From an uncultured virus (IMG/VR IMGVR_UViG_3300035130_000143) (Duplodnaviria; Heunggongvirae; Uroviricota; Caudoviricetes): 64,000 nucleotides of DNA. Within the stretch, counting starts at the first letter, position 1; each line of letters opens with the position of its first letter. The translations under genes and the position numbers were made by a program. Under the pieces are notes generated by a model, which searched no databases, was not told where the DNA came from, and worked only from the letters and a program-made list of their open reading frames with translations. The stretch lies in the IMG/VR virus record IMGVR_UViG_3300035130_000143; one strand, given 5' to 3'. Positions 1 to 64,000 of the stretch are shown piece by piece.

Positions 1-113
1 TTTATTATTCTCCTTCCAGTTTGTTGGGATTACCGGAAACCCTATTCTGGCGCGATTCTCTAGCGCCGCCTTCTCTGCGCCTGACGTTCGAGTCAGGCGC
101 AGAAAGCACGGGG

Positions 114-542
114 CTAGCTCTCTTTCGGAGTCCCGTAAGGGAATTCCTGCCCGTCTGAAAAATTATTCTCAACAGTCGGGCAGATGTCTGCCTGATAGAC
201 GAGGGTAGGTTGAGGATACCCGTCCCTCTCCATCCAACCAAAGATGGATATGCTAGCTGCGGCGAAACGGCCCCGTTGCCGTGCGGCCTGGTCCTGTCCG
301 AATACAACAATGGTTGTACCGAACTGCATTGGCCGCTCTGTCGCTTCAGCCCATAGCTCCAAGAGCATTGCGCCTGGGGCTACAACGACAGATGTGTGAC
401 CTTCAATGCTCTGGCGCAGATGCGCCGCCGATTGAAAGAACGGCGCTGACGGACTTTCAAACCTGACTTCCCCCAGCCCCTTCCTCAGTGCTCGCCGCTG
501 GTCGCCATTCAAGTCATGCTTGCTAAAGTTTCTGACGTACAT
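114..542 (-). CDS. hypothetical protein
   Basis: 142-aa ORF with AGGAG SD upstream. Confidence 0.65.
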   Translation of the reverse strand: MYVRNFSKHDLNGDQRRALRKGLGEVRFESPSAPFFQSAAHLRQSIEGHTSVVVAPGAMLLELWAEATERPMQFGTTIVVFGQDQAARQRGRFAAASISIFGWMERDGYPQPTLVYQADICPTVENNFSDGQEFPYGTPKES

Positions 543-593
543 GATTTTTCTCCTTTTTTCTACGCCCCTGCGCCCTCTGCGCCTGGGCTTGAA

Positions 594-905
594 TTATTTT
601 TCCAAGACGCACACATGCTTTGTGTAAAACAGAATGCGCGTCTCACCATCCCAGTCGCCCACCGTGGGAAACCCCGTCTTGCGAGCAACTGGGCCGGGAT
701 GGCAACAAATTACCAAATCTGCATTATCTGGCGGCTCAACCTCTAGCTCTGCATCGCTGTAAGCATGAGCCAAAAATACCCGCTTCCCCGATTGTGCGAC
801 GAACTGAGCAAAGCCAAAATTATCATAATCGCTCTTGACTCTAACTCCATCGTTCTCCACTGCAAACTTGATGATTGACACCCTTTTCTCCTTTTTCTCT
901 CTCAT
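594..905 (-). CDS. hypothetical protein (true start may be slightly downstream, after the AGGAG at ~890)
   Basis: ORF in the leftward early operon. Confidence 0.55.
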   Translation of the reverse strand: MREKKEKRVSIIKFAVENDGVRVKSDYDNFGFAQFVAQSGKRVFLAHAYSDAELEVEPPDNADLVICCHPGPVARKTGFPTVGDWDGETRILFYTKHVCVLEK

Positions 906-1001
906 CGCGCCTGCTCTGGCGCTCCTGCTCCCCGCGAACGGAATCGAACCGTTCGCTTCCGGCGACCAGCCCAGGGAGCAGCAGGGCCAGAACGGCCCGC
1001 G

Positions 1002-1391
1002 CTACTTCGTCCACGCTACACGCTGAATGCGTGTACCGTATTCTGAAAACTCTACCGTCCACCCCACCGCCCTGGCCGCCGCTACGGCTTTGTCACGGCG
1101 AAACCTCGCCGCTTTGCCGCTGGCGTTGCGCAGTTCCCACAGGTCTGCCAGTGCCCCCCATTTGACTATGACGCCCTGGCGCGTCATGCGCGTCTTCGCG
1201 GCGTCCATCTCGGCGCGAAATTCATAGCCCGTCTTGGTGGGCAATATCGAGACGATGCGAATTGTCTCGCTAGCCACGTGGCTGTCAAAGCTCTTTTGCA
1301 TCAAGGTGCGCTCGTCGTCTTTGAGCGCCTGCGCGTGGAGCAACTGTCCCGCCTGCTTTCCTGCTACTCTTGCCACAAAATTGCGCGTCAT
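1002..1391 (-). CDS. hypothetical early protein (MTRNFVARVAG...)
   Basis: AAAGGAGAG SD before ATG at 1391, downstream of a promoter. Confidence 0.65.
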   Translation of the reverse strand: MTRNFVARVAGKQAGQLLHAQALKDDERTLMQKSFDSHVASETIRIVSILPTKTGYEFRAEMDAAKTRMTRQGVIVKWGALADLWELRNASGKAARFRRDKAVAAARAVGWTVEFSEYGTRIQRVAWTK

Positions 1392-1445
1392 CTTTACTCT
1401 CCTTTTTCTCTCTGTGGCAGGTGCTCCCCCACTCAACTGCCTGTA

Positions 1446-1474
1446 ACTATACACCGGAATTAAAATCCTGTCAA
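1446..1474 (-). promoter_or_regulatory. sigma70 promoter TTGACA-17-TATAGT with TG extended -10
   Basis: near-consensus hexamers, 17-bp spacer. Confidence 0.75.
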
Positions 1475-1518
1475 TGAACAATCCTGCAAGGTTTTACCAA
1501 AAATAGGCCAAAAACAGC

Positions 1519-1911
1519 CTATTTATTGTCTATTTCTCCACATTTTTCCGGGCTGTTTTCTAGCTGAGAAATAAGCCGCCTGATAATAGCAGCCACGCGG
1601 CTTTTGGTAATCCCGTACACCGCGCCAATTTCGTCCAATTTCTCAAAGTCTACCACACGCCGTTTGAGTATATCGCGCTCGCGGGGAGCCAGGATATCCT
1701 GTTCATGCGCGCCGGTCTCATCGCGCCGCAACCGCTCGACGATAGCGTCGTAGTGCGGCGTGATCTTGGCCCGATAGGCGCATAATGAATCGGCGTTCAC
1801 CTCGCCACGCTCAATATTGCCCTCAAGCCTGCCGTTTCGCAGGTAGGCAAAAACAGAGTGAGGGCCTATCCCCAGCCTGCGCGCCGCTTCAGATATTGTC
1901 AAAGTTTGCAT
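1519..1911 (-). CDS. DNA-binding protein: N-terminal excisionase/MerR-like HTH plus sigma70 region-4-like HTH
   Basis: LTISEAARRLGI...Y.RNGRL and LAPRERDILKRR...KLDEIGAVYGITKSRVAAI motifs. Confidence 0.7.
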   Translation of the reverse strand: MQTLTISEAARRLGIGPHSVFAYLRNGRLEGNIERGEVNADSLCAYRAKITPHYDAIVERLRRDETGAHEQDILAPRERDILKRRVVDFEKLDEIGAVYGITKSRVAAIIRRLISQLENSPEKCGEIDNK

Positions 1912-1946
1912 ACTGGCTACTCCTATCGTTATATTTACGCACTTAT

Positions 1947-1975
1947 ATCATACACCACATTTTAACCCGCGTCAA
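1947..1975 (-). promoter_or_regulatory. sigma70 promoter TTGACG-17-TATGAT
   Basis: near-consensus, points into the 1519-1911 gene. Confidence 0.7.
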
Positions 1976-2058
1976 TAGCACAGGAAAAATCTTGCAGGAA
2001 TAGACAATAATCCGGGGGTTTTGGGGCCTTTTCCAGTCAAAACGTGGAGTTTTGTTCA

Positions 2059-2087
2059 TTGACAGGGATTAAAATATAGTGTATAGT
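2059..2087 (+). promoter_or_regulatory. sigma70 early promoter TTGACA-17-TATAGT
   Basis: near-consensus, heads the rightward small-gene array. Confidence 0.8.
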
Positions 2088-2129
2088 TATAGGCGTAATC
2101 AAGAAACAAACACACGAGGAGATAGCAAG

Positions 2130-2330
2130 ATGATAAAGCAGGTAGTAAGCTACAAGGAGCACAGAGCAGAAATTGATAAAGCGATACGCAACCTGGAGAA
2201 CCTGCCAGGCGGGCTAAAGTGCAACTTCCTGCTCGCCATTCGCGGCCAGCAAGGCACGTTGGTAGCCAAACAATGGCTGCGCAGGCGCCCAAGGTCACTG
2301 GCAAGCAATGAGGTCTTGGTTACATTCTAA
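2130..2330 (+). CDS. small early protein
   Basis: GAGGAG SD, first gene after the promoter. Confidence 0.65.
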   Translation: MIKQVVSYKEHRAEIDKAIRNLENLPGGLKCNFLLAIRGQQGTLVAKQWLRRRPRSLASNEVLVTF

Positions 2331-2378
2331 TCCACAACACGCCGAGCCGGGGCGGCCAATCCCTGGCAAAGGAGAGAC

Positions 2379-2672
2379 ATGAATATAAATAAGGCAATGG
2401 CGAAAAGCGAGGCGATAGCGAGGTGGCTCCGGGCGCGTGATTATTGCGCAACGGATCAAATTACGTGGGATTTGATAGACGCGCAAAAGGAAATCGCACG
2501 CATCACCAAAAAGGCACTGAGAGACACTATCGCGCGATTGGATAGATACGCTGAGCAGGCGTATATAGACTCCACTGATCTCGATCTGTCTGCGCGGGAG
2601 CGCCAGAAGGCGCAGACAGAACTGAAGCGCATAAAGAAACTTAGGAGAGAGATGATGGACGGGACACAGTAG
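2379..2672 (+). CDS. small early protein (helical)
   Basis: follows repeat+SD. Confidence 0.7.
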   Translation: MNINKAMAKSEAIARWLRARDYCATDQITWDLIDAQKEIARITKKALRDTIARLDRYAEQAYIDSTDLDLSARERQKAQTELKRIKKLRREMMDGTQ

Positions 2673-2707
2673 CCGGGGCGACTAATCCCCGGCAAAGGAG
2701 AGAGGAA

Positions 2708-2902
2708 ATGAAAGAGATGCCGGTCGCAGAAATACAAATTGCAAGCCAGGTCAAGCTACCCGATAGCGAAGCCACCTACACCGTTCTCGCCAAAAAAGAG
2801 ACTGATAAAACAGTGACATTTTTATTAGAAAATAACTATTATCAAACCCAAGCAACGCAACGTTTTTTTAAAACGGCAACGCTTTGTGTCATCGCAGACT
2901 AA
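2708..2902 (+). CDS. small early protein
   Basis: follows repeat+SD. Confidence 0.7.
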   Translation: MKEMPVAEIQIASQVKLPDSEATYTVLAKKETDKTVTFLLENNYYQTQATQRFFKTATLCVIAD

Positions 2903-2947
2903 TAAACGCCGCCGTCGGGGCGGCCAATCCCCGGCAGAGGAGAGACG

Positions 2948-3160
2948 ATGAGGACGGAAAAATGTTGGTTATTTTCAGACAGAACAGAAATCACAGACAC
3001 GCCGTTTCCGCTCTCTATCGTCGCATACGGCGACGAGATAGAGATAGGGAATAGCACATACAGTATTGAGCAGGTTGAGGAAATGGTAGCCGCGCTACAG
3101 ACTGCTATAATGGTAGCGCAGTGTTATCAATCCCCGGCAGAGGAGAACTTGAAATGTTAG
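2948..3160 (+). CDS. small early protein
   Basis: follows repeat+SD; C-terminus QSPAEE is read through the next repeat. Confidence 0.65.
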   Translation: MRTEKCWLFSDRTEITDTPFPLSIVAYGDEIEIGNSTYSIEQVEEMVAALQTAIMVAQCYQSPAEENLKC

Positions 3161-3369
3161 AATCGCAACTGTCTTACCTGGAAAAATGCACACCGCCGAG
3201 AAACTATTTTTGGAAGTGTTACCTTCAGGACAGAGTACCCGCTATCCAGGCTGAAATTGATAGGCTGCGCAGATTTGCCAACAGACGAGCAGGCAAGGTT
3301 GCTGATAATGTCAATGCAAAAGCGGATGCTTTGCAGGCAAGGCTCGATACGTGTAAAGTAACGCTATAG
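3154..3369 (+). CDS. small early protein
   Basis: follows half repeat+SD. Confidence 0.6.
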   Translation: MLESQLSYLEKCTPPRNYFWKCYLQDRVPAIQAEIDRLRRFANRRAGKVADNVNAKADALQARLDTCKVTL

Positions 3370-3416
3370 TCTACCGCCGAGCCGGGGCGGCTTATCCCCG
3401 GCAGAAAGGAAAGCAA

Positions 3417-3680
3417 ATGGATACAAAAAACATCCTCAATGATTTTTTTTGGACCGATGAGGACTGGAAAAAATATGAACAAGGTACTGTTGAATTAACA
3501 CTACAGGAAATGTACACCTTGTTAAATGCTGTTGAGCTAGTTTCCAATCGTAACAGATTGAACGCTAAGCAGGTCAAAAAATGGCAAGAAATCAGTAAGC
3601 TATTCAAAGGAAAATACGAGGCTGCAATCATGCAGGCGATGGGCGGCCAATCCCCGGCAGAGGAGAAAGGCAATGTTTAA
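3417..3680 (+). CDS. small early protein
   Basis: follows repeat+SD; C-terminus QSPAEE is read through the repeat. Confidence 0.7.
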   Translation: MDTKNILNDFFWTDEDWKKYEQGTVELTLQEMYTLLNAVELVSNRNRLNAKQVKKWQEISKLFKGKYEAAIMQAMGGQSPAEEKGNV

Positions 3681-3930
3681 CGAGGAGTTTTGTACTGACA
3701 ACAATCTTAAAATCTGGCAAACGGCTCGCACCTTACGCCGCGTGTGGGAAATTGATCCAATCTCTGGTGCAGTTGTTGAATACCGCGACGAAATATACAA
3801 AAAGTATCGTGGTCGTTATCACTGGTATAGCCACCTTGATACTACCTGGAGCAATCCAGATTTTTGCTACGGGCCTGGTGCGGGCAAAATGTCAGAGTGC
3901 CCACCATTGCCGCCAGAACTGATCGGCTAA
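3673..3930 (+). CDS. small early protein
   Basis: follows repeat+SD. Confidence 0.7.
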   Translation: MFNEEFCTDNNLKIWQTARTLRRVWEIDPISGAVVEYRDEIYKKYRGRYHWYSHLDTTWSNPDFCYGPGAGKMSECPPLPPELIG

Positions 3931-3976
3931 TACCTGGCGCCGCAGCCGGGGCGGCTAATCCCCGGCAGAGGAGAGA

Positions 3977-4222
3977 GTGATGACCAAAAAAGAAAAGGTA
4001 AAGCAAATCATCCTGAGTGGTCCAGCTCGTACCAAAGCAAGAAACATTGCACTGGCATATCGGCGCAGGCACAAAGAGCATGTTAGCCGCTCCACCGTCC
4101 TCGCAGCACTAAGCGAATTGCGTGACGAGGGATTTGTCAGGCGCGGGTGGGGACGTGGGCGAAATAGCAGATGGGATATAGCCGGGGTGCCCAACCTCAA
4201 TAGAGGCGAGAGTGATGTATAA
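3977..4222 (+). CDS. winged-helix-like DNA-binding protein
   Basis: VSRSTVLAALSELRDEGFV motif; paralog at 37361-37612. Confidence 0.65.
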   Translation: MMTKKEKVKQIILSGPARTKARNIALAYRRRHKEHVSRSTVLAALSELRDEGFVRRGWGRGRNSRWDIAGVPNLNRGESDV

Positions 4223-4631
4223 CGTCACAGATAAAATCAATATCTCTGCTGACGCGATTCGGAGCAGAGCGCGCCAGCTTAAATTAGACACTCTGGACGA
4301 TGTGGTAGCCTACGATCTGTGGGATGCTCAGTGCCGCGAGCGTCCCAAAACGATAGCGGGACAATTCTATCATGTGGCGACTGACCGCCAGAGAACGCGG
4401 GTGTTAAATCTCGCGGTGAGGAAGTACAATAAGCAAATAACGCCACACCAAAAGAAATTGATACTCGCATTTTCAGCAAAACTTGGCGGCGAGGCAGCAA
4501 TTGAACGCCTGACGTATGATGGCCCACGGCTGGGGATTTCGCCACGGGATGTACCGCCCAGTAAAGACTTTGATTCATTAGCTGGGTTGCTCTACGCAGT
4601 AGCCCTAGAATGGCTCAACGAAAAAGACTAG
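4215..4631 (+). CDS. early hypothetical protein
   Basis: ~138-aa ORF within the array. Confidence 0.65.
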   Translation: MYNVTDKINISADAIRSRARQLKLDTLDDVVAYDLWDAQCRERPKTIAGQFYHVATDRQRTRVLNLAVRKYNKQITPHQKKLILAFSAKLGGEAAIERLTYDGPRLGISPRDVPPSKDFDSLAGLLYAVALEWLNEKD

Positions 4632-4663
4632 CCGACGCGACTAATCCCCGGCAAAGAGGAGAA

Positions 4664-4894
4664 ATGATGCTAAAACTGAGTGAATACAAAGAAAGGGTCG
4701 TAGGAATTTGCCAGGAGTTAGGGGGCAGGCTGCCCTACGAGATAGAAGACATTGAAGCCGATGATTGGCAAGCCCTTGCCAGCGAGCTAGCAGAGCTCGC
4801 CAGTTTTGTGAGTGGTCAAGCAAGCCGACTGGCTGCTTACGCAAGCAATGTGAAGCGCCGGGGTAGTCAACCCCCGGCAAGGAGAGAACGATGA
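4664..4894 (+). CDS. small early protein
   Basis: follows repeat+SD. Confidence 0.65.
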   Translation: MMLKLSEYKERVVGICQELGGRLPYEIEDIEADDWQALASELAELASFVSGQASRLAAYASNVKRRGSQPPARRER

Positions 4895-5052
4895 ACGTTA
4901 AATCAACAGCGGACAAAGCCATTGAAATCGCCAATCAGCGCGGCGGGCGCGTGGCAATCGAATACGGTCTTGCCCTCGCCTGCAAGGGGCTGGGCAGCGA
5001 CTTTAAAAATAAAGTCCGGCGTGAGTTGCGCCGCCGGGCGTATCGCATATAG
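4891..5052 (+). CDS. small early protein (53 aa, MNVKSTADKAIE...; not in the ORF track)
   Basis: repeat+SD then ATG, open to TAG 5052. Confidence 0.6.
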   Translation: MNVKSTADKAIEIANQRGGRVAIEYGLALACKGLGSDFKNKVRRELRRRAYRI

Positions 5053-5086
5053 CCAGGCAGTAAGCGTCAGCAGAGGAGAAATTGAA

Positions 5087-5278
5087 ATGAACAAACTAAC
5101 CATACCAAGATTCCCAATCCCAACAGACGAACAAGCTATTGACGCATTCATCGCGGCATGGAATCGCTGCGCTGTCTGGGGGATCGAGATGACACCAGAA
5201 ATGATGCAACCGTCATTACTGGATGAGGAAGACGACCTACATGACTGGTTTGATAATCAAGAGGAGAACGAACGATGA
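5087..5278 (+). CDS. small acidic early protein
   Basis: GAGGAG SD; acidic C-terminus. Confidence 0.6.
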   Translation: MNKLTIPRFPIPTDEQAIDAFIAAWNRCAVWGIEMTPEMMQPSLLDEEDDLHDWFDNQEENER

Positions 5279-5490
5279 ATGACAAAACACAGTACGCCAA
5301 AGAATGCCTGAACAAAGCCAGCCATGGCGAGCACGAAATCGCCAGCATTATGAGCGCAGTTGCAGCCGCGCTGGAAGTGGTAGAGGCGCAACAAACCCGC
5401 ATCGCCACGCTAGAGGCGCGTCTTACCAAGCTCAACGCCCGCCTGCAGGCCGAGATTCACAGGCGGCAAAATAATGAAAATAATCACTAG
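5275..5490 (+). CDS. small coiled-coil protein
   Basis: SD, ATGA overlap. Confidence 0.6.
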   Translation: MNDKTQYAKECLNKASHGEHEIASIMSAVAAALEVVEAQQTRIATLEARLTKLNARLQAEIHRRQNNENNH

Positions 5491-5710
5491 AATACAAATC
5501 ACCGTTCGTCACAATGACGAATATCACAGTGCAGAAAAAGACGTGCGAGAGCCAGCGCGCAAGGCGCTCGTTGATGCGGTAAAAAAGCCGCAGGAATGGA
5601 CATTGCAAAATGAGATAACGCACAGCGGCATGACGTTTATGTCATTTGAAAGGCAGAAAAATGAAACAACAACGGCGCGGGGCGACCAACCCCGGCAAAG
5701 GAGAGAGTGA
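5474..5710 (+). CDS. small early protein
   Basis: ORF within the array. Confidence 0.5.
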   Translation: MKIITRIQITVRHNDEYHSAEKDVREPARKALVDAVKKPQEWTLQNEITHSGMTFMSFERQKNETTTARGDQPRQRRE

Positions 5711-5874
5711 TGAGGTGTAGAAAGTGCAGGACGTGGATGGAAGAAAAGCACACAACAAAAACTATGACAATTCAACAAAGCGCGGTAAAATATCCAGTTT
5801 CACATTACGCGTGCCTTAACTGCAAAACAAAAGCTGTCAGTTACAATGGCGGCGCTCTCAAGTGGAGCAACTAA
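5710..5874 (+). CDS. small zinc-ribbon protein (54 aa, CxxC...CxxC; not in the ORF track)
   Basis: repeat+SD then MRCRKCRTWM...ACLNCK. Confidence 0.6.
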   Translation: MRCRKCRTWMEEKHTTKTMTIQQSAVKYPVSHYACLNCKTKAVSYNGGALKWSN

Positions 5875-5916
5875 CACAAACAGGCGCGGGACGATCAACC
5901 CCGCGCCAAAGGAGAA

Positions 5917-6198
5917 ATGATGAACGCACAAAACAGACGCAACATGGCAAAAATGAGACAGATGTACAATCCAGATAGTGGCGACCTGGCAGTCGGCGCA
6001 AATGGTCAATTCATCAAGGTAACATGGGGAGAGTTTGCCATGTTGGAAATGATAGCCGACCAACAAAGGGAAATTGATGAACTTCAAGCACAGGTAGCGC
6101 GCTTGCTGAACGCAGTACCCAGCGCAGGCATTGTAGTCGAGCAGTCAGCGGAAACAATGCGCGACTGCGTAGCTTTGAAAATTGATAGTATAGGATAG
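5917..6198 (+). CDS. small early protein
   Basis: follows repeat+SD. Confidence 0.65.
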   Translation: MMNAQNRRNMAKMRQMYNPDSGDLAVGANGQFIKVTWGEFAMLEMIADQQREIDELQAQVARLLNAVPSAGIVVEQSAETMRDCVALKIDSIG

Positions 6199-6230
6199 CA
6201 AGCGGCGCGGGATGCGCCAGAGGAGAAACC

Positions 6231-6425
6231 ATGAACAAATTTAACATTAACCCAAGCAACAACTACGAACGTATTGACAACAGCGACGTGTTTACCGGCC
6301 AGCAGCTTTTGAACTTGCTGGAAATAGCGTCGCCAGATATGCAGGCTGTGATTTTGCTGGGCTGTATGCCAACGGACAAACCCCCAACGCACCCCGGTAC
6401 AAAATACGGTCCAGCAGAGGCATAG
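6231..6425 (+). CDS. small early protein, last of the array
   Basis: short hairpin+SD. Confidence 0.6.
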   Translation: MNKFNINPSNNYERIDNSDVFTGQQLLNLLEIASPDMQAVILLGCMPTDKPPTHPGTKYGPAEA

Positions 6426-6442
6426 CGCACATGTCTAATCCA

Positions 6443-6466
6443 GGCCCCCGCCCCAGGGGGCTTTTT
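6443..6466 (+). terminator. rho-independent terminator
   Basis: GCCCC...GGGGC hairpin + T run. Confidence 0.7.
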
Positions 6467-6478
6467 GCTATTTGGGGG

Positions 6479-6507
6479 TTGACGCCGTGTAATACCTGTG
6501 ATATAAT
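6479..6507 (+). promoter_or_regulatory. sigma70 promoter TTGACG-17-TATAAT (probably leaderless transcript)
   Basis: consensus -10; ATG at 6514. Confidence 0.75.
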
Positions 6508-6513
6508 CGTTTT

Positions 6514-6672
6514 ATGAACGGTAATACAAGCACATCGTTTCGATTGCCAAAGGAATTACTTGAGCGCCTGCAAGAAACTGCTAAGGCGCTTGATTTGAAT
6601 ATGGCTCAGGCCATTCGCAGGGCTATTTTGGAATGGCTTGAGCGCAACGAAAAGGACGATGGGAATGATTAG
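6514..6672 (+). CDS. ribbon-helix-helix (CopG-like) regulator, 52 aa, not in the ORF track
   Basis: TSFRLPKELLERLQETAKALDLNMAQAIRRAILEWL pattern. Confidence 0.75.
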   Translation: MNGNTSTSFRLPKELLERLQETAKALDLNMAQAIRRAILEWLERNEKDDGND

Positions 6673-7090
6673 CAATCATACCAAGATTGAAGCAAGGCTA
6701 TTAGTTACCCAGGCGATAGAGAGTGGCTCTATACCGAAAGCGAGCGATGTCAAATGCAAACGCTGTGGCAAGCAAGCATACCACTATCATCATAATGATT
6801 ATACCAAGCCGCTTGATATTACGCCGCTTTGCAGAAAATGCCATGTGATTGTGCATACCGAGCTTAACAAACAGCGTTTCAAGGAATTACAAGACAAAAA
6901 ACCGGATATAAAATTCATGAACGCAACTGAGTTTAATCTCATGACAGGAATTTTCAGATATTTGAAGATTCTCAGAAAATATCAGAGCATTATAGTAGTA
7001 AGACATGGTAAACCAGTATTAGAAATCAAGTTACCAAAAGGTAGTGGCGATATTCTTGAACAATGGGGCTTAAAGCAAGAAAGACGATGA
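6659..7090 (+). CDS. HNH-like zinc-binding domain fused to a Phd/YefM-like C-terminus
   Basis: CKRC...HHNDY...LCRKCHVIVH; MNATEF...IIVVRHGKPVLEI. Confidence 0.6.
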   Translation: MGMISNHTKIEARLLVTQAIESGSIPKASDVKCKRCGKQAYHYHHNDYTKPLDITPLCRKCHVIVHTELNKQRFKELQDKKPDIKFMNATEFNLMTGIFRYLKILRKYQSIIVVRHGKPVLEIKLPKGSGDILEQWGLKQERR

Positions 7091-7184
7091 CGCACAACCA
7101 GAATAGCCCACGTCACTGCCCTAATTGCGGTGCGCGGCTGGACGGTAGCGAGTACCACCATGAGAGTAGCGGCGAGGGCACAGA

Positions 7185-8084
7185 ATGCGTCGTGGTAGGA
7201 TTTTGTCTGTTGTGGTTGATTTTGGTCAAGGCGGTGAGTGGGCAGTGAAAATCATAGCCAAGTTTCGCTATGGCGGCAAGCAACTCGCCATAGTAGAATT
7301 GAATAGCGGCGCAACTGTCACGATGCAGGCCAACGCGCAACAGTGGGTGGGCGACAGCGCGGCCACGTTGCGCGCCGCGCCACAGGAACGCTACACACCG
7401 GTAGTGCCAGGCGCGCGCATTGAGACCCCCGTTGCACAGCAGTCAATGGAGAGTAACGTCAAGGTTCCGTTGGCGCAGGCGATCATCGAGAGCTGTATAG
7501 TTGGGTCTGCTGTTTTTTGCGCCGCTGCCGGCATTGTAACATTTTTCGGCCTCCCCAAGCCAGCTATATTGACAATCGCTCTAACCGCCGTTGCTACCCT
7601 ACGCACAATGTACGAATCGTGGAGAGGCAACGTTAATATGGCAGACTCGCTCCTGACACGCATCGAGGATTTTACCAATATTGATTGGAACCGAGACGGC
7701 CAAACCGGTAGCCAGAAAGCGCCGCCACCACAGTTGCGCTTTGTCAAAGTCGGCGGATATGGCACGACGGACAATCCAGAGCCGTATCGCCCGCAATCCA
7801 CAGAACAACACATCAACATTCCCGGTATGCCGCGCCTGGACGTTGACCCCTGGACGGTTGAACGCCTGGTGGATGTGCTAGAACGCGCCTTTGTCTCTGG
7901 GCGCTGGTCGCGCGCCAATTGCAACGAGCTCGGAATGTCACAGGGGCAGTGGGCCGCACTCAGTCAGTGGCTTGGCCCTGGCGAGGACGGCAAGGGCTGG
8001 AATATCTGGGGCGCGCAAGACCACCTCACCCTACAGGCGTTCGTTGACCAAATTAGAGAGACCGCCAACCAACCAACCGGTTAA
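7185..8084 (+). CDS. membrane protein (two hydrophobic segments); start probably GTG ~7245
   Basis: 299-aa ORF with TM-like stretches. Confidence 0.65.
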   Translation: MRRGRILSVVVDFGQGGEWAVKIIAKFRYGGKQLAIVELNSGATVTMQANAQQWVGDSAATLRAAPQERYTPVVPGARIETPVAQQSMESNVKVPLAQAIIESCIVGSAVFCAAAGIVTFFGLPKPAILTIALTAVATLRTMYESWRGNVNMADSLLTRIEDFTNIDWNRDGQTGSQKAPPPQLRFVKVGGYGTTDNPEPYRPQSTEQHINIPGMPRLDVDPWTVERLVDVLERAFVSGRWSRANCNELGMSQGQWAALSQWLGPGEDGKGWNIWGAQDHLTLQAFVDQIRETANQPTG

Positions 8085-8097
8085 ACCAACCATCAAG

Positions 8098-8565
8098 ATG
8101 CTAGACCTGCTCGACACGACGACCGCCGCGCCAGCCGCTGCGAACTGCCTTCAGCGCGCGCTGGAGTTTTACGCTATCGGCGACAACGCCGGGCTTGAAC
8201 AGACTGCAATCCTGGCCGTGAGAATTGCAGAACAAACGCGCGACCACGCCGCCGAAGCGTGCGCGCTGATACTGGTCGCCGCGTCTGGTCACTGGAACGG
8301 ACGATATCAAATTGAGCGCGCCGAACGGCGATTGTGGGCCGCTGGAGGCTCCAGCATCAACCGCGCTATCGTGGCGTTTGCCCTGGCGTGGGACGATGAT
8401 AGGCTGAATCAGCGCGCAAGGGCCCTGGCCGGCTACCAAAGCGCGCTTGAGCACATCGAGCAGGCCAAACGAACCGCCGCCTGGTGCGGCGACATGCGGG
8501 CGTATCGCCGCGCGCAGGCAGTAGAACGTAGGGTTTACGAGTGGAATAAAAAACAGCGCGACTGA
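8098..8565 (+). CDS. Ala-rich TPR-like helical protein
   Basis: helical-repeat composition. Confidence 0.5.
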   Translation: MLDLLDTTTAAPAAANCLQRALEFYAIGDNAGLEQTAILAVRIAEQTRDHAAEACALILVAASGHWNGRYQIERAERRLWAAGGSSINRAIVAFALAWDDDRLNQRARALAGYQSALEHIEQAKRTAAWCGDMRAYRRAQAVERRVYEWNKKQRD

Positions 8566-8588
8566 CCGGGCCGCGCTGCTTTTTTTGG
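8548..8588. terminator. bidirectional terminator at a convergent junction
   Basis: A-run, CAGCGCG/CGCGCTG stem, T-run. Confidence 0.65.
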
Positions 8589-8620
8589 TGAGTGTTAGGG
8601 TCTGTCTCCCCACTTGTTGG

Positions 8621-8905
8621 TCAATCATTCTCCTTCGCTTCGTTTATTTGTACTGCCAGACTGCACAAATCTTCAAACGCCGCCTCTTGTAGCCACGCAA
8701 AAAGCGCCTGTAGCGCCTCGACCATCTCTGGCGTACAACCAAGCCGCTCTGCCATAATGACCCTCTCGTCTTGTGTACTCACTGAAACCCATTCCTCTTT
8801 CTCGTCATCCCAGTAGCCAAACTCGAAATCTTTTACCTGTGACTTTGCTACAGTTGTGGTTCTCGTTGTAATTTTCACTTTCAACTCTCCGTTATCATTC
8901 TCCAT
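8621..8905 (-). CDS. hypothetical acidic protein
   Basis: ORF coupled to the upstream gene. Confidence 0.55.
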   Translation of the reverse strand: MENDNGELKVKITTRTTTVAKSQVKDFEFGYWDDEKEEWVSVSTQDERVIMAERLGCTPEMVEALQALFAWLQEAAFEDLCSLAVQINEAKEND

Positions 8906-9668
8906 TAACGCCCGGCAAACGCGGCTGGGCATCGCTGCGCGCCTTCCTGGCTGTTTGCTCGGTTACTCCAAACCCCTCTGCAAAGACTTTCGGAAGCGGG
9001 GCAACTCCGTTGTTATAAACGCATTCATAAAGAATGCGCATTAGACCGCTGGCGCTCTTTAGCGCCTCATCTGACCGCAACCGCTCAAGCCGCGCCTGGT
9101 GCTTTGCGTTTTCTCCCCGCAACTGCTCAAGCTCAGCAACGTCACCCTGGGCGGCGAGCCGCTCTTTGGCGCTGCTGGCGCGTAGCTGCTCAAGTTGCGT
9201 CTTGAGTGCGTCATATTGCGCCAGCGGTACGTTTTGTTCCTGGTCGCTTTCACCCAACAGCGCCGCAACTAGAGCCAGGATAGGCAATAGGGCGGGCAGA
9301 CCAATCACACGAACATTTGTGATATTCACGGCATACTCATTCATCCACAGCGCGCCTGGCGCAACTTCTAGTATTTGCGCTTCGGTAACGGCAAAGAGCA
9401 ACTGAGTATAAATACTCGCCAGCGCCGGTACTGCCAGGCCAAAGCTTAGCGCCCAGGAATGGCGGTCTTTGAGCGAGAATCCACGCTGGCGTATTGAGTG
9501 CGCAAAGAGGATCATCAGCACATCTACGGCCAGGGCCGACAGCGCACCCCATACAAGCGAACCCTCTAGGCTGGCAAAGCCGACAGCGCTATGCCGAAAC
9601 GTAGCCAGCGAAATCAAGATGTACAGCATGAAAAACAACTGGCTTGGCGTGATTTTGATTTTATTCAT
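8895..9668 (-). CDS. multi-TM protein with coiled-coil C-terminus (DUF2637-like architecture)
   Basis: four hydrophobic helices then a coiled coil. Confidence 0.7.
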   Translation of the reverse strand: MNKIKITPSQLFFMLYILISLATFRHSAVGFASLEGSLVWGALSALAVDVLMILFAHSIRQRGFSLKDRHSWALSFGLAVPALASIYTQLLFAVTEAQILEVAPGALWMNEYAVNITNVRVIGLPALLPILALVAALLGESDQEQNVPLAQYDALKTQLEQLRASSAKERLAAQGDVAELEQLRGENAKHQARLERLRSDEALKSASGLMRILYECVYNNGVAPLPKVFAEGFGVTEQTARKARSDAQPRLPGVNGE

Positions 9669-10252
9669 TCCTCACCCTCATCTATCAACGCAAGCGCAAT
9701 TCCACAGAATTGCTCGTATGCCGCCAGCAAGTCTGCCGGGTCTGCCGCACAGTCCGCTGCCCAGTCCACTGCACGGCACGCCTCACGCTCCATCGCCCGG
9801 TATGCAGCTCGGTATGTTGCCCAGTCCGAGGCCCAGTCCGCAGCCCGGTACGCCCCTTGGTACGCCTCCCGGTATGCTGCCTGATATGCCGTCTGATACG
9901 CTTCCCGGCGCTCCTCTAATTCACCATCGCTAATTTCACCGGCGACCCAGGCGCGTTTGGCCTGAATTAACTCGTTGCGTCTGACGCGCTGGTCATCGTT
10001 AGCAATCTCACACGTTTCCGCCACACGGCAGGCAAGTTCGTGCTGCTCCGACTCAGACAGAAAACGCTGCAATGCCCAATACTTATCGTCCCACGGGACA
10101 TTCTCTAGCGCCATGATGTCCTGTGGCGTCCAGAATTCTTTGTCACCCATCAAGCGCCTGATGCGCGCGGGCGTATAGTTTTCGCCATCGTCGTCGCCGT
10201 AGAAACCACAAGGTTCCCAGGCGCATATTTGTTCAAAAGTTGCTCGTTTCAT
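9665..10252 (-). CDS. phage protein with tetrapeptide (AYxA/ADWA) repeats
   Basis: imperfect 12-nt tandem repeats ~9740-9905. Confidence 0.7.
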   Translation of the reverse strand: MKRATFEQICAWEPCGFYGDDDGENYTPARIRRLMGDKEFWTPQDIMALENVPWDDKYWALQRFLSESEQHELACRVAETCEIANDDQRVRRNELIQAKRAWVAGEISDGELEERREAYQTAYQAAYREAYQGAYRAADWASDWATYRAAYRAMEREACRAVDWAADCAADPADLLAAYEQFCGIALALIDEGEE

Positions 10253-10569
10253 TCCTCACCTCTCACCCTCTCTATCGCGGCCTGCGCCTTTGCCGTGGCC
10301 TCGGCCAACGCGTCACAGGCCCGCTCACGGTCATTGGCGTTCCCACGGTACAGCCGCTCTGACTTTAAGAGTAGCTCGCACACCTCAAACATTTCTGGCG
10401 CGGCGGCTACCAGGCGGGCGTTGGCTTTATTCTCTTGTGTTGAAAATGTACGTGGCAGTCGCGCTATGCAGTATTTATCTGGCACGCCATGAGCACGCAC
10501 TAATACAACAAATTGTTTTTTTCTCAAATCATACTCAATTATCCATGGTCCTGGCGTATGCTTATTCAT
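10249..10569 (-). CDS. conserved phage protein (HTPGPW...ANARLIAAAPE family)
   Basis: signature motifs. Confidence 0.75.
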   Translation of the reverse strand: MNKHTPGPWIIEYDLRKKQFVVLVRAHGVPDKYCIARLPRTFSTQENKANARLVAAAPEMFEVCELLLKSERLYRGNANDRERACDALAEATAKAQAAIERVRGEE

Positions 10570-11299
10570 TTTACACTCCACGCCAGACTGCAAACGCCCC
10601 AGGCCGCGAGCATCAACGGCACGCTCCAGATGTAACCGCCTATCATTGCCAGAACGCCACTGGCAACCTGCAAGGCCAACGACACTTGACGCCGCTCTTT
10701 TTTAGTCATTTCTCCACCTCTCCGCAATACCAACATGCCCAATGCCCGTTGAAAAACTGCCATAAGCGCATTTTCCCGCCGCACTGCCTGGACGTGCATT
10801 TTTGTGTCTCGACAGGCATCACTCTAGCCTTTGTCATTGCTCAACGCCTCACTGAATACCGACAGGTCAGGCGCGCTTTGCCCGGCGCGATAGCCAAGCA
10901 AAAAGAGCAGGCTTGCGGCTCCGGTAAAATTCTCCGGCTGGTCCATCTCGTAGGCCAGGACTATCACCGTCGCCATTGCACCGATGACATTACGGTGCTC
11001 ATCGAGTAGCCCTGAATGCGCCAGGTCGATATTGGTGTTCACCAGGGCCGCCAGATCAATGCCATTGTCTGCTAGAAATTTATCGAGCGCGTTCACCTTT
11101 TTGCTCCCACCAGTGTGTCCACTGGCCTCTCTGCAGTCGTTCCCTCGTCTCATGGTAAATCCACAAGAGAAGCTCGTCGCCTGCGCTCACCTGCTCCAGC
11201 AGTGTACAGATTAGCCGCGCTTTTTCTTCGTTGCTCATATCCGCCATGAGCCGCGCGGCGGCTTTCAAAACTGCTTCAATTTTGGTCATCGTCTCTTTC

Positions 11300-11641
11300 T
11301 CATTCCTCGTCACAGTTTGGACACGGGCGCGGCGCGAACTCGTTTAGAGGCTGCCGCAGGCAGTACACGTGATAAATTTGCTCTCTGGTTAGCTCGCTTT
11401 CATTTGGACCGGCGTGGTTGCCGCGTATAAGGTCATCTGGCGTATATCGATCGTGAGAGCTTGTCCCATAAATTGCCACGCGCTTCAGGCGGTCATCGAG
11501 GCCGCGCATTCCGTCATGCCCGTATTCCTGACGATAATACTCTTTGAATTCCTCGAGTGACATGCCCCAGGAGACAGGAGCGTCTACAACCGTAGACCAC
11601 TCAAGATAATATTCCTCTAGTTGCATTATGTATCTTGGCAT
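11300..11641 (-). CDS. hypothetical protein
   Basis: MPRYIMQLEEYYLEWSTVVDAP ORF with SD. Confidence 0.6.
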   Translation of the reverse strand: MPRYIMQLEEYYLEWSTVVDAPVSWGMSLEEFKEYYRQEYGHDGMRGLDDRLKRVAIYGTSSHDRYTPDDLIRGNHAGPNESELTREQIYHVYCLRQPLNEFAPRPCPNCDEE

Positions 11642-11924
11642 TGCTTTCTCCTTTCCCTCGGCGTCCAGCGCACCTCTACCTCGATGCGGCACTCTTTGTC
11701 CCACCCAAGCATTTCAAAAATATTCCCAAAATCGTGGGAGTAAAAAAAGTGTGTGCCGCCCTGCAAGCGGTCTTTGCCCTGGCCGGCGTGGTTAATGTAT
11801 GTCTCTACCAGCACGAGCGCAACGTTTCGCTGAATAGCTCCGTCTAAGTTTACTCTCATCGCTACTCCTCATTCCCGGCGGCCAGCGTAAGCCAGCCGCC
11901 GGGGGGTATCGCTGTCCTGGGCTG

Positions 11925-13361
11925 CTATGCGCCCAGGTCCTCGCCGCGCTCGTTGCGCCACTGCATAACGAGAGCCTGATTCTCAAAGAGCAGTTGGGCG
12001 TAGCCTTTGAGTTCCTTGCTGTACCTGTCGCCTTGGGCGTTGGCGACCCGTCCCCATACCAGGCGGTCGAATTTGTGCAACGGGTCGCCGCTGGGGCCAA
12101 CCGCCAGCATGGCGGTCTCGATGTCGTCCAGGGTGGGACCGCATTGTTGCTCCGGCGCTTCGCCTTGCTCTAACTCGTCAAAGTCGGCATTCTCCCAGAC
12201 TGGCGCGTCATCTTCGTCAAACTCAACGCTTTCGACCTGCGCATCCTGGGCCGGGGCTGCCAATTGCGCCACGGGCGGCGCTCCTGGCAAAGCCCGCGCT
12301 GACATATCTTCGAACATAGCGCGCACATAATCAGGGTGCGTTTCCAGGCTCAGGAGATATTTTTCGCGCCGCGCCCGCTTTCCACCCTCGCCGCTGGGAG
12401 TTGAAATGCTCTCGGCCCTCAATTCCAGCACGAACGGAATACCCTGCAGGCGCCCAATGCACTCTTGATACCAGCGCATTTGCCCAGTCAGATTGATAAT
12501 GTTGTGAATGCTTCCCGTCGCCACCTGGTAGTACGCCAGACGTCCCATTTCCGGAATAATGACAATGAGCAGGGCGCGGGGGCGACAGTTCTTGCACCGA
12601 CCATAGCTGTGATCCAGGCCGGGACAAGCCACGGGGTCGCCCTGGGTAATCTTGACGCCGCCGCTCAAGCCGTTGCTGATCTGCGCCACGCCGTTCCTGA
12701 CCAGCACCTCTCCTGTGTTGGGGTTGATGGCATAGTCAATCAACTCGCCGTTGCCCTGGCATACGAGGCCGCCCGCCGACCAGAGTTGATGCCACGCGGG
12801 GAAATTGCGGTCAATCTCATCAAACGGCAAGAGTACGTTCAACCTGGTCGGCTTGTCGCCGTAAATATCAATCAAATCTGGCGCATCCCTGAGCACAAAA
12901 TAGTCGGTCGCGGCAGGGTACTCTTTGCCCGTGCGCGCGCTCGTCTTTTTTATTCCCAGGCGAATGATACCGGCGCGCTTGAGCCGCGCCGTTGCTCTTT
13001 TCTGCAAATCCAAGATAGGCATAATTTTGCTCCTTTTTAGTCCCTCGGCGGCGTCTATTGCGTCCGCCTCTTGTTTGGCTACAATATAGTCACGTTTGGC
13101 TTTTGGAATAGCTCTGCCAAGCTTCGCTACATCGTGGCCCTCGCCCGCGCATAAAATTCTTAGTTTCCCGTCCACCACGCGGGGGTTGATGTCGGCATAG
13201 CATTCTGGACAAGCAAAGTTCACTTGCAACTCGCTCAGGCGCATGGCTTTGCCGTTGACAGCATAATGCCCGTGAGGCAACCCGCGCCCGTCGCTGGCAG
13301 TGGCGGGACAGCGAATACACTCACTGCGCCCATTACGGTATGTCCAGAGATGATTGCACAT
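11925..13361 (-). CDS. Gp3-like/recombination-directionality-factor-like protein (internal SD+ATG at 13022) in frame with an upstream Zn-ribbon segment
   Basis: GIIRLGIKK...YPAATDYF...LVCQGNGE...CPG..C..C.PRALL...T.S..NI..L...LQGIPFVL pattern. Confidence 0.7.
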   Translation of the reverse strand: MCNHLWTYRNGRSECIRCPATASDGRGLPHGHYAVNGKAMRLSELQVNFACPECYADINPRVVDGKLRILCAGEGHDVAKLGRAIPKAKRDYIVAKQEADAIDAAEGLKRSKIMPILDLQKRATARLKRAGIIRLGIKKTSARTGKEYPAATDYFVLRDAPDLIDIYGDKPTRLNVLLPFDEIDRNFPAWHQLWSAGGLVCQGNGELIDYAINPNTGEVLVRNGVAQISNGLSGGVKITQGDPVACPGLDHSYGRCKNCRPRALLIVIIPEMGRLAYYQVATGSIHNIINLTGQMRWYQECIGRLQGIPFVLELRAESISTPSGEGGKRARREKYLLSLETHPDYVRAMFEDMSARALPGAPPVAQLAAPAQDAQVESVEFDEDDAPVWENADFDELEQGEAPEQQCGPTLDDIETAMLAVGPSGDPLHKFDRLVWGRVANAQGDRYSKELKGYAQLLFENQALVMQWRNERGEDLGA

Positions 13362-13479
13362 TAGTATTCACCATCGAAGACAATGTGCGCGGCATGGACA
13401 AGCTCAGGCACGACCACGATTGAATTAAAGTTGCCTAGATTGAACTTGCGCCCATACTTGAATGTTATCTTTTCCACTT

Positions 13480-14184
13480 TCATTCTAGCCACCCCGAAAA
13501 CTTTTCACGCGGCCACGGGTCATCCATCCGGGATGTATCGGGCAGCGGCAACTCCAAACACTCCCGCACCGTCAAAAGCCCGTGCTCTAGCCGATGAGTT
13601 GAGATATGCCCGCGCTTTGTCTGCCAGCGCAAAACACCGCCCTCTAGCGCCCGGACAATGCCCAGCGTAACGCGGGCGTCCTGACGCACGTACTCTATGA
13701 CCTGGCGCTGCTGGTCAATGTCGCCCGTTTCCCACATTTCCACGGCCTTAGCGCCTGACATGTCTTTCGTCTTGCGCTCGCTCAGTTTCAGGCCCGCGGC
13801 CAGGGCGTCGAGCCCAACCATAAAGCCCCGCTCACAAAGCATCTGGAAGGCAGGGTCATAATGGCCCAAGGCCAGGTCGCGCAGATTGTTGTACATTTCC
13901 AGCGATTCAACGCTGGCGGCCAAGACGGGAAAGTCAAAGCCCAGGCCATTGATTGTGGCGATTTTGTAGCCATCTGCGGCATCCCTGCACAATGATTCAA
14001 CAAAACTTTCTATCTGGGCGCTGCTCATTTGGGAAGCATAGTTGTCACCGCCATACGTAAATGCAGGTAGATGAAAAACGAGCTCGTCCATTGCCCAGGC
14101 CAGACACGTCACGTCTAGGTCGCGGCGCGTGTCGTCGCCGTCCGGCCACGCCTGAGTCTCAATGTCAAAGGCTAACCATTTCAT
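13480..14184 (-). CDS. RNase H-like (DEDD) 3'-5' exonuclease
   Basis: AFDIET, TINGLGFDFPVL, IEYVRQDARVT. Confidence 0.85.
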   Translation of the reverse strand: MKWLAFDIETQAWPDGDDTRRDLDVTCLAWAMDELVFHLPAFTYGGDNYASQMSSAQIESFVESLCRDAADGYKIATINGLGFDFPVLAASVESLEMYNNLRDLALGHYDPAFQMLCERGFMVGLDALAAGLKLSERKTKDMSGAKAVEMWETGDIDQQRQVIEYVRQDARVTLGIVRALEGGVLRWQTKRGHISTHRLEHGLLTVRECLELPLPDTSRMDDPWPREKFSGWLE

Positions 14185-14885
14185 TGTAAAACTCCTTGTG
14201 TTTTCTCGTCACCAGCGCGTTGGAATTGCGCATTGTTACTCGTTCCCGTCATACACTACATGTACAGCCGGGGACATGGGTATTTCACGTATAGTATAAA
14301 AGTTGTTACTACGCCGATTGCCATTCTCGTCCAGGTGTCTGGGATGCGAAAACTCATGCTCCAACATTTCATACAAGAGCTTTCTGGCTTCCTGCTCATT
14401 ATGCGCGATGATTACTGAGGCGCCGGGGTTCCAGCGGCCCTGGTGGTCGTCACAAATAAAAACTTTCAATTTACCCATGATAAAACTCCTTGTGCTTTCT
14501 CTGCGCGGCTGCGAGCCACGCCGCCGCCGTGAACGTCTCGCCATTCAATGGCGCGTCACAAAAGCGCACCCATTCCCGCACGTAGCCCTCGACAAGATGC
14601 GGGCTGTTCTCCGGCCTGCGCTCCTCGAATCCCATCGAGCGCCAGAACGCAGCGGCGCGTTTGTTGGCGCGCCGACTAATCCAGGGCGACGGAACAACCA
14701 CCACGACCCCGCGCCGCTCCACGATTCCAGCCCCGCCGTCTATCTTGCGCCCAGGGGGGCACGGGCTGGGGGCTTCGTCAGCCGTGATAGTGCAGTCGTC
14801 GAGCTCCAGGTACGGCTTGCTCTTTCTCCACGCCTGACGGGCCTGCGCGTAATGAACGGCGCGGCTGGTGCGGTACTTTGCGGCG

Positions 14886-15107
14886 CTAGTCTGAATCATG
14901 CTCATCCGTCCAATTGTCCAGCGTCTCGTTTCGCTGCGCCGCGCAGAACTCGTCAAGCGTGGCGTGACCCGCTTCCAATACAGTAGTACCAATTTTCAGC
15001 GCCCTTAGCAGGGTGTTTTTCAGCTTGCCGCCGTCACCCGCATCAACAGCCAGCACGGCCAGCCGCTTGCGCAAATCATTGGGCAACTCTACGCTATAAT
15101 TACTCAT
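14886..15107 (-). CDS. small putative RHH-like regulator
   Basis: YSVELPNDLRKRL; promoter-like TTGACT-17-TAGTAT upstream. Confidence 0.5.
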   Translation of the reverse strand: MSNYSVELPNDLRKRLAVLAVDAGDGGKLKNTLLRALKIGTTVLEAGHATLDEFCAAQRNETLDNWTDEHDSD

Positions 15108-15194
15108 TGCGCCTCCTGTTAACTAAATTACTAATACATAGAAATACTACCATACTATCAAGGAAAAGTCAAGCAATTGGTGAAATCTTTAAGG

Positions 15195-15671
15195 TTACTC
15201 GTAGAGAATAGTAGCCATCACGTCATCTTCGACAAGTCCGCACTTGCGCTCAATTTTGCGCAGGGCGGCCTTGACGCCGGGGGCATCGGGGAGTGTGTCC
15301 AGTTCGGCGCGGATGTAGTCGTCGGGCCAGCCAAACCAGGATAGAATCCAGCGCAGGCGGTTTGTAGTCATGACGGGTGCATAGCGCCATCGCCTATGCC
15401 AGTCGAGCTCGTCCGGGGTAAGGGTATCTTGCCAGCGGGGATCATTGGATGGAATTATCCAGTCGTTGCATTTTAGTTCCACTAAGAGCAGTCGCCACAT
15501 GCCGCCGGGGTGGTCGCCGCTCACTATCAGGTCCGGCACGCCGCCGCCGCATTCGTGAATCGGCTGGACCAAAAAATTCAGCGCGCGCAAGCCGGCCACG
15601 GCTAGCGGCTGGTTGCGGTCAATTTTTGCTTTTTTCATTTTCCGGGTCTCCATTTTAGCGACTTTATCCAC
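15195..15671 (-). CDS. PD-(D/E)XK nuclease (VRR-NUC/resolvase-like)
   Basis: GVPDLIV...LLVELK...LTPDELDWH. Confidence 0.75.
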   Translation of the reverse strand: MDKVAKMETRKMKKAKIDRNQPLAVAGLRALNFLVQPIHECGGGVPDLIVSGDHPGGMWRLLLVELKCNDWIIPSNDPRWQDTLTPDELDWHRRWRYAPVMTTNRLRWILSWFGWPDDYIRAELDTLPDAPGVKAALRKIERKCGLVEDDVMATILYE

Positions 15672-16255
15672 AAATCAAAGCCCTCGATTCTTTCCGCCCT
15701 CTCTGCCGCTTCCTTGGCCCGCTCGTCCATCTCGGTCCAGGCATACGGCGTCCAGCGCGCCAGCGCCAGGCGCGGGGCCTCGTATTCCTCGATACGGACC
15801 GCCTTGGCGATTCCCTTGCAGTTGGGATAGTTGGCGCAACCGTAAAACTCGCCGTACTTGCCCGCGCGCTTGACGACGGGACCGCCGCACGCCGGGCATA
15901 CGCGCACCTCGCGCCGCCGCGTGATAGTCTCGCCCGTCTCCACCCACTTGAGCCAGACGTCGCACAGCGGGCACAGATGCGTGAATGCCCCTGGCGCTCC
16001 ATAGTGGTAGCGACCGCCGCAGGCAGGACATGTGACGTTGGGGCGTCCCGTGGTCCAGTCGGTTTCAGCGGGGGGCCAGGGGCGCGGGGGCAGGCCGGCT
16101 TTTTGCCACGCTCTGTCGTCGTTGCGCCGCATTGCTCGCCCGGCGGCGCTGTTGCGCTCGATCTCGTTGGCCGCCAGGCGCGCGGCGTGGCAGTCCTCGC
16201 AGTAGAGCGCGCCGGGGAACGGGCGGGTGGGGGCGCGGCAGTCTAGGCAGAGCAT
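15635..16255 (-). CDS. multi-zinc-finger protein with a topoisomerase C4 zinc ribbon
   Basis: CPACGGPVVKRAGKYGEFYGCANYPNCK. Confidence 0.8.
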   Translation of the reverse strand: MLCLDCRAPTRPFPGALYCEDCHAARLAANEIERNSAAGRAMRRNDDRAWQKAGLPPRPWPPAETDWTTGRPNVTCPACGGRYHYGAPGAFTHLCPLCDVWLKWVETGETITRRREVRVCPACGGPVVKRAGKYGEFYGCANYPNCKGIAKAVRIEEYEAPRLALARWTPYAWTEMDERAKEAAERAERIEGFDLWIKSLKWRPGK

Positions 16256-16482
16256 TGATTACTTTCCAGCCATTGCGCCAGCACTGTTACCAATTCAGTA
16301 CGGGCAACCTTGCGCGCCGCGTAACGAACCAGGGCCGCTACTGTCTTGTCGTGCTCTGCAAGCGCATCTAGTTTTGCTTCTTGGTCCGGCGCTTTGTCCA
16401 GGCACTCTATTAAAATGTTGTGCAATTCTATGCGCTGCTGAATGAACCACATGCGCCATTGGTCGGGAGTCATGGAGTCTCC

Positions 16483-17139
16483 TTAAAACGGTATACCGTT
16501 GCCATCTTCCCATTTGATCTGACATTCATCGGAGCAATACATCAGGGAAGACTGTTCTCCATGAGACAAAAAGCGCAGGTCACACTGAGCGCAACGCGCC
16601 AAATGGGGCCAGCGGTTTCTGATCCACCAGGCAAGGCGCATCAATGGTAAGCGTCGCCCATATCGCTGGCGCTTTATTTCCTGGTCTATTTCATCCTGGG
16701 GGCATTCCTGGCCGTATCTCCAGCCCCACGTTTTGCCGCCGACGTGAACCAGGTAGTCGCCATAGCTGAATTCGTAGGCATAGTCACACTCGGAACACCA
16801 TTGGCATACTTCCCCGGGGCCGTACTCATTAGCATGGTCGCGCGCTTTTAATTTTGTGTCACATACTGGACAGTTCATGATTTCACTCCTCATAATTCCC
16901 AAAACACCTGTATCGTAATCGCTTTTGCACCGATCTGAACACAAAACAGCATTGTCCAATTTTTTTCCACACTGAATGCAAAATCCTGCACGGGCAATTT
17001 GCTCCATTTTATCCAGGCGTCGCTCCGCAATTTCGTAATAATTACCCGTGACGCCAATTTTTTGATCATCGCGCAGCAGGTCAGCGGTCCAGTACGTTCC
17101 AAGCTCATCTGTATGCCAGGTGACATTCTTGATTTTCAT
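16483..17139 (-). CDS. Cys-rich multi-zinc-finger protein
   Basis: several CxxC...CSxxC motifs. Confidence 0.6.
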   Translation of the reverse strand: MKIKNVTWHTDELGTYWTADLLRDDQKIGVTGNYYEIAERRLDKMEQIARAGFCIQCGKKLDNAVLCSDRCKSDYDTGVLGIMRSEIMNCPVCDTKLKARDHANEYGPGEVCQWCSECDYAYEFSYGDYLVHVGGKTWGWRYGQECPQDEIDQEIKRQRYGRRLPLMRLAWWIRNRWPHLARCAQCDLRFLSHGEQSSLMYCSDECQIKWEDGNGIPF

Positions 17140-17783
17140 GATCTCTCCTCAAAATTCAAACTTGTGAATTTGCCGTGTAATTCACGCGCGGCCTTGTCGT
17201 GGGCGCGGGTGGGGCGGCGACAGTCTAGGCAAGGGGGCATGCTAATCCTTTGTTGCGGCGGTTGCGGCGGTTGTCATCCACTATACAGGATGCAGGAAAA
17301 TACCAAATCTTGTTCCCGTCGCATTCCTGCTCAAGCTCCACCTCGTATGGGTAATATTGACTTATAATTGTATCTGTGATTGTTCCTGGCATCCAGTTCG
17401 GGGCGTCTTTCGTGCCACAATTGGCAAGAATGGTCTGTCCTTTGACGTAATACCTCATGGATTTCTCCTTAATGCGTGTAGCTGGCGGCGGCAGTCCAGG
17501 CAGAGCATTATTAGCCAGTATACTCATGTCCGCAGACGTACCGATAAACGCCAGCGCCAAGCGATTCAAAAGTCATCAGATGAGTTAGCAGCGGATGCGT
17601 GGGCGGATCATCCGCACGCCGAACGTGCGTCGTGCAATATTCACGGATCTCTACCTGTGTTCGCTGGCCGGTCGTGTCTTTGACATGGTACTCGTTAATG
17701 GTTGGACCATATTGTTTGGCCTGACCACTCTGAATACACTTGACTTCGTAGCCATTTTCTGTGTGGTTCATTTTATTTTCCTT

Positions 17784-18473
17784 TCACGGCGTCTCGCCAT
17801 GCTCAAAGCGGGCGGAGCGGGCCACTTTTGCAATTAGCTCTCCCGCTCTTGTCCAGTTAAGTTTTACCAGTTGCAAGTTGTTTTCTTTGAAATAGCGCGG
17901 CATGTCTTCTACCCCAATAGAAAAAACGTGCTTGTGTGTAATCTCGCCTGCAACAAAATACAAGTTGTAAAAACCCCCTTGCGAGTCACTGCACCATTTT
18001 TCATTGTGTGCATTGCGGGCCTTGCTTCCCAGCCACCAAACACAGCTAATACCATGATCCGCGTAGCTCAAGGTGCGCTCTTTCAGGTCGCCCAAGGTGA
18101 TACTTGACAGTTGTATTTCGTGCGCTGTTTGCTTTCCGCTGTCCTCTGTTAATAAAACGTCAGCTATGCGCCCCGCCTTTCTATTCATCACCTCAAGTTC
18201 CACTGTTGCACCAGAGTATTCTTGCTGCAAAAACTCCATTACATAACGCTTGGCATCCATGTGATTTTCGCTTTCGCCACGACTTTTGCACATACTATCA
18301 GGATTAGCATAGTGGCAAAAGTGCGGACGCTTTATCTCTCCAGCTTTGATATACAGAGATTCGCCGCACTCTTGGCATACCAGGGCATCTTTGTCTATCT
18401 GCTCTTTTGGCTTGTCAAAGTGCAAAATACAAATACGTTTTTGGGTGTGGCGATCAAGGGCGACGAATGGCAT
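17784..18473 (-). CDS. CoiA-like nuclease
   Basis: CQECGE...KRPHFCH...ESENH..AK; RIADV...AHEIQLS. Confidence 0.85.
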   Translation of the reverse strand: MPFVALDRHTQKRICILHFDKPKEQIDKDALVCQECGESLYIKAGEIKRPHFCHYANPDSMCKSRGESENHMDAKRYVMEFLQQEYSGATVELEVMNRKAGRIADVLLTEDSGKQTAHEIQLSSITLGDLKERTLSYADHGISCVWWLGSKARNAHNEKWCSDSQGGFYNLYFVAGEITHKHVFSIGVEDMPRYFKENNLQLVKLNWTRAGELIAKVARSARFEHGETP

Positions 18474-19102
18474 TAAAGTAGTTTCCCCTGGCTAGCGCCC
18501 CCGGTGTACTTGATAAGTGTTATCCCCTGACTTGCTAGCGGCTCCTTAAAGCAGTCGTCGGGGCAGACGACGATCCATCTGCACTCACAATATGGAATAT
18601 GTGTTTGATACGTGCGTATCTGCCGCACAAGTTCGCCCATGGATGGTATCTTTGTCTTGATTTCGATACAAAAAGTCAACTGCCAATTAGAAAAAACTGA
18701 CCATTCCTCGTCACGCTCACTATAGTGATATTCGTAATTGCCCCAGGCTTGAACGAGCATATCAATAAAGCCAATCATGTACTTGCTTTTTCCAGAGGTG
18801 ATAGGATACTCCCATGTGATCTTGATTTGCTCTCGCGCTTCTGGAATATCAGCCATATCTGAGAGTTGAGCGTCAATCCAGAAATTTTTGAGACGCCAGT
18901 CCCGTTGCGCCTGCCACTGCTGTCGCTCAAATTCAGCCAGGGAAGCCTTCTGGGGTGTCCATAAGTCATTATCAAGCAAAAAACGTGCCATATTGGCGTC
19001 TAGCCACAGCATCATTTCGTCGTGCTTGGGAGTTTTCAAATCTCCATCTCTAAAGCCTAATTTTTGTTGTAGCGTTGACGCTTTTGGGGTCGCCATGTTC
19101 AT
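18473..19102 (-). CDS. putative PD-(D/E)XK nuclease
   Basis: GFIDML...IEIKT...RQIRTY. Confidence 0.65.
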   Translation of the reverse strand: MNMATPKASTLQQKLGFRDGDLKTPKHDEMMLWLDANMARFLLDNDLWTPQKASLAEFERQQWQAQRDWRLKNFWIDAQLSDMADIPEAREQIKITWEYPITSGKSKYMIGFIDMLVQAWGNYEYHYSERDEEWSVFSNWQLTFCIEIKTKIPSMGELVRQIRTYQTHIPYCECRWIVVCPDDCFKEPLASQGITLIKYTGGASQGKLL

Positions 19103-19235
19103 TCTCCTAGAAATACAAAAGCCCCTCGCGTCGCGGTGTCTAGTCGCAGTCCGGGCCGTTGCCTGGTAAACGCTTGGGGCTTGTTGCCAAAATAAAAACG
19201 GCTCCGATCTGACTGCTCATTGACTAGACGCATAT

Positions 19236-19264
19236 ACTATACACTATCTTGATCTGCCTGTCAA
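19236..19264 (-). promoter_or_regulatory. sigma70 promoter TTGACA-17-TATAGT followed by a structured leader
   Basis: near-consensus hexamers. Confidence 0.75.
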
Positions 19265-19268
19265 TACC

Positions 19269-19433
19269 CAAAATGTTAGCTGTTAGCAGGTTAGCTGCCC
19301 AACCTATACACCAGAGCATGGTAAAAAAGATTTGAAAAACTCCAACTCAACTTGACTTCCCGAAATTTCGCCGCGAGATTTTACATGTCCTTGTATAGTT
19401 TGACCGATAATGTGATAACATGCTAACATTTTG
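19269..19433. other. putative replication origin (imperfect long inverted repeat with GTTAGC iterons)
   Basis: CAAAATGTTAGC / GCTAACATTTTG ends; immediately 3' of the helicase gene. Confidence 0.5.
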
Positions 19434-19435
19434 CC

Positions 19436-21946
19436 CTAAAACTCGATTTCTGCCGCTATTTCGGCCCCGCTTTTGTATTCTTCATTTGCAAGCGCGTCCT
19501 TACGTATATGTAGAGTTTGCTGTACCTTGCCGTTCACACGCTTGTTCTTGGTATAGCGGCCCTTGTTTTTGGAACTGATAACACCCAGGGCGTCAAGCTG
19601 TTTGTGGAGAGCCAGGGCGCTTATGCCGTTCAGGTCGCCCACCAGGGCCTCGACTGCCCGCCGTGCCACGCTGGGCATTAGGTAAATGCCGTCTGTGTCC
19701 TGCCAGCCCACGAGGCGCAGTTTCTCTTTATCTGTCACCACGGCGGCCATGTCGGGAATAGCTATCTGTTCCACAGCCAACAGTTCACGCAAGGCCCCCA
19801 GGTAGCGTGTAGCCTCTAGCGCCTCGGCAGTCGCTTCGGCCATCGTCGTCGCTACAATCTCCCTCAAGCCTTGCAGGTGTATCTCTTGGTATTTGCGCGC
19901 CAGCGGGCCAATATCGGGGTGCTCGCACATCATTTCCCAGGTAAGTTGGTTGGTTGCCAGGTTAGACGCCACGCGCAGAATATTCACGCTATCAGAACGA
20001 ATAGAGCGCAATGCTTCGGCCCACCCTGAACGGTATTCCTTGAACTTGCCTGCTATACGCGCCACGGTCTCCTGTCCGGTTTCAGTCTCAAGCCATGCGA
20101 TCCAGGCGTTACCCACTGCGCACATTTGACTTGATAGCTCTTGCGCTTTTGACAAAGACTCGTTATCCTCGCCGCTTTGCCACAGAAACGGCACAACCAG
20201 GATGCGTGCCAGGCTGGCCGGGTCGCCGTCTGGCACATCCTCGCCGGTGCAGATAGGCCAGCAGTGAAGCGGCTTGGTGTCGCGCAGCTCGGCGGCGCGG
20301 TTCATTCGCTCCTTTTCGCCCCCCTCTACGATATTGTGTACAATACCCACAAACGCACTGGCCCCGCCGCCTGTGTTGGGCTTGAAATTGTCTATTAAGA
20401 GTGGCAGGTCGTGAGGGATGGTAGCGTTGCCCATCAAGGCGTTATTGGTCGCGCCCTCGCCCCATTTGATGAGCAGTGTATCGTCGGCAAAGCCGGGGCC
20501 GTAAACACACATCAAAGTCTGCGCGAATGTCGTCTTGAGACTGCCGGAGCGACCGCTGATAAAAACTGCATAGCGTTCATTGCCCCATTCTGCCAGACGC
20601 GCAACCGGCGCTTGGAACACCACGGCGGACACGGTGCAAGCCCGCTCCGGTGTCATTGACTGTAAGAGCGCATCCAGGCCCTCAAGGCCCATGTTCAGGT
20701 CTGCGCCAGCATCCACGCGATAGGGTAGTTTACGCCTTAACAAAATCTCGATACCGCTCTGTGGCCTGCCTGGAATGAGAAAGCGCCCATTGTCGGCCCA
20801 GCCTGTCCGCTCGTAGCGCAGGATTTTTTTAATGCTGTTCTCACTCGTAAGCAACTTGATAGCTGGCCCCAGGTGCGCGCCCATCTTGGCCCGCACCGGG
20901 TCCAGGCCCCCGCTGGCAGCGTCCAGTTTAGCGCGCAGCTTGTTGTCACTGCCAAAATCCTCGGCGTCTATCTCCAAGCAAAATGGGCCGCCGCGAATGG
21001 CGCACCCGTCTATGACAAAGAGCTTGTCCCCGCCCTCGCGCATAATTTCGTGCGAGATTGACGCCTGGAAATCGGCGATAGGGTTGCTCACAATTAGTGG
21101 CGCATCATCGTACACCGTGCGCTCCGACAAGTGAACGAGCCGCCCGGCCTTGATGTCGTAGGGCCAGGTAGGCGGGCGCTCCACGTTCACGGCGTTAAGA
21201 ATTTGCCGGGCGGCGTTCGTGCGAATCGTCTCGCGCCACTCGTTTTTTAGCGCCGTCTTTTTGCGCTTCACCAGAATAGGCGGCGTTTCAACCTCTACGA
21301 TAAAAGTGTCAATCTCATCCTCGCTCATGCGGGATTGCATTATAATAGCCTTGAGCAGTTCGTACCAATCGGGCTCGGGCGTCTTTGTCTTGAGTAGAGA
21401 TTGGATCCACTCTTCTTTGCGCTGCTTGAGGGCTGCCAGGGCGGCCATAGCGCCAGGCCCATCAAGCGGGCCGTCCTGCTTTTTTTCGCCGCGCCGGGCC
21501 AGCGCATCCCCCAGCGCCCCGTCAAACTCGGCCACGCTCAGGCCCAACCGCTCCCGCAAAACGCGCCGATAGGCAATGTGTTCCGTGGGCGTCTTTTGCG
21601 CTATCAAGTCGAAGGCCGAGGCCAGCGCGTCTGGGCTTGCGCCGTTCTCGCTCAAGGCCTCCACCATATCCGCTATCACGCCGTCAGTCAGCCAGCTCGT
21701 ATCGTCGCCGGCGCGGGCCGGCGCGTCAATGCCGATCATAGCGCAAACGCGCGCCCCGGCCTGGCGGTCGGCCAGTTGGGCGCGAATAGAGGCTATTACC
21801 TGCGCGCGCTCGTTCTGGTCAATGTCTGCCAGCAACGAGCGAATATATGCAACTTTTTCATCCTGGTCCAGGTATGGGTCATCACTTTCTATGAGGTTAC
21901 AGAGGTACACCGCATCATATACGGCCAATTGGCCCGCGTCGCTCAT
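19436..21946 (-). CDS. replicative helicase/initiator, DUF927/Cch-like P-loop ATPase
   Basis: 836 aa; GRSGSLKTT Walker A, LLIDN Walker B, KERMNRAAELR, ICTGE. Confidence 0.8.
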   Translation of the reverse strand: MSDAGQLAVYDAVYLCNLIESDDPYLDQDEKVAYIRSLLADIDQNERAQVIASIRAQLADRQAGARVCAMIGIDAPARAGDDTSWLTDGVIADMVEALSENGASPDALASAFDLIAQKTPTEHIAYRRVLRERLGLSVAEFDGALGDALARRGEKKQDGPLDGPGAMAALAALKQRKEEWIQSLLKTKTPEPDWYELLKAIIMQSRMSEDEIDTFIVEVETPPILVKRKKTALKNEWRETIRTNAARQILNAVNVERPPTWPYDIKAGRLVHLSERTVYDDAPLIVSNPIADFQASISHEIMREGGDKLFVIDGCAIRGGPFCLEIDAEDFGSDNKLRAKLDAASGGLDPVRAKMGAHLGPAIKLLTSENSIKKILRYERTGWADNGRFLIPGRPQSGIEILLRRKLPYRVDAGADLNMGLEGLDALLQSMTPERACTVSAVVFQAPVARLAEWGNERYAVFISGRSGSLKTTFAQTLMCVYGPGFADDTLLIKWGEGATNNALMGNATIPHDLPLLIDNFKPNTGGGASAFVGIVHNIVEGGEKERMNRAAELRDTKPLHCWPICTGEDVPDGDPASLARILVVPFLWQSGEDNESLSKAQELSSQMCAVGNAWIAWLETETGQETVARIAGKFKEYRSGWAEALRSIRSDSVNILRVASNLATNQLTWEMMCEHPDIGPLARKYQEIHLQGLREIVATTMAEATAEALEATRYLGALRELLAVEQIAIPDMAAVVTDKEKLRLVGWQDTDGIYLMPSVARRAVEALVGDLNGISALALHKQLDALGVISSKNKGRYTKNKRVNGKVQQTLHIRKDALANEEYKSGAEIAAEIEF

Positions 21947-22565
21947 GTCTACACGTCCTTATTCCCCCTGCGCTGGGGCGCTAAACCGCCTCTTTTACTC
22001 GCTCTTTTTTCAATTCTATGGCCTGTTCCCACACAGCGAGCTCAACGAGATCGCCAAAGCGCCGTGCTCGCCTTGCGAACCAACGCAAGTCGTGCAGTGT
22101 AAAGTGCAAATACCCACGCGCCTTCTCGTCTAGTGCGGCTCGATTTTTCCACCAGGGTTTATCGTTGTTCATAAGCCCGATCCTCGTCTCTCCGCGCCAG
22201 GGGCGCTAACTACGCTCCGCACTCCCCGAATCCGCCAGGACACTCATCTCTATCTGGGCAATCGTCACAGGGCGACGCCAGTCGGGGCGCTGGCGTATGG
22301 TCTGCGAATTGAGCTAACACTGATTCGTTCCGGCGCGCCAGAAATTGCGCGGCTAGTTTTTCCCCACACTGCCAGCACAGAAAGTCGCCCGGCGCTTTTG
22401 CGCGTCCGCAGTCGCAGAGACCGTCATCCTCTAGCTGTGCTGGTAGCGTATTGGCCCACGCGAGACCGGTTCCCAAGTATGTCATGATTCACTCTCCCTT
22501 GTCGGCCAGTAATAATTCAACTCTGCCACTTCCTCAAAGCCCGCGTAAAACTCCGGGTCCTTGAA

Positions 22566-22717
22566 CCAACACCCCATGCGCACATGGAGCGCACGCTGGC
22601 ATACGAACGGGCTTGTGTATTCTGGACCAACACCCCATGCGCACATGGAGCGCACGCGCGGTAGGAGCCGGTCCACGCTCGCTATAGTCCAACACCCCAT
22701 GCGCACATGGAGCGCAC
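22566..22717 (-). CRISPR. CRISPR-like mini-array: three identical 29-bp repeats GTGCGCTCCATGTGCGCATGGGGTGTTGG, spacers of 33 and 32 bp
   Basis: repeats at 22566-22594, 22627-22655, 22689-22717; internal hairpin CTCCATG-TGCG-CATGGGG; unique spacers. Confidence 0.85.
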
Positions 22718-22830
22718 ACTAAAAACTTAGTGTGCATCCAGGTTTTATTCTGCAAGCAGATACCAGGTTCCTGGTTCACAGTAGTGCATTTCATCGCACT
22801 AACTCCCCAGGCAAGCATCGTCTGTTTGAC
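22689..22830 (-). ncRNA. putative TnpB omegaRNA/tracr-like scaffold overlapping the tnpB 3' end and running into the first repeat
   Basis: GCCTGGGGAG...GTGAACCAGGAA (resembles IS605/IS607 omegaRNA motifs) and a hairpin pairing with the repeat 5' end. Confidence 0.6.
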
Positions 22831-24025
22831 GACTCACTAAAGCGGCCAGGTTCAATGCCGCATTTTCGTCTCTGTCAATGACACCGCCGCAACTATCACA
22901 ACGGTATTCCCTGTCTGACAATTTCAAATCCGACTTGATTGCTCCGCACATCGAACAACGTTTACTCGACGGCTCCCACCTATCAGCCAGCATGACCTTG
23001 CTGCCAACCCAGCGAGCTTTGTACTCAACCTGCCTGCGCAGCTCTCCCCACCCAACATCGCCTATAGCCTGCGCCAGACAATGATTTTTCATCATCCCGC
23101 TGACGTTCAAGTTCTCAAGAACAATGACGGATGGTTTTAATTGAAAAGTCAGGTAAGAACTGATTTCGTGCAATGTGTATTTACGAGCATTGGCAAGATC
23201 AAAGCAAGCTCGTTGCAACTTAGCTTTGGTTTTCAGCCAGTTTGCGCCGCCTTTCTTTCGCCTTGCTAATTCACGGTTCAGTCTATCAATTTTTCTCTGT
23301 GCATTTTTTAGATGTCTTGGGTTTTCAAAGACCTTGCCATTGGAGCACACCGCAAGGCTCTTTATTCCAAAATCAACACCGATAACCTTGCCACTTGTTT
23401 CCAGTTGTTCAATTTCTTCCTCTACCAATACTGAGATAAACCATCGTCCTGCATGCTCTGAAACTGTAGCGTATGTTCCATATTTCGCAGCATCGGTTGG
23501 GATGTAGTCTCGCTCCTTGAGTTTGATAAGGCCAATGCGGGTTAAGCGCACATGGTCAGAGTAAACTTTTGTGCTGGTCAATTGGAATGATTTCCCATCC
23601 TTGTGTCGGCTTTTGAACTGAGGATAACCAGGGTCAAGTTGGAATCCTTTGCGACCTTTTCTCAACCGTTTCCTACAATGCTTCTCCCACTTTCCAGACC
23701 TTTTCAAATCGGAGATACGCTTGACAACCGTGCCGTCTTTCTTCTCCTTAAAATACCGAGTGAAGGCACTGTCTAGGTTTCTGAAAGTTGCCTCTGTTAT
23801 AGCGTAGGGCACTGCTACCACCCAGGGGCATTGTTCATGCTTAAGGGCATTAAAGGCTTTCTTTTGAGCCAGCTTGCTAGTTGTCTCTTTTTGAGCATAT
23901 CTGCGCTCATGGTCTGCCAGTGCCCAATTGTAAACAAATCGAGATACGTCTGTACATTGCTTCAGAAACGCTCTCTGCTTATCATTAGGGTCAAGCTCTG
24001 TTTTATATGCTCGTAAAATTTTCAT
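22799..24025 (-). CDS. tnpB: RNA-guided endonuclease TnpB (IS605/IS607 OrfB; Cas12-like), RuvC triad intact, no tnpA nearby
   Basis: RAYKTELDPN N-terminus; GVDFG, VLENLNV, DRDENAALNL; CSMC...CDSC zinc finger. Confidence 0.95.
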   Translation of the reverse strand: MKILRAYKTELDPNDKQRAFLKQCTDVSRFVYNWALADHERRYAQKETTSKLAQKKAFNALKHEQCPWVVAVPYAITEATFRNLDSAFTRYFKEKKDGTVVKRISDLKRSGKWEKHCRKRLRKGRKGFQLDPGYPQFKSRHKDGKSFQLTSTKVYSDHVRLTRIGLIKLKERDYIPTDAAKYGTYATVSEHAGRWFISVLVEEEIEQLETSGKVIGVDFGIKSLAVCSNGKVFENPRHLKNAQRKIDRLNRELARRKKGGANWLKTKAKLQRACFDLANARKYTLHEISSYLTFQLKPSVIVLENLNVSGMMKNHCLAQAIGDVGWGELRRQVEYKARWVGSKVMLADRWEPSSKRCSMCGAIKSDLKLSDREYRCDSCGGVIDRDENAALNLAALVSRQTDDACLGS

Positions 24026-24042
24026 GCTCATCAATCATCATA

Positions 24043-24120
24043 CCAATACCCCACACACCTACGGGGTACACTCAATATCCCAATTTCCTGACCAATGCCC
24101 CCTGCGCCTTCGGGGTCCAC
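24043..24120 (-). repeat. two degenerate 29-bp copies of the array repeat upstream of tnpB, 20 bp apart
   Basis: GTGGACCCCGAAGGCGCAGGGGGCATTGG (24120-24092) and GTGTACCCCGTAGGTGTGTGGGGTATTGG (24071-24043); each 19/29 identical to the array repeat without gaps. Confidence 0.65.
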
Positions 24121-24128
24121 GTACAAAT

Positions 24129-24533
24129 TCACTGCTGCGCTAGGTACATCAGGACGGCCTGGACATGCTCACAGTTGCCACGTAAGCAGGTGCAGGTCCC
24201 GAAATCTTCTGTGCGCATTTCCACCACGCACGGGCCGTCCACATCTGGCACGATGTAAACATCGGCGGCCCAACTGTGCGGCTTGACCAGAGCAGCCATA
24301 GCCCGCAATGTGCCCACAGGCCATTGCTCAAGCAAAGCGACTATTTCATCAGCAGCCTTGCTTGCACTCTCGTCAAGGCAGGCGCACTGAATGGCCGATT
24401 TTATAATGTCTCTGATTCTATCTTTCACGGTGCTCTCTCTACTGACTCCACCACTTGCCAAGCACGCCGCAAGAGGTCGTAGGCCCGACTCTTGGCGGCG
24501 CGCAACTGGCGTAAATAAGCTGGCGTCCATCAT
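24129..24533 (-). CDS. SWIM-type zinc-finger protein
   Basis: CTC....CEHVQAV; paralogs at 29785 and 30374. Confidence 0.6.
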   Translation of the reverse strand: MMDASLFTPVARRQESGLRPLAACLASGGVSRESTVKDRIRDIIKSAIQCACLDESASKAADEIVALLEQWPVGTLRAMAALVKPHSWAADVYIVPDVDGPCVVEMRTEDFGTCTCLRGNCEHVQAVLMYLAQQ

Positions 24534-24777
24534 TCTTGGGGCACTGGTGGAGTTTAGAGATTGGCATTATTCACAGTACCAAGTCAATTTGCCGTTCAAT
24601 CTGTGAACTGCTCCTACCTCTCTCTTCTCTTCCATCTCAAACGCCTGCGCACTGATTCTGGCTTTCCAAAGACGTTCTAGTTTATCGCGCACCTTTCCTA
24701 TATCATCCACGGCAAGCACTGTGTTTCTTCTAGCATGTGTTTTGTAGTATATCTTGAACATTTTAGCACTCCCTAGA

Positions 24778-24817
24778 AACAAAAAAGACCTTCCCAAACT
24801 CTAATGGCCTTGCGGCC
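24778..24817 (-). repeat. 40-bp direct repeat shared with 26966-27005 (3' arm of a leader hairpin/terminator)
   Basis: AACAAAAAAGACCTTCCCAAACTCTAATGGCCTTGCGGCC at both sites. Confidence 0.85.
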
Positions 24818-25486
24818 AGTGAATTCTCACATTTGATGTCCATGTATCGGGCAAGTCCAGCCGCCCGCTAATTCTCCCGGTCTGTAATTGGGACACACGC
24901 ACTGTTTATAGGTGAGTGTTTGATCTGCCAAATTGATCTCAGGTGCAGCAGAGCCGCTCCACACAAATACTGACTTGGTATTATCCCTAACTTCTAAAAG
25001 CAAGTCGCGAATTTCTTTCAGTAAATCCAGCGCTTGCTCCTGTCTTTCGCGTGCATAATATCTTTCGCGTACATAATATCTGTCGCGTTGAAATGACATG
25101 TCTATCTCTCCTTCAGGTAAAAAAACCTGTCTAGTTATTTGTAAATATGTCCTGACTGAAATCACGGGCGACCACAATTCTCCCCTTGGTGTACCCCTGG
25201 GGTTCAATTAAATCGCTATAGCCATCACGGCGAACCATATAGCCAATAGCATTGCGCTACGCTCATCGTCGCTTCCCTTTTCCTCGCCTAAAAATGCCAA
25301 GAGTGCCAACGTGCAGGATACAACAACGAAGATTCCTCTAATTTCCTCTATCATTTGTGCTTTCTCCTTTTCTCAGGGTGTACCAGAGGTGTGCTCAAGT
25401 CATCCCCTGATCTGTGTCACGCCACAAATCGCGCCTCGTCTGCCGACAGGGCAATCTCAAAACTATTGCGACTTGGTGAACTGTGT

Positions 25487-25819
25487 TCATTTTCCTTTCA
25501 TCTCCCGAGCCTTTGCGCTACCCTCAGCCCAGATGTTGAATGCCAGGTCTGTCCCGAAGCTGCAAAAGTCGTCGGGCCACGGGGAAAGCTGCCCATATTC
25601 ATCTACATCAATCTCTTGACCTTGCCAACAAAATACCACGGCGTTGGCCTCTATTTCGTCCCGGATCACGGCTAGGCGAATGCGGTCAATCATGTTCTCC
25701 GTTGAGAAAAAAGCCTCGTAGGGCATGAACGCTTTCAGGCGTTGCCATTCTTCCTCAATGGCAAAGTCCGACACAGCCTTGCCCCCTGGTACGAAATGCA
25801 CCCTCGTCACTTTTCCCAT
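25487..25819 (-). CDS. hypothetical protein
   Basis: 110-aa ORF in the operon. Confidence 0.55.
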   Translation of the reverse strand: MGKVTRVHFVPGGKAVSDFAIEEEWQRLKAFMPYEAFFSTENMIDRIRLAVIRDEIEANAVVFCWQGQEIDVDEYGQLSPWPDDFCSFGTDLAFNIWAEGSAKAREMKGK

Positions 25820-26949
25820 CTCGCCGTGGGATAGGTCCAGTTCGGCGCGGGCTCAGTTTGCCAGTTCATCGGCGGTCGGTGGTTTCGGCATCGTTTTCTT
25901 TCCTTTGGACTGCTGCCCATTCTTCCCACAAATCGCCAAGTAATTGCCCCGTCTTTCGTGGGCCGTTCATGGCCCGCGTCCACCCTTGACTATGCGGATA
26001 GCACAGATTGTCACCCGCGAACGTGCGAGTATAGGCTTTCCTGGCACAAAAATCACAGGCGTCTCTGGTGGGTTTAAGCATTGTCATCCCCCATTTCCGC
26101 ACAGGGATACGCTTGGTATAATTCAGCAAACTGCTTGACTGCTGCTTCAATGGCTTCTGCCACAGACATCTCCAAAACCTTGCGGCTGTATACAACAGTC
26201 TCCATGCCAACCATAGCCTTAGAAGTCATCAACAATACGTCATCGGCGTACAGTGTCGATGACCAGGCCGATAGCGCAACCTCTACAACGTTTTGTTCGA
26301 TAGTTTGGTACTTTGGCCCACGCCAGGTTTGTTTGCGGTGGTAGAGCAGTTGGTAACTAGCGTTTTGGGTTCGATATTGCTCAATCATTGTTTTTCCTTT
26401 CCTCATGCTGTAACTCCAGGGTATGCTACTCTGCGCTCGCACGCAAGTGATAATGGTGGCTTTCGTATTGCGGCGGCTCCCCCACGGGGATAACCATAAG
26501 TTCTGGCAAGCCTGCTGAATCATCATTGTATGACCAGCGCCGCACACGGCAGAATCGGGCATGTTTTCGAGGGCATTCATAGCTATTCTCGTCTATGAAA
26601 TCCACTACAACGCCGTGTACACGCTTGTCCCCATTTGCCAGAGTGACGGGCGATCCCCGCCGATTGCCACCGCCGAAAATTCTCCAATCTGTAAAAATCT
26701 CGTCCATAAAACTAAAACGGCAGATCATCAGCCGTGGCCGCCACACGGTCCAGTTGCGCGTCGCACGCGCCAAGCTCGCCGCAACCACAGGGGCACGGTT
26801 CTAGCGGGAATTGCTCCCTGAGTGATTTGCGCCGCTCGGTTCTCTTTGCTGCAATCGGGCGGTTCATCTTTGGGTAGCCCCACAACAGAATACCCAGACC
26901 ATCGTTGTATAGGCGGGTATAGCTCGTGTTGATTTTTGATGCGTTCATG

Positions 26950-27179
26950 ATTCTCTCCTTCAGGTAACAAAAAAGACCTTCCCAAACTCTAATGGCCTTG
27001 CGGCCCCGGTGAAATTCTGAACGTGTTAAAGCGTGGCAATCGCCTACGTTGCAAAATAGCCCAAGACCACTAGAGTCTGCAAAGGTCTTTATTTTACCGG
27101 GTTTATTGTTGTTAATTCCCCCCGGCTTGCCATTCCGACGGGGCTACTCTATTCTATACGATTTTGCCGCGCGTGTCAA
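26950..27179 (-). promoter_or_regulatory. promoter TTGACA-17-TAGAAT (27151-27179) plus a structured attenuator/antisense-type leader
   Basis: long inverted repeat AAAGACC..ACTCTAGTGGTCTTG / CAAGGCCATTAGAGT..GGTCTTT followed by a T run and SD. Confidence 0.65.
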
Positions 27180-27392
27180 TACCCAGTTCTGTTGTATTCC
27201 CCCACATGCCAGACGCCACACAATACTTCGGCGGTCTCCTGCGCCACGGCTCTGAGTCAATGTGCGCCGTGGGCTGACTGCCGTGGCGCGCTCTATTGCG
27301 CCGCTGTGCCGCCGCTCGCGCCCGGGACGACCAAATGCGTCGGGCAATGATAGCTGCGCAGGATAGTTCATTGGGGGAGATGTCGGTCATTG

Positions 27393-27890
27393 TCACTGCA
27401 TCTCGTCACGTCGCTGCAAGACCAGCGACCACAGGAAGCCGCCCAAGACCTTTGCCCCAAATTGCTTGAGACAAATGTCCCATAGAATCGGGAGCCCAAA
27501 GGCCCCGACGGGGAACGCCAGCGAGTCAACCGCTGACGACAGCAGATTGCTTCCGTTGATACGCTTCCAGCGCGGCCTGTCTCGCAGGGCGTGATAGAGC
27601 ATCGCGTCGGCGGCCCCGGCCAGGGCAAACGCCGCGAACGAGGCCAAGGCAATGCGCCCGGCGTTGCGATTCAAAGCGTAGGACAATATCGATCCGCTGA
27701 TTATGAGCAAGACCATCTTGCGCCATAGTTTGTCATGCCGCCAAGCGTCATGTAATCCATCGCGGGCCGTCAAGTCTAGTCCGATAAATGCAAAAGCATT
27801 AAATACACTCGCATTCGGCCCAAAATGGGCCGTCACCAAGTTGGCCGCCACGATAGCAACCAGGTACAAAGTTATGTAAAGCATTTTCAA
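27393..27890 (-). CDS. VUT/YhhQ-family (queuosine precursor) transporter
   Basis: AIVAANL...GLDLTARD..H..W, IALAS..AF, RINGSN..S..VDS..F, KV.GG..W. Confidence 0.85.
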   Translation of the reverse strand: MKMLYITLYLVAIVAANLVTAHFGPNASVFNAFAFIGLDLTARDGLHDAWRHDKLWRKMVLLIISGSILSYALNRNAGRIALASFAAFALAGAADAMLYHALRDRPRWKRINGSNLLSSAVDSLAFPVGAFGLPILWDICLKQFGAKVLGGFLWSLVLQRRDEMQ

Positions 27891-28519
27891 AATCCTTTCA
27901 ATCTTCTCTGCCCCGCTCTTGCGCGCATGTGCGGCAAGATGTATTTTAGTTTGCCGTCCGGCTCGATGGCAAACCCCGTCCCGTCAAATGATTCCGCGAA
28001 ATCCCAAAAATGGTACATGCGCTTTTTGGAGTTGACACGCCCTATATGTCTCCACAGCCCGCGCTCGCCAGCCTCGACTAGCAACGCGATAACCTCTTGA
28101 GACATTTTCCACTCTGTCGTTCCGCCCACGAAAACAGCGTCCAGGGCGTCCCAGGGAACCATCTCGCTTGTGATTCCATCTTGCAACGCCGGGGCCACGG
28201 GGAAGCCCAAGCCCTTGAGTGACTTATGCCAATGTGGAAAGCGACTCAAGGTTGCTTTTGCATCCCCCACTACGTCGGGAGCAACCACAAACAAGCAGCG
28301 TGGCGCAAAGTCCGTCAGCGTCGCCAGCCATTCCACGAACGGACGCGGGCTAAAGTTCTCATTGAAACAGTCATTGTCTGCCGCCCAGGGCGCACTACCA
28401 TTGCGCAAAAATCCAGGCACGCCACGCTTGCGGATGGAAATGAAATACCCAAAGTGAGCAGGGTGTTTACAAACATGCTCAAAATACAATGGGGTTGCAG
28501 TAGAATTGAGCAACATCAT
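27887..28519 (-). CDS. putative TGT/DpdA-like TIM-barrel enzyme
   Basis: WAADNDCF, APDVVGD, ALQDG, VFVGG, HIGRVN, ESFDGTG; translationally coupled to the VUT gene. Confidence 0.5.
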   Translation of the reverse strand: MMLLNSTATPLYFEHVCKHPAHFGYFISIRKRGVPGFLRNGSAPWAADNDCFNENFSPRPFVEWLATLTDFAPRCLFVVAPDVVGDAKATLSRFPHWHKSLKGLGFPVAPALQDGITSEMVPWDALDAVFVGGTTEWKMSQEVIALLVEAGERGLWRHIGRVNSKKRMYHFWDFAESFDGTGFAIEPDGKLKYILPHMRARAGQRRLKGF

Positions 28520-29193
28520 AATTCCACCGCCAGCAAACCCAACACCGGCCGGCCTAACCCAAGCTGGCGCGGCTGCACGTGCCGCCTGGTCGGACAGGCT
28601 GCCACGGACGCTACCCAACGCTGGCGGCGGCGGTCTAGGTAGGGGGGCATTCGTCAACCCCCCGCCAATTCTCAATCAACGCAGTCAATTCTTGGCTGGC
28701 AATGAGCAACACCGCCGTTATAGTTTCCATCCTAAAAATAAGCTCGTCTTGAGTCAGGTCGGGACGACACGAGTGCTCGATATTTACTCTCGCCTCGCGG
28801 ATGGCGCGGCGCAGCCTATATGCTTGTTCTTGATGGTCCATCGTCTCTCCTTTCTGGGGGCGCGGCAGTCTAGGCAGTTCACTTTAATACCTGCAAGCAG
28901 CCAGCATCGTCGTACACCGTTAGTAGATTATCCGACGATAGCGGACCACTCAAGATTTCCCTGGCCTCTACTTCTGTAATAAGACCCTGGTTGAATACAT
29001 TTTGTACTGTGGCAAGGCGCAGAGAACGTCCCACCGATACGGAGTCTTGCTTGCCCCAAAACGATGCAGCGGGGTGGCGCGGGCAGTCTATTTGGTGATA
29101 TGGTGGAGATGCGCCGCAGTCCAGGCATACATTTTGTGTGAGTTGTCCCAGTTTCATTTTGGTTTCTCCTTTCGCGTTGTCTTGTCCGGGTGT

Positions 29194-29397
29194 TCATTTT
29201 CTCTTTATTCGCATTTCCAGCGTATACTCCAGTGCATCAAGCCACGCCGCAAAATTCCGCATACTTGGCCACGACCGCCCTCGCTCCACGTCGGAAATGA
29301 ACGAGATAGATAGGCCACACTTTTCTGCTACCTGCCGCTGTTTTAACCCCTCGGCCTCGCGCAGTCGGCGCAGTAGCTTGCCTGGATGTTCAATCAT
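29194..29397 (-). CDS. XRE-family HTH regulator
   Basis: LRRLREAEGLKQRQVAEKCGLSISFISDVERG. Confidence 0.9.
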   Translation of the reverse strand: MIEHPGKLLRRLREAEGLKQRQVAEKCGLSISFISDVERGRSWPSMRNFAAWLDALEYTLEMRIKRK

Positions 29398-29693
29398 CGT
29401 AACTCCCGTCTGGTGTACTCGTAGACAAAATCATCCTGCCAGTGCCAGCGCCCGTCTTCGTCGCATTCCTCGACCACCCGCGCTCCTTCTGGCGACAGTG
29501 ACCAACAGCGAAACTCTCCAGGGTGCATTTCGCAGGTGCATAGCCCGTGGCGGCTCAGGCGATATAGCCTTTTGCGTGTGTCGACCTGACGATTGCTGCG
29601 TATTTCCCAGGCTATCTGCTCAAAATCGGGCGCATGGTCGTACATGGCGAATAGTATTTCTATGTCGGTTGAGTCTAGTTTTATCATTGCCAT
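29394..29693 (-). CDS. winged-helix protein
   Basis: LDSTDIEIL...RKRLYRLSRHGL...WSLSPEG. Confidence 0.6.
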   Translation of the reverse strand: MAMIKLDSTDIEILFAMYDHAPDFEQIAWEIRSNRQVDTRKRLYRLSRHGLCTCEMHPGEFRCWSLSPEGARVVEECDEDGRWHWQDDFVYEYTRRELR

Positions 29694-29784
29694 TTCACCT
29701 CATCACAATTCCACCTGCGTCGAAAGCGCCAGGACAGAATGTACGCCACAAACCTGGTAACGGCTGCCGCTTGGCGCAAGAGGG

Positions 29785-30018
29785 TCATTGCTCACTCCTC
29801 AAATACAGCCTGACGGCGCGGATGTGGTCACAGTCGCCGTTAAGCGACTCGCTACATTCTGGCCTATTTCCTGCCTTGCGCCAACACCGCCATCTCTGAC
29901 GAGAGTTGGTAAACACTGTATAAAACCTACGCCTTTCCAGGTCGGCTACATCAAAATAATGTGGCAGGATGTTACCGCGCATATCCAGTGCGGGCTGTAC
30001 TAGCTGACGTTTTGTCAT
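29785..30018 (-). CDS. SWIM-like zinc-finger protein
   Basis: C...CDHIRAVRLYL. Confidence 0.55.
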   Translation of the reverse strand: MTKRQLVQPALDMRGNILPHYFDVADLERRRFYTVFTNSRQRWRCWRKAGNRPECSESLNGDCDHIRAVRLYLRSEQ

Positions 30019-30373
30019 TTCTGCTCTCCCTTGTGTATCGCTTGCTCAGCGCGGTTCTCAAACTCCGGCTCTGACGCGGGCAGTTCTGTCGCCTGTTCAT
30101 AGGCGCTGTCTGCGCACCAGCCGTGCATCCAGGCGCGGCGCAGAGTCAATGGATTGGTACCGTAGACGTTGAACGGGCTTTCTGTATTCAGGCTGTCGTG
30201 ACAGATAGCGCATTTCATCGCACATACCCCATACACCCCCGCCCTCTAATGCCCCAGTTGGAGCAAACCCAAAACCAGCCCCACCAGTCGGACCGGGCGC
30301 GGATCATTGGCGCGCTGCAGAGTGGGCAGGTCATTTCACACGCTCCCCGCAAAACGGGCAGATGGATATTTAC

Positions 30374-30715
30374 TCATTTCTCCTGCTCCAAATACAACCT
30401 GACGGCTTTGATGTGGTCGCAGTTGTTGCGATTCTCTATTGAGCAGTTGCAACACCAGTCGTCAAAAAAACGCCAAACGTGAAAATTTCCGCCATCACCG
30501 TGAGGGACAACGTAATATTGATCATAATAGCGTGATGTCAGCACCGCCATTGCCTGTATTTTATCCACCGGCTGGCGCTCCATCAGTTCCATGATAGCGT
30601 CAGCGGCCTCGTCTACTCCATATAACGAAATCTCAACCTGGTCCAGGCCGCAGGTTTCGCTATCGGCCAACCACCAAACAAGATCGTTGAGGATTTGCTT
30701 GATTTCGTCTTTCAT
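30374..30715 (-). CDS. SWIM-like zinc-finger protein
   Basis: CCNC.....NNCDHIKAVRLYL. Confidence 0.6.
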   Translation of the reverse strand: MKDEIKQILNDLVWWLADSETCGLDQVEISLYGVDEAADAIMELMERQPVDKIQAMAVLTSRYYDQYYVVPHGDGGNFHVWRFFDDWCCNCSIENRNNCDHIKAVRLYLEQEK

Positions 30716-31034
30716 TTCTCCACCTCTGGCACTGGCGGCAGTTTCCACCAGCGCACGACAGCGGACGTAGTGCGCACGCCGTCCGGTGTGTATACCCACC
30801 ACTCGCCAGAGTAGGGATTATAGTATCCTGCGCGTCGCCAATTGTCGCCTACCTCTACGATGATGTCATCCACATCAGCGGGGGGCGTCTCTGCCGGGAA
30901 ACCCTCTACCAATTCTCTCACCCGCTCTGGAACCTCGCCAGGCAGGCAATCGAGCAATTTGGCAGTCTGGTCAATGGCTGGCGCAAAATCAGCGCCTATG
31001 CTGCGCAGACTCGTCGGTTCTGGTCTCTTTCTTG

Positions 31035-31991
31035 TCATTTCTTCACCTCTGGCATTTCGCGCCATTCGCGCCCGTCGAGCAAATGTCCGGCACGCTTTTT
31101 TCCAACCCTAAAACAAATGGTTCCGTCTTCAAATACGTGTTCTGGCGTGCTTGGTTTTAATGTATCATTGGACTGATCCGCACCTTGCCATTCCCCATTC
31201 TGCTTATGGAAATAACTCATCCCTGCCGCCTGGCACTGGTCACGCAACGAACGAAACCAATCAGGGTGTGTCGGGCGTGCGCCTGGACCAGTCTCGCCGC
31301 CGACAATTGTCCAGTCTAGGGGTTGTTCGCCGGGATAGACCGGTCCGCTTTCCGACCACCAATCATAGCTGCTTGCGCCTATGTACTCTTGCAAGCTGAT
31401 TGGCCCTAGTAGCGGCTCGCAACTCACAAACCGCACTGCCGCCGGCGTTTGCAAAAGTAGCGGTATGCGCTCGTCGGCGGTCTGTTGGTTCTCAGCCGTG
31501 ACGCCAAGCCAGACGTTGGGAAGCGGCCAGATTACATCACCGTAATTCATTGGTCTGCCACACGTTCCAGATAGCCTAAAAAACAGCCCACGCATAGACT
31601 CCCAGACCTTGCGCCGTCTGAAATTGGTTGTCAAAAAATCTAATACACGATGCGGTCTTTTGGTCAAGACTTGAAATGTGTGTTGACCGCCCATCAGCAT
31701 AACGCCAAAGACCATGTTCAGAAAATCGTCATCAACGTTTCTATGAAACAAATCACCCATCGAGCACACAAACACCATGCGCGGCTTGCGCCACTTCAAC
31801 GGTTCGACTAGCCGATCATGACGCAACGTCACCTTGAAATTGTCCGGTGTGGGTGGGTAGCCATAGCGCCCGGCCAAACGTCTACTCATGCGCTCTGCGT
31901 AGCAGTTGCGGCAACCTGATGAAATTTTGGTGCAGCCGTGAACGGGATTCCACGTCTCGTCCGTCAACTCAATTTTAGTTCTTGCCATCAT
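31035..31991 (-). CDS. DUF5131 (phage Gp37/Gp68) radical-SAM-like protein
   Basis: TWNPVHGCTKISSGCRNCYA, FVCSMGDLFH, LTKRP, RFVSCEPLL, IVGGETG. Confidence 0.9.
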   Translation of the reverse strand: MMARTKIELTDETWNPVHGCTKISSGCRNCYAERMSRRLAGRYGYPPTPDNFKVTLRHDRLVEPLKWRKPRMVFVCSMGDLFHRNVDDDFLNMVFGVMLMGGQHTFQVLTKRPHRVLDFLTTNFRRRKVWESMRGLFFRLSGTCGRPMNYGDVIWPLPNVWLGVTAENQQTADERIPLLLQTPAAVRFVSCEPLLGPISLQEYIGASSYDWWSESGPVYPGEQPLDWTIVGGETGPGARPTHPDWFRSLRDQCQAAGMSYFHKQNGEWQGADQSNDTLKPSTPEHVFEDGTICFRVGKKRAGHLLDGREWREMPEVKK

Positions 31992-32926
31992 TCTTTCCTC
32001 TTGGGTCTTTCTTGTGCCGCGTCTTGTTCCATATTTCCCAATTCTCAAAAAAGCGCTGCTCGCGCTTACTCAATTTATCCCACGCGCTCGGCTCTGGCTC
32101 TGGCGGCGCGTTGAGCTTGTCGTGCGCCGCCCGACACCTGGCGCACATAACATCGCCCGGTTCTCCGTCACGAACCACCCACACCGCGCCGTCCTTGAGT
32201 TGTACGCCCTCGCAGGGATAGCGGTCCCCTGGAGAACACAGCGCCCGCGCCTTGTCCATACTGTTGTCCACCACGGGAATGTGGACAATCGGTGGGCGCT
32301 TCCACGAATCAGGGCCGGAGCGGGCAAGGACTTTCATTGCTCTAGTGCAACTGGACGCAGTTTTCAGGAACGAATATCAAATCTTGCTGCGCCACGACCA
32401 CCAGACTGCGCTTGAAAAAAACCTCATGGGCTTCAAGGTCGTTCTTGGCCTGACGACCACGCCAGACGCAGGGCAGAAACGGGCCGCCGCGATAGATGAC
32501 GGTTCGGCGCGCTTTGATCTCAGAGCGCAACTCATCTCTATCCATTGACTGGCCTGCCGATAACCAGAACCTTCCTCGCGGGCGTTTCTTCCCCTGACAT
32601 GAAATCGATTCTACGCTCTATGGTTTCTGGGAACACATGTTTCACAGGAACCAGTTTGCAGACAAGAGAAATGTCGTCAAATTCTTCTATTGTTACGATA
32701 ATCTCACCGCCGTGCTCGGTTCTCAGTACTGTCAGTTGTTCTATAAGAGTATCCAAAGTCATTTTGTGGTGCTCCTTCGTAACCCTGGTTGCGTAGCCAT
32801 TCGGCCACGCTATGCTTGCGCAGTTCGGCGTCAGTTAAATCGTTGAATCTTTCGGCCACGCGCAGACGAATAGCACGCCTGGTCTTGGTGGAGTAGCGCA
32901 CGCCGTTGATGAGACCAACAGCGGCC

Positions 32927-33364
32927 CTAACCATCCTGTCCAGGCAGTAATCCCGCCAGCGCCTTGCAAATCGCCAGCGATAGGCTTGCGTCCAATGCAG
33001 TGCTAATTTGCCGACCGTCATGCCACAGCCCAGCAAACCAATTACCATGAGGGCGATTTAGATCGGGTGTCAATCCACGCTCGTCACACACCCGCTCAAG
33101 CGCAGCGACTGCCAGGTTACAGTCGCTTGAGTAGAACGGTACGACTTCCAGACAACTAATGAGATGTCCCAATACTCGCGCCTCGCCTTCGAGCGGGTCA
33201 TCGCAAAAGCAATTATTTAAATAGACTGGCTGCATGGCGTTTCCACTGCCATCGCAGGCAACCACCTGGTATCCAGCGTCAGGCATAATGTAGCATTGAG
33301 CCTCGCCCAGTATTTCCAGGCCAAGCAACTGGGCGATTTTTACGTCAAGCTCGCGTTTATTCAT
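32927..33364 (-). CDS. phage ABA-sandwich-like protein
   Basis: ELDVKIAQLLG...VPFYSSD...LAICKAL. Confidence 0.6.
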   Translation of the reverse strand: MNKRELDVKIAQLLGLEILGEAQCYIMPDAGYQVVACDGSGNAMQPVYLNNCFCDDPLEGEARVLGHLISCLEVVPFYSSDCNLAVAALERVCDERGLTPDLNRPHGNWFAGLWHDGRQISTALDASLSLAICKALAGLLPGQDG

Positions 33365-33759
33365 TGTTGCACCCTCTCCACGAGCTCCACCCAGTCCACG
33401 GCTAGCGTACCGGGCGGGGCGGGCATGATGTCGAGCGGCGCAAGCCCCAGCCAGTCCATTGCCCAGAACCGGCGCACTAGATCGGGGTCGCCGTGGGTGT
33501 TCATGAGCAGCCTGTCAACCGGGCAGGGGGCGCCTGCACGACAAGTCCATATCTCGCGGCGATCACTGCCGTAATACTCCAAGAACGCCTGGGCGCTCTC
33601 TAGTGTATCAAAGACCAGCAAGGGGCCATTGGGGCTGCTGGCGCGCTCGCCCTGCCTGTAAATCACCACCAGGTCACTGTCGCCCACGACGCACGACCGC
33701 ATGACGGGTGTAAGCCCGTCCATCGTCACCACTTTGTAGTAATAATGAGGCTCGCTCAT
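33361..33759 (-). CDS. hypothetical protein, tandem paralog
   Basis: shares YYKVV, SSP.GPL, WTCRAG and AP.GTL..DWVELVERV with the upstream gene. Confidence 0.65.
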   Translation of the reverse strand: MSEPHYYYKVVTMDGLTPVMRSCVVGDSDLVVIYRQGERASSPNGPLLVFDTLESAQAFLEYYGSDRREIWTCRAGAPCPVDRLLMNTHGDPDLVRRFWAMDWLGLAPLDIMPAPPGTLAVDWVELVERVQQ

Positions 33760-34151
33760 CGTTCTACCCTCTCTACCAACTCTACCCAATCAGCCAGGAG
33801 CGTACCCGCCGGAGCGACCGTGATAAGGTTGGCATTAAACCACTCGCCACGCCAAAACTGAGCTACCTGCTCTAGTTCGAAGAGCCAAAACGAAATAAAA
33901 ATAATTCGTTTGGTAGGGCGGACGCCGCCAGCGCGGCATGTCCATAGCTCTGCGTCGTATTCAGACATAGCCGCGTCAGCCTGGGCATGTTCTAACGAAT
34001 CGTAAATGAACAGTGGCCCATGGGGACTCGATGCTCTCTTGCCGCATTGATATTTTACGCGAATGCGTGAATCGCGCACGTAAATTGAATATTTTTCGTT
34101 GCCAGCATTGGGTTCGCTTGATACTATTTTATAATAGAGCTTGTGTGTCAT
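33756..34151 (-). CDS. hypothetical protein, tandem paralog
   Basis: paralog of 33361-33759. Confidence 0.65.
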   Translation of the reverse strand: MTHKLYYKIVSSEPNAGNEKYSIYVRDSRIRVKYQCGKRASSPHGPLFIYDSLEHAQADAAMSEYDAELWTCRAGGVRPTKRIIFISFWLFELEQVAQFWRGEWFNANLITVAPAGTLLADWVELVERVER

Positions 34152-34408
34152 TCTCTTGCTCCCACAAATATGGCTTCCATATGCCCAAAAGTCCATTACA
34201 ATACGAGACCATCTTATAGCCCACCAGGTCCATAACGCGCTGTGCCGTCGCGCGTGGCGGGCAGTCTTGCTCTCGAATGTAAGCCAGGGTATAGCCCTCG
34301 CCATCTGGCAATTCAAATACAGCGGCGGGGTTAAATAGAGCACAGGTATAAAATTCTTGTGCTCTTTCTATTGTAGGTTGAGCGCCGCTAAACCATTTTA
34401 TATGTGTG

Positions 34409-34576
34409 TTAAGCGTCATTCTCTTGCTCCATTCCCAGGTCCAGCGCCAGCATTATCACGGCTTGCACGATGAACTTGGAGCGATTGAAACCCAGGCGGC
34501 GAGCATAGCGCAATGCTCGCCAAAAGTCGCGGCGCATTGACGGCTGAACGCTAATACGGAATCTATCGTTTTTCAT
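34409..34576 (-). CDS. small RHH-like protein (55 aa, not in the ORF track)
   Basis: RFRISVQ...ARRLGFNRSKFIVQAV. Confidence 0.5.
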   Translation of the reverse strand: MKNDRFRISVQPSMRRDFWRALRYARRLGFNRSKFIVQAVIMLALDLGMEQENDA

Positions 34577-34985
34577 TCAAGTTGCCTCTAGTGTGCATCA
34601 AAATCACACCCAGCCAGTTTTTGCCCTCAATGTTTTTGCATTTTGGGCAATCGCAATTTCCCCACTCATTATCATGCCAGGCATTGCCCTCAGTGATTGG
34701 CTCGCTCCCGGTCAAGAGTAATAACTGGCGCAGCCAGGGAATCTCAAACTTCTTCTGCACCAGATCATACATTACTAGATACTTGATTTGCTCCCAGTCT
34801 GGACGCAACGTACACTTTCTACCTAGCTTTTTCGCCAGTGCTGGCGTAGCTGCTGCAAGGATGGCTTGACGCTCTATTGGGTCAAGTGTTTTCGCTGCCT
34901 GGAATTTGTGCTCCACCGTCAATTGTCCATCGTGATGATAGAAATTCGAAAATGGCAGATATTTACCTTGAAACCTATCAATCAT
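34563..34985 (-). CDS. NADAR (YbiA/DUF1768) family hydrolase
   Basis: FSNFY, TVEHKFQAAKT, AKKLGR..LRPDWE, L..TG....EGN.WHD..WG, GKNWLG..LM. Confidence 0.9.
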   Translation of the reverse strand: MIDRFQGKYLPFSNFYHHDGQLTVEHKFQAAKTLDPIERQAILAAATPALAKKLGRKCTLRPDWEQIKYLVMYDLVQKKFEIPWLRQLLLLTGSEPITEGNAWHDNEWGNCDCPKCKNIEGKNWLGVILMHTRGNLNEKR

Positions 34986-35062
34986 TTTTCACCTCTACTC
35001 TATCATAGCACAATATGGGAAAAAACACAATACTTCACAACCTTAAAATTTCCCAAAACCTA

Positions 35063-35091
35063 TTGACGCCGTTGTCAATCCATGATAGAAT
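35063..35091 (+). promoter_or_regulatory. sigma70 promoter TTGACG-17-TAGAAT heading the ncRNA block
   Basis: near-consensus, at the strand-divergence point. Confidence 0.75.
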
Positions 35092-36441
35092 GTATCTGCT
35101 CAACCGGGGCGCGGCAGACACCATAGCGTGCAACGCGAGACGCCCCGGTTGAGTGAAGGGGTCAACTCGGCGGTAACAGGTGTGTGACGAGGTAAATGAG
35201 GCCGAGAGTCAATGACGGCACACCGGCCCCTGGGGCGCGGCAAAGGGTTTGTTCAGGTTTCCCTGACAGGCTAACGCCAAAACTGTCGAGCTAATATGCC
35301 AGCCCGCGCCCCAACTTTAACAACTGGTTCGTCAATCGCTCGAATCGCGGCGTGCTCATGGATTATCCCGACTTGGAGCGCAGGGGTTGCGGCGCTCTGT
35401 CCTGTCACATGGAAAAGGGGTTTAGCAACGGCCTTCCCCAAGGCGATGGTTGCTTTCGCGGCGACTTAGTAGTCGCCAAAGGTGACAGCGCGGCGCGATT
35501 CGAGCGGCGGATGAGCCACAAGGACTGACGCGCGAGATGTAGGGGTTGAATCCGGGATTACAATTCTGTACTAGGTACAGATTTGCCGTAGGTGAAAAAG
35601 GGATGCCAGTGGGGTGAACCTGGCCCGCATCAGTCCTTTAATAATCTGATTCGCTCGAATCGCATCGCCGGTGGAGCGTCTGCTATTGTTGACTGCCTGG
35701 GGCCACGTTCGCTTTAGGAGATAGCAGAAAAACCTAAACAAGTGCAAGCTACACTTGCTAAAGTCGAAGCCATAGCACACATTGACGAGCGCACAAGCGC
35801 CAGCAACAGAGATGGATAGACAATAGCGGCGATGTGATTCGAGCGGCGGATGAGCCGTCTTTTGGCAGAGTTGGGAAGTGTTTGCTCACCAAGAGTTTGG
35901 AGAACGCCCGTGAGGTATAACGCATTGACCCGTCGGCGGATGTAAACACGCAGGTGGCGCGGCCAGGTTCATGCGGTTGCTAGAGTAAAACTAGCTCTAC
36001 CCTGTGACAGCCCGCAAGAAATTTCAAGGCAAAGCCGCAAGCTCAAAATGTCACCCGCGCCACACTTTAACAATTTGCTGCTCTGTTCGTGACTAGTCGT
36101 AGCCTGGAAATGCCCAGGCTTGACGGCAGAGCGGCAAAACACAGGGCGTGTAGCGCGCCAGTCTGCGAGTGACATAAATCTAGCAAGCGCGTTGACACAT
36201 GGTAAAGCCAGTCATTCTGGTGAAGCGCGTTCAAATCGCCAGCGCCCCACATCCCGCAGCGGTGAAAGTCCGTGGCCTATAGCTAAGGCCGTGGTGAATC
36301 TTAGTTAGGTGACGAGAGCGCGAAAGCGTGGGTAGCCCTAGCAAACGGACAGTCGGGGATGACAACCGAAAGCCGTGCTGGTTTCCGCAGCAAAACAGGA
36401 CGCCCCGCCGCCGGTCGGTCAAGAGAAATAACCGGCAACAT

Positions 36442-36512
36442 AGCGCGGTAGAGTAACGGCTACTCGGCGGTCTCATAAGCCGCACAAGCGGGTTCGAGCC
36501 CCGCCCGCGCAA
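36442..36512 (+). tRNA. tRNA-Met(CAT), initiator-like; CCA not encoded
   Basis: cloverleaf: AGCGCGG/CCGCGCA, D-stem GAGT/ACTC, anticodon loop CTCATAA, T-loop TTCGAGC. Confidence 0.85.
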
Positions 36513-36854
36513 CTATACCCAACAGCCCAGTCGTTCGTACCGTGGGTGTCGGGAGCGGCGGTATCCTGGGCCACTGCTCAAATTGTCTACTAGAGCCTTT
36601 GAAACGAAATGCCAGGACGGGAGACAAGGGCATCAGCAAAGCGGGGAGCGTTCTAGTTAAGCTCCCAACGGTTGTACCTGGCGCTCGACTGGCTACAGTG
36701 GCATGTGACCAGCCGCGCCAGTTTTTAACAACGCCTCATTAGTAATAGCTTTGATGAGGCAAAATCGGAGCGCCGCGTCTGCCCAATACAGACGCGGCGT
36801 AAACAATAGAGCGCCGCGCCAGTTATGGCAACAGGCGCGGCGCTGAAGTTATCG

Positions 36855-36928
36855 CTATCCCCGCTCCCGTACTCCACGTAATGGATTTCGGAAATGTTGC
36901 AAAAGAGACGGGAGCGGGGTGGTTTTTT
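36855..36928 (+). terminator. long hairpin + T run ending the ncRNA block
   Basis: CCCCGCTCCCGT ... ACGGGAGCGGGG then GTTTTTT. Confidence 0.6.
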
Positions 36929-37041
36929 GGGAGATGAAATGGACCTGCGATATTGGACAAAAAAGGTATTAGAAAAATGCGATCCGACGAGTGAACCGGT
37001 CTAGGAAGACAAGGAGCATGCCTGGGACAAGGGGAAGCGAC

Positions 37042-37377
37042 ATGGATAGACTTGACGAGATTCGCGCAAGACACGAACGCGTCATGGAGTGGTCGAACAG
37101 ACGCCAGCGCGGAGTATCAACTGCGCGTGAGGACATCGGTTATCTTCTGGGGCTTCTGGTAGAGCATCCCGCGAGCGAGCCGCCTGGGGACAATCGGGTG
37201 GTCATAGTGCGCGTGAGTGGTAAGCGCATGGCCGGGCTGTATCAGCGCGGGCAGTGGTTTGTGTACCAGCGTGTTGGCTTTGCTCCCAGGGGAGATGTGG
37301 AAAGTTGGCAAGAACTTCCCCCGGTTGAGGGCGTGTGTACTCCGAGGGCACAAAGGGGTTATGATGGCAAAGACTAA
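37042..37377 (+). CDS. hypothetical protein with a DUF551-like C-terminus
   Basis: PASEPP...V.SWQELPP; paralog at 30712-31038. Confidence 0.55.
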   Translation: MDRLDEIRARHERVMEWSNRRQRGVSTAREDIGYLLGLLVEHPASEPPGDNRVVIVRVSGKRMAGLYQRGQWFVYQRVGFAPRGDVESWQELPPVEGVCTPRAQRGYDGKD

Positions 37378-37612
37378 AAAAGAGCGGGTGCGGGCGCTGA
37401 TCCTGGCGCGGCGTGGGCAGAATGTCAAAGCGCGTACCATCGAGGATGATTACGTTATTGCTTACGACGACGATGTTTCTCGGTCCACGGTGGCGAGCGT
37501 GTTCCAGGAACTGTGCCAGGCTGGGCTTGCCTGGTGGGGATGGGGCGGCGGGCGTAATGCGTGTTGGCTTGTGTGTAGTTGTGATTTGTTTACGAGGTCG
37601 GAAGATGAATGA
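37361..37612 (+). CDS. winged-helix-like protein, paralog of 3977-4222
   Basis: TKKERVR...VSRSTV....EL...GWGGGRN. Confidence 0.65.
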   Translation: MMAKTKKERVRALILARRGQNVKARTIEDDYVIAYDDDVSRSTVASVFQELCQAGLAWWGWGGGRNACWLVCSCDLFTRSEDE

Positions 37613-37724
37613 ATGGACGCCGAAAGGCCGACGCGCTATTGAAGTGCTCTCACGGTGTAAGTTTTTGCCTGGGAGCTATGACAAGCGGTTCGTGCGCGCA
37701 ATGGACGAAAGGAGACTATGAGAG

Positions 37725-38243
37725 ATGGACTTGAACGATTGGGCGCAAAAGGCATTAGAGAAGTGCGATCCGGCAAGCAAGCCGGTTTCGCTATACTGGT
37801 TTGAGCATGTGAAATATGATTCGGATGTGGACTGGTGCTATGAGTGCGCCATTGCCCTCATGGAATATTTCAACGGCGAGACCGAGCGCCCCGAAACGGT
37901 CTGGGAAGACGAGGAGATTCCCGATTGGTCCCCTGGGCCTGATAGCGTTGCTCTTGCTGGCGGCTGGGCAATCGAATCGGACACCGCGAGATTTTGCGCT
38001 CGGTGCGGGCGCAGGCTGGAATTTTGCCCGACTGACTATTTTTGCAAGAGTGAGCTGGAATATTATGAGAATTACACCCCCAGGGGTGACTGGCGCAGTT
38101 TTCAGATATTCCTGGATGCAATGGATGAATACTGCGCCTCAGGACGGGACTGGTATTCGCGGGCATTGAGGCTTGCCGAGAAATACCTGGGGACCGAAAC
38201 TATTGACCGGTGGGGACGGCGCACAGTTGAGGTAAAAGGCTAG
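37725..38243 (+). CDS. hypothetical protein
   Basis: 172-aa ORF. Confidence 0.65.
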   Translation: MDLNDWAQKALEKCDPASKPVSLYWFEHVKYDSDVDWCYECAIALMEYFNGETERPETVWEDEEIPDWSPGPDSVALAGGWAIESDTARFCARCGRRLEFCPTDYFCKSELEYYENYTPRGDWRSFQIFLDAMDEYCASGRDWYSRALRLAEKYLGTETIDRWGRRTVEVKG

Positions 38244-38806
38244 TGAACCAACAGACTCCCCTCGTCATCACAGCCCAGACCATCCCTGCCGCCGAAGGAA
38301 TGAAAGTGCATTTTTCACAGAAGTCCAACGAATGGGCCACGCCTCAAGATGTGTTTGACAAACTGGATAGCATGTTTGGGCCATTCTCTTTGGACCCCTG
38401 CGCCACTCCCGAAAACGCAAAGTGCGAGCGGTTTTTCACGGCAAAAGAAGACGGGATAAAACAGGACTGGGGTACACACACTGTTTTTATGAATCCGCCA
38501 TACGGTAGGCAGATCGGGCGGTGGATTGCCAAAGCCTACCACGAAAGCTTGCAGGGCGCTATGGTGGTCTGCTTGATTCCAGCACGTACAGACACAGCAT
38601 ACTGGCATGATTACGTTATGCGCGCTGGCGAGGTTTATTTGCTACGCGGGCGCATAAAGTTCGTGGGGAGCAATAGTTCTGCGCCTTTTCCATCTTGCGT
38701 TGTGGTTTTTTATCCAAGAGATCATGACCAGTCACCTCTTTTTTTCTCGCTTGATTCACGTGCGGAGCGATGGGAAAGATACCACGAGGACGATATTCAT
38801 GAATAA
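38243..38806 (+). CDS. phage N6-adenine DNA methyltransferase (Dam-like)
   Basis: EWATPQ, LDPCAT, FMNPPYG, LIPARTDT..WH, GRIKF. Confidence 0.92.
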   Translation: MNQQTPLVITAQTIPAAEGMKVHFSQKSNEWATPQDVFDKLDSMFGPFSLDPCATPENAKCERFFTAKEDGIKQDWGTHTVFMNPPYGRQIGRWIAKAYHESLQGAMVVCLIPARTDTAYWHDYVMRAGEVYLLRGRIKFVGSNSSAPFPSCVVVFYPRDHDQSPLFFSLDSRAERWERYHEDDIHE

Positions 38807-38927
38807 CAATCAAGTCCCTTTAGTCGCGACGGCGCAAACCATTCCCGGATTTGTGGCATGCGATCTGAGCGCGCCGGGTTTATCCGGTCCCTGGAAAAGC
38901 GGACGTTTGAGCAGAGGACATGGTGGA

Positions 38928-39476
38928 ATGACGAAAATGCTGATGCTTGACTTAGGTGCTGGATTAGGTGGCGCGTCTGAGGCAATGCGCCGACGCGGGT
39001 GGAATGTCGTAACGGTGGACATCAACCCGGAGTTTAACCCCGACATCGTGGCTGACTTACGCACGTGGTCCTGGGACGGCCCGCGCCCAGACCTGGTGTG
39101 GGCCAGCCCGCCCTGTGATGAATTTGCCAAGTTCGCCATGCGTTGCTGGTATGACGTGGATGCACTGGCTACCCCTGATGTGTCGCTGGTGTTGGCCTGT
39201 AAGCGTGTCATAGATGAGTGTCACCCGCGATTCTGGATTATCGAGAACGTGCGGGGAGCCATACAATTTCTTGAACCGATATTGGGCACGCCGCGCAAGT
39301 TTCGCCCCTATTATTTGTGGGGACACTTCCCATGCTTGGGTGATGTGAAAAGGCACACATGGGGCACAAAAACAAAAAAACTATCCTCTACCGCAAAGGC
39401 CGAACGCGCTGAGATACCATACTCGTTGAGCAAGGCTGTGGCCCTGGCGATAGAGCGACAGGGTGAATTGTTGTGA
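38928..39476 (+). CDS. compact C5-cytosine methyltransferase-like protein
   Basis: LDLGAGLGG, WASPPC, IIENVRG. Confidence 0.8.
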   Translation: MTKMLMLDLGAGLGGASEAMRRRGWNVVTVDINPEFNPDIVADLRTWSWDGPRPDLVWASPPCDEFAKFAMRCWYDVDALATPDVSLVLACKRVIDECHPRFWIIENVRGAIQFLEPILGTPRKFRPYYLWGHFPCLGDVKRHTWGTKTKKLSSTAKAERAEIPYSLSKAVALAIERQGELL

Positions 39477-39606
39477 CTGATAGGCCAACCATAGCCACAT
39501 TTTGTTCAGTGGCGTGGGTAAAGGGGACCGGGGCGCGCTTATTGCCTGAACGCGCCCCGGTTGAGGAGAAATACTACAAAAAGCTGATGGTTGAGGATAT
39601 TTTATC

Positions 39607-40308
39607 ATGAACGGTGTGGAAATGTCAAGAGTTATTTACGGCGACGCCCGCGAGATAGACCTGGCGCAGTTTGACCGCTACCAAACGATAGCGGCAGACC
39701 CGCCGTGGTTTTACAACGATCAGCGCAAAGTGCGCAAGGATGGCGCTACCCCCACGGCAGGTATAGGCGCGTGTCATCACTATGACCAAATGACCGTTGA
39801 AGAAATCTGCGCCATGCCCGTTGCCCAATTGGCCGCATCCCGCTGTCATCTCTACCTCTGGGCAACCGCTCCACTCTTACCCGACGCCTTGCAGGTCATG
39901 AACGCCTGGGGCTTTGAATACGCGACTGTTGCCTTTGCCTGGGTAAAGATGAACCCTGGCGCGTGGGGCGAGGCGCAGATCAGGATAAATCAACTAGATA
40001 TGTTTGGAACGCCGGACGAGCAGGTCGCGGCGTTCATGGATAACCTGGCTTTTTTCGGTCCTGGTTTTTACACCGGCTCAAACGTAGAACTTGTGCTGCT
40101 CGGACGGCGCGGTAAACCGTTCGCCCACGCCAAGGGCCGGAAAGCCGCGCAGGCCATCTTTGCTCCACGAGGAGAACACAGCGCCAAGCCTGAGCGGGTG
40201 CAAGACTTGATAGAATGGATGTACCCTGGCGCCGCGCCGCGTCTTGAGCTTTTCGCAAGGCGAGCGCGAGTAGGATGGGATGTATTTGGCAATGAAATAC
40301 AAGATTGA
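39607..40308 (+). CDS. MT-A70 family adenine methyltransferase
   Basis: ADPPW, LYLWAT, AWGFEY...WVK, EHSAKP, LELFARR..GWDVFGNE. Confidence 0.92.
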   Translation: MNGVEMSRVIYGDAREIDLAQFDRYQTIAADPPWFYNDQRKVRKDGATPTAGIGACHHYDQMTVEEICAMPVAQLAASRCHLYLWATAPLLPDALQVMNAWGFEYATVAFAWVKMNPGAWGEAQIRINQLDMFGTPDEQVAAFMDNLAFFGPGFYTGSNVELVLLGRRGKPFAHAKGRKAAQAIFAPRGEHSAKPERVQDLIEWMYPGAAPRLELFARRARVGWDVFGNEIQD

Positions 40309-40347
40309 CGCGCCGGTTGTAAAATCGGCGCTAGAGCCACGAGAGCT

Positions 40348-41175
40348 GTGGCAAAGGCGGCTGTGGTGAGTAAATCAGTAGCGCAATACATTGTAGACGG
40401 ATTAAAATTGGAATTAAACCCAAAACTAGAGCAGCACACTGAAACTGATCTTGATACCGTATGCGCTATAACCGGTGAGCGCATTACTCAAGGCATTTTC
40501 TGGAAACATGTAATTCCTTCCTCAACAGGAGAATATTTGGGCCTCATGAGCGGTATGGCGTTCCCGTACCTGGGTATCCCCGCTGCCATGGCGTTCAAAG
40601 GCAGTTGGAACATGGGAAGCCGTCTGATTTTTGAGGACGGAACCATGTATCATCCGTACATTTCTACTGCAAGCGCAGAGAAAAGCGAACGTACCTGTTG
40701 GCGCGACCTGGTGCGCGACGTGTGGCCTGCGCGCCAGGGGCAATCGTGTCTCTGCATCATCACCGATGACTACAAAAAGAAAATTTGGCCGATGGCGCGG
40801 ACTGGAGAATTGGGTATGAATACACCAGTTCTTTTGTTAGATTCAGACAGGCTGCCGCCATCAAAAAACATAGCCTCACCCAGGCGCCTGGTTAGCCGTC
40901 TGGCATTACATAGATTGACAATTAACTGGGAAAAATTGATAGCGGTTCTCGATTTTGTCGAAACTGTTCGCGCTGCTGGCTTCGGTAGACAGGCTATCTC
41001 GGAAAGCCTGTTTACGTTCTACGCGGCGCTGATGGAGAATCAATCAACTGTGTCGAGCTGGGAAGCTCGATTGGTCGAACTGCGCGAGACGCCAGAGTTT
41101 GCCGTGGCGCTATTGATTGCGCAAAAAGATGTCGCTGAACAAGGCAAACGAGAAAAGCAACTTAGTTTTTTATAA
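40348..41175 (+). CDS. csf1: type IV CRISPR large subunit Csf1 (Cas8-like), putative
   Basis: position upstream of csf2, size, CAITG motif, KKKIWP motif. Confidence 0.65.
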   Translation: MAKAAVVSKSVAQYIVDGLKLELNPKLEQHTETDLDTVCAITGERITQGIFWKHVIPSSTGEYLGLMSGMAFPYLGIPAAMAFKGSWNMGSRLIFEDGTMYHPYISTASAEKSERTCWRDLVRDVWPARQGQSCLCIITDDYKKKIWPMARTGELGMNTPVLLLDSDRLPPSKNIASPRRLVSRLALHRLTINWEKLIAVLDFVETVRAAGFGRQAISESLFTFYAALMENQSTVSSWEARLVELRETPEFAVALLIAQKDVAEQGKREKQLSFL

Positions 41176-41186
41176 GGAGAATAAAA

Positions 41187-42629
41187 ATGCAAGCGAAACA
41201 TTTTCAATTGGCGCTGACGGCTAAAGAGGCCATCAGTCACCACGACCCAACGACGGGAAACGACAGTAATATTCTGACGTTCAACCGTCAATTACAGTTC
41301 GTCAAGCGCGACCCAACCGACACGCCGGTTTTTAGCCATCTGGTCGAGGCGCTTTGTGAGCAGAATCCTATGCCCGCGAGCGTGGGCGCGCTGACGAGTC
41401 GTCTGAATTTGCCGGAATGGTTGAGTGCGGCTTACATTCGTCTCTTGTTAGACATCCACAATAAAGCTGACACCGACACTGACGAAAGTCGAGAGAAAAA
41501 GACAAAGAAAAAAGATGGGCAAGGGCTGTTGTCGGGCATGCAGCGGTATCGCATGCTCGAAAACCGCCTGCAAACGTCAGCGGTAAAATGCTCAACACTA
41601 CACGGTTTGTGGTCTGTACTGACACATGATTTGTTGTTGGAAATGCATGACAGCAAACACGACGAGGCCATAGCCGCGTTCTGGACGCTTCCCCCCAGCG
41701 TCCAGTATTCTATGCTCACGACGATGAGCAAGCAACACCGCGCAGTTTCAACTCTGGCGCGTGTCTGGCACGCGGCAAACAAATGCCAGAGCGCAGAGTA
41801 TTGCGCGGCTGCAAAGATTCCTTATGCGCCCCAGGAGATGGCAGCGCGCTCGTTCACCGACGAGGATTTTCCAGAGCCGCCAGACGAGATAGTACTAGAT
41901 GTGCCCGCGATTAGCGTCAACAGTCTACGTCATCAACTGGTGCGCGAGCCGTCCTGGTTGCACCTGTGTTCATTGTTGGGGATTGAACCTCAGGCTAGAG
42001 GCGAGGGACCGTTGCCCGTGGGGGCCGACGCGATTTTTGCCAATGGCGGAAACATTGAAAAAGGCGCGAGCCAGCCAAGCAACACATTTTATCTGGCTGG
42101 CGAGATTCGCAAAGCCTACCCATCACTGGACTTGTTGGGCGGTACAACCTCGTCGTTTGACCTGGGCGAAAGTAAGCTGGAACTTTCGGCCTGGATTGTC
42201 TGCAAGGAAAATGCGGACAATCTGCCCGCCGCGCTACAGAATACGGCGCAGGCCCAAACCAGCGTGTTTGAAATGCTAGACGAGGTAACGCGCACGCGCC
42301 ACGCCACAGCAGACGGACAGGGCCAGATGATTTACAACTACGAGACCCTGGTAGCAGGTACGCAGGTCTTTGTCGAGTTGGCGCTAACGCCATACACCAC
42401 GGCGCTGACCGAGGGTGCGCTGGCGGCGGCGCTGGATTACTATGAGCGGAATGACAATGTGATAGGCGGCCAGTCCGCTCGCGGGCATGGGCACGTGAGC
42501 GTTGAATGGCTGACGGACAAGCCGCAGGGCATGGCTGACTATGAGCAGTTTGTCACAGAGCGCAAGGATGAATTGTACAACGGCCTCGTGAACAAGACGC
42601 TGTGCTCTGGCGCGCAGGTGATTAAATAG
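41187..42629 (+). CDS. csf2: type IV Cas7 (Csf2) with a large helical insertion resembling Cas11
   Basis: LTAKEAISHH, VPAISVNSLRHQL, FANGG, YPSLDLLGG, TRTR, QMIYNYETLVAGT, IGGQSARGHG. Confidence 0.88.
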   Translation: MQAKHFQLALTAKEAISHHDPTTGNDSNILTFNRQLQFVKRDPTDTPVFSHLVEALCEQNPMPASVGALTSRLNLPEWLSAAYIRLLLDIHNKADTDTDESREKKTKKKDGQGLLSGMQRYRMLENRLQTSAVKCSTLHGLWSVLTHDLLLEMHDSKHDEAIAAFWTLPPSVQYSMLTTMSKQHRAVSTLARVWHAANKCQSAEYCAAAKIPYAPQEMAARSFTDEDFPEPPDEIVLDVPAISVNSLRHQLVREPSWLHLCSLLGIEPQARGEGPLPVGADAIFANGGNIEKGASQPSNTFYLAGEIRKAYPSLDLLGGTTSSFDLGESKLELSAWIVCKENADNLPAALQNTAQAQTSVFEMLDEVTRTRHATADGQGQMIYNYETLVAGTQVFVELALTPYTTALTEGALAAALDYYERNDNVIGGQSARGHGHVSVEWLTDKPQGMADYEQFVTERKDELYNGLVNKTLCSGAQVIK

Positions 42630-42630
42630 C

Positions 42631-43377
42631 GTGGACGAGATTGCACGCGCTGGATTTTTAGCGCATGCCATGTTGCCTGTATACAAGCGGCGCGTGGCGC
42701 GGGCTAGAGAGTGGATTCGTCGGGCATTGGAGTTGTGCCATAGTCCATACGTGGCATGGAGCGTGGGCGGCAAAGATTCATCTGTCATGTTGGATTTGGT
42801 GTTGGAGCAATCGCCCATAGAGGCCCGCGTGTTGGTTAGTGGAGAGACCAGGTATTTATTTCCAGAATTTAACGGAATAATTGAATGGTGGCAGAGAAAG
42901 CATGGAAACAAGTTGATGGTCTCTCTTATTGAAACTGATAGGGTATGGTCAAGCAACATGGCGTTTGATGAACAGCGCAAGGCCGGGCGCAACGACATCA
43001 TGAACTTACTTCCGACAGAAGCGCATGACCTGGTTTTTTTAGGCTTGCGCGACAAGGAAAGTAATCGGCGCGAGTTAGCCAATAAGCGCGGCATTATCCG
43101 TCGCTATGCACAATCGCGAAAAAAGAATATCCGGGGAACTTACGTGTGTGTACCAATAGCCAAACTGACCACAAGGGACATAGCAGCATACACCGTAACT
43201 AATCAAATACCAGTATTCAATGTGTATACAGAATGCGGATTTGATGAACGCACAACTCTGCGTCTGACGGGAGATGCGGTGCGGCAAATGGCATTTCAGC
43301 GATTGCGCATAACTAACCCAAAAGAGTATAATGCCTTGCTGCACAGATTTCCCGAACTCAACCAATGGAATGGATAA
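42631..43377 (+). CDS. cysH: CysH/PAPS-reductase-family PP-loop protein of a type IV-B locus
   Basis: YVAWSVGGKDSSVM, FLGLRDKES.RR, PIAKLTTRDI. Confidence 0.85.
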   Translation: MDEIARAGFLAHAMLPVYKRRVARAREWIRRALELCHSPYVAWSVGGKDSSVMLDLVLEQSPIEARVLVSGETRYLFPEFNGIIEWWQRKHGNKLMVSLIETDRVWSSNMAFDEQRKAGRNDIMNLLPTEAHDLVFLGLRDKESNRRELANKRGIIRRYAQSRKKNIRGTYVCVPIAKLTTRDIAAYTVTNQIPVFNVYTECGFDERTTLRLTGDAVRQMAFQRLRITNPKEYNALLHRFPELNQWNG

Positions 43378-43779
43378 ATGGATGTACTTCTGTATCAAGT
43401 TAATCGCAACCTGAACCGAGCATATCGCACGGCAGAAGCATTCGGTGTGGCGCGTATGTTATTGCTAGATTGCGGCAGCGCGCTATTGGCCGGAAATCTA
43501 TTCAAGGCGCGAGACCGGGTGAAACTTGTATCAATTGACAAGTGGCCTGCTCCCTGGGGGCTGTTGGCGCTAGAAACTTACTACCCACACTCAATAGAAA
43601 TCACGGACTGGTCAGAAGTGACTACTATTGTAATTGGCGGGGAATCTCATGGGCTGCCGCGCAATCTCGAAGCAGCACAGCGTGCGCGAATACTTACGGT
43701 TGGCGCAATATCGGGACTAACCGTTGAGGCCGCCCTGGCTATAGCATTATATGAATGGAGGCGAAATGATTCGTATTAA
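43378..43779 (+). CDS. SpoU/TrmH-like SPOUT methyltransferase (minimal)
   Basis: RNLNRAYRTAEAFG, IVIGGESHGLP, GLTVEAALAIALYEW. Confidence 0.8.
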   Translation: MDVLLYQVNRNLNRAYRTAEAFGVARMLLLDCGSALLAGNLFKARDRVKLVSIDKWPAPWGLLALETYYPHSIEITDWSEVTTIVIGGESHGLPRNLEAAQRARILTVGAISGLTVEAALAIALYEWRRNDSY

Positions 43780-44527
43780 AGAACTTGACGCCCTAACCTC
43801 AAAATTTGCACAGTGCGCTCTTGACCCCCTGCGCGTGACGTTCTACCTGGAACACAACGCTCGCGTGGTCAACTATGACCCAATTCATCTTGATGGACTG
43901 CTGGCCCGCGCCGTGGTCGAACGCGCCACGCGGGGGCGCTTGCTGGCTGACTGCGAGGACGGCTACTGGATACCGTTGCCGCTTCAAATGTTGTGGCAGA
44001 GCGATGATGGGTTTCCGCTCTGGGCGTCCACCATGCTCTATCCAGCCGCAAAGACCATAAAAGACGTTTATGTACGCCACAAGCGCAACTCTGGCGGCGA
44101 GTTGCACAATAGAAAGAAAATGATTACCCGGAAAGGCTCCTGGATGGAGCGGCGCATACCCACCCCCACGCTGGTGTGTGACCGGTACGAGGCATATTGT
44201 GTCGGCAACCTGGACGCCGTGCAAAATCTACTTGGCGGCTTTGCACGCATTGGCAAGTTGCGCCTGGCGCGGGTCAACGGCGTCAAAGTTGAACCAGTAG
44301 ATGAATTTTCACTTTGGCGAGGCGACAAACTGGCGCGGCCCGTGCCCGCTGAATCAAAGCTGATTGACCTGGTTGAGAAACCGTCTTTAGTCGGCTGGAC
44401 GCCGCCGCACTGGAAACCGTCATTGTTCTCGCCTGGCTGGCAGGCGGGAACAAGGCGAGCAGAGAACTTGCGAGAGTTTTTGGACTTGACATATTTACAG
44501 GAGATAGATTATTTTGACGCAGTGTAA
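43766..44527 (+). CDS. csf3: type IV Cas5 (Csf3)
   Basis: PLRVTF...IHLDGLLA, PLWAS, YCVGN...V..LL....IGK, RPVP, PPHW. Confidence 0.85.
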   Translation: MIRIKELDALTSKFAQCALDPLRVTFYLEHNARVVNYDPIHLDGLLARAVVERATRGRLLADCEDGYWIPLPLQMLWQSDDGFPLWASTMLYPAAKTIKDVYVRHKRNSGGELHNRKKMITRKGSWMERRIPTPTLVCDRYEAYCVGNLDAVQNLLGGFARIGKLRLARVNGVKVEPVDEFSLWRGDKLARPVPAESKLIDLVEKPSLVGWTPPHWKPSLFSPGWQAGTRRAENLREFLDLTYLQEIDYFDAV

Positions 44528-44768
44528 TGTGAACCGACTTGTGGATATTTGGCTTTTTTTGTCCGAGCGCCCAAGCCGTGGTACGGCTGTGTCTGATGCG
44601 CTTGGACTTCCTCGGTCATACATTTATAACCACGGCTTGCATCAAATGGAAGAGCGGGGCTTTTTATTGAGCCAGGATGAAAAAAGTCGTCTGTACCCGT
44701 TCAAGATTTGCGATATGGAAAACTTTCGCCTGATGCCGTGTGCAGAGCGCCCACGGCGCAGGTTGTGA
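44514..44768 (+). CDS. small winged-helix-like protein
   Basis: VSDALGLPRSYIY...MEERGFLLSQDE. Confidence 0.5.
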   Translation: MTQCNVNRLVDIWLFLSERPSRGTAVSDALGLPRSYIYNHGLHQMEERGFLLSQDEKSRLYPFKICDMENFRLMPCAERPRRRL

Positions 44769-44783
44769 TGCGTTGAGGCGGCT

Positions 44784-45923
44784 GTGGTGAAAGCGTTCTA
44801 TGCCGACGACCGAGTGAAGTTGTATCGGGCCGACGCCCTTGACCTCTTGCGCAGTCTTGACGCCGCCAGCGTCAGCCTCATTTTTGCCGACCCGCCCTAT
44901 AAAGGCGTAAAAAATCTCTGGTGGGACAACCAATGGAAAAGCGACGCCGACTTTTTGGCCTGGATAGGCGCGCTCTGCGATGGGTTTAAGCGTGTGTTGG
45001 CTCCCAATGGCAGCTTCTACGTCTGCGCTAGTCCGGCGATGGCCTGGGCAGTTGAGGGCCAGGTGCGCCAGCGGTTCAATGTGCTAAACTCTATCCGGTG
45101 GTACAAAGACGCGGGCTGGCACAAAAAAGCGCGACCAGAGGACCTGAGAAGCTACCTGGAGCCGTGGGAGAGCATCATTTTCGCAGAACAATGGTGGGCC
45201 GATGCCAGCGCCGAGGGTGAGGCGGGCTACTATTCCCAGTGCAAGGCGTTGCACAAAAATGTCTACGCGCCCATTGGTCGCTACATCCAACAGGAGCGGG
45301 AGCGGGCGGCCCTGAGCAGGAATGACGTTGAGGTTGCTCTTGGGTACGTGTCAGGTAACGACCCGACAAGAGGGACGGCGTTGTGCTATCGGTGGGAAGA
45401 AGGATCAAGCCTACCGACTAAAGATGCCTATGAGCGCCTGCGCGTGTACCTGAACACGCATGGGAATGGTTGTGGTGAGTACTTGCGCGAAAGCTATGAG
45501 TATCTGCGCGAAAGCTACGAGGACTTGCGCGCAGAGTATGAAAGCCTGCGCCGCCCATTCACCCTCACCAAAGACCGTCCCTCAACTGATCTGTGGACCT
45601 ACGAGTCGGTGCAGCCAGACGACGAAAAGCACCCGACCGAAAAGCCGCTAGAAATGCTCTTAGACATCGTAAAGACATCGAGCCGCCCGATGGACCTTGT
45701 TGTTGACCCGTTCCTGGGGCGCGGCGCAACTGCCGTGGCGGCCCAGGGGTTGGGCCGCCGCTTTGTCGGGGGCGATATTCAAGAGCACTGGGTCAGCGCC
45801 ACGGTTTCCAGACTGAAAGAGGCTCGGGGAGAAATGCACATGCGGGTCAGGCGCAGGGATGAGCCGCAAAAACAAGCAGGACAAATTGACCTGTTTGAAA
45901 TACTAGAACGAGGGCTAGAGTGA
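44784..45923 (+). CDS. N4/N6 DNA methyltransferase (beta class) with an inserted XRE-like HTH
   Basis: ADPPY, HPTEKP, DPFLGRG; insert IQQERERAALSRNDV...RWEEGSSLP. Confidence 0.9.
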   Translation: MVKAFYADDRVKLYRADALDLLRSLDAASVSLIFADPPYKGVKNLWWDNQWKSDADFLAWIGALCDGFKRVLAPNGSFYVCASPAMAWAVEGQVRQRFNVLNSIRWYKDAGWHKKARPEDLRSYLEPWESIIFAEQWWADASAEGEAGYYSQCKALHKNVYAPIGRYIQQERERAALSRNDVEVALGYVSGNDPTRGTALCYRWEEGSSLPTKDAYERLRVYLNTHGNGCGEYLRESYEYLRESYEDLRAEYESLRRPFTLTKDRPSTDLWTYESVQPDDEKHPTEKPLEMLLDIVKTSSRPMDLVVDPFLGRGATAVAAQGLGRRFVGGDIQEHWVSATVSRLKEARGEMHMRVRRRDEPQKQAGQIDLFEILERGLE

Positions 45924-46046
45924 ACTTGTTTTGCGCTGACGACCGAGTGAAGCTATACCAGGCTGACGTCCTACACTGGGCGCGTTGGTACAAGGATGAG
46001 ATAGTTTGGGAAAATCGAACCCCCGGGGGCGTAAAGAGAGGTGATT
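45921..46046 (+). pseudogene. 5' remnant of a DNA methyltransferase gene
   Basis: VNLFCADDRVKLYQADVLHWARWYK resembles the starts of the 44784 and 50925 genes. Confidence 0.6.
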
Positions 46047-47264
46047 GTGGAATTGAACGATTTTACTTTTAGCGGAATGATTTTGATACTTCTAGGCGCG
46101 GCGCTCGCTTATGTGCGTGCTGTTCCACGGGCGCTATGGCAGTTTATCAAGACGCGATTTACAATTGTCATAGATGTGACTGAGCGGGACGTGTTTTATG
46201 ATTGGGTGGCGAACTGGCTGGCCGAGCAAGAGCACTTCAAGAAATGTCGCCGTCTATCTGTGTCTGCACAGCGCAAGAGAGAGGATGATGTCGCGGAGCT
46301 AACTTCTGACTCAGGGCGCAAAGCCTGGCAAATCAAAGTTGTTCCTGCCCAGGGAGAGCATTTCTTTATGTGGCGCGGTTGCAGAGTATGGATGCACAAA
46401 GATCGCGAAAAGCTCAAAGAGACAGGAGTGTTCCTGGGATTTTTCGAGTCAGTTCAATTTACATTTCTAACACGTAATCGCACACTTGTTGAAAGTTTCT
46501 TGGATGAGGTGCGTCAATTCAATGTCTCAGACGACGATGCCAGGCTTGCCATTTACACAAATCAATATTCCTCTTGGAGACTGTTTTCTTTGGTTCATCC
46601 ACGGTCGCCAAATACCGTTGTCCTAAGCGATGATAAAATGCAATCTCTCATTAAAGATATAGAACAGTTTTTTGCGTCAAAGTTATGGTATAGAGAACAC
46701 GCTATACCGTATCGGCGCGGCTATCTTTTACATGGCCCACCAGGGAACGGCAAAAGCAGTTCGGTGCGGGCGCTTGCGTCTCATTTCGGGCGTGATGTGT
46801 ATATCCTGCGCGCCGGAAAAGACTTGGACGATGCGAATTTTATGGAGTTGTTGATTGATTTGCCAGAGAATGCTTTTTTGTTGATAGAGGACGTTGATAA
46901 AATTTCCGATGACAGAAACGAGAACAGATTGACTCGTAGCGGCTTTCTCAATGCACTTGACGGGATTGCGGCCACGACTGGCAGAGTCGTTTTCATGACG
47001 ACAAACTTTGTAGACGAATTGGATGAGGCGCTAATGCGCCCCGGTCGCGCCGATGTAGTTTGGTTCATTGACACACCTACGAGGCAACAGGCTGAAATTT
47101 ATCTCAATCGCTTTCTGGATACTGCCAACACAGAGCGTGTTATATCGGCCATGAGCGATTTGAACGGCAGAATGTCTATGGCTGCTTTGCAGGCTGAGAT
47201 TATTCGTCGCTGTACTCCAGGGGCGCAAGGAGTGAAAATCAATGAACAAGCTCAAGAACAATAG
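46041..47264 (+). CDS. BCS1-like AAA+ ATPase with an N-terminal TM segment
   Basis: IPYRRGYLLHGPPGNGKSS, LLIEDVD, SGFLNALDG, MTTN, ALMRPGRAD. Confidence 0.9.
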   Translation: MIVELNDFTFSGMILILLGAALAYVRAVPRALWQFIKTRFTIVIDVTERDVFYDWVANWLAEQEHFKKCRRLSVSAQRKREDDVAELTSDSGRKAWQIKVVPAQGEHFFMWRGCRVWMHKDREKLKETGVFLGFFESVQFTFLTRNRTLVESFLDEVRQFNVSDDDARLAIYTNQYSSWRLFSLVHPRSPNTVVLSDDKMQSLIKDIEQFFASKLWYREHAIPYRRGYLLHGPPGNGKSSSVRALASHFGRDVYILRAGKDLDDANFMELLIDLPENAFLLIEDVDKISDDRNENRLTRSGFLNALDGIAATTGRVVFMTTNFVDELDEALMRPGRADVVWFIDTPTRQQAEIYLNRFLDTANTERVISAMSDLNGRMSMAALQAEIIRRCTPGAQGVKINEQAQEQ

Positions 47265-47645
47265 TTTTGAGGGCGGGAGCATGGAGAATCCCTACAGCGG
47301 CGACCGGGGAGAACACGAGATTGCACAGAAAGAAATTCGGCTGGCGTCCTCGTGAAACGCAAGCGCGCCCTGAAGATACAGCCAGGAGACCGTGTACTCT
47401 GCCAGATATTCAACCCCGTCACCGGCGGCTTTGGCCGCCCGTTCGAGGGAGTAATTGAGGACACCGAGGGCCTCATGTACCTGGTGCGCCCACGTGGGCG
47501 GGGGTACTTGGAGCCGTTGCAGAGGAAGGAGATCAAAGTGGTAAAGGGGATAGGATGGGGGTAGCTTGCCAGACCATTCCCCTGACGAGTTCGAGGCCCT
47601 GGGCCTGTCGCTGGTCGAGGGCGAGGATAATCAGATACCCCTGGG

Positions 47646-48806
47646 ATGGGGATAGAGGAGAGTAGAATGTTGCTACACAGAGACGACAAAGGCCGCGCCG
47701 TGCTGACGTGCGGCGGCGCGAAATACATCTTAGACGGGGGCTGCGTCTACGACGAGCGCGGCAAGCAAGTCGGCGCTGCGGCCCTGCTCGCGGCGCTGGA
47801 AAAAGGAGCAGGGGAAAAGAGCCGCCCGCCCCTCACCATTTTCATTGATGACATCGGGCGCACCTGGCTGGCCTGCGGGGCGCACGAGTGTCTAGTAGCG
47901 CACCCTGACTATCTGACCGACACAGACGCCGTATCGAGGGACCGCTACCTGCGCAACCTGTCCAATTTCATCCACGCCAGCGCAAGCAACGACGCGCTGG
48001 TGGTGGGCGACAATCCGTTGGACGCGCCGCCGCCCAGTCTCCCGCTCGAGCGGCATAACGAGCGGGAGTTGAGCGTGGGGATAGATGACGGGCGCACCGC
48101 CATTGAGGACTGGTGGATAGCGCGCGCGCCCACTGACGCGGTTAAGTTTTGGCAATCAGTGCTGCGTGAGATTCGCAAGCTGACCGGTAACGAGACGACC
48201 CTGCGCCGAGGGAGCGACGCCCTGGCGAGCGCGGCGGTCGAGGCTCGTGAATTCGGTCTGACCGCCGATTTCACCTTGACCGTAGACGGTTCGAGAGACT
48301 ACCGCTACAACCAGAAAAAACAGCAGTGGTCTCACAACCTCTTGCCTGTTGACTTTGGTCGGGCGCTCTACGAGGCCCTGCGCGAAAAGTCGCGCCTGCC
48401 AGACGAGCGCGCCCGCTTTGCAGCCCCGCAGGATGGGGCGCTGGTGGTAGAGCTGTTGGAGCATTGCGCGATTGACGCCTTTGACCTGCGCATCGGGGAC
48501 GTCGTGTATGAATATGCGTTTGGGGAGTGGTTCCCTGGTTCAGCGCGCGTGGACGACATCGGCCTGGAGCTTTACCGACTGCTTAGGCCGCCTACCGGGC
48601 CAAAGTACGTTGTGGTCTACGAATACAAACGCGTCCGCGTGCGCTGGAATAGTGAGGCCCTGGGGGCGCAAGTCACAGCCGATGGATGGCTGCTGTTTGA
48701 AAACGGCGAGATTGTGGTGGTTGCGCAGGCGATGACAGCCCGCAACGAAACCAGCGCCCTGGTCATCCCCAGGAGCGCCATAGTCAAGATGGAGGCGGAC
48801 GAATGA
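47646..48806 (+). CDS. hypothetical protein
   Basis: ~380-aa ORF with GAGGAG SD. Confidence 0.7.
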   Translation: MGIEESRMLLHRDDKGRAVLTCGGAKYILDGGCVYDERGKQVGAAALLAALEKGAGEKSRPPLTIFIDDIGRTWLACGAHECLVAHPDYLTDTDAVSRDRYLRNLSNFIHASASNDALVVGDNPLDAPPPSLPLERHNERELSVGIDDGRTAIEDWWIARAPTDAVKFWQSVLREIRKLTGNETTLRRGSDALASAAVEAREFGLTADFTLTVDGSRDYRYNQKKQQWSHNLLPVDFGRALYEALREKSRLPDERARFAAPQDGALVVELLEHCAIDAFDLRIGDVVYEYAFGEWFPGSARVDDIGLELYRLLRPPTGPKYVVVYEYKRVRVRWNSEALGAQVTADGWLLFENGEIVVVAQAMTARNETSALVIPRSAIVKMEADE

Positions 48807-49474
48807 ACGAAGTTAAACAAATAACCGATTACAGAAAGGCGTGCGATTGCAAAGGGACATCAAGCTCTGGAACCCACATCACCAGGGCTCCAGGGATCAG
48901 CGACAACAAAGTTACCTACCGAGAATGGTCGTCCGCAATCCCTGCCTGCAATGTGTGTGGCAAGCTGTGGAAAAAAATTGAGCAGGCAGAGCGCCCATCC
49001 CGCCTCGACCGCTTTATGGCCCGCACGCGCGAGGCCGTCGCCTGGGGCACGTGCCCGCGCCTGCCGGTCGGAGCCGTAGTCGCCCGTGGCGGGCGGCTGA
49101 TTAGCGAGGGCTGGAACGGAGCGCCGTCAGGCCAGCCGCACTGCACCGACGTGGGTTGCATCGTCGTCAATGACCACTGCGCCCGCGCCATTCACGCCGA
49201 AGACAACGCCCTGTGGTTCGCGGGCGAGCAGGCGTGCATTGGGGCGGATCTGTACGTCTCACACGTCCCCTGCTACAATTGCGCCAACCTGATCTTGCGC
49301 GCCCGCATCGCCCGCGTGATATTCGAGCACATCTACAAAGTGGACCAGGCCGCCGTGGCCCTGCTCGTGACGCGGTGCAACTTGTACCGCTACCAGGACG
49401 GCGAGTTGCTGCCGGTCTGGTCGGTTGAGCAGGTAGACCGGTGGGGGCAGAAGGAAAAGGAGTATAGGATATGA
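48803..49474 (+). CDS. dCMP deaminase with an N-terminal extension
   Basis: VGAVV, GWNG, HAEDNA, PCYNCA. Confidence 0.9.
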   Translation: MNEVKQITDYRKACDCKGTSSSGTHITRAPGISDNKVTYREWSSAIPACNVCGKLWKKIEQAERPSRLDRFMARTREAVAWGTCPRLPVGAVVARGGRLISEGWNGAPSGQPHCTDVGCIVVNDHCARAIHAEDNALWFAGEQACIGADLYVSHVPCYNCANLILRARIARVIFEHIYKVDQAAVALLVTRCNLYRYQDGELLPVWSVEQVDRWGQKEKEYRI

Positions 49475-50140
49475 CCCCCCTGATCGTTTCCGCCTACAAT
49501 CTCCCTGCCGCCTGGGAGCGTTCCATTGAAGCCCTGCTGGCCCACGGCCGGCCGACGCCCACGCAGTACGACGCCGAAGGCGAGCCGCCGTCGCTCGAGG
49601 CCGTCATGATAATGACGGTCCTCAACCCGATGGGTGAGCCGCGCGCCCATCGCAACATCCCCGAAGGGCTGGATGGCCTGCGGTAGTACGTGGCCGACGT
49701 GGTAGAGGGGGCGCGCGACTACATGGTGGACCAGGGAATCTGGACCTACTCCTACCACCGGCGCCTGTGCGAGTATCCTGGCTTGAGCTACACACGCGGA
49801 CCGGGCGAGGCCATCGGCGGCGTCATTGACCAGGTGGACCTGGCTATCGAGCGCCTGGCCGCTTTCGCTGGACATGCACCTGCACTGGCGATCCAGGGAT
49901 GCGTACAGGGCCGCCTTTATGAACCTGTACGCTTTTTCAGCCTGGCAGGCCGTGGTCGCTGCCGAGCTTGGCCGTCGCCTGGCCGAGCCGGTGACGGTGG
50001 GCGTCTTATGCGACATTACCGACAGTTACCATATTTACGGGCGCGACATCGACGCGGCCCGGCGGTTCCTGCGCAAGATGGAAAAGCGCGGGTTTGCAGA
50101 GCGGATGTGGACGACGGATGATGTGGAGAGGTTGGGGTGA
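49471..50140 (+). pseudogene. thyA: thymidylate synthase-like pseudogene (in-frame TAG plus a frameshifting internal deletion)
   Basis: WTYSYHRRL, IDQVD, WRSRDAYRAAFMN, DSYHIYG; catalytic PC segment absent. Confidence 0.75.
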
Positions 50141-50913
50141 AGCCTTATTATGACAAGGGCGGCATAACTATCTGGTGCGGGGATTGCCTTGAGGTTATGC
50201 CGCGCCTGGACGGTTCCTTTGACGCTATCATTTCAGACTGGCCCTATGGAACCACGGCTTGTCACTGGGATAGCGTCATTCCCCTGGAGCCGCTCTGGAA
50301 AGAGTGCAAGCGGTTGAGTAATCTTGCTGTGCTGTTTGGAAGTCAGCCGTTTACAACTGACTTGATAAACTCTAATCGAGAATGGTTCAGGTATGAATGG
50401 ATATGGGAAAAGCAGCAAGGAACGGGCTATTTGAATGCCAACCGTGTACCAATGAAGTCGCATGAGAATGTTCTTGTTTTCTATCCACGTCTTGGAACAT
50501 TTAACCCCCAGAAAGAAGATGGGGAACCTTACCGCGCCACTCGTGGCGCGGTAGGCGGGTTTGTACGGGACAAGACTGTGGGCGGCTGGCAAACCGAAAG
50601 CGACGGCAGTCGTTTCCCCAAAACAGTTTTGCGTTACAATGATGAAAAAGGCCATCATCCAACTCAAAAGCCAGAACCGCTCTTGGCCTATCTCGTCCGC
50701 ACCTATACCAACCCTGGCGACATCATCCTTGACAACACAGTGGGTAGCGGCACGACCCTGGTAGCCGCGCAAAACGAGGGCCGCCGCGCCGTAGGCATAG
50801 AGCTAGACGAGGAATACTGCCGCGTGGCCGTGGATCGCCTGCGCCAGCGGTCGTTCTGGTCATTGCCTGCCGACGACGACGCGGGGGAGCGGCAGTTGGG
50901 GCTGGAGTTGTGA
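50137..50913 (+). CDS. N4/N6 DNA methyltransferase
   Basis: SDWPYG, HPTQKP, LDNTVGSGTT, GIELD. Confidence 0.92.
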   Translation: MKPYYDKGGITIWCGDCLEVMPRLDGSFDAIISDWPYGTTACHWDSVIPLEPLWKECKRLSNLAVLFGSQPFTTDLINSNREWFRYEWIWEKQQGTGYLNANRVPMKSHENVLVFYPRLGTFNPQKEDGEPYRATRGAVGGFVRDKTVGGWQTESDGSRFPKTVLRYNDEKGHHPTQKPEPLLAYLVRTYTNPGDIILDNTVGSGTTLVAAQNEGRRAVGIELDEEYCRVAVDRLRQRSFWSLPADDDAGERQLGLEL

Positions 50914-50924
50914 GGACATTTTAA

Positions 50925-52892
50925 ATGGCAAGCCTCTTTTACCAGGATGATAAAGTCAAACTTTATAAGGATGATGTTCTGTCCTGGGCGCTTGATTACA
51001 AAAAGCAAATAGATTCCAGCGAAGCATTGCCTTTTAACGCCGTTCTCTGTGACCCCCCATACGGTTTATCAGAACCCCCGCCGATAGATGAGATTTTGCA
51101 GGCTTGGCTATCTGGCGAGCGGTACGAGTACAACAAGGGCGGCATGATGAACCACGCTTGGGATAGCCTGCCCCCAGGCCCGCAAATCTGGCGCGCTCTC
51201 TACGACATCACCTATCCAGGGGGCTACCTTTTTGCCTTTAGCTCCACGCGCACGGCAGACCTGCTCAGTATTGCCTGTCGCCTGGGCGGGTGGGAGCCGT
51301 TCGACCGCATCGCCTCATTTGCCTGGGTACAATCGCAGGGAATGAAGAAAGGCGCGGATATTAGCAAAAAGCTGGACAAGGAAACGGGGGCAGAGAGGGA
51401 AGTTGTGGGAGAGTACCAATGGCCTGATGGCAAAGCGCGTGATACCAAAGAACACACAACAAAACGAAAGGGTATTTACGGCGATATAAAAAGCAGTGGA
51501 GGCATAAACGACAGAAATATCACCGCCCCGGCCACGCCCCTCGCCAGGCTATTCCACGGCTACGGCACGGACCTGGCTCCGAAGCATGAGCCGATCCTAC
51601 TTTTCCGCAAGCCCCGCGAGGGCCGCACGTTCGCCGCTTGCGCGCGGAAATTTGGGAGCGGGGGGCTGCACATTGAGGCATGCAGAGTAGCAAGTGACGG
51701 TAGTCACAAAAGGCCATTTCAGCCAACAAGCAACGAGCGTAGTGTATATGGAAGACAGCGTGAGTTTCAACCCACAAATGCCGCTGGTCGCTGGCCGCCG
51801 AATGTCCATTTTTCGCACGTCCCCCACGACCGCCTTTGCCCCGCCTGCAACGGAGAGGGCCTGATAACTGTCTCGTCCGTTCCTGTATCGCTGTGTGAAA
51901 ACTGCCTGTCGGACGAGGGCGGAACTTGGCTGGCTGACGCGCCAGAAATTTGTCCAGATTGCGGTGGACGCACAACTGACAGAAGGATGCACGATAACAA
52001 ACTGCCTTGTTCAGAATGTTATGGCGAGGGGATGGTCGGGGGCTGCGTGCGGGTAGGGAGTAAGAGGGTGAAGGGAACTGCGCCAATCGGACGACCATCG
52101 CGGGGAATGCCTAAAACATCACGAGGACTTTATAATTTGGGCTTGTCTACCAATAACGACGTTGTGAAGTACACTGACCCAGACGGCAAAGAGCAAGTAG
52201 ACGACTGGCTCTGCGTCCCTGGCTGTCCCGTGCTCGCCCTGGATGAAATGGCGGGGGAGCGGAAAAGTGGGGGCAGAACCGACACTGGTAAGCGCCAAAG
52301 GCAAAGCGGTTTTGCAATGACCGGCGGAAACTGCGAGCCGTCAACAGGTTCAGCAAGCCGCTTCTATCCCTGCCACGATTGGTCGCTGGAGATAGCCGAG
52401 CGCCTGGCGGGGGAGACGCCGTTTTTTTACTGCCCAAAGGCATCCCCCTCGGAACGTCAATTCGGCCTGCCCCAATTCCTACCCCGCACCCGCAACCCGC
52501 GCAAGCGCCGCCGTCAGGACCTCGACGGCTCGTGGCTTCAGCGAGCCGTGTGCCGCCACCCCACGCTCAAGCCGATGAAATTGATTATCTGGCTGGCGAC
52601 GCTGCTCAGGCCGCCGGTAGAGGTAAAGCCGCGCATTTGTATCCCGTTCGCGGGCGCAATGAGTGAGGCCATAGCGGCGCGGCTTGCGGGCTGGAATGAC
52701 ATACACGCGATAGAGCGCGAGGACGTCTACTGCGCCTGGGGCGCGGCGCGTTACCGGGGAATGAGCAAATGGGCCTACCTGACTCAAAAAACCGACCCCG
52801 CCGAGATTCGCAAACTGGCCCAATCCGCCGAGGCGCGCGAATCCTGGCAAAACAATGAACGTCAGACTACTCTGTGGGAGTTTCTGGACTAG
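50925..52892 (+). CDS. large N4/N6 DNA methyltransferase with a zinc-finger insertion
   Basis: CDPPYG, GRWPPN, four CxxC, HPTLKP, IPFAG. Confidence 0.85.
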   Translation: MASLFYQDDKVKLYKDDVLSWALDYKKQIDSSEALPFNAVLCDPPYGLSEPPPIDEILQAWLSGERYEYNKGGMMNHAWDSLPPGPQIWRALYDITYPGGYLFAFSSTRTADLLSIACRLGGWEPFDRIASFAWVQSQGMKKGADISKKLDKETGAEREVVGEYQWPDGKARDTKEHTTKRKGIYGDIKSSGGINDRNITAPATPLARLFHGYGTDLAPKHEPILLFRKPREGRTFAACARKFGSGGLHIEACRVASDGSHKRPFQPTSNERSVYGRQREFQPTNAAGRWPPNVHFSHVPHDRLCPACNGEGLITVSSVPVSLCENCLSDEGGTWLADAPEICPDCGGRTTDRRMHDNKLPCSECYGEGMVGGCVRVGSKRVKGTAPIGRPSRGMPKTSRGLYNLGLSTNNDVVKYTDPDGKEQVDDWLCVPGCPVLALDEMAGERKSGGRTDTGKRQRQSGFAMTGGNCEPSTGSASRFYPCHDWSLEIAERLAGETPFFYCPKASPSERQFGLPQFLPRTRNPRKRRRQDLDGSWLQRAVCRHPTLKPMKLIIWLATLLRPPVEVKPRICIPFAGAMSEAIAARLAGWNDIHAIEREDVYCAWGAARYRGMSKWAYLTQKTDPAEIRKLAQSAEARESWQNNERQTTLWEFLD

Positions 52893-53085
52893 CGTTATCG
52901 GCTTCACTCTCCAGCGCGCTAGCCTCACGCGTCAATTCTTCCTCTAGCACCTGGATAGCGCCCCGGATGCGCATCAGCATTTCAGCCAATGCTTGTCTGC
53001 GCTGGTCCAATTCTGCATGCATCTGTTGCCCTTTGGCGAGCTCCTGACGCAATTCCTCAAGCCGTTGCTCTAGCCGTTCTCGCAT
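52867..53085 (-). CDS. small coiled-coil protein
   Basis: heptad-rich; end of the tail operon. Confidence 0.6.
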   Translation of the reverse strand: MRERLEQRLEELRQELAKGQQMHAELDQRRQALAEMLMRIRGAIQVLEEELTREASALESEADNASPETPTE

Positions 53086-53390
53086 ATTTGCTCCACATGG
53101 ATACTCCGCTCGTCAACGTCAACAACGCGGTACTGACGATTGTTCATTGACAACACATCGTCAGGCTGCACGCCGGGCCTGTTGCAGATAAGACAATCTC
53201 CAACGTGCGCGCCGTCTAAGAAAACGGCGTGTTTTGTTCGCTCTGTCTTGACTCGCTTGAGCATAAACATTTCGTCTCTTTGGTTGACCAAACCGTACCT
53301 CGCCAGCCCTCAGCGGTTCCGGCCCATTACCGTAACATCCTGCGTTCTCGCAAGACTGGCTTGACCTGCACTTATTATATCAATCAACCA

Positions 53391-53882
53391 TCATGATGTC
53401 AATGTCAAAAACGCCGACGGCAAACTAACCGCTCCTGTATCGTCATTGTGCATTGCCAGCACATAATTTGCGGACGGGCTGGTCTTCGGTTGGCTGTTTT
53501 CCGCCAATACGCCGACCAAAGCAAATTTTTCCTCATAGAACCGATAGACCATAATAGTGTGGTCATCAGGCGCGGCATCCGCCGTCAGTGTATTGCCGCC
53601 GCTCACAGCAGCATTCTCCACCATTGGCGGGACCTGCTCTCTCAATTCTGGCTCATAGTCCGCCGTCGCTTGCACCTCGTCCCACAGCAGGCCAAGCGTC
53701 CCTTCTGACACAGCAAAGCTCAGGCTTCCTGATGCAACAAGCTCTACACGAATCCAGCGCAAAAAGTCCCGCTTGATATTTAACTGCTTGAGCGTATCAG
53801 GATGCGTAATAGCTTGCATTTTCGCCAGCATCAAAGTTAGCGCGCCGCTGGCAATCGCTCTCCATAATTCGTGATTTATCAT
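53391..53882 (-). CDS. hypothetical tail-associated protein
   Basis: ORF downstream of the tail fibre. Confidence 0.55.
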   Translation of the reverse strand: MINHELWRAIASGALTLMLAKMQAITHPDTLKQLNIKRDFLRWIRVELVASGSLSFAVSEGTLGLLWDEVQATADYEPELREQVPPMVENAAVSGGNTLTADAAPDDHTIMVYRFYEEKFALVGVLAENSQPKTSPSANYVLAMHNDDTGAVSLPSAFLTLTS

Positions 53883-54100
53883 CTCTTTCTCCTATTCAAA
53901 AAAACTAGACGCTGGCTGCTCGATGGCATTACTGCTAGCGACTGTTGCTGATTGCACGGTCATAAATGGCTGCTCCAGATCAGACTGATCCAGTCTCAAT
54001 CTGCCCGCGCCAGCTTTTGTTTTACGCAATCTGAGCACAACAGTTATGCCTGTTGCCGCCCCGACGCTTTTCAAAAAATCGTATCTTTTCATTTTGTCTC

Positions 54101-56593
54101 CTATGCAAAAAGTCTCAAGTATCGCGTACCAGACGAGGTTATCACCTTGATATACTCGTCCTGACCGCTCAGTCCAGTGTAAATTGTGCCACCGGTAAAA
54201 TCGATAAACGGCTGGTCAATGTCAGCCTGGTCTAGCAGCAACACCGGAATGGCCGCCGCTGTGTCCGGTTGGTCAACGTGCAGTTGCGCCGCTGGCGCTG
54301 TTGTTCTGACTCCCACGCGCCCGTTACTGCCCTTGATTTCCAAGAGATTTTGCAATCCTGTGCCGTCATTGGCGCGGAACCGCCACAATCCTGGCACGCT
54401 GCCCAGGCCCGGTACGCCGTCAACCCTGACTTGAAACGCCGCTGCAATTTGATACGCTGCACCATCGTAACCAAAGCCAGAAAACGCAAACACACGGTCG
54501 CCATTTTGCACGATAGCCCCGGCGCGGTCTTTGTAGCCAAAAAATGCCGCGCTGCCAGCATCGTTGGCTGTGTCATCGAATTGACCATCTCCCAGAACGT
54601 GCAGGGCCACAGCGGGGGAGCTTTCAAAAATGCCTAGACCAGTAGCGGTAAAATGCGCGATGTCAGAACCACCGACCTCGATGTCCAACTGGTCATCGTT
54701 TGGCGCGCTGATAGTTGTGTCGCCGTCGGCATCAAAGATCAGCGCATCGGCGTTGCCGTTCAGGTCCAGCGTTGCAGTGCCGTCTAATAACAAGTTACCG
54801 CTGGCCTCTACTGTCAAGCGTACTATGTTGTTATTGCTCGCTAATTCCAATATTCCATTAGCCGTAGTTGGACCAATTCTCATTTTGAGATTAGTGTAAT
54901 CCCAAAGTACCCATGCGCCTTGATTCTGAGAAGTCGTTCCAAAAACTAAATTACTTACATTGGCGTCTGGAACTAAAAATGTAGCGCCGCCCTGACCACT
55001 ATTTTCAACAACCAAATCATCAGCTAGCGCACTGGCTATTACTGCCCCAGCGCTAGCTGTGTGTACATGTAATGTACCGTCTGGAGAATTAGTGCCAATC
55101 CCTAATTCATTATTAGTATCATCCCAAAACAAATTGGCATTGTCTTGCTGAATCACGCCTGCCGCCCCGGCAAAAAACACGCTGCCTGCCGTGGCGTTAG
55201 TGTCGGTCGTACCTACTACCAGCGAGCCGCCCTGCCCTGCGCCGCTATGCGTGTGCGCCGGCAGGTCTCCCGCCGCTATTGCCGCGCTGCTCAAAACGCC
55301 GCCTGCATCCGACTGTACAAAGCCTGCGCCCAGGCCGCCCAGGGTAATTTGACTGTCGGAACCGCGCACCTCTAGCGCGTCAGCATCAGCACTTGTCTTG
55401 ACACAAAAGTCAACATCGCGCTCATCGTTATTGACAAGCACCTCGCCTTGTCCAACCACGCCGTTGTATCCAGACAACTGCAACAGGTTGCGCTGCGTGG
55501 TATCCATTGCTACGCTAAATGTTAAGCTGCCGCCTATGTCGCCATTTGTGACATCTAATGATTCGCTCAGGATAAATGCGAACTGGCCTTTAGCGCCAGT
55601 AGAAGTGTCTCCATAAAATTCTATGATTCCCAAGTCATCGTCATCAGCAGGGCTGGCGCCGTTTTTGTAAAACTGCAAGCGCCCGCTCAAAGCATCAGCA
55701 TTAGTATTTTCAATCTCCAGCGTGGGCCATGTGCTATTTGATGACTTTAGAGAAACGTCCACGCTATCAAATAGCCAGTTGACGCCCGTCCATTCTACCT
55801 GATTATTGCCGCTGACGTATTGTCCAACACCATCCGCGCCGTCTCCAAAATTCAATGGCTGGTCATCGGACACCTCAAGCCCGGCGTCAAAATTGTGCAA
55901 CCCTGACCAGTTAGGTGTCTGGTCCCATATTACATCCGTCGCGTCAGTTGTCAGCGCATACCCCGCCGCGCCCGGATGCGCGTAGGCTTCCCAGTCAGCC
56001 GCGCCGCCCCGGATAATTGCGCCTTGCGCCCACGAGGCCAGGTCAGTAAGCGGAAGCGGACCGCTCGATAGCACACCCCCTACATTAGATTGCACGGCTC
56101 CTGCGCCAAGAGCGCCCAGTGTAATCTGACCGTCAGAACCTTGCACCTGGAGCGCATCGGCTACACCAGTGGCCTCGACGTGAAAATCAACGTCAAGGCC
56201 GCCATCGTTGAATTTTATCACGGGCTGCGCGTTGGTGGAAATGATACGTAGATAATTCAGTCCGCCATCGTCGTATAGCGTCAGCGCATCAGCGGCATTA
56301 TCTGGCACGTACAGGTCGCCGCCGTTCAGATTTAAGTCGCCGCTGGTCAGCACGATCTGGTCGGGCGCGGGCGTTGAATCAAATACGAGCCGTCCGCCGC
56401 CGGGCAGGCCAATATAGGCGTCATCGTTCATCGTCAGGTCATTGACGCTGACCCACGTCACGCCATTATCTTCCAGGTGGTAATATTGATTTCCGGCGGC
56501 TGGCAAGACGCCGCCGCCGCCAGTATGAACTTCCTGGCGCGTGACAAAATAGTGCGTGAGGTTCTCTATTAATTCAGGATTATTTTTTTGCAT
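54101..56593 (-). CDS. tail fibre/spike protein
   Basis: 830 aa, G/D/N/T-rich, LGIGTNSP..TLHV motifs, internal repeats. Confidence 0.8.
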   Translation of the reverse strand: MQKNNPELIENLTHYFVTRQEVHTGGGGVLPAAGNQYYHLEDNGVTWVSVNDLTMNDDAYIGLPGGGRLVFDSTPAPDQIVLTSGDLNLNGGDLYVPDNAADALTLYDDGGLNYLRIISTNAQPVIKFNDGGLDVDFHVEATGVADALQVQGSDGQITLGALGAGAVQSNVGGVLSSGPLPLTDLASWAQGAIIRGGAADWEAYAHPGAAGYALTTDATDVIWDQTPNWSGLHNFDAGLEVSDDQPLNFGDGADGVGQYVSGNNQVEWTGVNWLFDSVDVSLKSSNSTWPTLEIENTNADALSGRLQFYKNGASPADDDDLGIIEFYGDTSTGAKGQFAFILSESLDVTNGDIGGSLTFSVAMDTTQRNLLQLSGYNGVVGQGEVLVNNDERDVDFCVKTSADADALEVRGSDSQITLGGLGAGFVQSDAGGVLSSAAIAAGDLPAHTHSGAGQGGSLVVGTTDTNATAGSVFFAGAAGVIQQDNANLFWDDTNNELGIGTNSPDGTLHVHTASAGAVIASALADDLVVENSGQGGATFLVPDANVSNLVFGTTSQNQGAWVLWDYTNLKMRIGPTTANGILELASNNNIVRLTVEASGNLLLDGTATLDLNGNADALIFDADGDTTISAPNDDQLDIEVGGSDIAHFTATGLGIFESSPAVALHVLGDGQFDDTANDAGSAAFFGYKDRAGAIVQNGDRVFAFSGFGYDGAAYQIAAAFQVRVDGVPGLGSVPGLWRFRANDGTGLQNLLEIKGSNGRVGVRTTAPAAQLHVDQPDTAAAIPVLLLDQADIDQPFIDFTGGTIYTGLSGQDEYIKVITSSGTRYLRLFA

Positions 56594-57771
56594 TATGCCG
56601 CCTTTGTGCCTAATCCAGTCTGCGCCAATTTTTGAGCAAACGTGTCAGTTTTGCCCCCGCGCAATTGCAATCCCCAGGGCGCAGTATACGTCACTGATTC
56701 GATGAACATGGCGCGGGGGTCCTGGCGCAAGTCATCTGGTTCGGCCTCGCCCACCAAAAAGTCGGAAAATGCCAGCCATTTGCCAGGCAACACGTGCCAG
56801 GGCAGCACGCGCCCCCCGCCCAGGGTGGTGATTTTTTGCTCCGGGTCACTCAATTGTTGCTGGTATTCCAGCGTCATTGGAGCCTGTTCGTACACGGGCA
56901 TTTGATTAGCATAAATTCCAAACAGGTAACGGTTGTATGATGCGTCGCCAAACGATAGTAGACGCTTTATTACCTGCCAGCCGCTATTTTGTCTATTTTC
57001 ATACGGCGCTACTTGGCGAGTGTTGCTCGTAATTCTCGACCAGCTTGTGTCAATCACGTCATTTAATTGCGCATCCAGCACGGCTATTATTTTGTCCGAC
57101 AGGTCTATATCCACACCCGCCGCCGCATCGTAGGGCATTTTATCGTACATATAAATGTAGCCCAGGCATTCGACCGAAACCTGCGGGGCGTTGGCGCTGC
57201 CCAGGTTGACGCTTTTTGAATTTGTTGGATAGGCATTTTCTAATAAATAGGTGGCGAGTTGATCGGCTGCCCGCGCATCGCTGATGTCGCCGCCCGATAG
57301 GGACGTGGGCCAATAGCCATATTTTGCAATAGAATCAGTATCATCCTGACTCAATTGTTTCTGAGCGCCAAATACCGGTGTAACGCCCGTCGTGTCGAGC
57401 GTCGTGTACTCTAAATCAACGTCGTTATCCACGTCCATCATAGGACCCGCTACAAAATCAAGCGGACCAATGGACGTGCTCACCTTATTGACAAATCCTT
57501 CCCAGATGATGACGCTTGCGCTATCTGTTACCTCGATGTGCCTGCCTAAACCTTCCGTGATCCATTTTTCAAGCTCGCGTTGATTGGTATTGATCTTGAA
57601 CTGCGCAGACCAGTAACCGCCAATCGCCTGGATAGTGTGCGAATAGTTCTCGATTTGCCTGGCGAGCGTGGGCAATACGGGCGTCCCTGGCAATATGTAA
57701 TTGTCTGGCGAACCGCCAATGATGGGATTGAACGCCGTGATGGTGGGCGAAAACTCTTGTTTGTGACTCAT
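56593..57771 (-). CDS. minor tail protein (hub/Tal-like)
   Basis: gene order; IIWEGFV, DTDSIAKYG motifs. Confidence 0.7.
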   Translation of the reverse strand: MSHKQEFSPTITAFNPIIGGSPDNYILPGTPVLPTLARQIENYSHTIQAIGGYWSAQFKINTNQRELEKWITEGLGRHIEVTDSASVIIWEGFVNKVSTSIGPLDFVAGPMMDVDNDVDLEYTTLDTTGVTPVFGAQKQLSQDDTDSIAKYGYWPTSLSGGDISDARAADQLATYLLENAYPTNSKSVNLGSANAPQVSVECLGYIYMYDKMPYDAAAGVDIDLSDKIIAVLDAQLNDVIDTSWSRITSNTRQVAPYENRQNSGWQVIKRLLSFGDASYNRYLFGIYANQMPVYEQAPMTLEYQQQLSDPEQKITTLGGGRVLPWHVLPGKWLAFSDFLVGEAEPDDLRQDPRAMFIESVTYTAPWGLQLRGGKTDTFAQKLAQTGLGTKAA

Positions 57772-60347
57772 CGCTCGCCCCGCAGTGACAGGTAGCGCGC
57801 GTTGTTGAATGCCTGCATTCTTGCGCCCATCGAGAAGCGTCCAGCCCAGCCGTCAGTTGTGCCCCCGGTGTCCCAGTTCATCAACAAAAACCAAAGGCGC
57901 TGGTCGGCGTTGCTCTGTAGAAATGCCAGCGCGCCCTTCGTGCGCCAGATGGACAGCACGCGCCCGGTCGTATCGCGCGTCAGCGAGCGAATGGTAGCCT
58001 TTGGGTTGGTTGTACTATCAATGCTCAAAGTCTCATCCTGCGCCACTGCGCCGCCGTCTGTTTTCTCTGTTTTGATCTGAGCGTCTATCAACATTTCGTC
58101 AGCGGGCATTAGAATCAGGTCGTAAAAATCAAGCGTGCCCGCGCCTTGTGAGCTGGCGTGAATCTCGATAATGAGCGTTTCCAATCGCTCGTCGCCCGTC
58201 AATACCCCCGTGCCGTCTGGGATGTCAATGCGGCCCAGGTCTACGATTTCAGGAAAGTCAACGTCTTTCACCGACGCCGGGCTATTGCTACTGTTGTAAG
58301 TCTGGTCTCCAATGTCAATAGTGAGTTGGAGTTCAAAATCATCCACCGCCCCCGCCGTTTGATCTACGCGGGCAAATGCGTGGTACGAACCGTACCATTG
58401 CAATGTGGGGTTAATTACGCTTGAGCCAACGTCCTGAAACGTCCATTTCCACCGGCGCGCCATCGCTACCGCCCCGCCAGGAGACCAGCGCCCTATGCGC
58501 TCAGTGGGAGCCTGGGCGCTCGTGGTAATGGTGGCGGGCGCATCAGCCGTTGCATCTATGGCGGGTATTTCTTGCTGGTCGCTACAGTTCAGATACGGCG
58601 TGAAATTTAAGCCCCGCTCGTTGGAGCGCAGAGCCATAATGACGCGCGCAATGTCAGCGTCCGTACCGTAACGCGCCTGATTGTCAAGCGCAGCGCGCAA
58701 AAGCGCCTCAATGTCGCCCAGGACTTGGCCCTCGTCTGTTTCTACGTAAGGCCAGAGAGTGGTATACACATCGCGGTTCTGTTGTGTCGGGGGCGTGGGC
58801 GCCGCCGCCGCCGTGACGATCAAGCGTACCCAGTAGCCCGTGACGGCGTTCACGGCGTTGGCGGCCCACGTACTTTCCTCTTGCCAATGCACTGAATTGA
58901 CGCCCGTGGTATCGAGCGGCTGACCGCCGTCGTCTGTATTGTCAGCCACGGTCAGCGCGGCCCACGCGCCGCCATTCCAAAATTCCCAACCATTGCCAAA
59001 TGTACAGCCTGTTTGCCCGGCTGACAAATCGAAAACGAGTGAGAAAAACGGGCCGCCGCCCGTGATACTGCTCAGCGGGCCATCTTCAATGCCAAAATAT
59101 AGCACATCGTTGACTGCTGGCACAGCGGGCAAGAGATTGTACGGCGTCCCAGAACCTAGCAGATTGGCCGAAAACACGCCGCCGTCGTCATACCAGACAT
59201 GTGTCAGGCCCTTGTAATTGTGTTTGTTGGCTATGTACACTTCAGCGTCGCACGTTGCGGAGCGCCCAGCGCCTTTGGATGAGATATAGGTAATGTGCAA
59301 CTCTGCCGGAGCGCCTACGCCGTCCACGATACTATAAAACTCACGGTGTATATTCAGCGGCGAGCCATTATCTTCGGCGGCAACGACGATACTATTACCT
59401 GACTGCCAATCAGGCTTGTTGATGATGAGTTGAATCAGGCTCACGAGGCTGGGCGTGTCATATTGATTTCCCATCACCCAGGCCCCAGGATTCCACGCAA
59501 TGCCCGCGCTCAGGTCGCGGGCTTCCCAGTCAGTTGTCGTGGTTAGAGTATCCGTATCGGCATCATCCTGGACTTTAACGGACAGCACTGGCGCGCCGCC
59601 GTCGTTGGCCGCCGCCTCGTAGCGCACAAGGGCTGTCGTGATGATACTGCCCTGCGGAATGGTCACGTTCTGAAAGCGCACCAGGCCGTCATATTCAAGG
59701 TTCGCAATAGCATTGCCCATATAGTTTGAGTTTGATGTCAGCGTCATGGCCGGGCTATTGTCATAACTTCCGTCATCGCTATGCAGCACGGGGTAGAAAA
59801 TATCGTCGGTTTCGTGACCCTCGCCGCCCATCCCGCTGATTTCAATGCAGGCTTCGTCTCCTGGCGGATTTGCCAGCCAGTTACCGCGCTCAATACTAAT
59901 GGAAAAGTTGACCATGCCTGGCGTCTTGCCAGCGAATGGCTCGCGCAAAATCTGGTCCAGGCCAGGAATAGCATAATCATAGATGAGCGCGTAGCGTCTT
60001 TCGGTCTCGCACCCCGCCTTGTCTACCCAATACACGGGAGTATTTTGCCACGCGGCAGTCCAATACTGGACGGCTTTTTCCATCAGCCGTTCAAGTTCTT
60101 GCAACTGATGCGCCCAACTGTCTTGCGTAGCGGCGCTGGCTGACAACTCTATAGTCTCAATCGCGTTGCCGCGCTGGCGATTCACCAGCCGTCGCCCCTC
60201 GGCCAGCGGGGAACTTTGCCACGTCCCGCCGCCTTTGGCCTGGACGATGGTCATGCGGCGCGATTCGACTTTGAAAAATGGCTCAAGCAATGAAACCGTG
60301 CCTGCCGCCGTACCGTCTGTAAATTCTAACAGTGGATAACTGGTCAT
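57768..60347 (-). CDS. minor tail protein (Dit-like position) with inserted beta-sandwich domains
   Basis: follows the tape measure; RFQNVTIPQGSIITTA module. Confidence 0.7.
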   Translation of the reverse strand: MTSYPLLEFTDGTAAGTVSLLEPFFKVESRRMTIVQAKGGGTWQSSPLAEGRRLVNRQRGNAIETIELSASAATQDSWAHQLQELERLMEKAVQYWTAAWQNTPVYWVDKAGCETERRYALIYDYAIPGLDQILREPFAGKTPGMVNFSISIERGNWLANPPGDEACIEISGMGGEGHETDDIFYPVLHSDDGSYDNSPAMTLTSNSNYMGNAIANLEYDGLVRFQNVTIPQGSIITTALVRYEAAANDGGAPVLSVKVQDDADTDTLTTTTDWEARDLSAGIAWNPGAWVMGNQYDTPSLVSLIQLIINKPDWQSGNSIVVAAEDNGSPLNIHREFYSIVDGVGAPAELHITYISSKGAGRSATCDAEVYIANKHNYKGLTHVWYDDGGVFSANLLGSGTPYNLLPAVPAVNDVLYFGIEDGPLSSITGGGPFFSLVFDLSAGQTGCTFGNGWEFWNGGAWAALTVADNTDDGGQPLDTTGVNSVHWQEESTWAANAVNAVTGYWVRLIVTAAAAPTPPTQQNRDVYTTLWPYVETDEGQVLGDIEALLRAALDNQARYGTDADIARVIMALRSNERGLNFTPYLNCSDQQEIPAIDATADAPATITTSAQAPTERIGRWSPGGAVAMARRWKWTFQDVGSSVINPTLQWYGSYHAFARVDQTAGAVDDFELQLTIDIGDQTYNSSNSPASVKDVDFPEIVDLGRIDIPDGTGVLTGDERLETLIIEIHASSQGAGTLDFYDLILMPADEMLIDAQIKTEKTDGGAVAQDETLSIDSTTNPKATIRSLTRDTTGRVLSIWRTKGALAFLQSNADQRLWFLLMNWDTGGTTDGWAGRFSMGARMQAFNNARYLSLRGER

Positions 60348-63268
60348 GGTATCGCCTCTGCCAATACGCGTCGGATCATAGCCTCGAATTGCGCCTCGTC
60401 CATTCCGCTGTTGATATTATTGCCGCCCAGTTGAAATGTGTTTTGCGTGCTGTTGCTGACGCCGGCCATCGTGGGCGGCGCAAAAACAGGCGCTTGCGTC
60501 ATCGTTGTGGCAGACGAGCCGCCAAAGTTCAAGTCGGCCTGCGTCTGCTCAATGATCTGCTGCATCGCTGCTGTTGTGGCCTCTACGATCTCGGATGCGC
60601 TGGCGTCAGCCGTTAGCCCCCCCAACACCTCTTGAGCATCGAGGCCGTGTTCTTGTACCAGTTTCATCAAATCAAGTTGCTGTTGCAAGAGCTGCATTTG
60701 CTGCTGCGCCTCTTGAAATTCTGCAATCCGCGCCTCTTGTTCAGCGCGTTCGGCGGCCAACCTGGCGCGTTCCGCCTCAAGCTCGCCGATTTGCTGGAGC
60801 GCCTTTTGCTGGTCCTCGAGGTCGGCGGTAGGGTCTTCAAGCGCCCGCCGCCATTGCTCTAGCGACTCATCTACTGTTTTTAGCTCCTCGTCTAGCGGCT
60901 TCAGCTCATCCTCTAGCGTCTTCATGGCCGTCTGGCCCAGGCCAGAAAGCGCGTCAAAGAGTCGGCCTGGCAATTCCTCGGCAGCCTTTGCCGCCGCCTC
61001 CATTTCACGTTCTATATCACGCGCCACTTTTTCGGCTAGCTTTTCGGCCTCTCGCTCAGCCTTTTCTCGCTCGCGCTCTGCATCGCGTTCGGCCTCTTTG
61101 CGCTGGCGTTCAGCCTCTTTTTCGACCTCTTTGGCCGCGCGCTCGGCTTCTTTTTCAGCTTCTTTGATAGCCTCGGCCTGCGCTTTTGTAGCTTCAATGG
61201 AACCAACTTGTGTATCAATGAGTGCATCCAATTGCGCCCGGTAGTCTTCCATCGAAAGTGTACCGCTTGCAAGTCTGGCGTTTAGCGCGTCCATGCCCTC
61301 GGCCAGCGCGCGCCCTTCCTCACCAACCAGGCCATAATCGTCTTGAACGCCGCGCACAAGCTCTTGATATTCTTCAAGCGACAGCGCGCCCTCGTCAAGC
61401 AATTGGTTCAGGCCATCTATCGCCGCGCTTGCGGCTCCGGCGGCGTCAACGTCGCTCAGGGCTTCAGCCTGTTCCAATAATGCAACCGTGTGCTCTTGCG
61501 CGGCCTGCGCGGCTTCCTCTTGCCGCTGGCGCGTTTCCTCAAGTTTTTGTTGATAAGCTTCCTGTTTTTCTCTGCTTTCCTCAAGCGCCCATACGAGCCG
61601 TTTTTGCGCCGCCTCTTCCTCATCGGTGACAATCACGCCGTCCTCTTTGGCTTTTATCAGCGTGAACATTTTGGCATCCACTGCGGACATGGCCTCGTCA
61701 ACGGCCTTTAATTCCTCAGCGGTCATCTTGATGGCATCAATGTCGGCCTCGCGGGCGGCTTTCGCTTCAATTTCAGCCCAGGTCAACCCCTGCGTAGCCT
61801 GAATTGAATCCATGATGGCCTCTTGATTTTCGCGTTCAGCGTTAGTCAAGTTTTCCCAATCTACTTTGGATTGCTGAATGCGCTTGTGCATTTCAAATGA
61901 GGCCTGGTCCACGGCGACGATAGACTGGCCCGTCTCTTTTAGCGCCTCATTGGCAAGCTCCACCTGGGTTATGTATTGACTATAGTTTTCTGTTCCTTCC
62001 TGTATTTCCCGATCAAGCGCAGAGACCGCAGCGCCCATCGTGGCGGCAAATTCCGCGTCAGTGCCCAACATATCCCCCAGGATGCCGCCAGTGACAATAT
62101 TCTTGTTGTATTTCTCGGTTGCCTGCTCCATCTTGGCGGCGATAGAGTCTATTTCCGCGCCCCACGCCGTACTTCCTGCTGTCAGGTCTTTTAGCCCGTC
62201 GGCAACTCCCGCGCCGCTCTCCCGGGCGGCGTCTTGGGCCTTTTCCATTTTTTCAAATTGTGCATCTGCCCGTTCAAGCGCAGCTACCAAAATGGCAAGC
62301 TCTACACCTAGCGCGCCCAGGGCCTTGCCAGATGTGCCCAATTTTTCAATGAGCGGCCCCAGGCCCCCGCTGAATTTTGTAGCAATGCCAAACGCGCCAG
62401 TCATGGCTGTTACCAGCGCGATAGTTGAGCTTTCCATCTCTGCGATAGTCCCAGCGGCCACCCCTGCAGCCCCGGCCAGCTTTTGTCCAACCTCAATGCG
62501 TGTGTCCTCGATCTTGGCCCGCGCCTGCTCCATTTTGGCGGCGTTGTCCTCGACTCTATCGCCTAGCGTCGCCAGGCTACGCTCGCTGGCCTCGAACACG
62601 GCTTGGGCAAACGCCTGCTCTCGCGTCATGTCAAAATTAGCCTCTTGCAACTCTATGATGCGCTCGCGCACATAGCCCGCGCTCAGGCCGTAGGCATCGA
62701 GACGGGGAATTGAGGTATTTGCAAGCATTAGCGCAAAGTCACTAACCCTATCGCCCGCGCTTTGCGTCTGGTCTCCCAGTCGGGTGGCCGCCTCAACTAC
62801 CTTTTCCATTTCGGCGGCGTTGCCGACAATGCCCATCTGCAACAACTGTGAGGCCGATGTCATGGCCTCCATCTTGTTGACGGTCCCGCCCGCGCCGCGC
62901 TGGAACGCTTCAAGGTTTGCAGCCGCGCCCCCGGCCTGTTCAGCAAAAGCCTCAAAGCGCGCTTGCTGGCGGTCGAAATTAGCGCCCAGTTCTGCCAGCC
63001 CCAGCCCGGAGCGGATCAACTCCTCGGCTTGTGAATAGGCTTTTTCGACAAGCTCAACGCTGGCGGCCAACTCAACGTTGCTCTGGGCCGATTCCTCAAT
63101 AGACGTATCAACCCCCTTGAGCGCCTGCGACATCTGCATAGCGCCAGATTTCGCCTCGCCGGTAGCCGCCTCCATAGCATCAAGCCCGGCCAGGTAGCGG
63201 TCTAGCCCGGCTTGAAATTGTTCATCCAGGAGTACGGCTTCTAGCCCTATTCGCTCGCCGTCCGTCAT
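60344..63268 (-). CDS. tail tape measure protein
   Basis: ~975 aa, A/E/Q-rich helical, upstream of the minor tail genes. Confidence 0.85.
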   Translation of the reverse strand: MTDGERIGLEAVLLDEQFQAGLDRYLAGLDAMEAATGEAKSGAMQMSQALKGVDTSIEESAQSNVELAASVELVEKAYSQAEELIRSGLGLAELGANFDRQQARFEAFAEQAGGAAANLEAFQRGAGGTVNKMEAMTSASQLLQMGIVGNAAEMEKVVEAATRLGDQTQSAGDRVSDFALMLANTSIPRLDAYGLSAGYVRERIIELQEANFDMTREQAFAQAVFEASERSLATLGDRVEDNAAKMEQARAKIEDTRIEVGQKLAGAAGVAAGTIAEMESSTIALVTAMTGAFGIATKFSGGLGPLIEKLGTSGKALGALGVELAILVAALERADAQFEKMEKAQDAARESGAGVADGLKDLTAGSTAWGAEIDSIAAKMEQATEKYNKNIVTGGILGDMLGTDAEFAATMGAAVSALDREIQEGTENYSQYITQVELANEALKETGQSIVAVDQASFEMHKRIQQSKVDWENLTNAERENQEAIMDSIQATQGLTWAEIEAKAAREADIDAIKMTAEELKAVDEAMSAVDAKMFTLIKAKEDGVIVTDEEEAAQKRLVWALEESREKQEAYQQKLEETRQRQEEAAQAAQEHTVALLEQAEALSDVDAAGAASAAIDGLNQLLDEGALSLEEYQELVRGVQDDYGLVGEEGRALAEGMDALNARLASGTLSMEDYRAQLDALIDTQVGSIEATKAQAEAIKEAEKEAERAAKEVEKEAERQRKEAERDAEREREKAEREAEKLAEKVARDIEREMEAAAKAAEELPGRLFDALSGLGQTAMKTLEDELKPLDEELKTVDESLEQWRRALEDPTADLEDQQKALQQIGELEAERARLAAERAEQEARIAEFQEAQQQMQLLQQQLDLMKLVQEHGLDAQEVLGGLTADASASEIVEATTAAMQQIIEQTQADLNFGGSSATTMTQAPVFAPPTMAGVSNSTQNTFQLGGNNINSGMDEAQFEAMIRRVLAEAIP

Positions 63269-63522
63269 GTCTCCTCTTTTGGCCTGCTCAAGTATGCAAT
63301 CCAATCACTCATAGTGCGCTCTGATTTCCATACCTCGACCATTCTGCCGCGATGCTCGTCGCTCAATTCGTCCCAGATATGGAGTGGAACGCGCCAGGCG
63401 TAGGCCGCCCGGTCGTAGGTGAACTGTTGATTATGATACCAACTGCCTAGCGATCCGGACGCTTTTGCTAACACCTCACGAATTTGTGATAGCGTCCAGC
63501 CGTCCGATTTGTTCCATCGCAC
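63265..63522 (-). CDS. tail assembly chaperone, downstream frame
   Basis: overlaps the upstream ORF and precedes the tape measure. Confidence 0.6.
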   Translation of the reverse strand: MRWNKSDGWTLSQIREVLAKASGSLGSWYHNQQFTYDRAAYAWRVPLHIWDELSDEHRGRMVEVWKSERTMSDWIAYLSRPKEET

Positions 63523-64000
63523 GTCGAAATGTATCGGCGGCTAATTGCCGCCCCGCCTCTGTAAAATTGCTCTGACCCTGGATGAGCTTAACCAGCCAAA
63601 TTAACTCCTGATTGGAAACCACGACCTCGGTTTCTATCCAGTGCATTTTGCGCTCGTCTGGGTCTTCTGGTATTTCGAGCCCGCGCCGCTCTTGTTTTTC
63701 TACCCAGCCGTTTTCGGGCGGGTCCGGCATTCCATCCAGTAGATAAACGCGCGCCGTGCGCGTCCATACCAGCCCGTTAAGCTCACGCCTTAGTTCAATA
63801 TAGCGCGCCCAAAGCGCCTTTTCTTCCTCTGTGCCGTCTAGTATGGTTTTCTCGGTGTGCGTGCGCGTTTCGGTCCAATTGCCAAACGGGCCGCCGCCGC
63901 ACTTGATCTCGTAGGTGGGCCGCTCTGGCATAGCGCCGTGCTCTTTTTCAAATTCTGCTTGTACCTGGGCACGCACCTTTGTAATGAGGAAATCCGACAC
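63476..64000 (-). CDS. tail assembly chaperone, upstream frame (start at the window edge)
   Basis: position before the tape measure. Confidence 0.6.
   Translation of the reverse strand: MSDFLITKVRAQVQAEFEKEHGAMPERPTYEIKCGGGPFGNWTETRTHTEKTILDGTEEEKALWARYIELRRELNGLVWTRTARVYLLDGMPDPPENGWVEKQERRGLEIPEDPDERKMHWIETEVVVSNQELIWLVKLIQGQSNFTEAGRQLAADTFRRAMEQIGRLDAITNS

What the first reader, a model, noticed from the sequence alone, without database searches (positions are those of the whole stretch)
35099..36930. ~1.9-kb promoter-driven polycistron of unknown structured RNAs
Seen: in an otherwise gene-dense genome, a block with its own promoter and terminator, no credible CDS, and successive closed domains: CTCAACCGGGGCG/CGCCCCGGTTGAG (35099-35153), GGGGCGCGG/CCGCGCCCC (~35232-35312), two long-stem units, GTGGCGCGG/CCGCGCCAC (~35955-36063), TTTGCTGCTCTGT/GCAGAGCGGCAAA (~36073-36138), a GNRA-rich domain (~36250-36440), tRNA-Met, CCAGTCG/CGACTGG (~36527-36692) and twin GAGCGCCGCG hairpins. 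Known: large phage ncRNAs such as GOLLD and ROOL occur beside tRNAs, but I cannot match this block to a family. Inference: new ncRNA classes, candidate partners or substrates of the nearby Csf/CysH/SpoU proteins.
Basis: partly seen in the sequence, partly recalled or inferred. Interest (0 to 1): 0.8.

Follow-up and report, generated by a model that had tools for sequence, protein, structure and literature searches.

The report
Phage noncoding RNA operon around tRNA-Met
An uncultured wetland phage carries a 1.85-kb gene-free stretch with its own strong promoter and terminator that most likely yields one initiator-like tRNA and several hairpin RNAs of no known family; it is a real but still unproven candidate, and nothing ties it to the CRISPR-like genes nearby.

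Summary
Between a strong sigma-70 promoter (35063-35091) and a hairpin plus T-run terminator (36859-36928) lie about 1.84 kb with no credible ORF. Rfam finds one family there, tRNA-Met (36442-36513).

New points:
- The motif YTTTAAYAA occurs 4 times in the 64-kb window. All four lie in this block on the + strand, each just after a GC-rich closing stem.
- Three of those stems use the tRNA's own acceptor pairs, GCGCGG/CCGCGC.
- Two paralogous long-stem units share an invariant 12-bp stalk.
- Related wetland contigs carry the same modules in other orders. They keep the promoter boxes and the transcribed leader while the promoter spacer differs.

Limits:
- Only about half the modules fold better than shuffled sequence.
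- A 120-nt sliding scan does not separate the block from coding DNA.
- No homologue could be fetched, so covariation is untested.
- No RNA data were available.

Best reading: a phage stable-RNA operon, cut by host tRNA and rRNA processing enzymes into a tRNA and several small RNAs of unknown role.

The proposed link to the nearby array-less type IV-B Csf/CysH/SpoU genes is unsupported. A phage with a 63%-identical cassette has no such block, no tRNA and no copy of the motif.

The parts
35040..35091 (+). Promoter. A/T-rich UP-like element ACCTTAAAATTT (35040-35051), -35 TTGACG (35063-35068), TG-extended -10 TAGAAT (35086-35091).
   Evidence: One search gives 10 of 12 matches with TG. In relatives X2 and X3 the -35 box and the AACCTTAAA(A)TT element are kept and the -10 becomes TATACT, while 12 of 25 spacer positions (35069-35093) differ.
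35099..35153 (+). H1: 5'-terminal leader hairpin with 13-bp perfect arms.
   Evidence: I8. One search gives z -3.8. One search gives mean pair probability 0.99. Related contigs of all 3 laid runs carry it directly after a promoter, and both X2 substitutions in it give G.U pairs.
35154..35230 (+). M2: weakly structured spacer.
   Evidence: One search gives z -0.8. X2 shows 3 substitutions: 1 at a paired position, which keeps its pair, and 2 at unpaired positions.
35231..35323 (+). D2: 83-nt domain closed by the 10-bp clamp TGGGGCGCGG/CCGCGCCCCA, followed by trailer ACTTTAACAA (35314-35323).
   Evidence: I22, D16. One search gives z -2.5. One search gives clamp mean P 0.85. One search covers the motif. 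In X2 the trailer reads ACCTTAACAA and homology ends after it.
35325..35518 (+). LS-A: 194-nt long-stem unit, a stalk of about 27 bp enclosing a branched interior of about 130 nt.
   Evidence: I1. One search gives z -5.8; the + strand folds 16.9 kcal/mol better than the - strand, with 10 G.U among 72 pairs. One search gives stalk P 0.92-1.00.
35520..35644 (+). M5: 119-nt domain closed by AAGGACTGACGCG/CGCATCAGTCCTT, ending in the degenerate trailer CTTTAATAA (35636-35644).
   Evidence: I11. One search gives clamp mean P 0.86. One search gives z -1.2, not significant. One search covers the motif.
35645..35856 (+). LS-B: second long-stem unit, paralogous to LS-A in its arms only. It shares TCGCTCGAATCGC and the 21-mer GATTCGAGCGGCGGATGAGCC.
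   Evidence: I2, D1, D5. One search gives z -5.3; the 21-mer occurs twice in the window, 0 expected; of 16 stalk pairs, 12 are identical, 2 changed on one side and 2 changed on both sides.
35857..35953 (+). M7: unstructured spacer. It contains a third CGGCGGATG, at 35934.
   Evidence: One search gives z +1.0. GGCGGATG occurs 3 times in the block against once in the rest of the window.
35954..36073 (+). D6: 110-nt domain with clamp GTGGCGCGG/CCGCGCCAC and trailer ACTTTAACAA (36064-36073). It is paralogous to D2 at both ends.
   Evidence: (D2, D16). Weak points: z -1.5, and clamp probability 0.00 in the full-length fold. The real tRNA acceptor stem also scores 0.00 in that fold.
36074..36138 (+). 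H9: long hairpin.
   Evidence: One search gives z -5.8; the + strand is 9.4 kcal/mol better. One search gives P 0.96. X2 keeps it joined to a D6-type 3' end (record 7).
36139..36440 (+). M10 plus the 'GNRA-rich' region directly upstream of the tRNA.
   Evidence: z -0.8 and +0.3. No Rfam match at E <= 10. In X3 a 61-nt inner piece (36278-36338) is replaced by 92 other nt while both flanks are kept, with 0 and 3 differences.
36442..36513 (+). tRNA-Met (CAU) with an A1.A72 mismatch and an A11-U24 pair, so initiator-like.
   Evidence: RF00005 scores 48.6 bits against gathering 29. The mismatch is marked in the alignment. Reading these features as initiator hallmarks is recalled knowledge.
36514..36678 (+). 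M13: spacer or module conserved in X2 and X3.
   Evidence: One search gives z +0.1. X2 substitutions break 5 of 6 MFE pairs. A small alternative hairpin at 36585-36597 gains a C-G to U-A double change (read by hand).
36679..36731 (+). H14: hairpin CTGGCGC...GCGCCAG followed by trailer TTTTAACAA (36723-36731).
   Evidence: (D2, D7). Probability is 0.00 in the full-length fold.
36733..36845 (+). H15 (36733-36760) and the twin GAGCGCCGCG hairpins H16 (about 36768-36801) and H17 (36809-36845).
   Evidence: One search gives z -7.3. One search gives P 0.91-0.99. (D18, I7, I19). In one X3 contig H17 is followed by another copy of the same promoter type.
36857..36930 (+). Intrinsic terminator: branched hairpin with a 12-bp GC-rich base, then TTTTTT.
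   Evidence: I13; z -4.0; P 0.99. Related contigs of X1, X2 and X3 keep it, and in X1 and X3 it is followed at once by SD plus ATG of different genes.

Best explanation
The block is a phage stable-RNA operon.

Mostly shown: a strong sigma-70 promoter with an UP-like element starts a transcript of about 1.84 kb that ends, at least partly, at the hairpin-plus-U-run terminator at 36859-36928. The transcript carries no protein gene. It carries one initiator-like tRNA-Met and about ten closed RNA modules.

Inferred: the precursor is cut into separate stable RNAs by the host enzymes that mature tRNA and rRNA operons.
- RNase P would cut at the 5' ends of the tRNA and of the tRNA-acceptor-like clamps D2 and D6. 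Those clamps share the GCGCGG/CCGCGC pairs of the tRNA's own acceptor stem.
- RNase E or RNase Z would cut in the single-stranded AU-rich trailers YUUUAAYAA that follow four closing stems.
- RNase III would cut in the long stalks of LS-A and LS-B, as it does in rRNA processing stalks.

The tRNA would serve phage translation. What the other RNAs do is unknown; my guess is decoys or modulators used early in infection. Transcription that escapes the terminator probably also feeds the downstream early genes.
For: Noncoding:
- (longest ORF 93 aa, negative codon scores throughout, no PHROG hit).

One transcription unit:
- The only consensus + strand promoter upstream of the tRNA is at 35063.
- The promoter boxes, UP-like element and terminator are kept in related contigs from 3 runs.

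Constraint on the RNA rather than on the DNA in general:
- In X2, positions 35095-35314 differ at 6 of 220 sites. The promoter spacer 35069-35093 differs at 12 of 25.
- 4 of 4 substitutions at paired positions of H1, M2 and D2 keep the pair, all as + strand G.U.

Strand:
- Summed module MFE is -697 on the + strand against -672 kcal/mol on the - strand. LS-A is 16.9 and H9 is 9.4 kcal/mol better on +.

Repeated processing-type architecture:
- YTTTAAYAA occurs 4 times in 128 kb of both strands, all within this 1.84 kb on the + strand, where about 0.03 would be expected.
- Each copy lies just 3' of a closing stem, and the 3' ends of D2, D6, M5, H14 and the tRNA align.

Stable elements:
- z is -3.8 to -7.3 for H1, LS-A, LS-B, H9, the twin hairpins and the terminator.
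- Their pair probabilities are 0.85-1.00 in the full-length fold.

Paralogous stalks:
- Of 16 stalk pairs, 12 are invariant and 2 carry compensatory changes.

Background:
- The listed abstract of PMC5291269 says RNase E generates the mature 3' termini of E. coli proline tRNAs. A wider role for RNase E in AU-rich trailers behind tRNAs is recalled.
- tRNA-like t-elements serve as RNase P and tRNase Z processing signals (PMC4326828, passages read; PMC1920247, listing only).
Against: - No RNA data of any kind.
- No homologue could be fetched, so there is no covariation test. The comparative evidence is a handful of substitutions from one or two relatives that share the same promoter allele.
- Seven of the fourteen segments tested fold no better than shuffles.
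- The 120-nt sliding z-scan does not separate the block from coding DNA, p = 0.48.
- For module M13, X2 substitutions break 5 of 6 predicted pairs.
- The D6 and H14 clamps have probability 0.00 in the full-length fold, though the true tRNA acceptor stem does too.
- D2 and D6 have no T-arm or cloverleaf. Relaxed ARAGORN finds no further tRNA-like gene.
- The RNase assignments are inference only, and the host is unknown.
Confidence: 0.55

Rival explanations
1. The block is a long structured 5' leader of the rightward early operon. It would act in cis, and its hairpins and terminator would set how much transcription reaches the genes from 37042 onward by attenuation or antitermination. The tRNA would be a passenger.
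For: - No promoter-like site lies between the terminator and the first downstream gene.
- In X1 and X3 relatives the terminator's T-run is followed at once by SD plus ATG of the next gene, so those genes need read-through.
- H1 always sits directly after the promoter in relatives.
- The 9-mer CGGGAGCGG in M13 (36550-36558) repeats the terminator's 3' strand and could compete for its 5' strand (I3).
Against: - 1.8 kb is far longer than any known leader (recalled).
- The modules are shuffled among relatives, which does not fit one integrated switch.
- In X2 the M13 module is followed directly by a gene with no terminator.
- The I3 pairing has probability 0.00.
- This reading is compatible with, and not exclusive of, the operon reading.
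Confidence: 0.15
2. The block is a fast-changing 'tRNA island'. It would hold leftovers of decayed or recombined tRNA genes and DNA-level palindromic or mobile elements that pile up where no gene is disrupted. Only the tRNA and a few terminator-like hairpins would be functional.
For: - Module order differs between relatives, with pieces replaced or deleted.
- The LS units look like inverted repeats around unrelated cargo.
- Two 10-mers of the tRNA recur in the block (35165, 35790). tRNA 8-mers are shared 10 times against a shuffle mean of 2.7, p about 0.02, and against at most 9 in 30 control segments.
- Half of the segments are not structured beyond chance.
- An earlier finding of this scan, e1-5358757, reached this verdict for another phage (not checked by me).
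Against: - The LS arms occur nowhere else in the 64-kb window.
- They were not found in 3 collections: viral contigs, GenBank phages and plasmids. That is unlike a mobile repeat.
- The clamps are perfect 9-10-bp helices, longer than a tRNA acceptor stem, which is not decay.
- G.U-dependent + strand stability and wobble-only substitutions point to selection on RNA.
- The four-fold trailer motif is block-specific.
Confidence: 0.2
3. The block supplies the cognate RNAs of the phage's array-less type IV-B Csf complex (40348-44527). The tRNA-like clamps would replace Cas6, and the YUUUAAYAA trailer would serve as the 5' handle read by Csf3.
For: - It lies on the same strand, 3.4 kb upstream of a Cas6-less, array-less IV-B cassette that also holds a SpoU RNA methyltransferase.
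- The RNA that Csf3 recognises is stated to be unknown (PMC7937560, passages read).
- Cas6-independent crRNA maturation from t-element flanks works when engineered in Haloferax (PMC4326828).
Against: - Phage G001, with a 63%-identical Csf2 and a homologous Csf3, has no block, no tRNA, no ORF-free gap and 0 copies of the motif.
- The segments between the clamps are mostly long duplexes, which are poor Cas7 substrates.
- No regular repeat-spacer order exists.
- The block has no match in GenBank phages or plasmids that could mark a target.
Confidence: 0.05
4. The block hides small protein genes.
For: Sixteen ORFs of 45-93 aa can be drawn in it.
Against: - The codon score is negative in 11 of 11 windows.
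- 0 of 16 ORFs hit PHROGs.
- X2 carries four separate 1-nt insertions within 36632-36642.
- The longest ORF is antisense to the tRNA.
Confidence: 0.02

Closest known systems
Phage T4 tRNA gene cluster with its two small stable RNAs (bands C and D). Recalled knowledge; not seen in any call.
   Same: - One promoter-driven polycistronic noncoding transcript in a phage.
- tRNA plus non-tRNA stable RNAs of unknown function.
- Maturation attributed to host tRNA-processing enzymes.
   Different: - Here there is only one tRNA and about ten non-tRNA modules over 1.8 kb.
- The modules carry repeated acceptor-like clamps, a shared trailer motif and two long-stalk paralogues.
- There is no sequence or Rfam relation to T4.
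- Processing is not shown here.
GOLLD and ROOL large ornate RNAs of phages, often beside tRNAs (association recalled).
   Same: Phage-borne, next to a tRNA, large noncoding region, function unknown.
   Different: - No Rfam family other than tRNA matched, even at E <= 10. I did not separately confirm that GOLLD and ROOL models are in the library.
- The block is a string of separate, shuffled modules rather than one conserved multi-domain fold.
t-elements: tRNA-like processing signals in plant mitochondria and Haloferax (PMC1920247, listing only; PMC4326828, passages read).
   Same: Acceptor-stem-like helices inside longer transcripts that could direct RNase P and RNase Z cuts and so define the ends of neighbouring RNAs.
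   Different: - D2 and D6 have 9-10-bp clamps but no T-arm or cloverleaf.
- They are bacterial-type and phage-borne.
- Cleavage is untested.
rRNA operon processing stalks and phage T7 RNase III sites (recalled).
   Same: Long duplexes formed by sequences flanking an RNA, with conserved stalk sequence. They are candidate RNase III substrates that release the enclosed RNA.
   Different: - The enclosed RNAs are 130-156 nt and of unknown identity.
- No cleavage data exist.
Earlier finding e1-5391251 of this scan: phage noncoding RNA operon with a leader domain and an initiator-like tRNA (AI note, unchecked by me).
   Same: ORF-free promoter-to-terminator unit in an uncultured phage, with a conserved leader, an initiator-like tRNA and undescribed structured RNA.
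   Different: - It is in a different phage.
- No sequence relation was found.
- Our block is larger and has the repeated clamp-and-trailer architecture.

Membership tests
tRNA (Rfam RF00005) | Covariance-model score above gathering; cloverleaf with anticodon. | tested here: met
   36442-36512 scores 48.6 bits against gathering 29, and ARAGORN calls tRNA-Met (CAT). This holds for this module only.
tRNA-like elements (t-elements) for D2, D6, M5 and H14 | Acceptor stem stacked on a T-arm-like helix, recognisable as tRNA-like. | tested here: not met
   ARAGORN at -ps85 finds only the true tRNA. At -ps75 with introns it adds two calls with 461- and 797-nt 'introns', which are artefacts. Only the acceptor-like clamp and trailer resemble the tRNA.
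tRNA-like elements (t-elements) | Cleavage by RNase P and RNase Z. | not testable with these tools
   Needs in vitro cleavage or end mapping.
Known large or structured bacterial and phage ncRNAs in Rfam 15 (such as GOLLD, ROOL, OLE, HEARO, raiA, 6S, Y RNA, RNase P, tmRNA, group I/II introns, self-cleaving ribozymes; names recalled, and I did not check which of them the library holds) | Match to the family covariance model. | tested here: not met
   - At gathering threshold: 1 match in the 64-kb window, the tRNA.
- At E <= 10: 8 other matches in 34900-37100, at 12.6-18.6 bits against gathering scores of 40-100.
- 0 matches in 36235-36445.
- 4 matches far below gathering in 35320-35860.
CRISPR array | Regularly spaced direct repeats of 24-40 nt with unique spacers. 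| tested here: not met
   The four clamp-and-trailer copies are 322, 429 and 657 nt apart. TRF finds no array in the window.
Cognate RNA of a type IV-B Csf complex | Co-occurrence with IV-B genes in related elements. No sequence definition exists. | tested here: not met
   G001 has the cassette but no block, tRNA or motif. Only one relative could be examined.
Retron ncRNA (msr-msd) | Inverted repeats flanking the ncRNA, next to a reverse transcriptase gene. | tested here: not met
   Long inverted arms are present. No RT domain was found among 74 ORFs of the window scanned against Pfam (27, 47).
Sigma-70 promoter and intrinsic terminator (a transcription unit) | -35 and -10 hexamers at 16-18 nt spacing; GC-rich hairpin followed by a U-run. 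| tested here: met
   Promoter: 10 of 12 matches plus TG. Terminator: 12-bp stem plus TTTTTT, z -4.0, P 0.99. Activity itself was not tested.
Structured functional RNA (general) | Compensatory base changes across homologues. | tested here: inconclusive
   Only partial data from laid contigs were available.
- 4 of 4 paired-site changes in H1, M2 and D2 are wobble-compatible.
- 1 hand-read double change lies in a small hairpin at 36585-36597.
- 5 of 6 changes break the M13 MFE pairs.
- The paralogues LS-A and LS-B show 2 both-sided changes among 16 stalk pairs.

The most novel reading that the evidence does not exclude
The block could be the natural RNA source for the phage's array-less, Cas6-less type IV-B Csf complex. 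tRNA-acceptor-like clamps would recruit RNase P, RNase Z or RNase E to cut out RNAs that begin with a shared YUUUAAYAA-derived handle. Csf3, Csf2, the CysH-like enzyme and the embedded SpoU RNA methyltransferase would then bind or modify those RNAs. This would be a natural counterpart of the engineered t-element crRNA pathway (PMC4326828). It would also answer what RNA type IV-B systems use, which PMC7937560 states is unknown.
Probability: 0.04. Interest if true: 0.9.

Novelty: new variant of a known kind. Interest (0 to 1): 0.45.

Why it matters
Phage operons that make stable RNAs other than tRNAs have been known for decades and remain almost entirely unexplained. This locus offers a compact, testable case.
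- It has a strong promoter, one initiator-like tRNA, and a set of modules with a repeated clamp-plus-trailer signature. That signature predicts exactly where processing should occur.
- Relatives shuffle the modules, so natural variants exist for working out which pieces matter.
- If the RNAs prove stable and abundant, they would add several RNA families and possibly a new phage use of host tRNA-processing enzymes.
- If they do not, the locus is an ordinary fast-evolving tRNA island.
- It also lies beside an array-less type IV-B cassette whose RNA partner is an open question, though my one test of that link came out negative.

Tried and rejected
Searches for relatives of the block (all failed):
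- blastn against GenBank phages and plasmids: no match.
- Viral contigs, five DNA patterns:
  - LS 21-mer: 0 hits.
  - H1 17-mer: 3 chance hits with no extended similarity.
  - Clamp-and-trailer pattern: 120 or more single chance hits, none with extended similarity.
  - LS two-arm pattern: 4 chance hits.
- Metagenome contigs, H1 two-arm pattern: 9 chance hits. This spent the only scan.
- Protein anchors in viral contigs:
  - The NADAR gene found nothing.
  - ORF 37725 found only the withheld own contig.
  - The alignment of its 3 homologues found nothing.
- The 58-kb contig that encodes P0002 (78% identical) could not be fetched.
- Whole genome of the window: none is held.
- DNA search of three genomes reached through TnpB loci: nothing.

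Other attempts:
- Host: TnpB relatives are 33-47% identical and spread over Actinomycetota, Cyanobacteria, Parcubacteria and archaea, so the host is not resolved.
- Expression: no RNA holder was listed among 3 runs.
- Earlier notes of this scan: none at this place or by sequence.
- tRNA-fragment origin of the block: only marginal support. Shared 10-mers: 2 against a shuffle mean of 0.19, p 0.04, and 1 of 30 control segments also has 2.
- The global MFE of the whole block was not informative.
- The region 2000-7000 with strong AT skew turned out to be a run of small packed + strand ORFs, not a second noncoding block.
Full report
CONTEXT

The window is a contig from a wetland metagenome. It has the gene content of a tailed phage or a similar mobile element.
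- Pfam finds DUF5131, a DUF927 primase-helicase, a Gp3-like factor, a TnpB, and at least five DNA methyltransferases (Dam, MT-A70, two N6_N4 enzymes and a weak C5-type hit).
- No whole genome is held for it.
- Genes left of about 35000 run on the minus strand and genes right of about 37000 run on the plus strand. GC skew changes sign there.
- The finding sits exactly at this divergence point.

Yes, for the most part.

Promoter.
- A promoter-like site TTGACG-17-TAGAAT with an upstream TG lies at 35063-35091, 10 of 12 matches.
- It is the only + strand site of that quality between 34128 and 38000.
- Promoter-like sites as a class are not enriched in the region: 4 found against 2.9 expected.

Terminator.
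- A 12-bp GC-rich stem (36859-36870/36908-36919) closes a branched hairpin, z -4.0, and is followed by TTTTTT at 36923-36928.
- The scan tool did not list it because its loop limit is 8 nt.

No credible ORF between the two.
- The longest ORF is 93 aa and lies antisense to the tRNA.
- A codon log-likelihood score trained on 18 long ORFs of the window is negative in 11 of 11 windows starting at 35100-36600. It is positive in 10 of 12 windows upstream and 16 of 18 downstream.
- 0 of 16 block ORFs of 45-93 aa match PHROGs.

RNA families.
- ARAGORN and Rfam find one tRNA-Met at 36442-36513, 48.6 bits.
- No other Rfam family comes near its threshold even at E <= 10, whether the block is searched whole or in pieces.

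- The 7-nt CCAGTCG/CGACTGG closure has pair probability 0.00.
- The 'GNRA-rich domain' does not fold better than shuffles, z +0.3.

HOW MUCH STRUCTURE IS BEYOND CHANCE?

The answer is mixed, and I report both sides.

Clearly beyond chance:

| Element | z-score |
|---|---|
| H1 (35099-35153) | -3.8 |
| LS-A (35325-35518) | -5.8 |
| LS-B (35645-35856) | -5.3 |
| H9 (36074-36138) | -5.8 |
| Hairpins 36733-36845 | -7.3 |
| Terminator | -4.0 |
| D2 (borderline) | -2.5 |

Not beyond chance:

| Segment | z-score |
|---|---|
| 35154-35232 | -0.8 |
| 35519-35650 | -1.2 |
| 35846-35955 | +1.0 |
| 35950-36075 | -1.5 |
| 36140-36250 | -0.8 |
| 36240-36441 | +0.3 |
| 36514-36735 | +0.1 |

- A blind scan with 120-nt windows from 27000 to 45000 gave mean z -0.65 for 29 windows inside the block and -0.43 for 265 windows outside, Mann-Whitney p = 0.48. 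The block as a whole is therefore not thermodynamically exceptional at that scale. The signal lies in a few long-range or very stable helices.
- In a partition-function fold of the whole transcript (span up to 260 nt), H1, the D2 clamp, both LS stalks, the M5 clamp, H9, H15-H17 and the terminator have mean pair probabilities of 0.85-1.00.
- In the same fold the D6 clamp, H14 and the true tRNA acceptor stem all have 0.00. A zero in this fold therefore does not disprove a helix.

NEW ANATOMY

1. A block-specific trailer motif.
- YTTTAAYAA occurs 4 times on both strands of the 64-kb window (1.84 expected for the whole window). All four copies lie in this 1.84-kb block on the + strand, at 35315, 35636, 36065 and 36723. 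By proportion, about 0.03 would be expected in the block.
- Each copy follows the 3' strand of a closing stem. The extended 3' ends of D2, D6, M5 and H14 align with each other and, more loosely, with the 3' acceptor strand and trailer of the tRNA.
- D2 and D6 are closed by GGGGCGCGG/CCGCGCCCC and GTGGCGCGG/CCGCGCCAC. These contain the six acceptor pairs GCGCGG/CCGCGC of the tRNA-Met itself.
- They are not tRNAs. Relaxed ARAGORN finds nothing credible.

2. Two paralogous long-stem units.
- LS-A and LS-B share TCGCTCGAATCGC on the 5' side and the 21-mer GATTCGAGCGGCGGATGAGCC on the 3' side. The 21-mer occurs twice in the window, 0 expected.
- Their interiors of 130-156 nt are unrelated.
- In a two-sequence consensus fold, of 16 stalk pairs 12 are identical, 2 changed on one side and 2 changed on both sides.

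3. Strand.
- Summed module energies favour the + strand, -697 against -672 kcal/mol. LS-A is 16.9 and H9 is 9.4 kcal/mol better on the + strand because of G.U pairs.
- This argues for RNA-level rather than DNA-level hairpins.

4. The tRNA.
- It has an A1.A72 mismatch, marked in the alignment, and an A11-U24 pair.
- I recall both as hallmarks of bacterial initiator tRNA. Its anticodon stem has two rather than three G-C pairs next to the loop.

RELATIVES

Laying the contigs of three wetland runs on 34500-37500 gave the only comparative data. X1 may be the source sample.
- Related but different contigs share pieces of the block:
  - 35055-35314 (X2).
  - 35005-35119 (X3).
  - 35076-35153 (a second X1 contig).
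  - 35495-35521 joined through 104 other nt to 36055-36093 (X2).
  - 36240-36277 and 36339-36432, with the 61 nt between them replaced by 92 nt (X3).
  - 36411-36589 (X3).
  - 36540-36668 (X2).
  - The terminator region, in all three runs.
- The block is therefore modular and rearranged among relatives. The promoter with H1 and the terminator are the most widely kept parts.
- In X2 the 25 positions of the promoter spacer and -10 region (35069-35093) carry 12 differences. The next 220 transcribed positions carry 6.
- The -35 box is unchanged, the -10 becomes TATACT, and the upstream AACCTTAAA(A)TT element is kept in X2 and X3.
- X2 and X3 share the same promoter allele, so this counts as one event and not two.
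- Of the 6 transcribed differences, 4 fall on MFE-paired positions and all 4 keep a pair as G.U on the + strand.
- Against this, in M13 5 of 6 paired-position differences break the predicted pair. That predicted fold is not supported.
- By hand I read one double change (36587 C>T with 36595 G>A, plus 36586/36596) that would improve a small alternative hairpin at 36585-36597.
- X2 also has four separate 1-nt insertions at 36632-36642. That fits noncoding sequence.
- In X1 and X3 the terminator's T-run is followed at once by SD plus ATG of different genes.
- The X3 gene starts MNLSDWA, matching P0003, a 60%-identical homologue of window ORF 37725-38243.

I could not fetch any of these relatives. 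Every collection search failed or returned chance matches. A proper covariation test therefore remains undone.

THE TYPE IV-B NEIGHBOURS

- PADLOC and NCBIfam identify Csf2/Cas7 (41187-42629, E 8.5e-33, with an N-terminal extension of about 230 aa).
- They identify a CysH-like PAPS-reductase-family protein (42631-43377) and Csf3/Cas5 (43751-44527, E 1.8e-23).
- Pfam identifies a SpoU-type methyltransferase at 43378-43779, E 1.8e-7.
- No CRISPR array is seen in the window.
- PMC7937560 (passages) states that type IV-B complexes assembled on heterogeneous RNA and that the RNA Csf3 would recognise is unknown. A nearby RNA locus is therefore tempting.

The one test I could make was negative.
- The IMG/VR phage G001 (56 kb, terminal repeats, rated 100% complete) has Csf2 at 63% identity and homologous flanking cassette genes.
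- It has no DNA similarity to the block (best E 0.6) and no tRNA.
- It has no gap of 300 nt or more free of 80-aa ORFs and no copy of YTTTAAYAA.
- One relative is thin evidence, but it points away from an obligatory partnership.

WHAT IT MOST LIKELY IS

A tRNA gene needs a promoter, and the only good one upstream is 1.35 kb away. The intervening modules are therefore most simply co-transcribed with it, from a promoter whose UP-like element and strength recall stable-RNA promoters (that comparison is inference).

The recurring arrangement is a closed helix, an AU-rich single-stranded trailer, and then the next closed helix. That is the layout of multi-tRNA and rRNA precursors.
- The listed abstract of PMC5291269 says RNase E generates the mature 3' termini of E. 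coli proline tRNAs. That RNase E cuts AU-rich trailers behind tRNAs more generally is recalled.
- tRNA-like t-elements direct RNase P and tRNase Z (PMC4326828).
- Long stalks are RNase III substrates (recalled).

I therefore commit to a phage stable-RNA operon processed by host enzymes into a tRNA and several small RNAs. My confidence in the whole statement is 0.55, higher for 'noncoding transcription unit' and lower for the specific nucleases.

What the non-tRNA products do is not known. Decoys or modulators in early infection is a guess.

Rivals are:
- A cis-acting leader or attenuator for the early genes (0.15; not exclusive of the main reading).
- A fast-evolving tRNA island of remnants and palindromes (0.20).
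- Type IV-B partner RNAs (0.05).
- Hidden peptides (0.02).

NOVELTY

The kind is known: phage noncoding operons around tRNAs. T4 (recalled) and two earlier notes of this scan are examples.

The modules match no described family. I did not find the clamp-plus-trailer repeat or the LS stalk pair in GenBank phages, PLSDB plasmids, IMG/VR or, by one pattern, JGI metagenomes.

My paper searches were not designed to find this sequence, so I make no claim about print.

I rate it a new variant of a known kind and of moderate interest. It is held back by the lack of covariation and expression data.

Noticed in passing
window 40348-44527 (+): Array-less type IV-B cassette in a phage. It holds a 275-aa unassigned protein (possibly csf1), a Csf2 with an N-terminal extension of about 230 aa, a CysH-like gene, a 133-aa SpoU-type RNA methyltransferase wedged between cysH and csf3, and Csf3. 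The SpoU insertion is absent from the homologous cassette of G001/L004 by tblastx.
   Followed up: partly
L004 11410-11927: In the related phage G001 about 500 nt separate csf2 from the next cassette gene, with no ORF of 90 aa or more on the + strand. In the window those two genes abut. I did not examine what lies there.
   Followed up: no
window about 44340-44460: A 120-nt window at the end of csf3, before the methyltransferase at 44784, folds with z -6.2. That is the second strongest of the 300 windows scanned between 27000 and 45000. It may be a terminator or a regulatory hairpin.
   Followed up: no
window 36442-36513: The phage tRNA-Met has an A1.A72 mismatch and an A11-U24 pair (alignment). 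That makes it initiator-like by recalled criteria.
   Followed up: partly
window 36550-36558 and 36909-36917: CGGGAGCGG in module M13 repeats the 3' strand of the terminator stem. Arms 36541-36563/36856-36878 are 74% complementary (I3). This could be an alternative pairing against the terminator, but its probability is 0.00 in the thermodynamic fold.
   Followed up: partly
window 22799-24034 (-): A full-length TnpB (IS605 OrfB with a Cas12f-like TNB domain) sits inside the phage. Its relatives are 33-47% identical in Actinomycetota, Cyanobacteria, Parcubacteria and a Thorarchaeota MAG.
   Followed up: partly
window 38243-40308, 44784-45923, 50137-50913: At least five DNA methyltransferase genes (Dam-like, a weak C5-type hit, MT-A70, two N6_N4) plus a dCMP-deaminase-like gene at 48803-49474 and a BCS1/AAA ATPase at 46041-47264. 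This is a heavy investment in DNA modification.
   Followed up: no
window 1519-1911 (-): A 130-aa protein with a sigma-70 region 4 domain, E 6e-9. It may be a phage sigma or anti-sigma-like factor. It could bear on the conserved AACCTTAAAATT element upstream of the block's promoter.
   Followed up: no
window 2000-7100 (+): Strong A-over-T skew, up to +0.39. It coincides with a tight run of about 16 small + strand ORFs of 64-150 aa, so these look like typical small early genes and not a second noncoding block.
   Followed up: yes

What the first reader, a model, noticed from the sequence alone, without database searches (positions are those of the whole stretch)
42631..44527. CysH-like and SPOUT methyltransferase genes embedded between csf2 and csf3
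Seen: csf2-cysH-spoU-csf3 are abutting or overlapping (1-bp gap, 0-bp gap, overlap). Known: CysH-like PP-loop proteins are the type IV-B signature and related enzymes adenylate or thiolate substrates (DndC, tRNA thiolases); SpoU/TrmH enzymes 2'-O-methylate RNA. I know of no described SPOUT enzyme inside a type IV operon. Inference: a Cas-scaffolded, possibly RNA-guided nucleic-acid modification machine rather than an interference system.
Basis: partly seen in the sequence, partly recalled or inferred. Interest (0 to 1): 0.82.

Follow-up and report, generated by a model that had tools for sequence, protein, structure and literature searches.

The report
RNA methylase inside viral type IV-B CRISPR operon
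A phage carries a CRISPR-derived type IV-B gene set with a small RNA 2'-O-methylase wedged beside its signature CysH-like enzyme, the same pairing recurs in dozens of uncultivated viruses, often with a phosphatase, and this points to RNA chemistry as the long-unknown job of these systems.

Summary
In the window, a divergent csf1, csf2, a cysH-like gene, a 133-aa SpoU/TrmH gene and csf3 form one tight operon with a 1-bp gap, a 0-bp gap and an overlap. It has no CRISPR array, Cas6 or helicase, and it sits in a phage DNA-methylase island.

The SpoU gene is not a one-off. Its family gave 46 further distinct loci in viral, MAG and metagenome contigs.
- 41 of the 47 distinct loci have a cysH-family gene beside spoU, and 38 of 47 have csf2 or csf3. 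Most misses are contig ends.
- Only 4 of 80 csf2-anchored viral type IV-B loci carry spoU. No GenBank phage or PLSDB plasmid does. It is an accessory gene, not a core one.
- spoU presence follows the CysH tree (6 changes) better than the Csf2 tree (14 changes).
- 23 of 47 loci also have a phosphatase adjacent or fused to SpoU. Three unrelated folds are used. The window has none.

Best reading: an accessory RNA ribose-2'-O-methylation module that works with CasCysH on RNA held or chosen by the Csf complex. RNA-guided action is untested. I found no published mention. This is a new variant of a known kind.

The parts
40348..41175 (+). Divergent csf1 (Cas8-like large subunit), 275 aa, without the usual zinc-finger cysteines
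   Evidence: No Pfam, NCBIfam, PADLOC or PHROG hit. A profile of the window, L001 and L022 copies against a Csf1 profile of 15 PADLOC-verified proteins gives hhalign probability 96.9%, E 1.9e-10, over 204 columns.
41187..42629 (+). csf2 (Cas7), unusually long at 480 aa, with an insertion of about 180 aa at roughly aa 50-230
   Evidence: PADLOC typeIV_Cas7 8.5e-33 at aa 233-466. Residues 4-50 align weakly to the Cas7 N-terminus (hhalign prob 34%). The insert is not significantly Cas11-like (prob 1%). There is no separate cas11 gene.
42631..43377 (+). cysH-like PP-loop enzyme (CasCysH), 248 aa
   Evidence: Pfam PAPS_reduct 8.6e-12. The SxxGKDS PP-loop and the GLRxEESxxR motif are conserved in 30 sequences. 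The profile's best solved relative is CysD 1zun at 5.8e-17, ahead of PAPS reductase 6vpu at 3.3e-12. AF2 pLDDT 90.3. Foldseek finds TtuA, the FAD synthase PAPS domain, CysD, CysH, NcsA and TilS.
43378..43779 (+). Minimal SpoU/TrmH-class SPOUT RNA 2'-O-ribose methyltransferase, 133 aa
   Evidence: Pfam PF00588, 31.8 bits against a gathering score of 29.7. Family invariants are N11, R14, R17, T18, G87, G88, E89, L114, T115, E117. Profile against PDB: TrmH 1zjr 1e-7 and 7edc 1.5e-7, with the N..RT, GxE and C-terminal knot motifs aligned. AF2 pLDDT 91, pTM 0.87. Foldseek finds RlmB, TrmH, NHR and TrmL at TMq about 0.8.
43751..44527 (+). csf3 (Cas5); the likelier start is ATG 43766, behind a GGAGG
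   Evidence: PADLOC typeIV_Cas5 1.8e-23; NCBIfam cas5_csf3 5.9e-11, below cut-off; junction read.
44514..44768 (+). Small ORF (84 aa) with a weak winged-helix signal; possible regulator; membership of the operon uncertain
   Evidence: Pfam TrmB 6.5e-4 and HTH_IclR 3.9e-3, both below the gathering scores. HTH genes also sit in or beside related operons: L003, L019, L021, L046, L064, L072.
39607..40308 (+). Flanking MT-A70 DNA methyltransferase (context, not part of the operon)
   Evidence: Pfam MT-A70 3.4e-21; PADLOC MTase_II 1.8e-53.
44784..45923 (+). Flanking N6_N4 DNA methyltransferase (context)
   Evidence: Pfam N6_N4_Mtase 2.3e-33; PADLOC MTase_II 1.8e-70.

Best explanation
The window holds a phage-borne type IV-B CRISPR-Cas-derived operon: a divergent Csf1, a long Csf2, CasCysH and Csf3, with no array, Cas6 or helicase. 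It has acquired a dedicated 133-aa SpoU/TrmH-class methyltransferase as an accessory enzyme. SHOWN: (1) The gene is intact, has the SPOUT fold, and keeps the motif residues aligned to TrmH. (2) Its family is small and discrete. (3) The family is found almost only beside PAPS-reductase-family (CasCysH) genes, mostly inside csf operons. (4) It comes and goes as a cassette between near-identical operons. (5) Its presence tracks the CysH lineage better than the Csf2 lineage. (6) In about half of the loci it is adjacent or fused to a phosphatase of one of three unrelated folds. INFERRED: SpoU methylates a ribose 2'-OH of an RNA that the Csf filament binds or selects. It acts in the same pathway as CasCysH, which is an ATP-using PP-loop enzyme most like the adenylyl-transferase CysD. 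Where a phosphatase is present, the site is first freed of a phosphate, for instance at a 2',3'-cyclic-phosphate, 3'-phosphate or 5'-triphosphate RNA end. The pathway then resembles end-healing followed by a 2'-O-methyl 'immunising' mark, as in bacterial Pnkp-Hen1, although the proteins are unrelated. The phage setting, amid DNA methylases, a NADAR gene and a dCMP deaminase, suggests a counter-defence or RNA-protection role. The identity of the RNA, and whether a guide RNA directs the reaction, are unknown.
For: Operon and identities. No CRISPR-like repeats in 34000-54000, and no Rfam family at gathering score other than the tRNA in the whole window.

SpoU enzyme class.

Family size: 120 clusters at 90% identity. 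In the 1.84-billion-protein library, 74 representatives reach E<=1e-10.

Context survey:
- 58 spoU-anchored loci collapse to 46 distinct sequences, plus the window.
- A cysH-family gene lies next to spoU in 41 of 47.
- csf2 or csf3 is present in 38 of 47.
- PADLOC confirmed 82 of 83 of my csf1, cas11, csf2 and csf3 calls.

Cassette behaviour: L043 and L116 are 83% identical in DNA. They differ by a clean 813-bp insertion holding a HAD-like gene plus spoU, placed between csf3 and cysH.

Lineage tracking on the same 70 loci: the spoU label needs 6 changes on the CysH tree (5 forced by starred branches) against 14 on the Csf2 tree (12 forced).

Loci without csf genes: L013 and L029 pair spoU with a long PAPS_reduct+DUF3440 enzyme and a ParB_N-like gene (DGxHR motif read by eye; Pfam found no family).

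Phosphatase partners:
- A HAD-like family in 13 loci, best PDB match 2obb at 1.5e-11.
- A Cys-PTP family (CX5R) adjacent in 4 loci and fused in 3 by profile, plus 1 by motif.
- A HAD2-SpoU fusion in L026.
- A calcineurin-like phosphoesterase in L005. Its best PDB matches are lambda phosphatase (1.3e-8) and 4j6o (1.8e-7), the Pnkp 2',3'-phosphatase domain.
- 17 of the 74 family representatives are phosphatase-SpoU fusions, in both domain orders.
- On the SpoU tree the MPE, PTP and HAD2 partners sit next to sister SpoUs.

CasCysH is closest to CysD.

Published background, read as passages: the IV-B Csf2-Cas11 filament assembles on heterogeneous RNA of about 55-60 nt, and CasCysH is proposed to hydrolyse ATP at the alpha phosphate or to AMPylate a target.
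Against: No biochemical or expression data exist for any member.
- The window's own operon has no phosphatase: there was no hit among all window ORFs of 50 aa or more. The end-healing part of the model therefore rests on relatives.
- TrmH/TrmL-class SPOUT enzymes methylate internal tRNA or rRNA nucleotides. This is recalled knowledge. No 3'-terminal SPOUT methylase is known to me.
- Most type IV-B loci work without spoU: 76 of 80 viral loci, and 75 plasmids and 1 phage with Csf2 but no SpoU match.
- The window's SpoU is 77-79% identical to that of L003, whose Csf2 and CysH are only 29% and 25% identical. spoU can therefore also move without cysH.
- The trees are quick searches with SH-aLRT support only. 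The spoU-plus rows come from three collections, while the spoU-minus rows come from viral contigs only.
- Physical contact between SpoU and CysH could not be tested.
Confidence: 0.6

Rival explanations
1. Programmable, box C/D-like machine. The Csf complex uses its bound RNA as a guide, and SpoU methylates the 2'-OH of a complementary target RNA. CasCysH adds a second, ATP-dependent modification.
For: The Csf2-Cas11 filament presents RNA as type III effectors do (passages of PMC7937560). SpoU is a 2'-O-methylase. It is embedded between csf2 and csf3 with overlapping reading frames. An RrnaAD/TRM5-like RNA methylase replaces cysH between csf2 and csf3 in L077.
Against: No array or conserved guide gene lies near the operon. 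The one purified IV-B complex bound heterogeneous RNA. The frequent phosphatase partners are not needed for internal guided methylation. No evidence of target pairing exists.
Confidence: 0.15
2. Self-marking of the bound RNA. SpoU, after a phosphatase where one is present, methylates the end or the backbone of the RNA on which the Csf filament assembles. This stabilises it against nucleases, as Hen1 does for small RNAs.
For: A phosphatase paired with a 2'-O-methylase, as adjacent genes or as fusions, occurs in 23 of 47 loci and in 17 of 74 family representatives. The phosphatase of L005 resembles lambda phosphatase and the Pnkp 2',3'-phosphatase. The Pnkp-Hen1 logic is documented (passages of PMC3675462).
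Against: SPOUT enzymes are not known to act on 3' termini (recalled). The window lacks a phosphatase. No kinase or ligase belongs to the operon; the only RNA ligase seen lies 2.8 kb downstream in L002.
Confidence: 0.15
3. An independent phage gene riding in the operon. SpoU methylates host or phage tRNA or rRNA, for takeover or for resistance to ribotoxins or antibiotics, and has no functional tie to the Csf complex.
For: The nearest solved relatives are tRNA Gm18, tRNA Cm34/Um34 and rRNA methylases, including the thiostrepton and nosiheptide resistance enzymes. A tRNA-Met gene lies 7 kb upstream. spoU is dispensable for most IV-B loci. Two loci have spoU without csf genes.
Against: The family is found beside a cysH-family gene in 41 of 47 distinct loci and with csf genes in 38 of 47. 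It inserts precisely between csf3 and cysH. Even the csf-less loci keep a PAPS-reductase-family neighbour. No member was found in 50,697 phage or 72,556 plasmid records outside this context.
Confidence: 0.08
4. DNA-modification reading. The operon belongs to the surrounding DNA-methylase island, and CasCysH plus SpoU modify phage DNA.
For: Six DNA-methylase-like genes and a dCMP deaminase surround the operon at 38243-52892. DndC and BrxP are distant relatives of CysH. Long PAPS_reduct+DUF3440 enzymes with ParB_N occur in some IV-B loci.
Against: Every significant relative of SpoU by sequence and by fold is an RNA ribose methylase, and DNA has no 2'-OH. The DNA-methylase neighbourhood was not systematically checked in the related loci. 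In the loci whose flanks I scanned, the operon lay beside portal, Mu-F or capsid genes or among unassigned ORFs.
Confidence: 0.02

Closest known systems
Type IV-B CRISPR-Cas (Csf1-Cas11-Csf2-Csf3 plus CasCysH), e.g. Mycobacterium sp. JS623 megaplasmids, Rhodococcus plasmids, Skermania phage SPI1
   Same: Csf2, Csf3, a Csf1 homologue and a cysH-like PP-loop gene lie in one operon. There is no CRISPR array, Cas6, DinG or nuclease. The operon is carried by a mobile element.
   Different: A SpoU/TrmH gene sits between cysH and csf3. Csf1 has lost its cysteine motifs and escapes the PADLOC models. Csf2 is 480 aa with an insertion of about 180 aa, and no separate cas11 gene is present. None of the 75 plasmids or the one GenBank phage with a IV-B Csf2 has a match to this SpoU.
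TrmH / TrmL / RlmB (SpoU-TrmD class RNA 2'-O-ribose methyltransferases)
   Same: Same fold (TMq about 0.8). The N..RT, GxE and C-terminal knot motifs are aligned.
   Different: At 133 aa it is shorter than any solved relative listed: the TrmL/YibK chains are 149-170 aa. It has no RNA-binding extension. Motif 3 reads GLTVEAAL instead of SLNVS. It forms a discrete clade of about 74 representatives tied to CasCysH.
Bacterial Pnkp-Hen1 (and Pnkp1-Rnl-Hen1) RNA repair with a 2'-O-methyl 'immunisation' mark
   Same: A phosphatase is paired with a ribose 2'-O-methylase and an ATP-using adenylyl-transfer-type enzyme in one cassette. The L005 phosphatase matches the CthPnkp phosphatase domain 4j6o at 1.8e-7.
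   Different: No homology exists for the methylase (SPOUT here, Rossmann-fold Hen1 there) or for the ATP enzyme (PP-loop here, ligase there). There is no kinase. A Cas7/Cas5 filament is present. The window itself has no phosphatase. This is an analogy of logic only.
Box C/D sRNP (fibrillarin-guided 2'-O-methylation)
   Same: A ribonucleoprotein is associated with a 2'-O-methylase.
   Different: The proteins are unrelated, and no guide RNA or target pairing has been shown here.

Membership tests
Type IV-B CRISPR-Cas | Csf2 (type IV Cas7) | tested here: met
   PADLOC typeIV_Cas7 8.5e-33. NCBIfam cas7_csf2 scores only 19 bits against a cut-off of 130.
Type IV-B CRISPR-Cas | Csf3 (type IV Cas5) | tested here: met
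   PADLOC typeIV_Cas5 1.8e-23.
Type IV-B CRISPR-Cas | Csf1 large subunit | tested here: met
   No library hit, but profile-profile probability is 96.9%, E 1.9e-10. The zinc-finger cysteines that are invariant in 15 Csf1 sequences are absent.
Type IV-B CRISPR-Cas | Cas11 small subunit | tested here: inconclusive
   There is no separate gene. The Csf2 insertion against a Cas11 profile gives probability 1%, E 0.049. The L001 homologue has a weak PADLOC Cas11 hit at 3.6e-3.
Type IV-B CRISPR-Cas | Associated cysH-like gene | tested here: met
   PAPS_reduct 8.6e-12; PP-loop conserved.
Type IV-B CRISPR-Cas | No CRISPR array, Cas6 or DinG/RecD helicase | tested here: met
   No array-like repeats in 34000-54000. 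No such families among the 18 ORFs scanned between 36991 and 52892.
Type IV-B CRISPR-Cas | Assembly of a Csf ribonucleoprotein on RNA | not testable with these tools
   Known only for the Mycobacterium sp. JS623 complex (passages of PMC7937560).
SPOUT, SpoU/TrmH class | Match to PF00588 above the gathering score | tested here: met
   31.8 bits against 29.7. The L002 homologue scores 44.5 bits.
SPOUT, SpoU/TrmH class | Alpha/beta fold of 2'-O-methylases with a C-terminal SAM-binding region | tested here: met
   AF2 pLDDT 91. Foldseek finds RlmB, TrmH and TrmL at TMq 0.8-0.85, E about 3e-8. I did not check the knot topology itself.
SPOUT, SpoU/TrmH class | Motif 1 Asn/Arg, motif 2 GxE and motif 3 conserved | tested here: met
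   N11, R17, T18, G87, G88 and E89 are invariant in 48 sequences and align to TrmH 1zjr and 7edc. The catalytic role of the Arg is recalled from the TrmH literature, not tested here.
SPOUT, SpoU/TrmH class | Homodimer; SAM-dependent RNA methylation | not testable with these tools
   The complex prediction was not accepted. No assay exists.
Pnkp-Hen1 RNA repair cassette | Hen1-type Rossmann methylase, polynucleotide kinase and ligase domain | tested here: not met
   None was found in the operon. SpoU has a different fold. Only the logic is shared, so I do not file it as a member.
Pnkp-Hen1 RNA repair cassette | 2',3'-phosphatase next to the methylase | tested here: not met
   Absent from the window. 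A phosphatase is present in 23 of 47 related loci; its substrate is unknown.

The most novel reading that the evidence does not exclude
Type IV-B systems are CRISPR-derived RNA-modification machines. The Csf filament captures or selects an RNA. CasCysH adenylylates it. In this viral variant a phosphatase and a SPOUT enzyme then heal a ribose position and 2'-O-methylate it. This would act either as a programmable, guide-directed methylation (a prokaryotic and viral counterpart of box C/D RNPs) or as a Pnkp-Hen1-like 'immunisation' of tRNAs or guide RNAs against defence ribonucleases.
Probability: 0.25. Interest if true: 0.9.

Novelty: new variant of a known kind. Interest (0 to 1): 0.78.

Why it matters
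Type IV-B is the one CRISPR-Cas subtype whose function is still open. A September 2026 paper still states that its biological function and full architecture remain unclear (passage of PMC13676074). Reviews name CasCysH as the key.

A dedicated partner of CasCysH from an enzyme class that, by recalled knowledge and by every significant relative found here, acts on RNA ribose 2'-OH groups has three consequences.
- It argues that the substrate of the system is RNA, not DNA.
- It narrows the chemistry to a ribose or terminal-phosphate position, because interchangeable phosphatases are fused to the methylase.
- It gives direct assays: 2'-O-methyl mapping with and without spoU, and end-chemistry tests.

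It also shows that uncultivated viruses hold type IV-B variants with swappable enzyme modules that genome-based surveys of plasmids could not see. These modules include SpoU, an RrnaAD-like methylase, a glycosyltransferase, radical SAM enzymes and Cas6.

Tried and rejected
- blastn of the operon against GenBank phages and PLSDB plasmids found no match.
- No whole genome is held for the window.
- tblastn of SpoU against phages and plasmids found no match.
- I asked whether the extra 230 N-terminal residues of Csf2 are a fused Cas11. This is not supported. The Cas7 N-terminal strand comes first, at aa 4-50, so the extra part is an insertion.
- I asked whether cysH and spoU always travel together. 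This holds only in part. The trees favour it overall, but the window's spoU is nearest to that of L003, whose cysH is distant.
- I looked for a CRISPR mini-array or a known RNA family near the operon and found none.
- I looked for CysH-SpoU fusion proteins. There were none among 9 longer relatives or among the 19 long family representatives. Only phosphatase fusions, and one unknown domain of about 115 aa (L014, P0127), were found.
No job ran and there is no result.
- The search of earlier findings returned nothing.
- I did not use sequencing-run look-ups, read laying or the ESM Atlas.
Full report
OBSERVATION. On the + strand, ORFs 41187-42629, 42631-43377, 43378-43779 and 43751-44527 abut exactly as described.
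- The csf2 TAG ends at 42629 and the next GTG starts at 42631.
- The cysH-like TAA ends at 43377 and the spoU ATG starts at 43378.
- The spoU TAA ends at 43779, inside csf3.
- csf3 probably starts at ATG 43766, which follows a GGAGG. That gives a 14-nt overlap instead of 29 nt.

The gene identities hold.
- PADLOC type IV Cas7 matches at 8.5e-33 (aa 233-466 of the 480-aa protein), and type IV Cas5 at 1.8e-23.
- Pfam PAPS_reduct matches at 8.6e-12, and SpoU_methylase at 31.8 bits against a gathering score of 29.7.
- The curated NCBIfam csf2 and csf3 models match only far below their cut-offs, so this is a divergent lineage.
- The 275-aa ORF upstream (40348-41175) hits no library. It aligns to a Csf1 profile with hhalign probability 96.9%, E 1.9e-10.
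- There is no separate cas11. Csf2 carries an insertion of about 180 aa after its first Cas7 strand, and that insertion is not demonstrably Cas11.
- No CRISPR-like repeats (checked in 34000-54000) and no Rfam family other than a tRNA-Met (whole window) were found, and the ORFs scanned around the operon include no Cas6 or helicase.

CONTEXT. The window looks like part of a phage genome.
- It has hits to DNA polymerase-like, primase/helicase and tail-fibre PHROGs, a TnpB gene, and NADAR, YhhQ-like and DUF5131 genes.
- The operon lies in a run of DNA-methylase genes (Dam, a C5-like gene, MT-A70, two N6_N4 genes and a long MTase-like ORF), with a dCMP deaminase and a BCS1-like AAA ATPase.
- No whole genome is held for the window.
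- Nothing similar at the DNA level exists in GenBank phages or PLSDB plasmids.

IS THE spoU GENE A ONE-OFF? No.
- A protein search found 120 clusters at 90% identity, mostly 126-146 aa.
- A profile search of 1.84 billion representatives found 74 at E<=1e-10, followed by a tail of generic SpoU proteins.
- Scans with a 48-sequence alignment fetched 10 viral, 6 MAG and 41 metagenome loci. With L002 that makes 58 loci, which collapse to 46 distinct SpoU sequences plus the window.
- Using HMMs iterated from the window, L001 and L002 proteins, a cysH-family gene lies beside spoU in 41 of 47 distinct loci. csf2 or csf3 is present in 38 of 47.
- Independent PADLOC models confirmed 82 of 83 of these csf1, cas11, csf2 and csf3 calls. 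The one miss was the window-type divergent Csf1 of L022.
- Most of the loci with no cysH or no csf call are short or end near spoU. Exceptions with room on both sides: L013 and L029, which have a cysH-family gene but no csf gene, and L051, where spoU follows a HAD-like gene and nothing was called in the 2 kb downstream.
- L013 and L029 pair spoU with a long PAPS_reduct+DUF3440 enzyme and a ParB_N-like protein (DGxHR motif by eye; Pfam found no family for it). The constant neighbour is therefore the PAPS-reductase-family enzyme.
- Gene orders vary: csf3-spoU-cysH, csf2-cysH-spoU-csf3 as in the window, and csf3-cysH-spoU. spoU stays next to cysH or one small gene away.

THE CONVERSE.
- A Csf2-profile scan of viral contigs found 124 relatives. 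Among the 80 kept, 4 carry spoU, all on contigs already known. Ten are possibly truncated, and 66 are informative and lack spoU.
- A canonical Csf2 hits 75 plasmids, mostly Rhodococcus and Mycobacterium, and one GenBank phage, Skermania SPI1. SpoU hits none of the 72,556 plasmids or 50,697 phages.
- The window's closest Csf2 relative (L001, 63% identity) has csf2, an 81-aa ORF, a cysH only 27% identical, and csf3, with no spoU.
- spoU is therefore an accessory gene of a minority of virus-associated type IV-B loci.

EVOLUTIONARY BEHAVIOUR.
- L043 and L116 share 83% DNA identity. They differ by a clean 813-bp insertion between csf3 and cysH that holds a 136-aa gene plus spoU.
- On the same 70 loci, the spoU-present label needs 14 changes on the Csf2 tree (12 forced by starred branches) but 6 on the CysH tree (5 forced) (the full Csf2 tree is).
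- spoU therefore goes with particular CysH lineages that are shuffled among Csf backbones.
- It can also move alone. The window's SpoU is sister to that of L003 (99 SH-aLRT, 77-79% identity), although their Csf2 and CysH are 29% and 25% identical.
- Caveats: these are quick trees. The spoU-plus rows come from three collections and the spoU-minus rows from viral contigs only.

WHAT THE ENZYMES ARE.
SpoU:
- N11, L12, R14, R17, T18, F22, G87, G88, E89, L114, T115, E117, A118 and L124 are invariant in 48 sequences.
- The profile aligns to TrmH (1zjr at 1e-7, 7edc at 1.5e-7), TrmL, TARBP1 and RlmB, with the N..RT, GxE and C-terminal motifs in register.
- The AF2 model (pLDDT 91, pTM 0.87) matches RlmB, TrmH, NHR and TrmL at TMq about 0.8.
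- Nearly all listed relatives with a named function are RNA 2'-O-ribose methylases; none acts on DNA.
- At 133 aa it is shorter than the solved TrmL/YibK chains listed (149-170 aa).

CasCysH:
- The PP-loop SxxGKDS and the GLRxEESxxR motif are conserved.
- The best solved relative by profile is the ATP-sulfurylase subunit CysD (5.8e-17), ahead of PAPS reductases.
- The fold neighbours include the tRNA enzymes TtuA, NcsA and TilS and the FAD-synthase PAPS domain, at TMq about 0.5.
- This fits published proposals of ATP alpha-hydrolysis or AMPylation (passages). It does not identify the substrate.

A THIRD PARTNER: PHOSPHATASES. Next to spoU, many loci carry a small gene from one of four groups.
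- A HAD-like family with DFDGT, WTCR and YIDDR motifs occurs in 13 distinct loci. Its best solved match is 2obb at 1.5e-11. It is absent from the 76 spoU-minus loci.
- A cysteine phosphatase with HCWKGSHRTG occurs in several loci. Its profile matches TpbA at 1.4e-9 and Siw14 at 2.7e-8. It is adjacent in L004, L023, L028 and L030. It is fused to SpoU in L006, L031 and L037 by profile, and in L042 by motif only.
- A second HAD-type domain is fused to SpoU in L026.
- A calcineurin-like phosphoesterase occurs in L005. Its best solved matches are lambda phosphatase (1.3e-8) and 4j6o (1.8e-7). [quoted passage not shown]

Together that is 23 of 47 distinct loci. Among the 74 family representatives, 19 are 190 aa or longer. 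Of these, 14 carry the PTP domain by profile, one more by motif, and 2 carry the HAD2 domain, in both domain orders. On the SpoU tree the MPE, PTP and HAD2 partners sit beside sister SpoUs. This is non-orthologous displacement of one function. The window has no such gene. Its closest CysH relative, L023 (76% identity), has cysH-PTP-spoU.

MECHANISM.
- Shown: a TrmH-class methylase family is dedicated to PAPS-reductase-family (CasCysH) genes, nearly always inside csf (type IV-B) operons, and is often coupled or fused to a phosphatase.
- Inferred: the module acts on RNA. It places a 2'-O-methyl group at a position that in many lineages must first be dephosphorylated. It works in the same pathway as the ATP-using CasCysH. 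The substrate is RNA bound or selected by the Csf filament, which in the one purified IV-B complex assembles on RNA of about 55-60 nt.
- The pathway resembles the healing and 'immunising' steps of Pnkp-Hen1 (PMC4411300 seen only as a search listing). The proteins are not homologous, and the operon has no kinase or ligase.
- Whether a guide directs the reaction (box C/D-like), whether the bound RNA itself is marked, and which RNA is involved all remain open.
- I could not test a SpoU-CasCysH contact, because complex prediction never accepted the job.

COMPARISON AND NOVELTY. The locus meets the type IV-B definition except for a recognisable Cas11. I found no mention of SpoU, TrmH or SPOUT in type IV systems.
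- The searches found nothing relevant.
- These words occur 0 times in the main texts of Pinilla-Redondo 2020, Taylor 2021, Shmakov 2018 and the 2026 type IV-C paper (read as passages), and SpoU occurs 0 times in the two virus papers that report IV-B.
- Shmakov et al. mention ADP-ribosyltransferase in some IV-B loci, and N6-MTase appears among their figure's gene abbreviations.
- I did not read the supplementary tables, and they could list such genes.

The finding is best filed as a new variant of a known kind: virus-borne type IV-B with a SPOUT accessory module, with or without a phosphatase. Its value is that it points the unsolved IV-B function toward RNA ribose and end chemistry and makes that directly testable.

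Noticed in passing
window 38243-52892 (+): A dense island of DNA-modification genes surrounds the operon: Dam-like 38243-38806, C5-like 38700-39476, MT-A70 39607-40308, N6_N4 44784-45923 and 50137-50913, a 655-aa MTase-like ORF 50925-52892, and a dCMP deaminase 48803-49474.
   Followed up: partly
window 46041-47264 (+): A BCS1-N plus AAA ATPase (Pfam 4.4e-29 and 2e-16; phrog_7485 at 7.6e-76) with weak similarity to the anti-phage IetA/IteA ATPases, followed by a 386-aa ORF with no hits at 47646-48806.
   Followed up: no
window 22799-24034 (-): A TnpB/IS605 OrfB gene (OrfB_IS605, Cas12f1-like TNB domain) inside the phage-like region.
   Followed up: no
window 34563-34985 (-), 27393-27890 (-), 31035-32048 (-): A NADAR-domain gene (8.6e-18), a Vut_1/YhhQ-like transporter gene (5.6e-13) and a DUF5131 gene (7.7e-90). 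These may be further nucleic-acid-modification or counter-defence genes.
   Followed up: no
window 36442-36513 (+): A single tRNA-Met (CAT) gene just upstream of the methylase island.
   Followed up: no
window 45477-45551 (+): Three tandem 21-nt repeats inside the N6_N4 methylase gene. They are an in-frame 7-codon (21-nt) coding repeat, not a CRISPR array.
   Followed up: partly
L077:4167-4649; L096:3826-4290; L097:3791-4261: In some viral IV-B loci without cysH, a gene of about 155-160 aa sits between csf2 and csf3. In L077 it matches RrnaAD (3.1e-6) and TRM5/TYW2 methylase domains. This would be a second kind of RNA-type methylase in the same slot. The L096 ORF had no Pfam hit and the L097 ORF was not scanned.
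   Followed up: partly
L103:7624-8283, L104:7630-8346; L114:1580-2275, L122:6963-7721; L137:3737-4204; L038:8120-8965, L071:7633-8400: Other enzymes occupy the variable slot of viral IV-B operons: Cas6 (7e-15), family-2 glycosyltransferase, a QueT transporter, and radical-SAM-like genes.
   Followed up: no
L084:6879-8746; L098:6900-8680; L108:9829-11585; L013:769-2868; L029:991-3207: Long PAPS_reduct+DUF3440 enzymes paired with ParB_N-like genes occur inside some IV-B operons. In L013 and L029 they occur with spoU but without csf genes.
   Followed up: partly
L004:4072-4884: A Vsr/DUF559-type endonuclease gene is inserted between cas11 and csf2 of a spoU-bearing IV-B operon.
   Followed up: no
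L002:9230-10573: An RNA ligase gene (PF09414 at 3e-9, with a PHA02142 OB domain) lies 2.8 kb downstream of the spoU-cysH pair on the viral contig whose SpoU is closest to the window's.
   Followed up: no
L014:2700-3587, P0127: An unknown N-terminal domain of about 115 aa is fused to SpoU in L014 and P0127.
   Followed up: no
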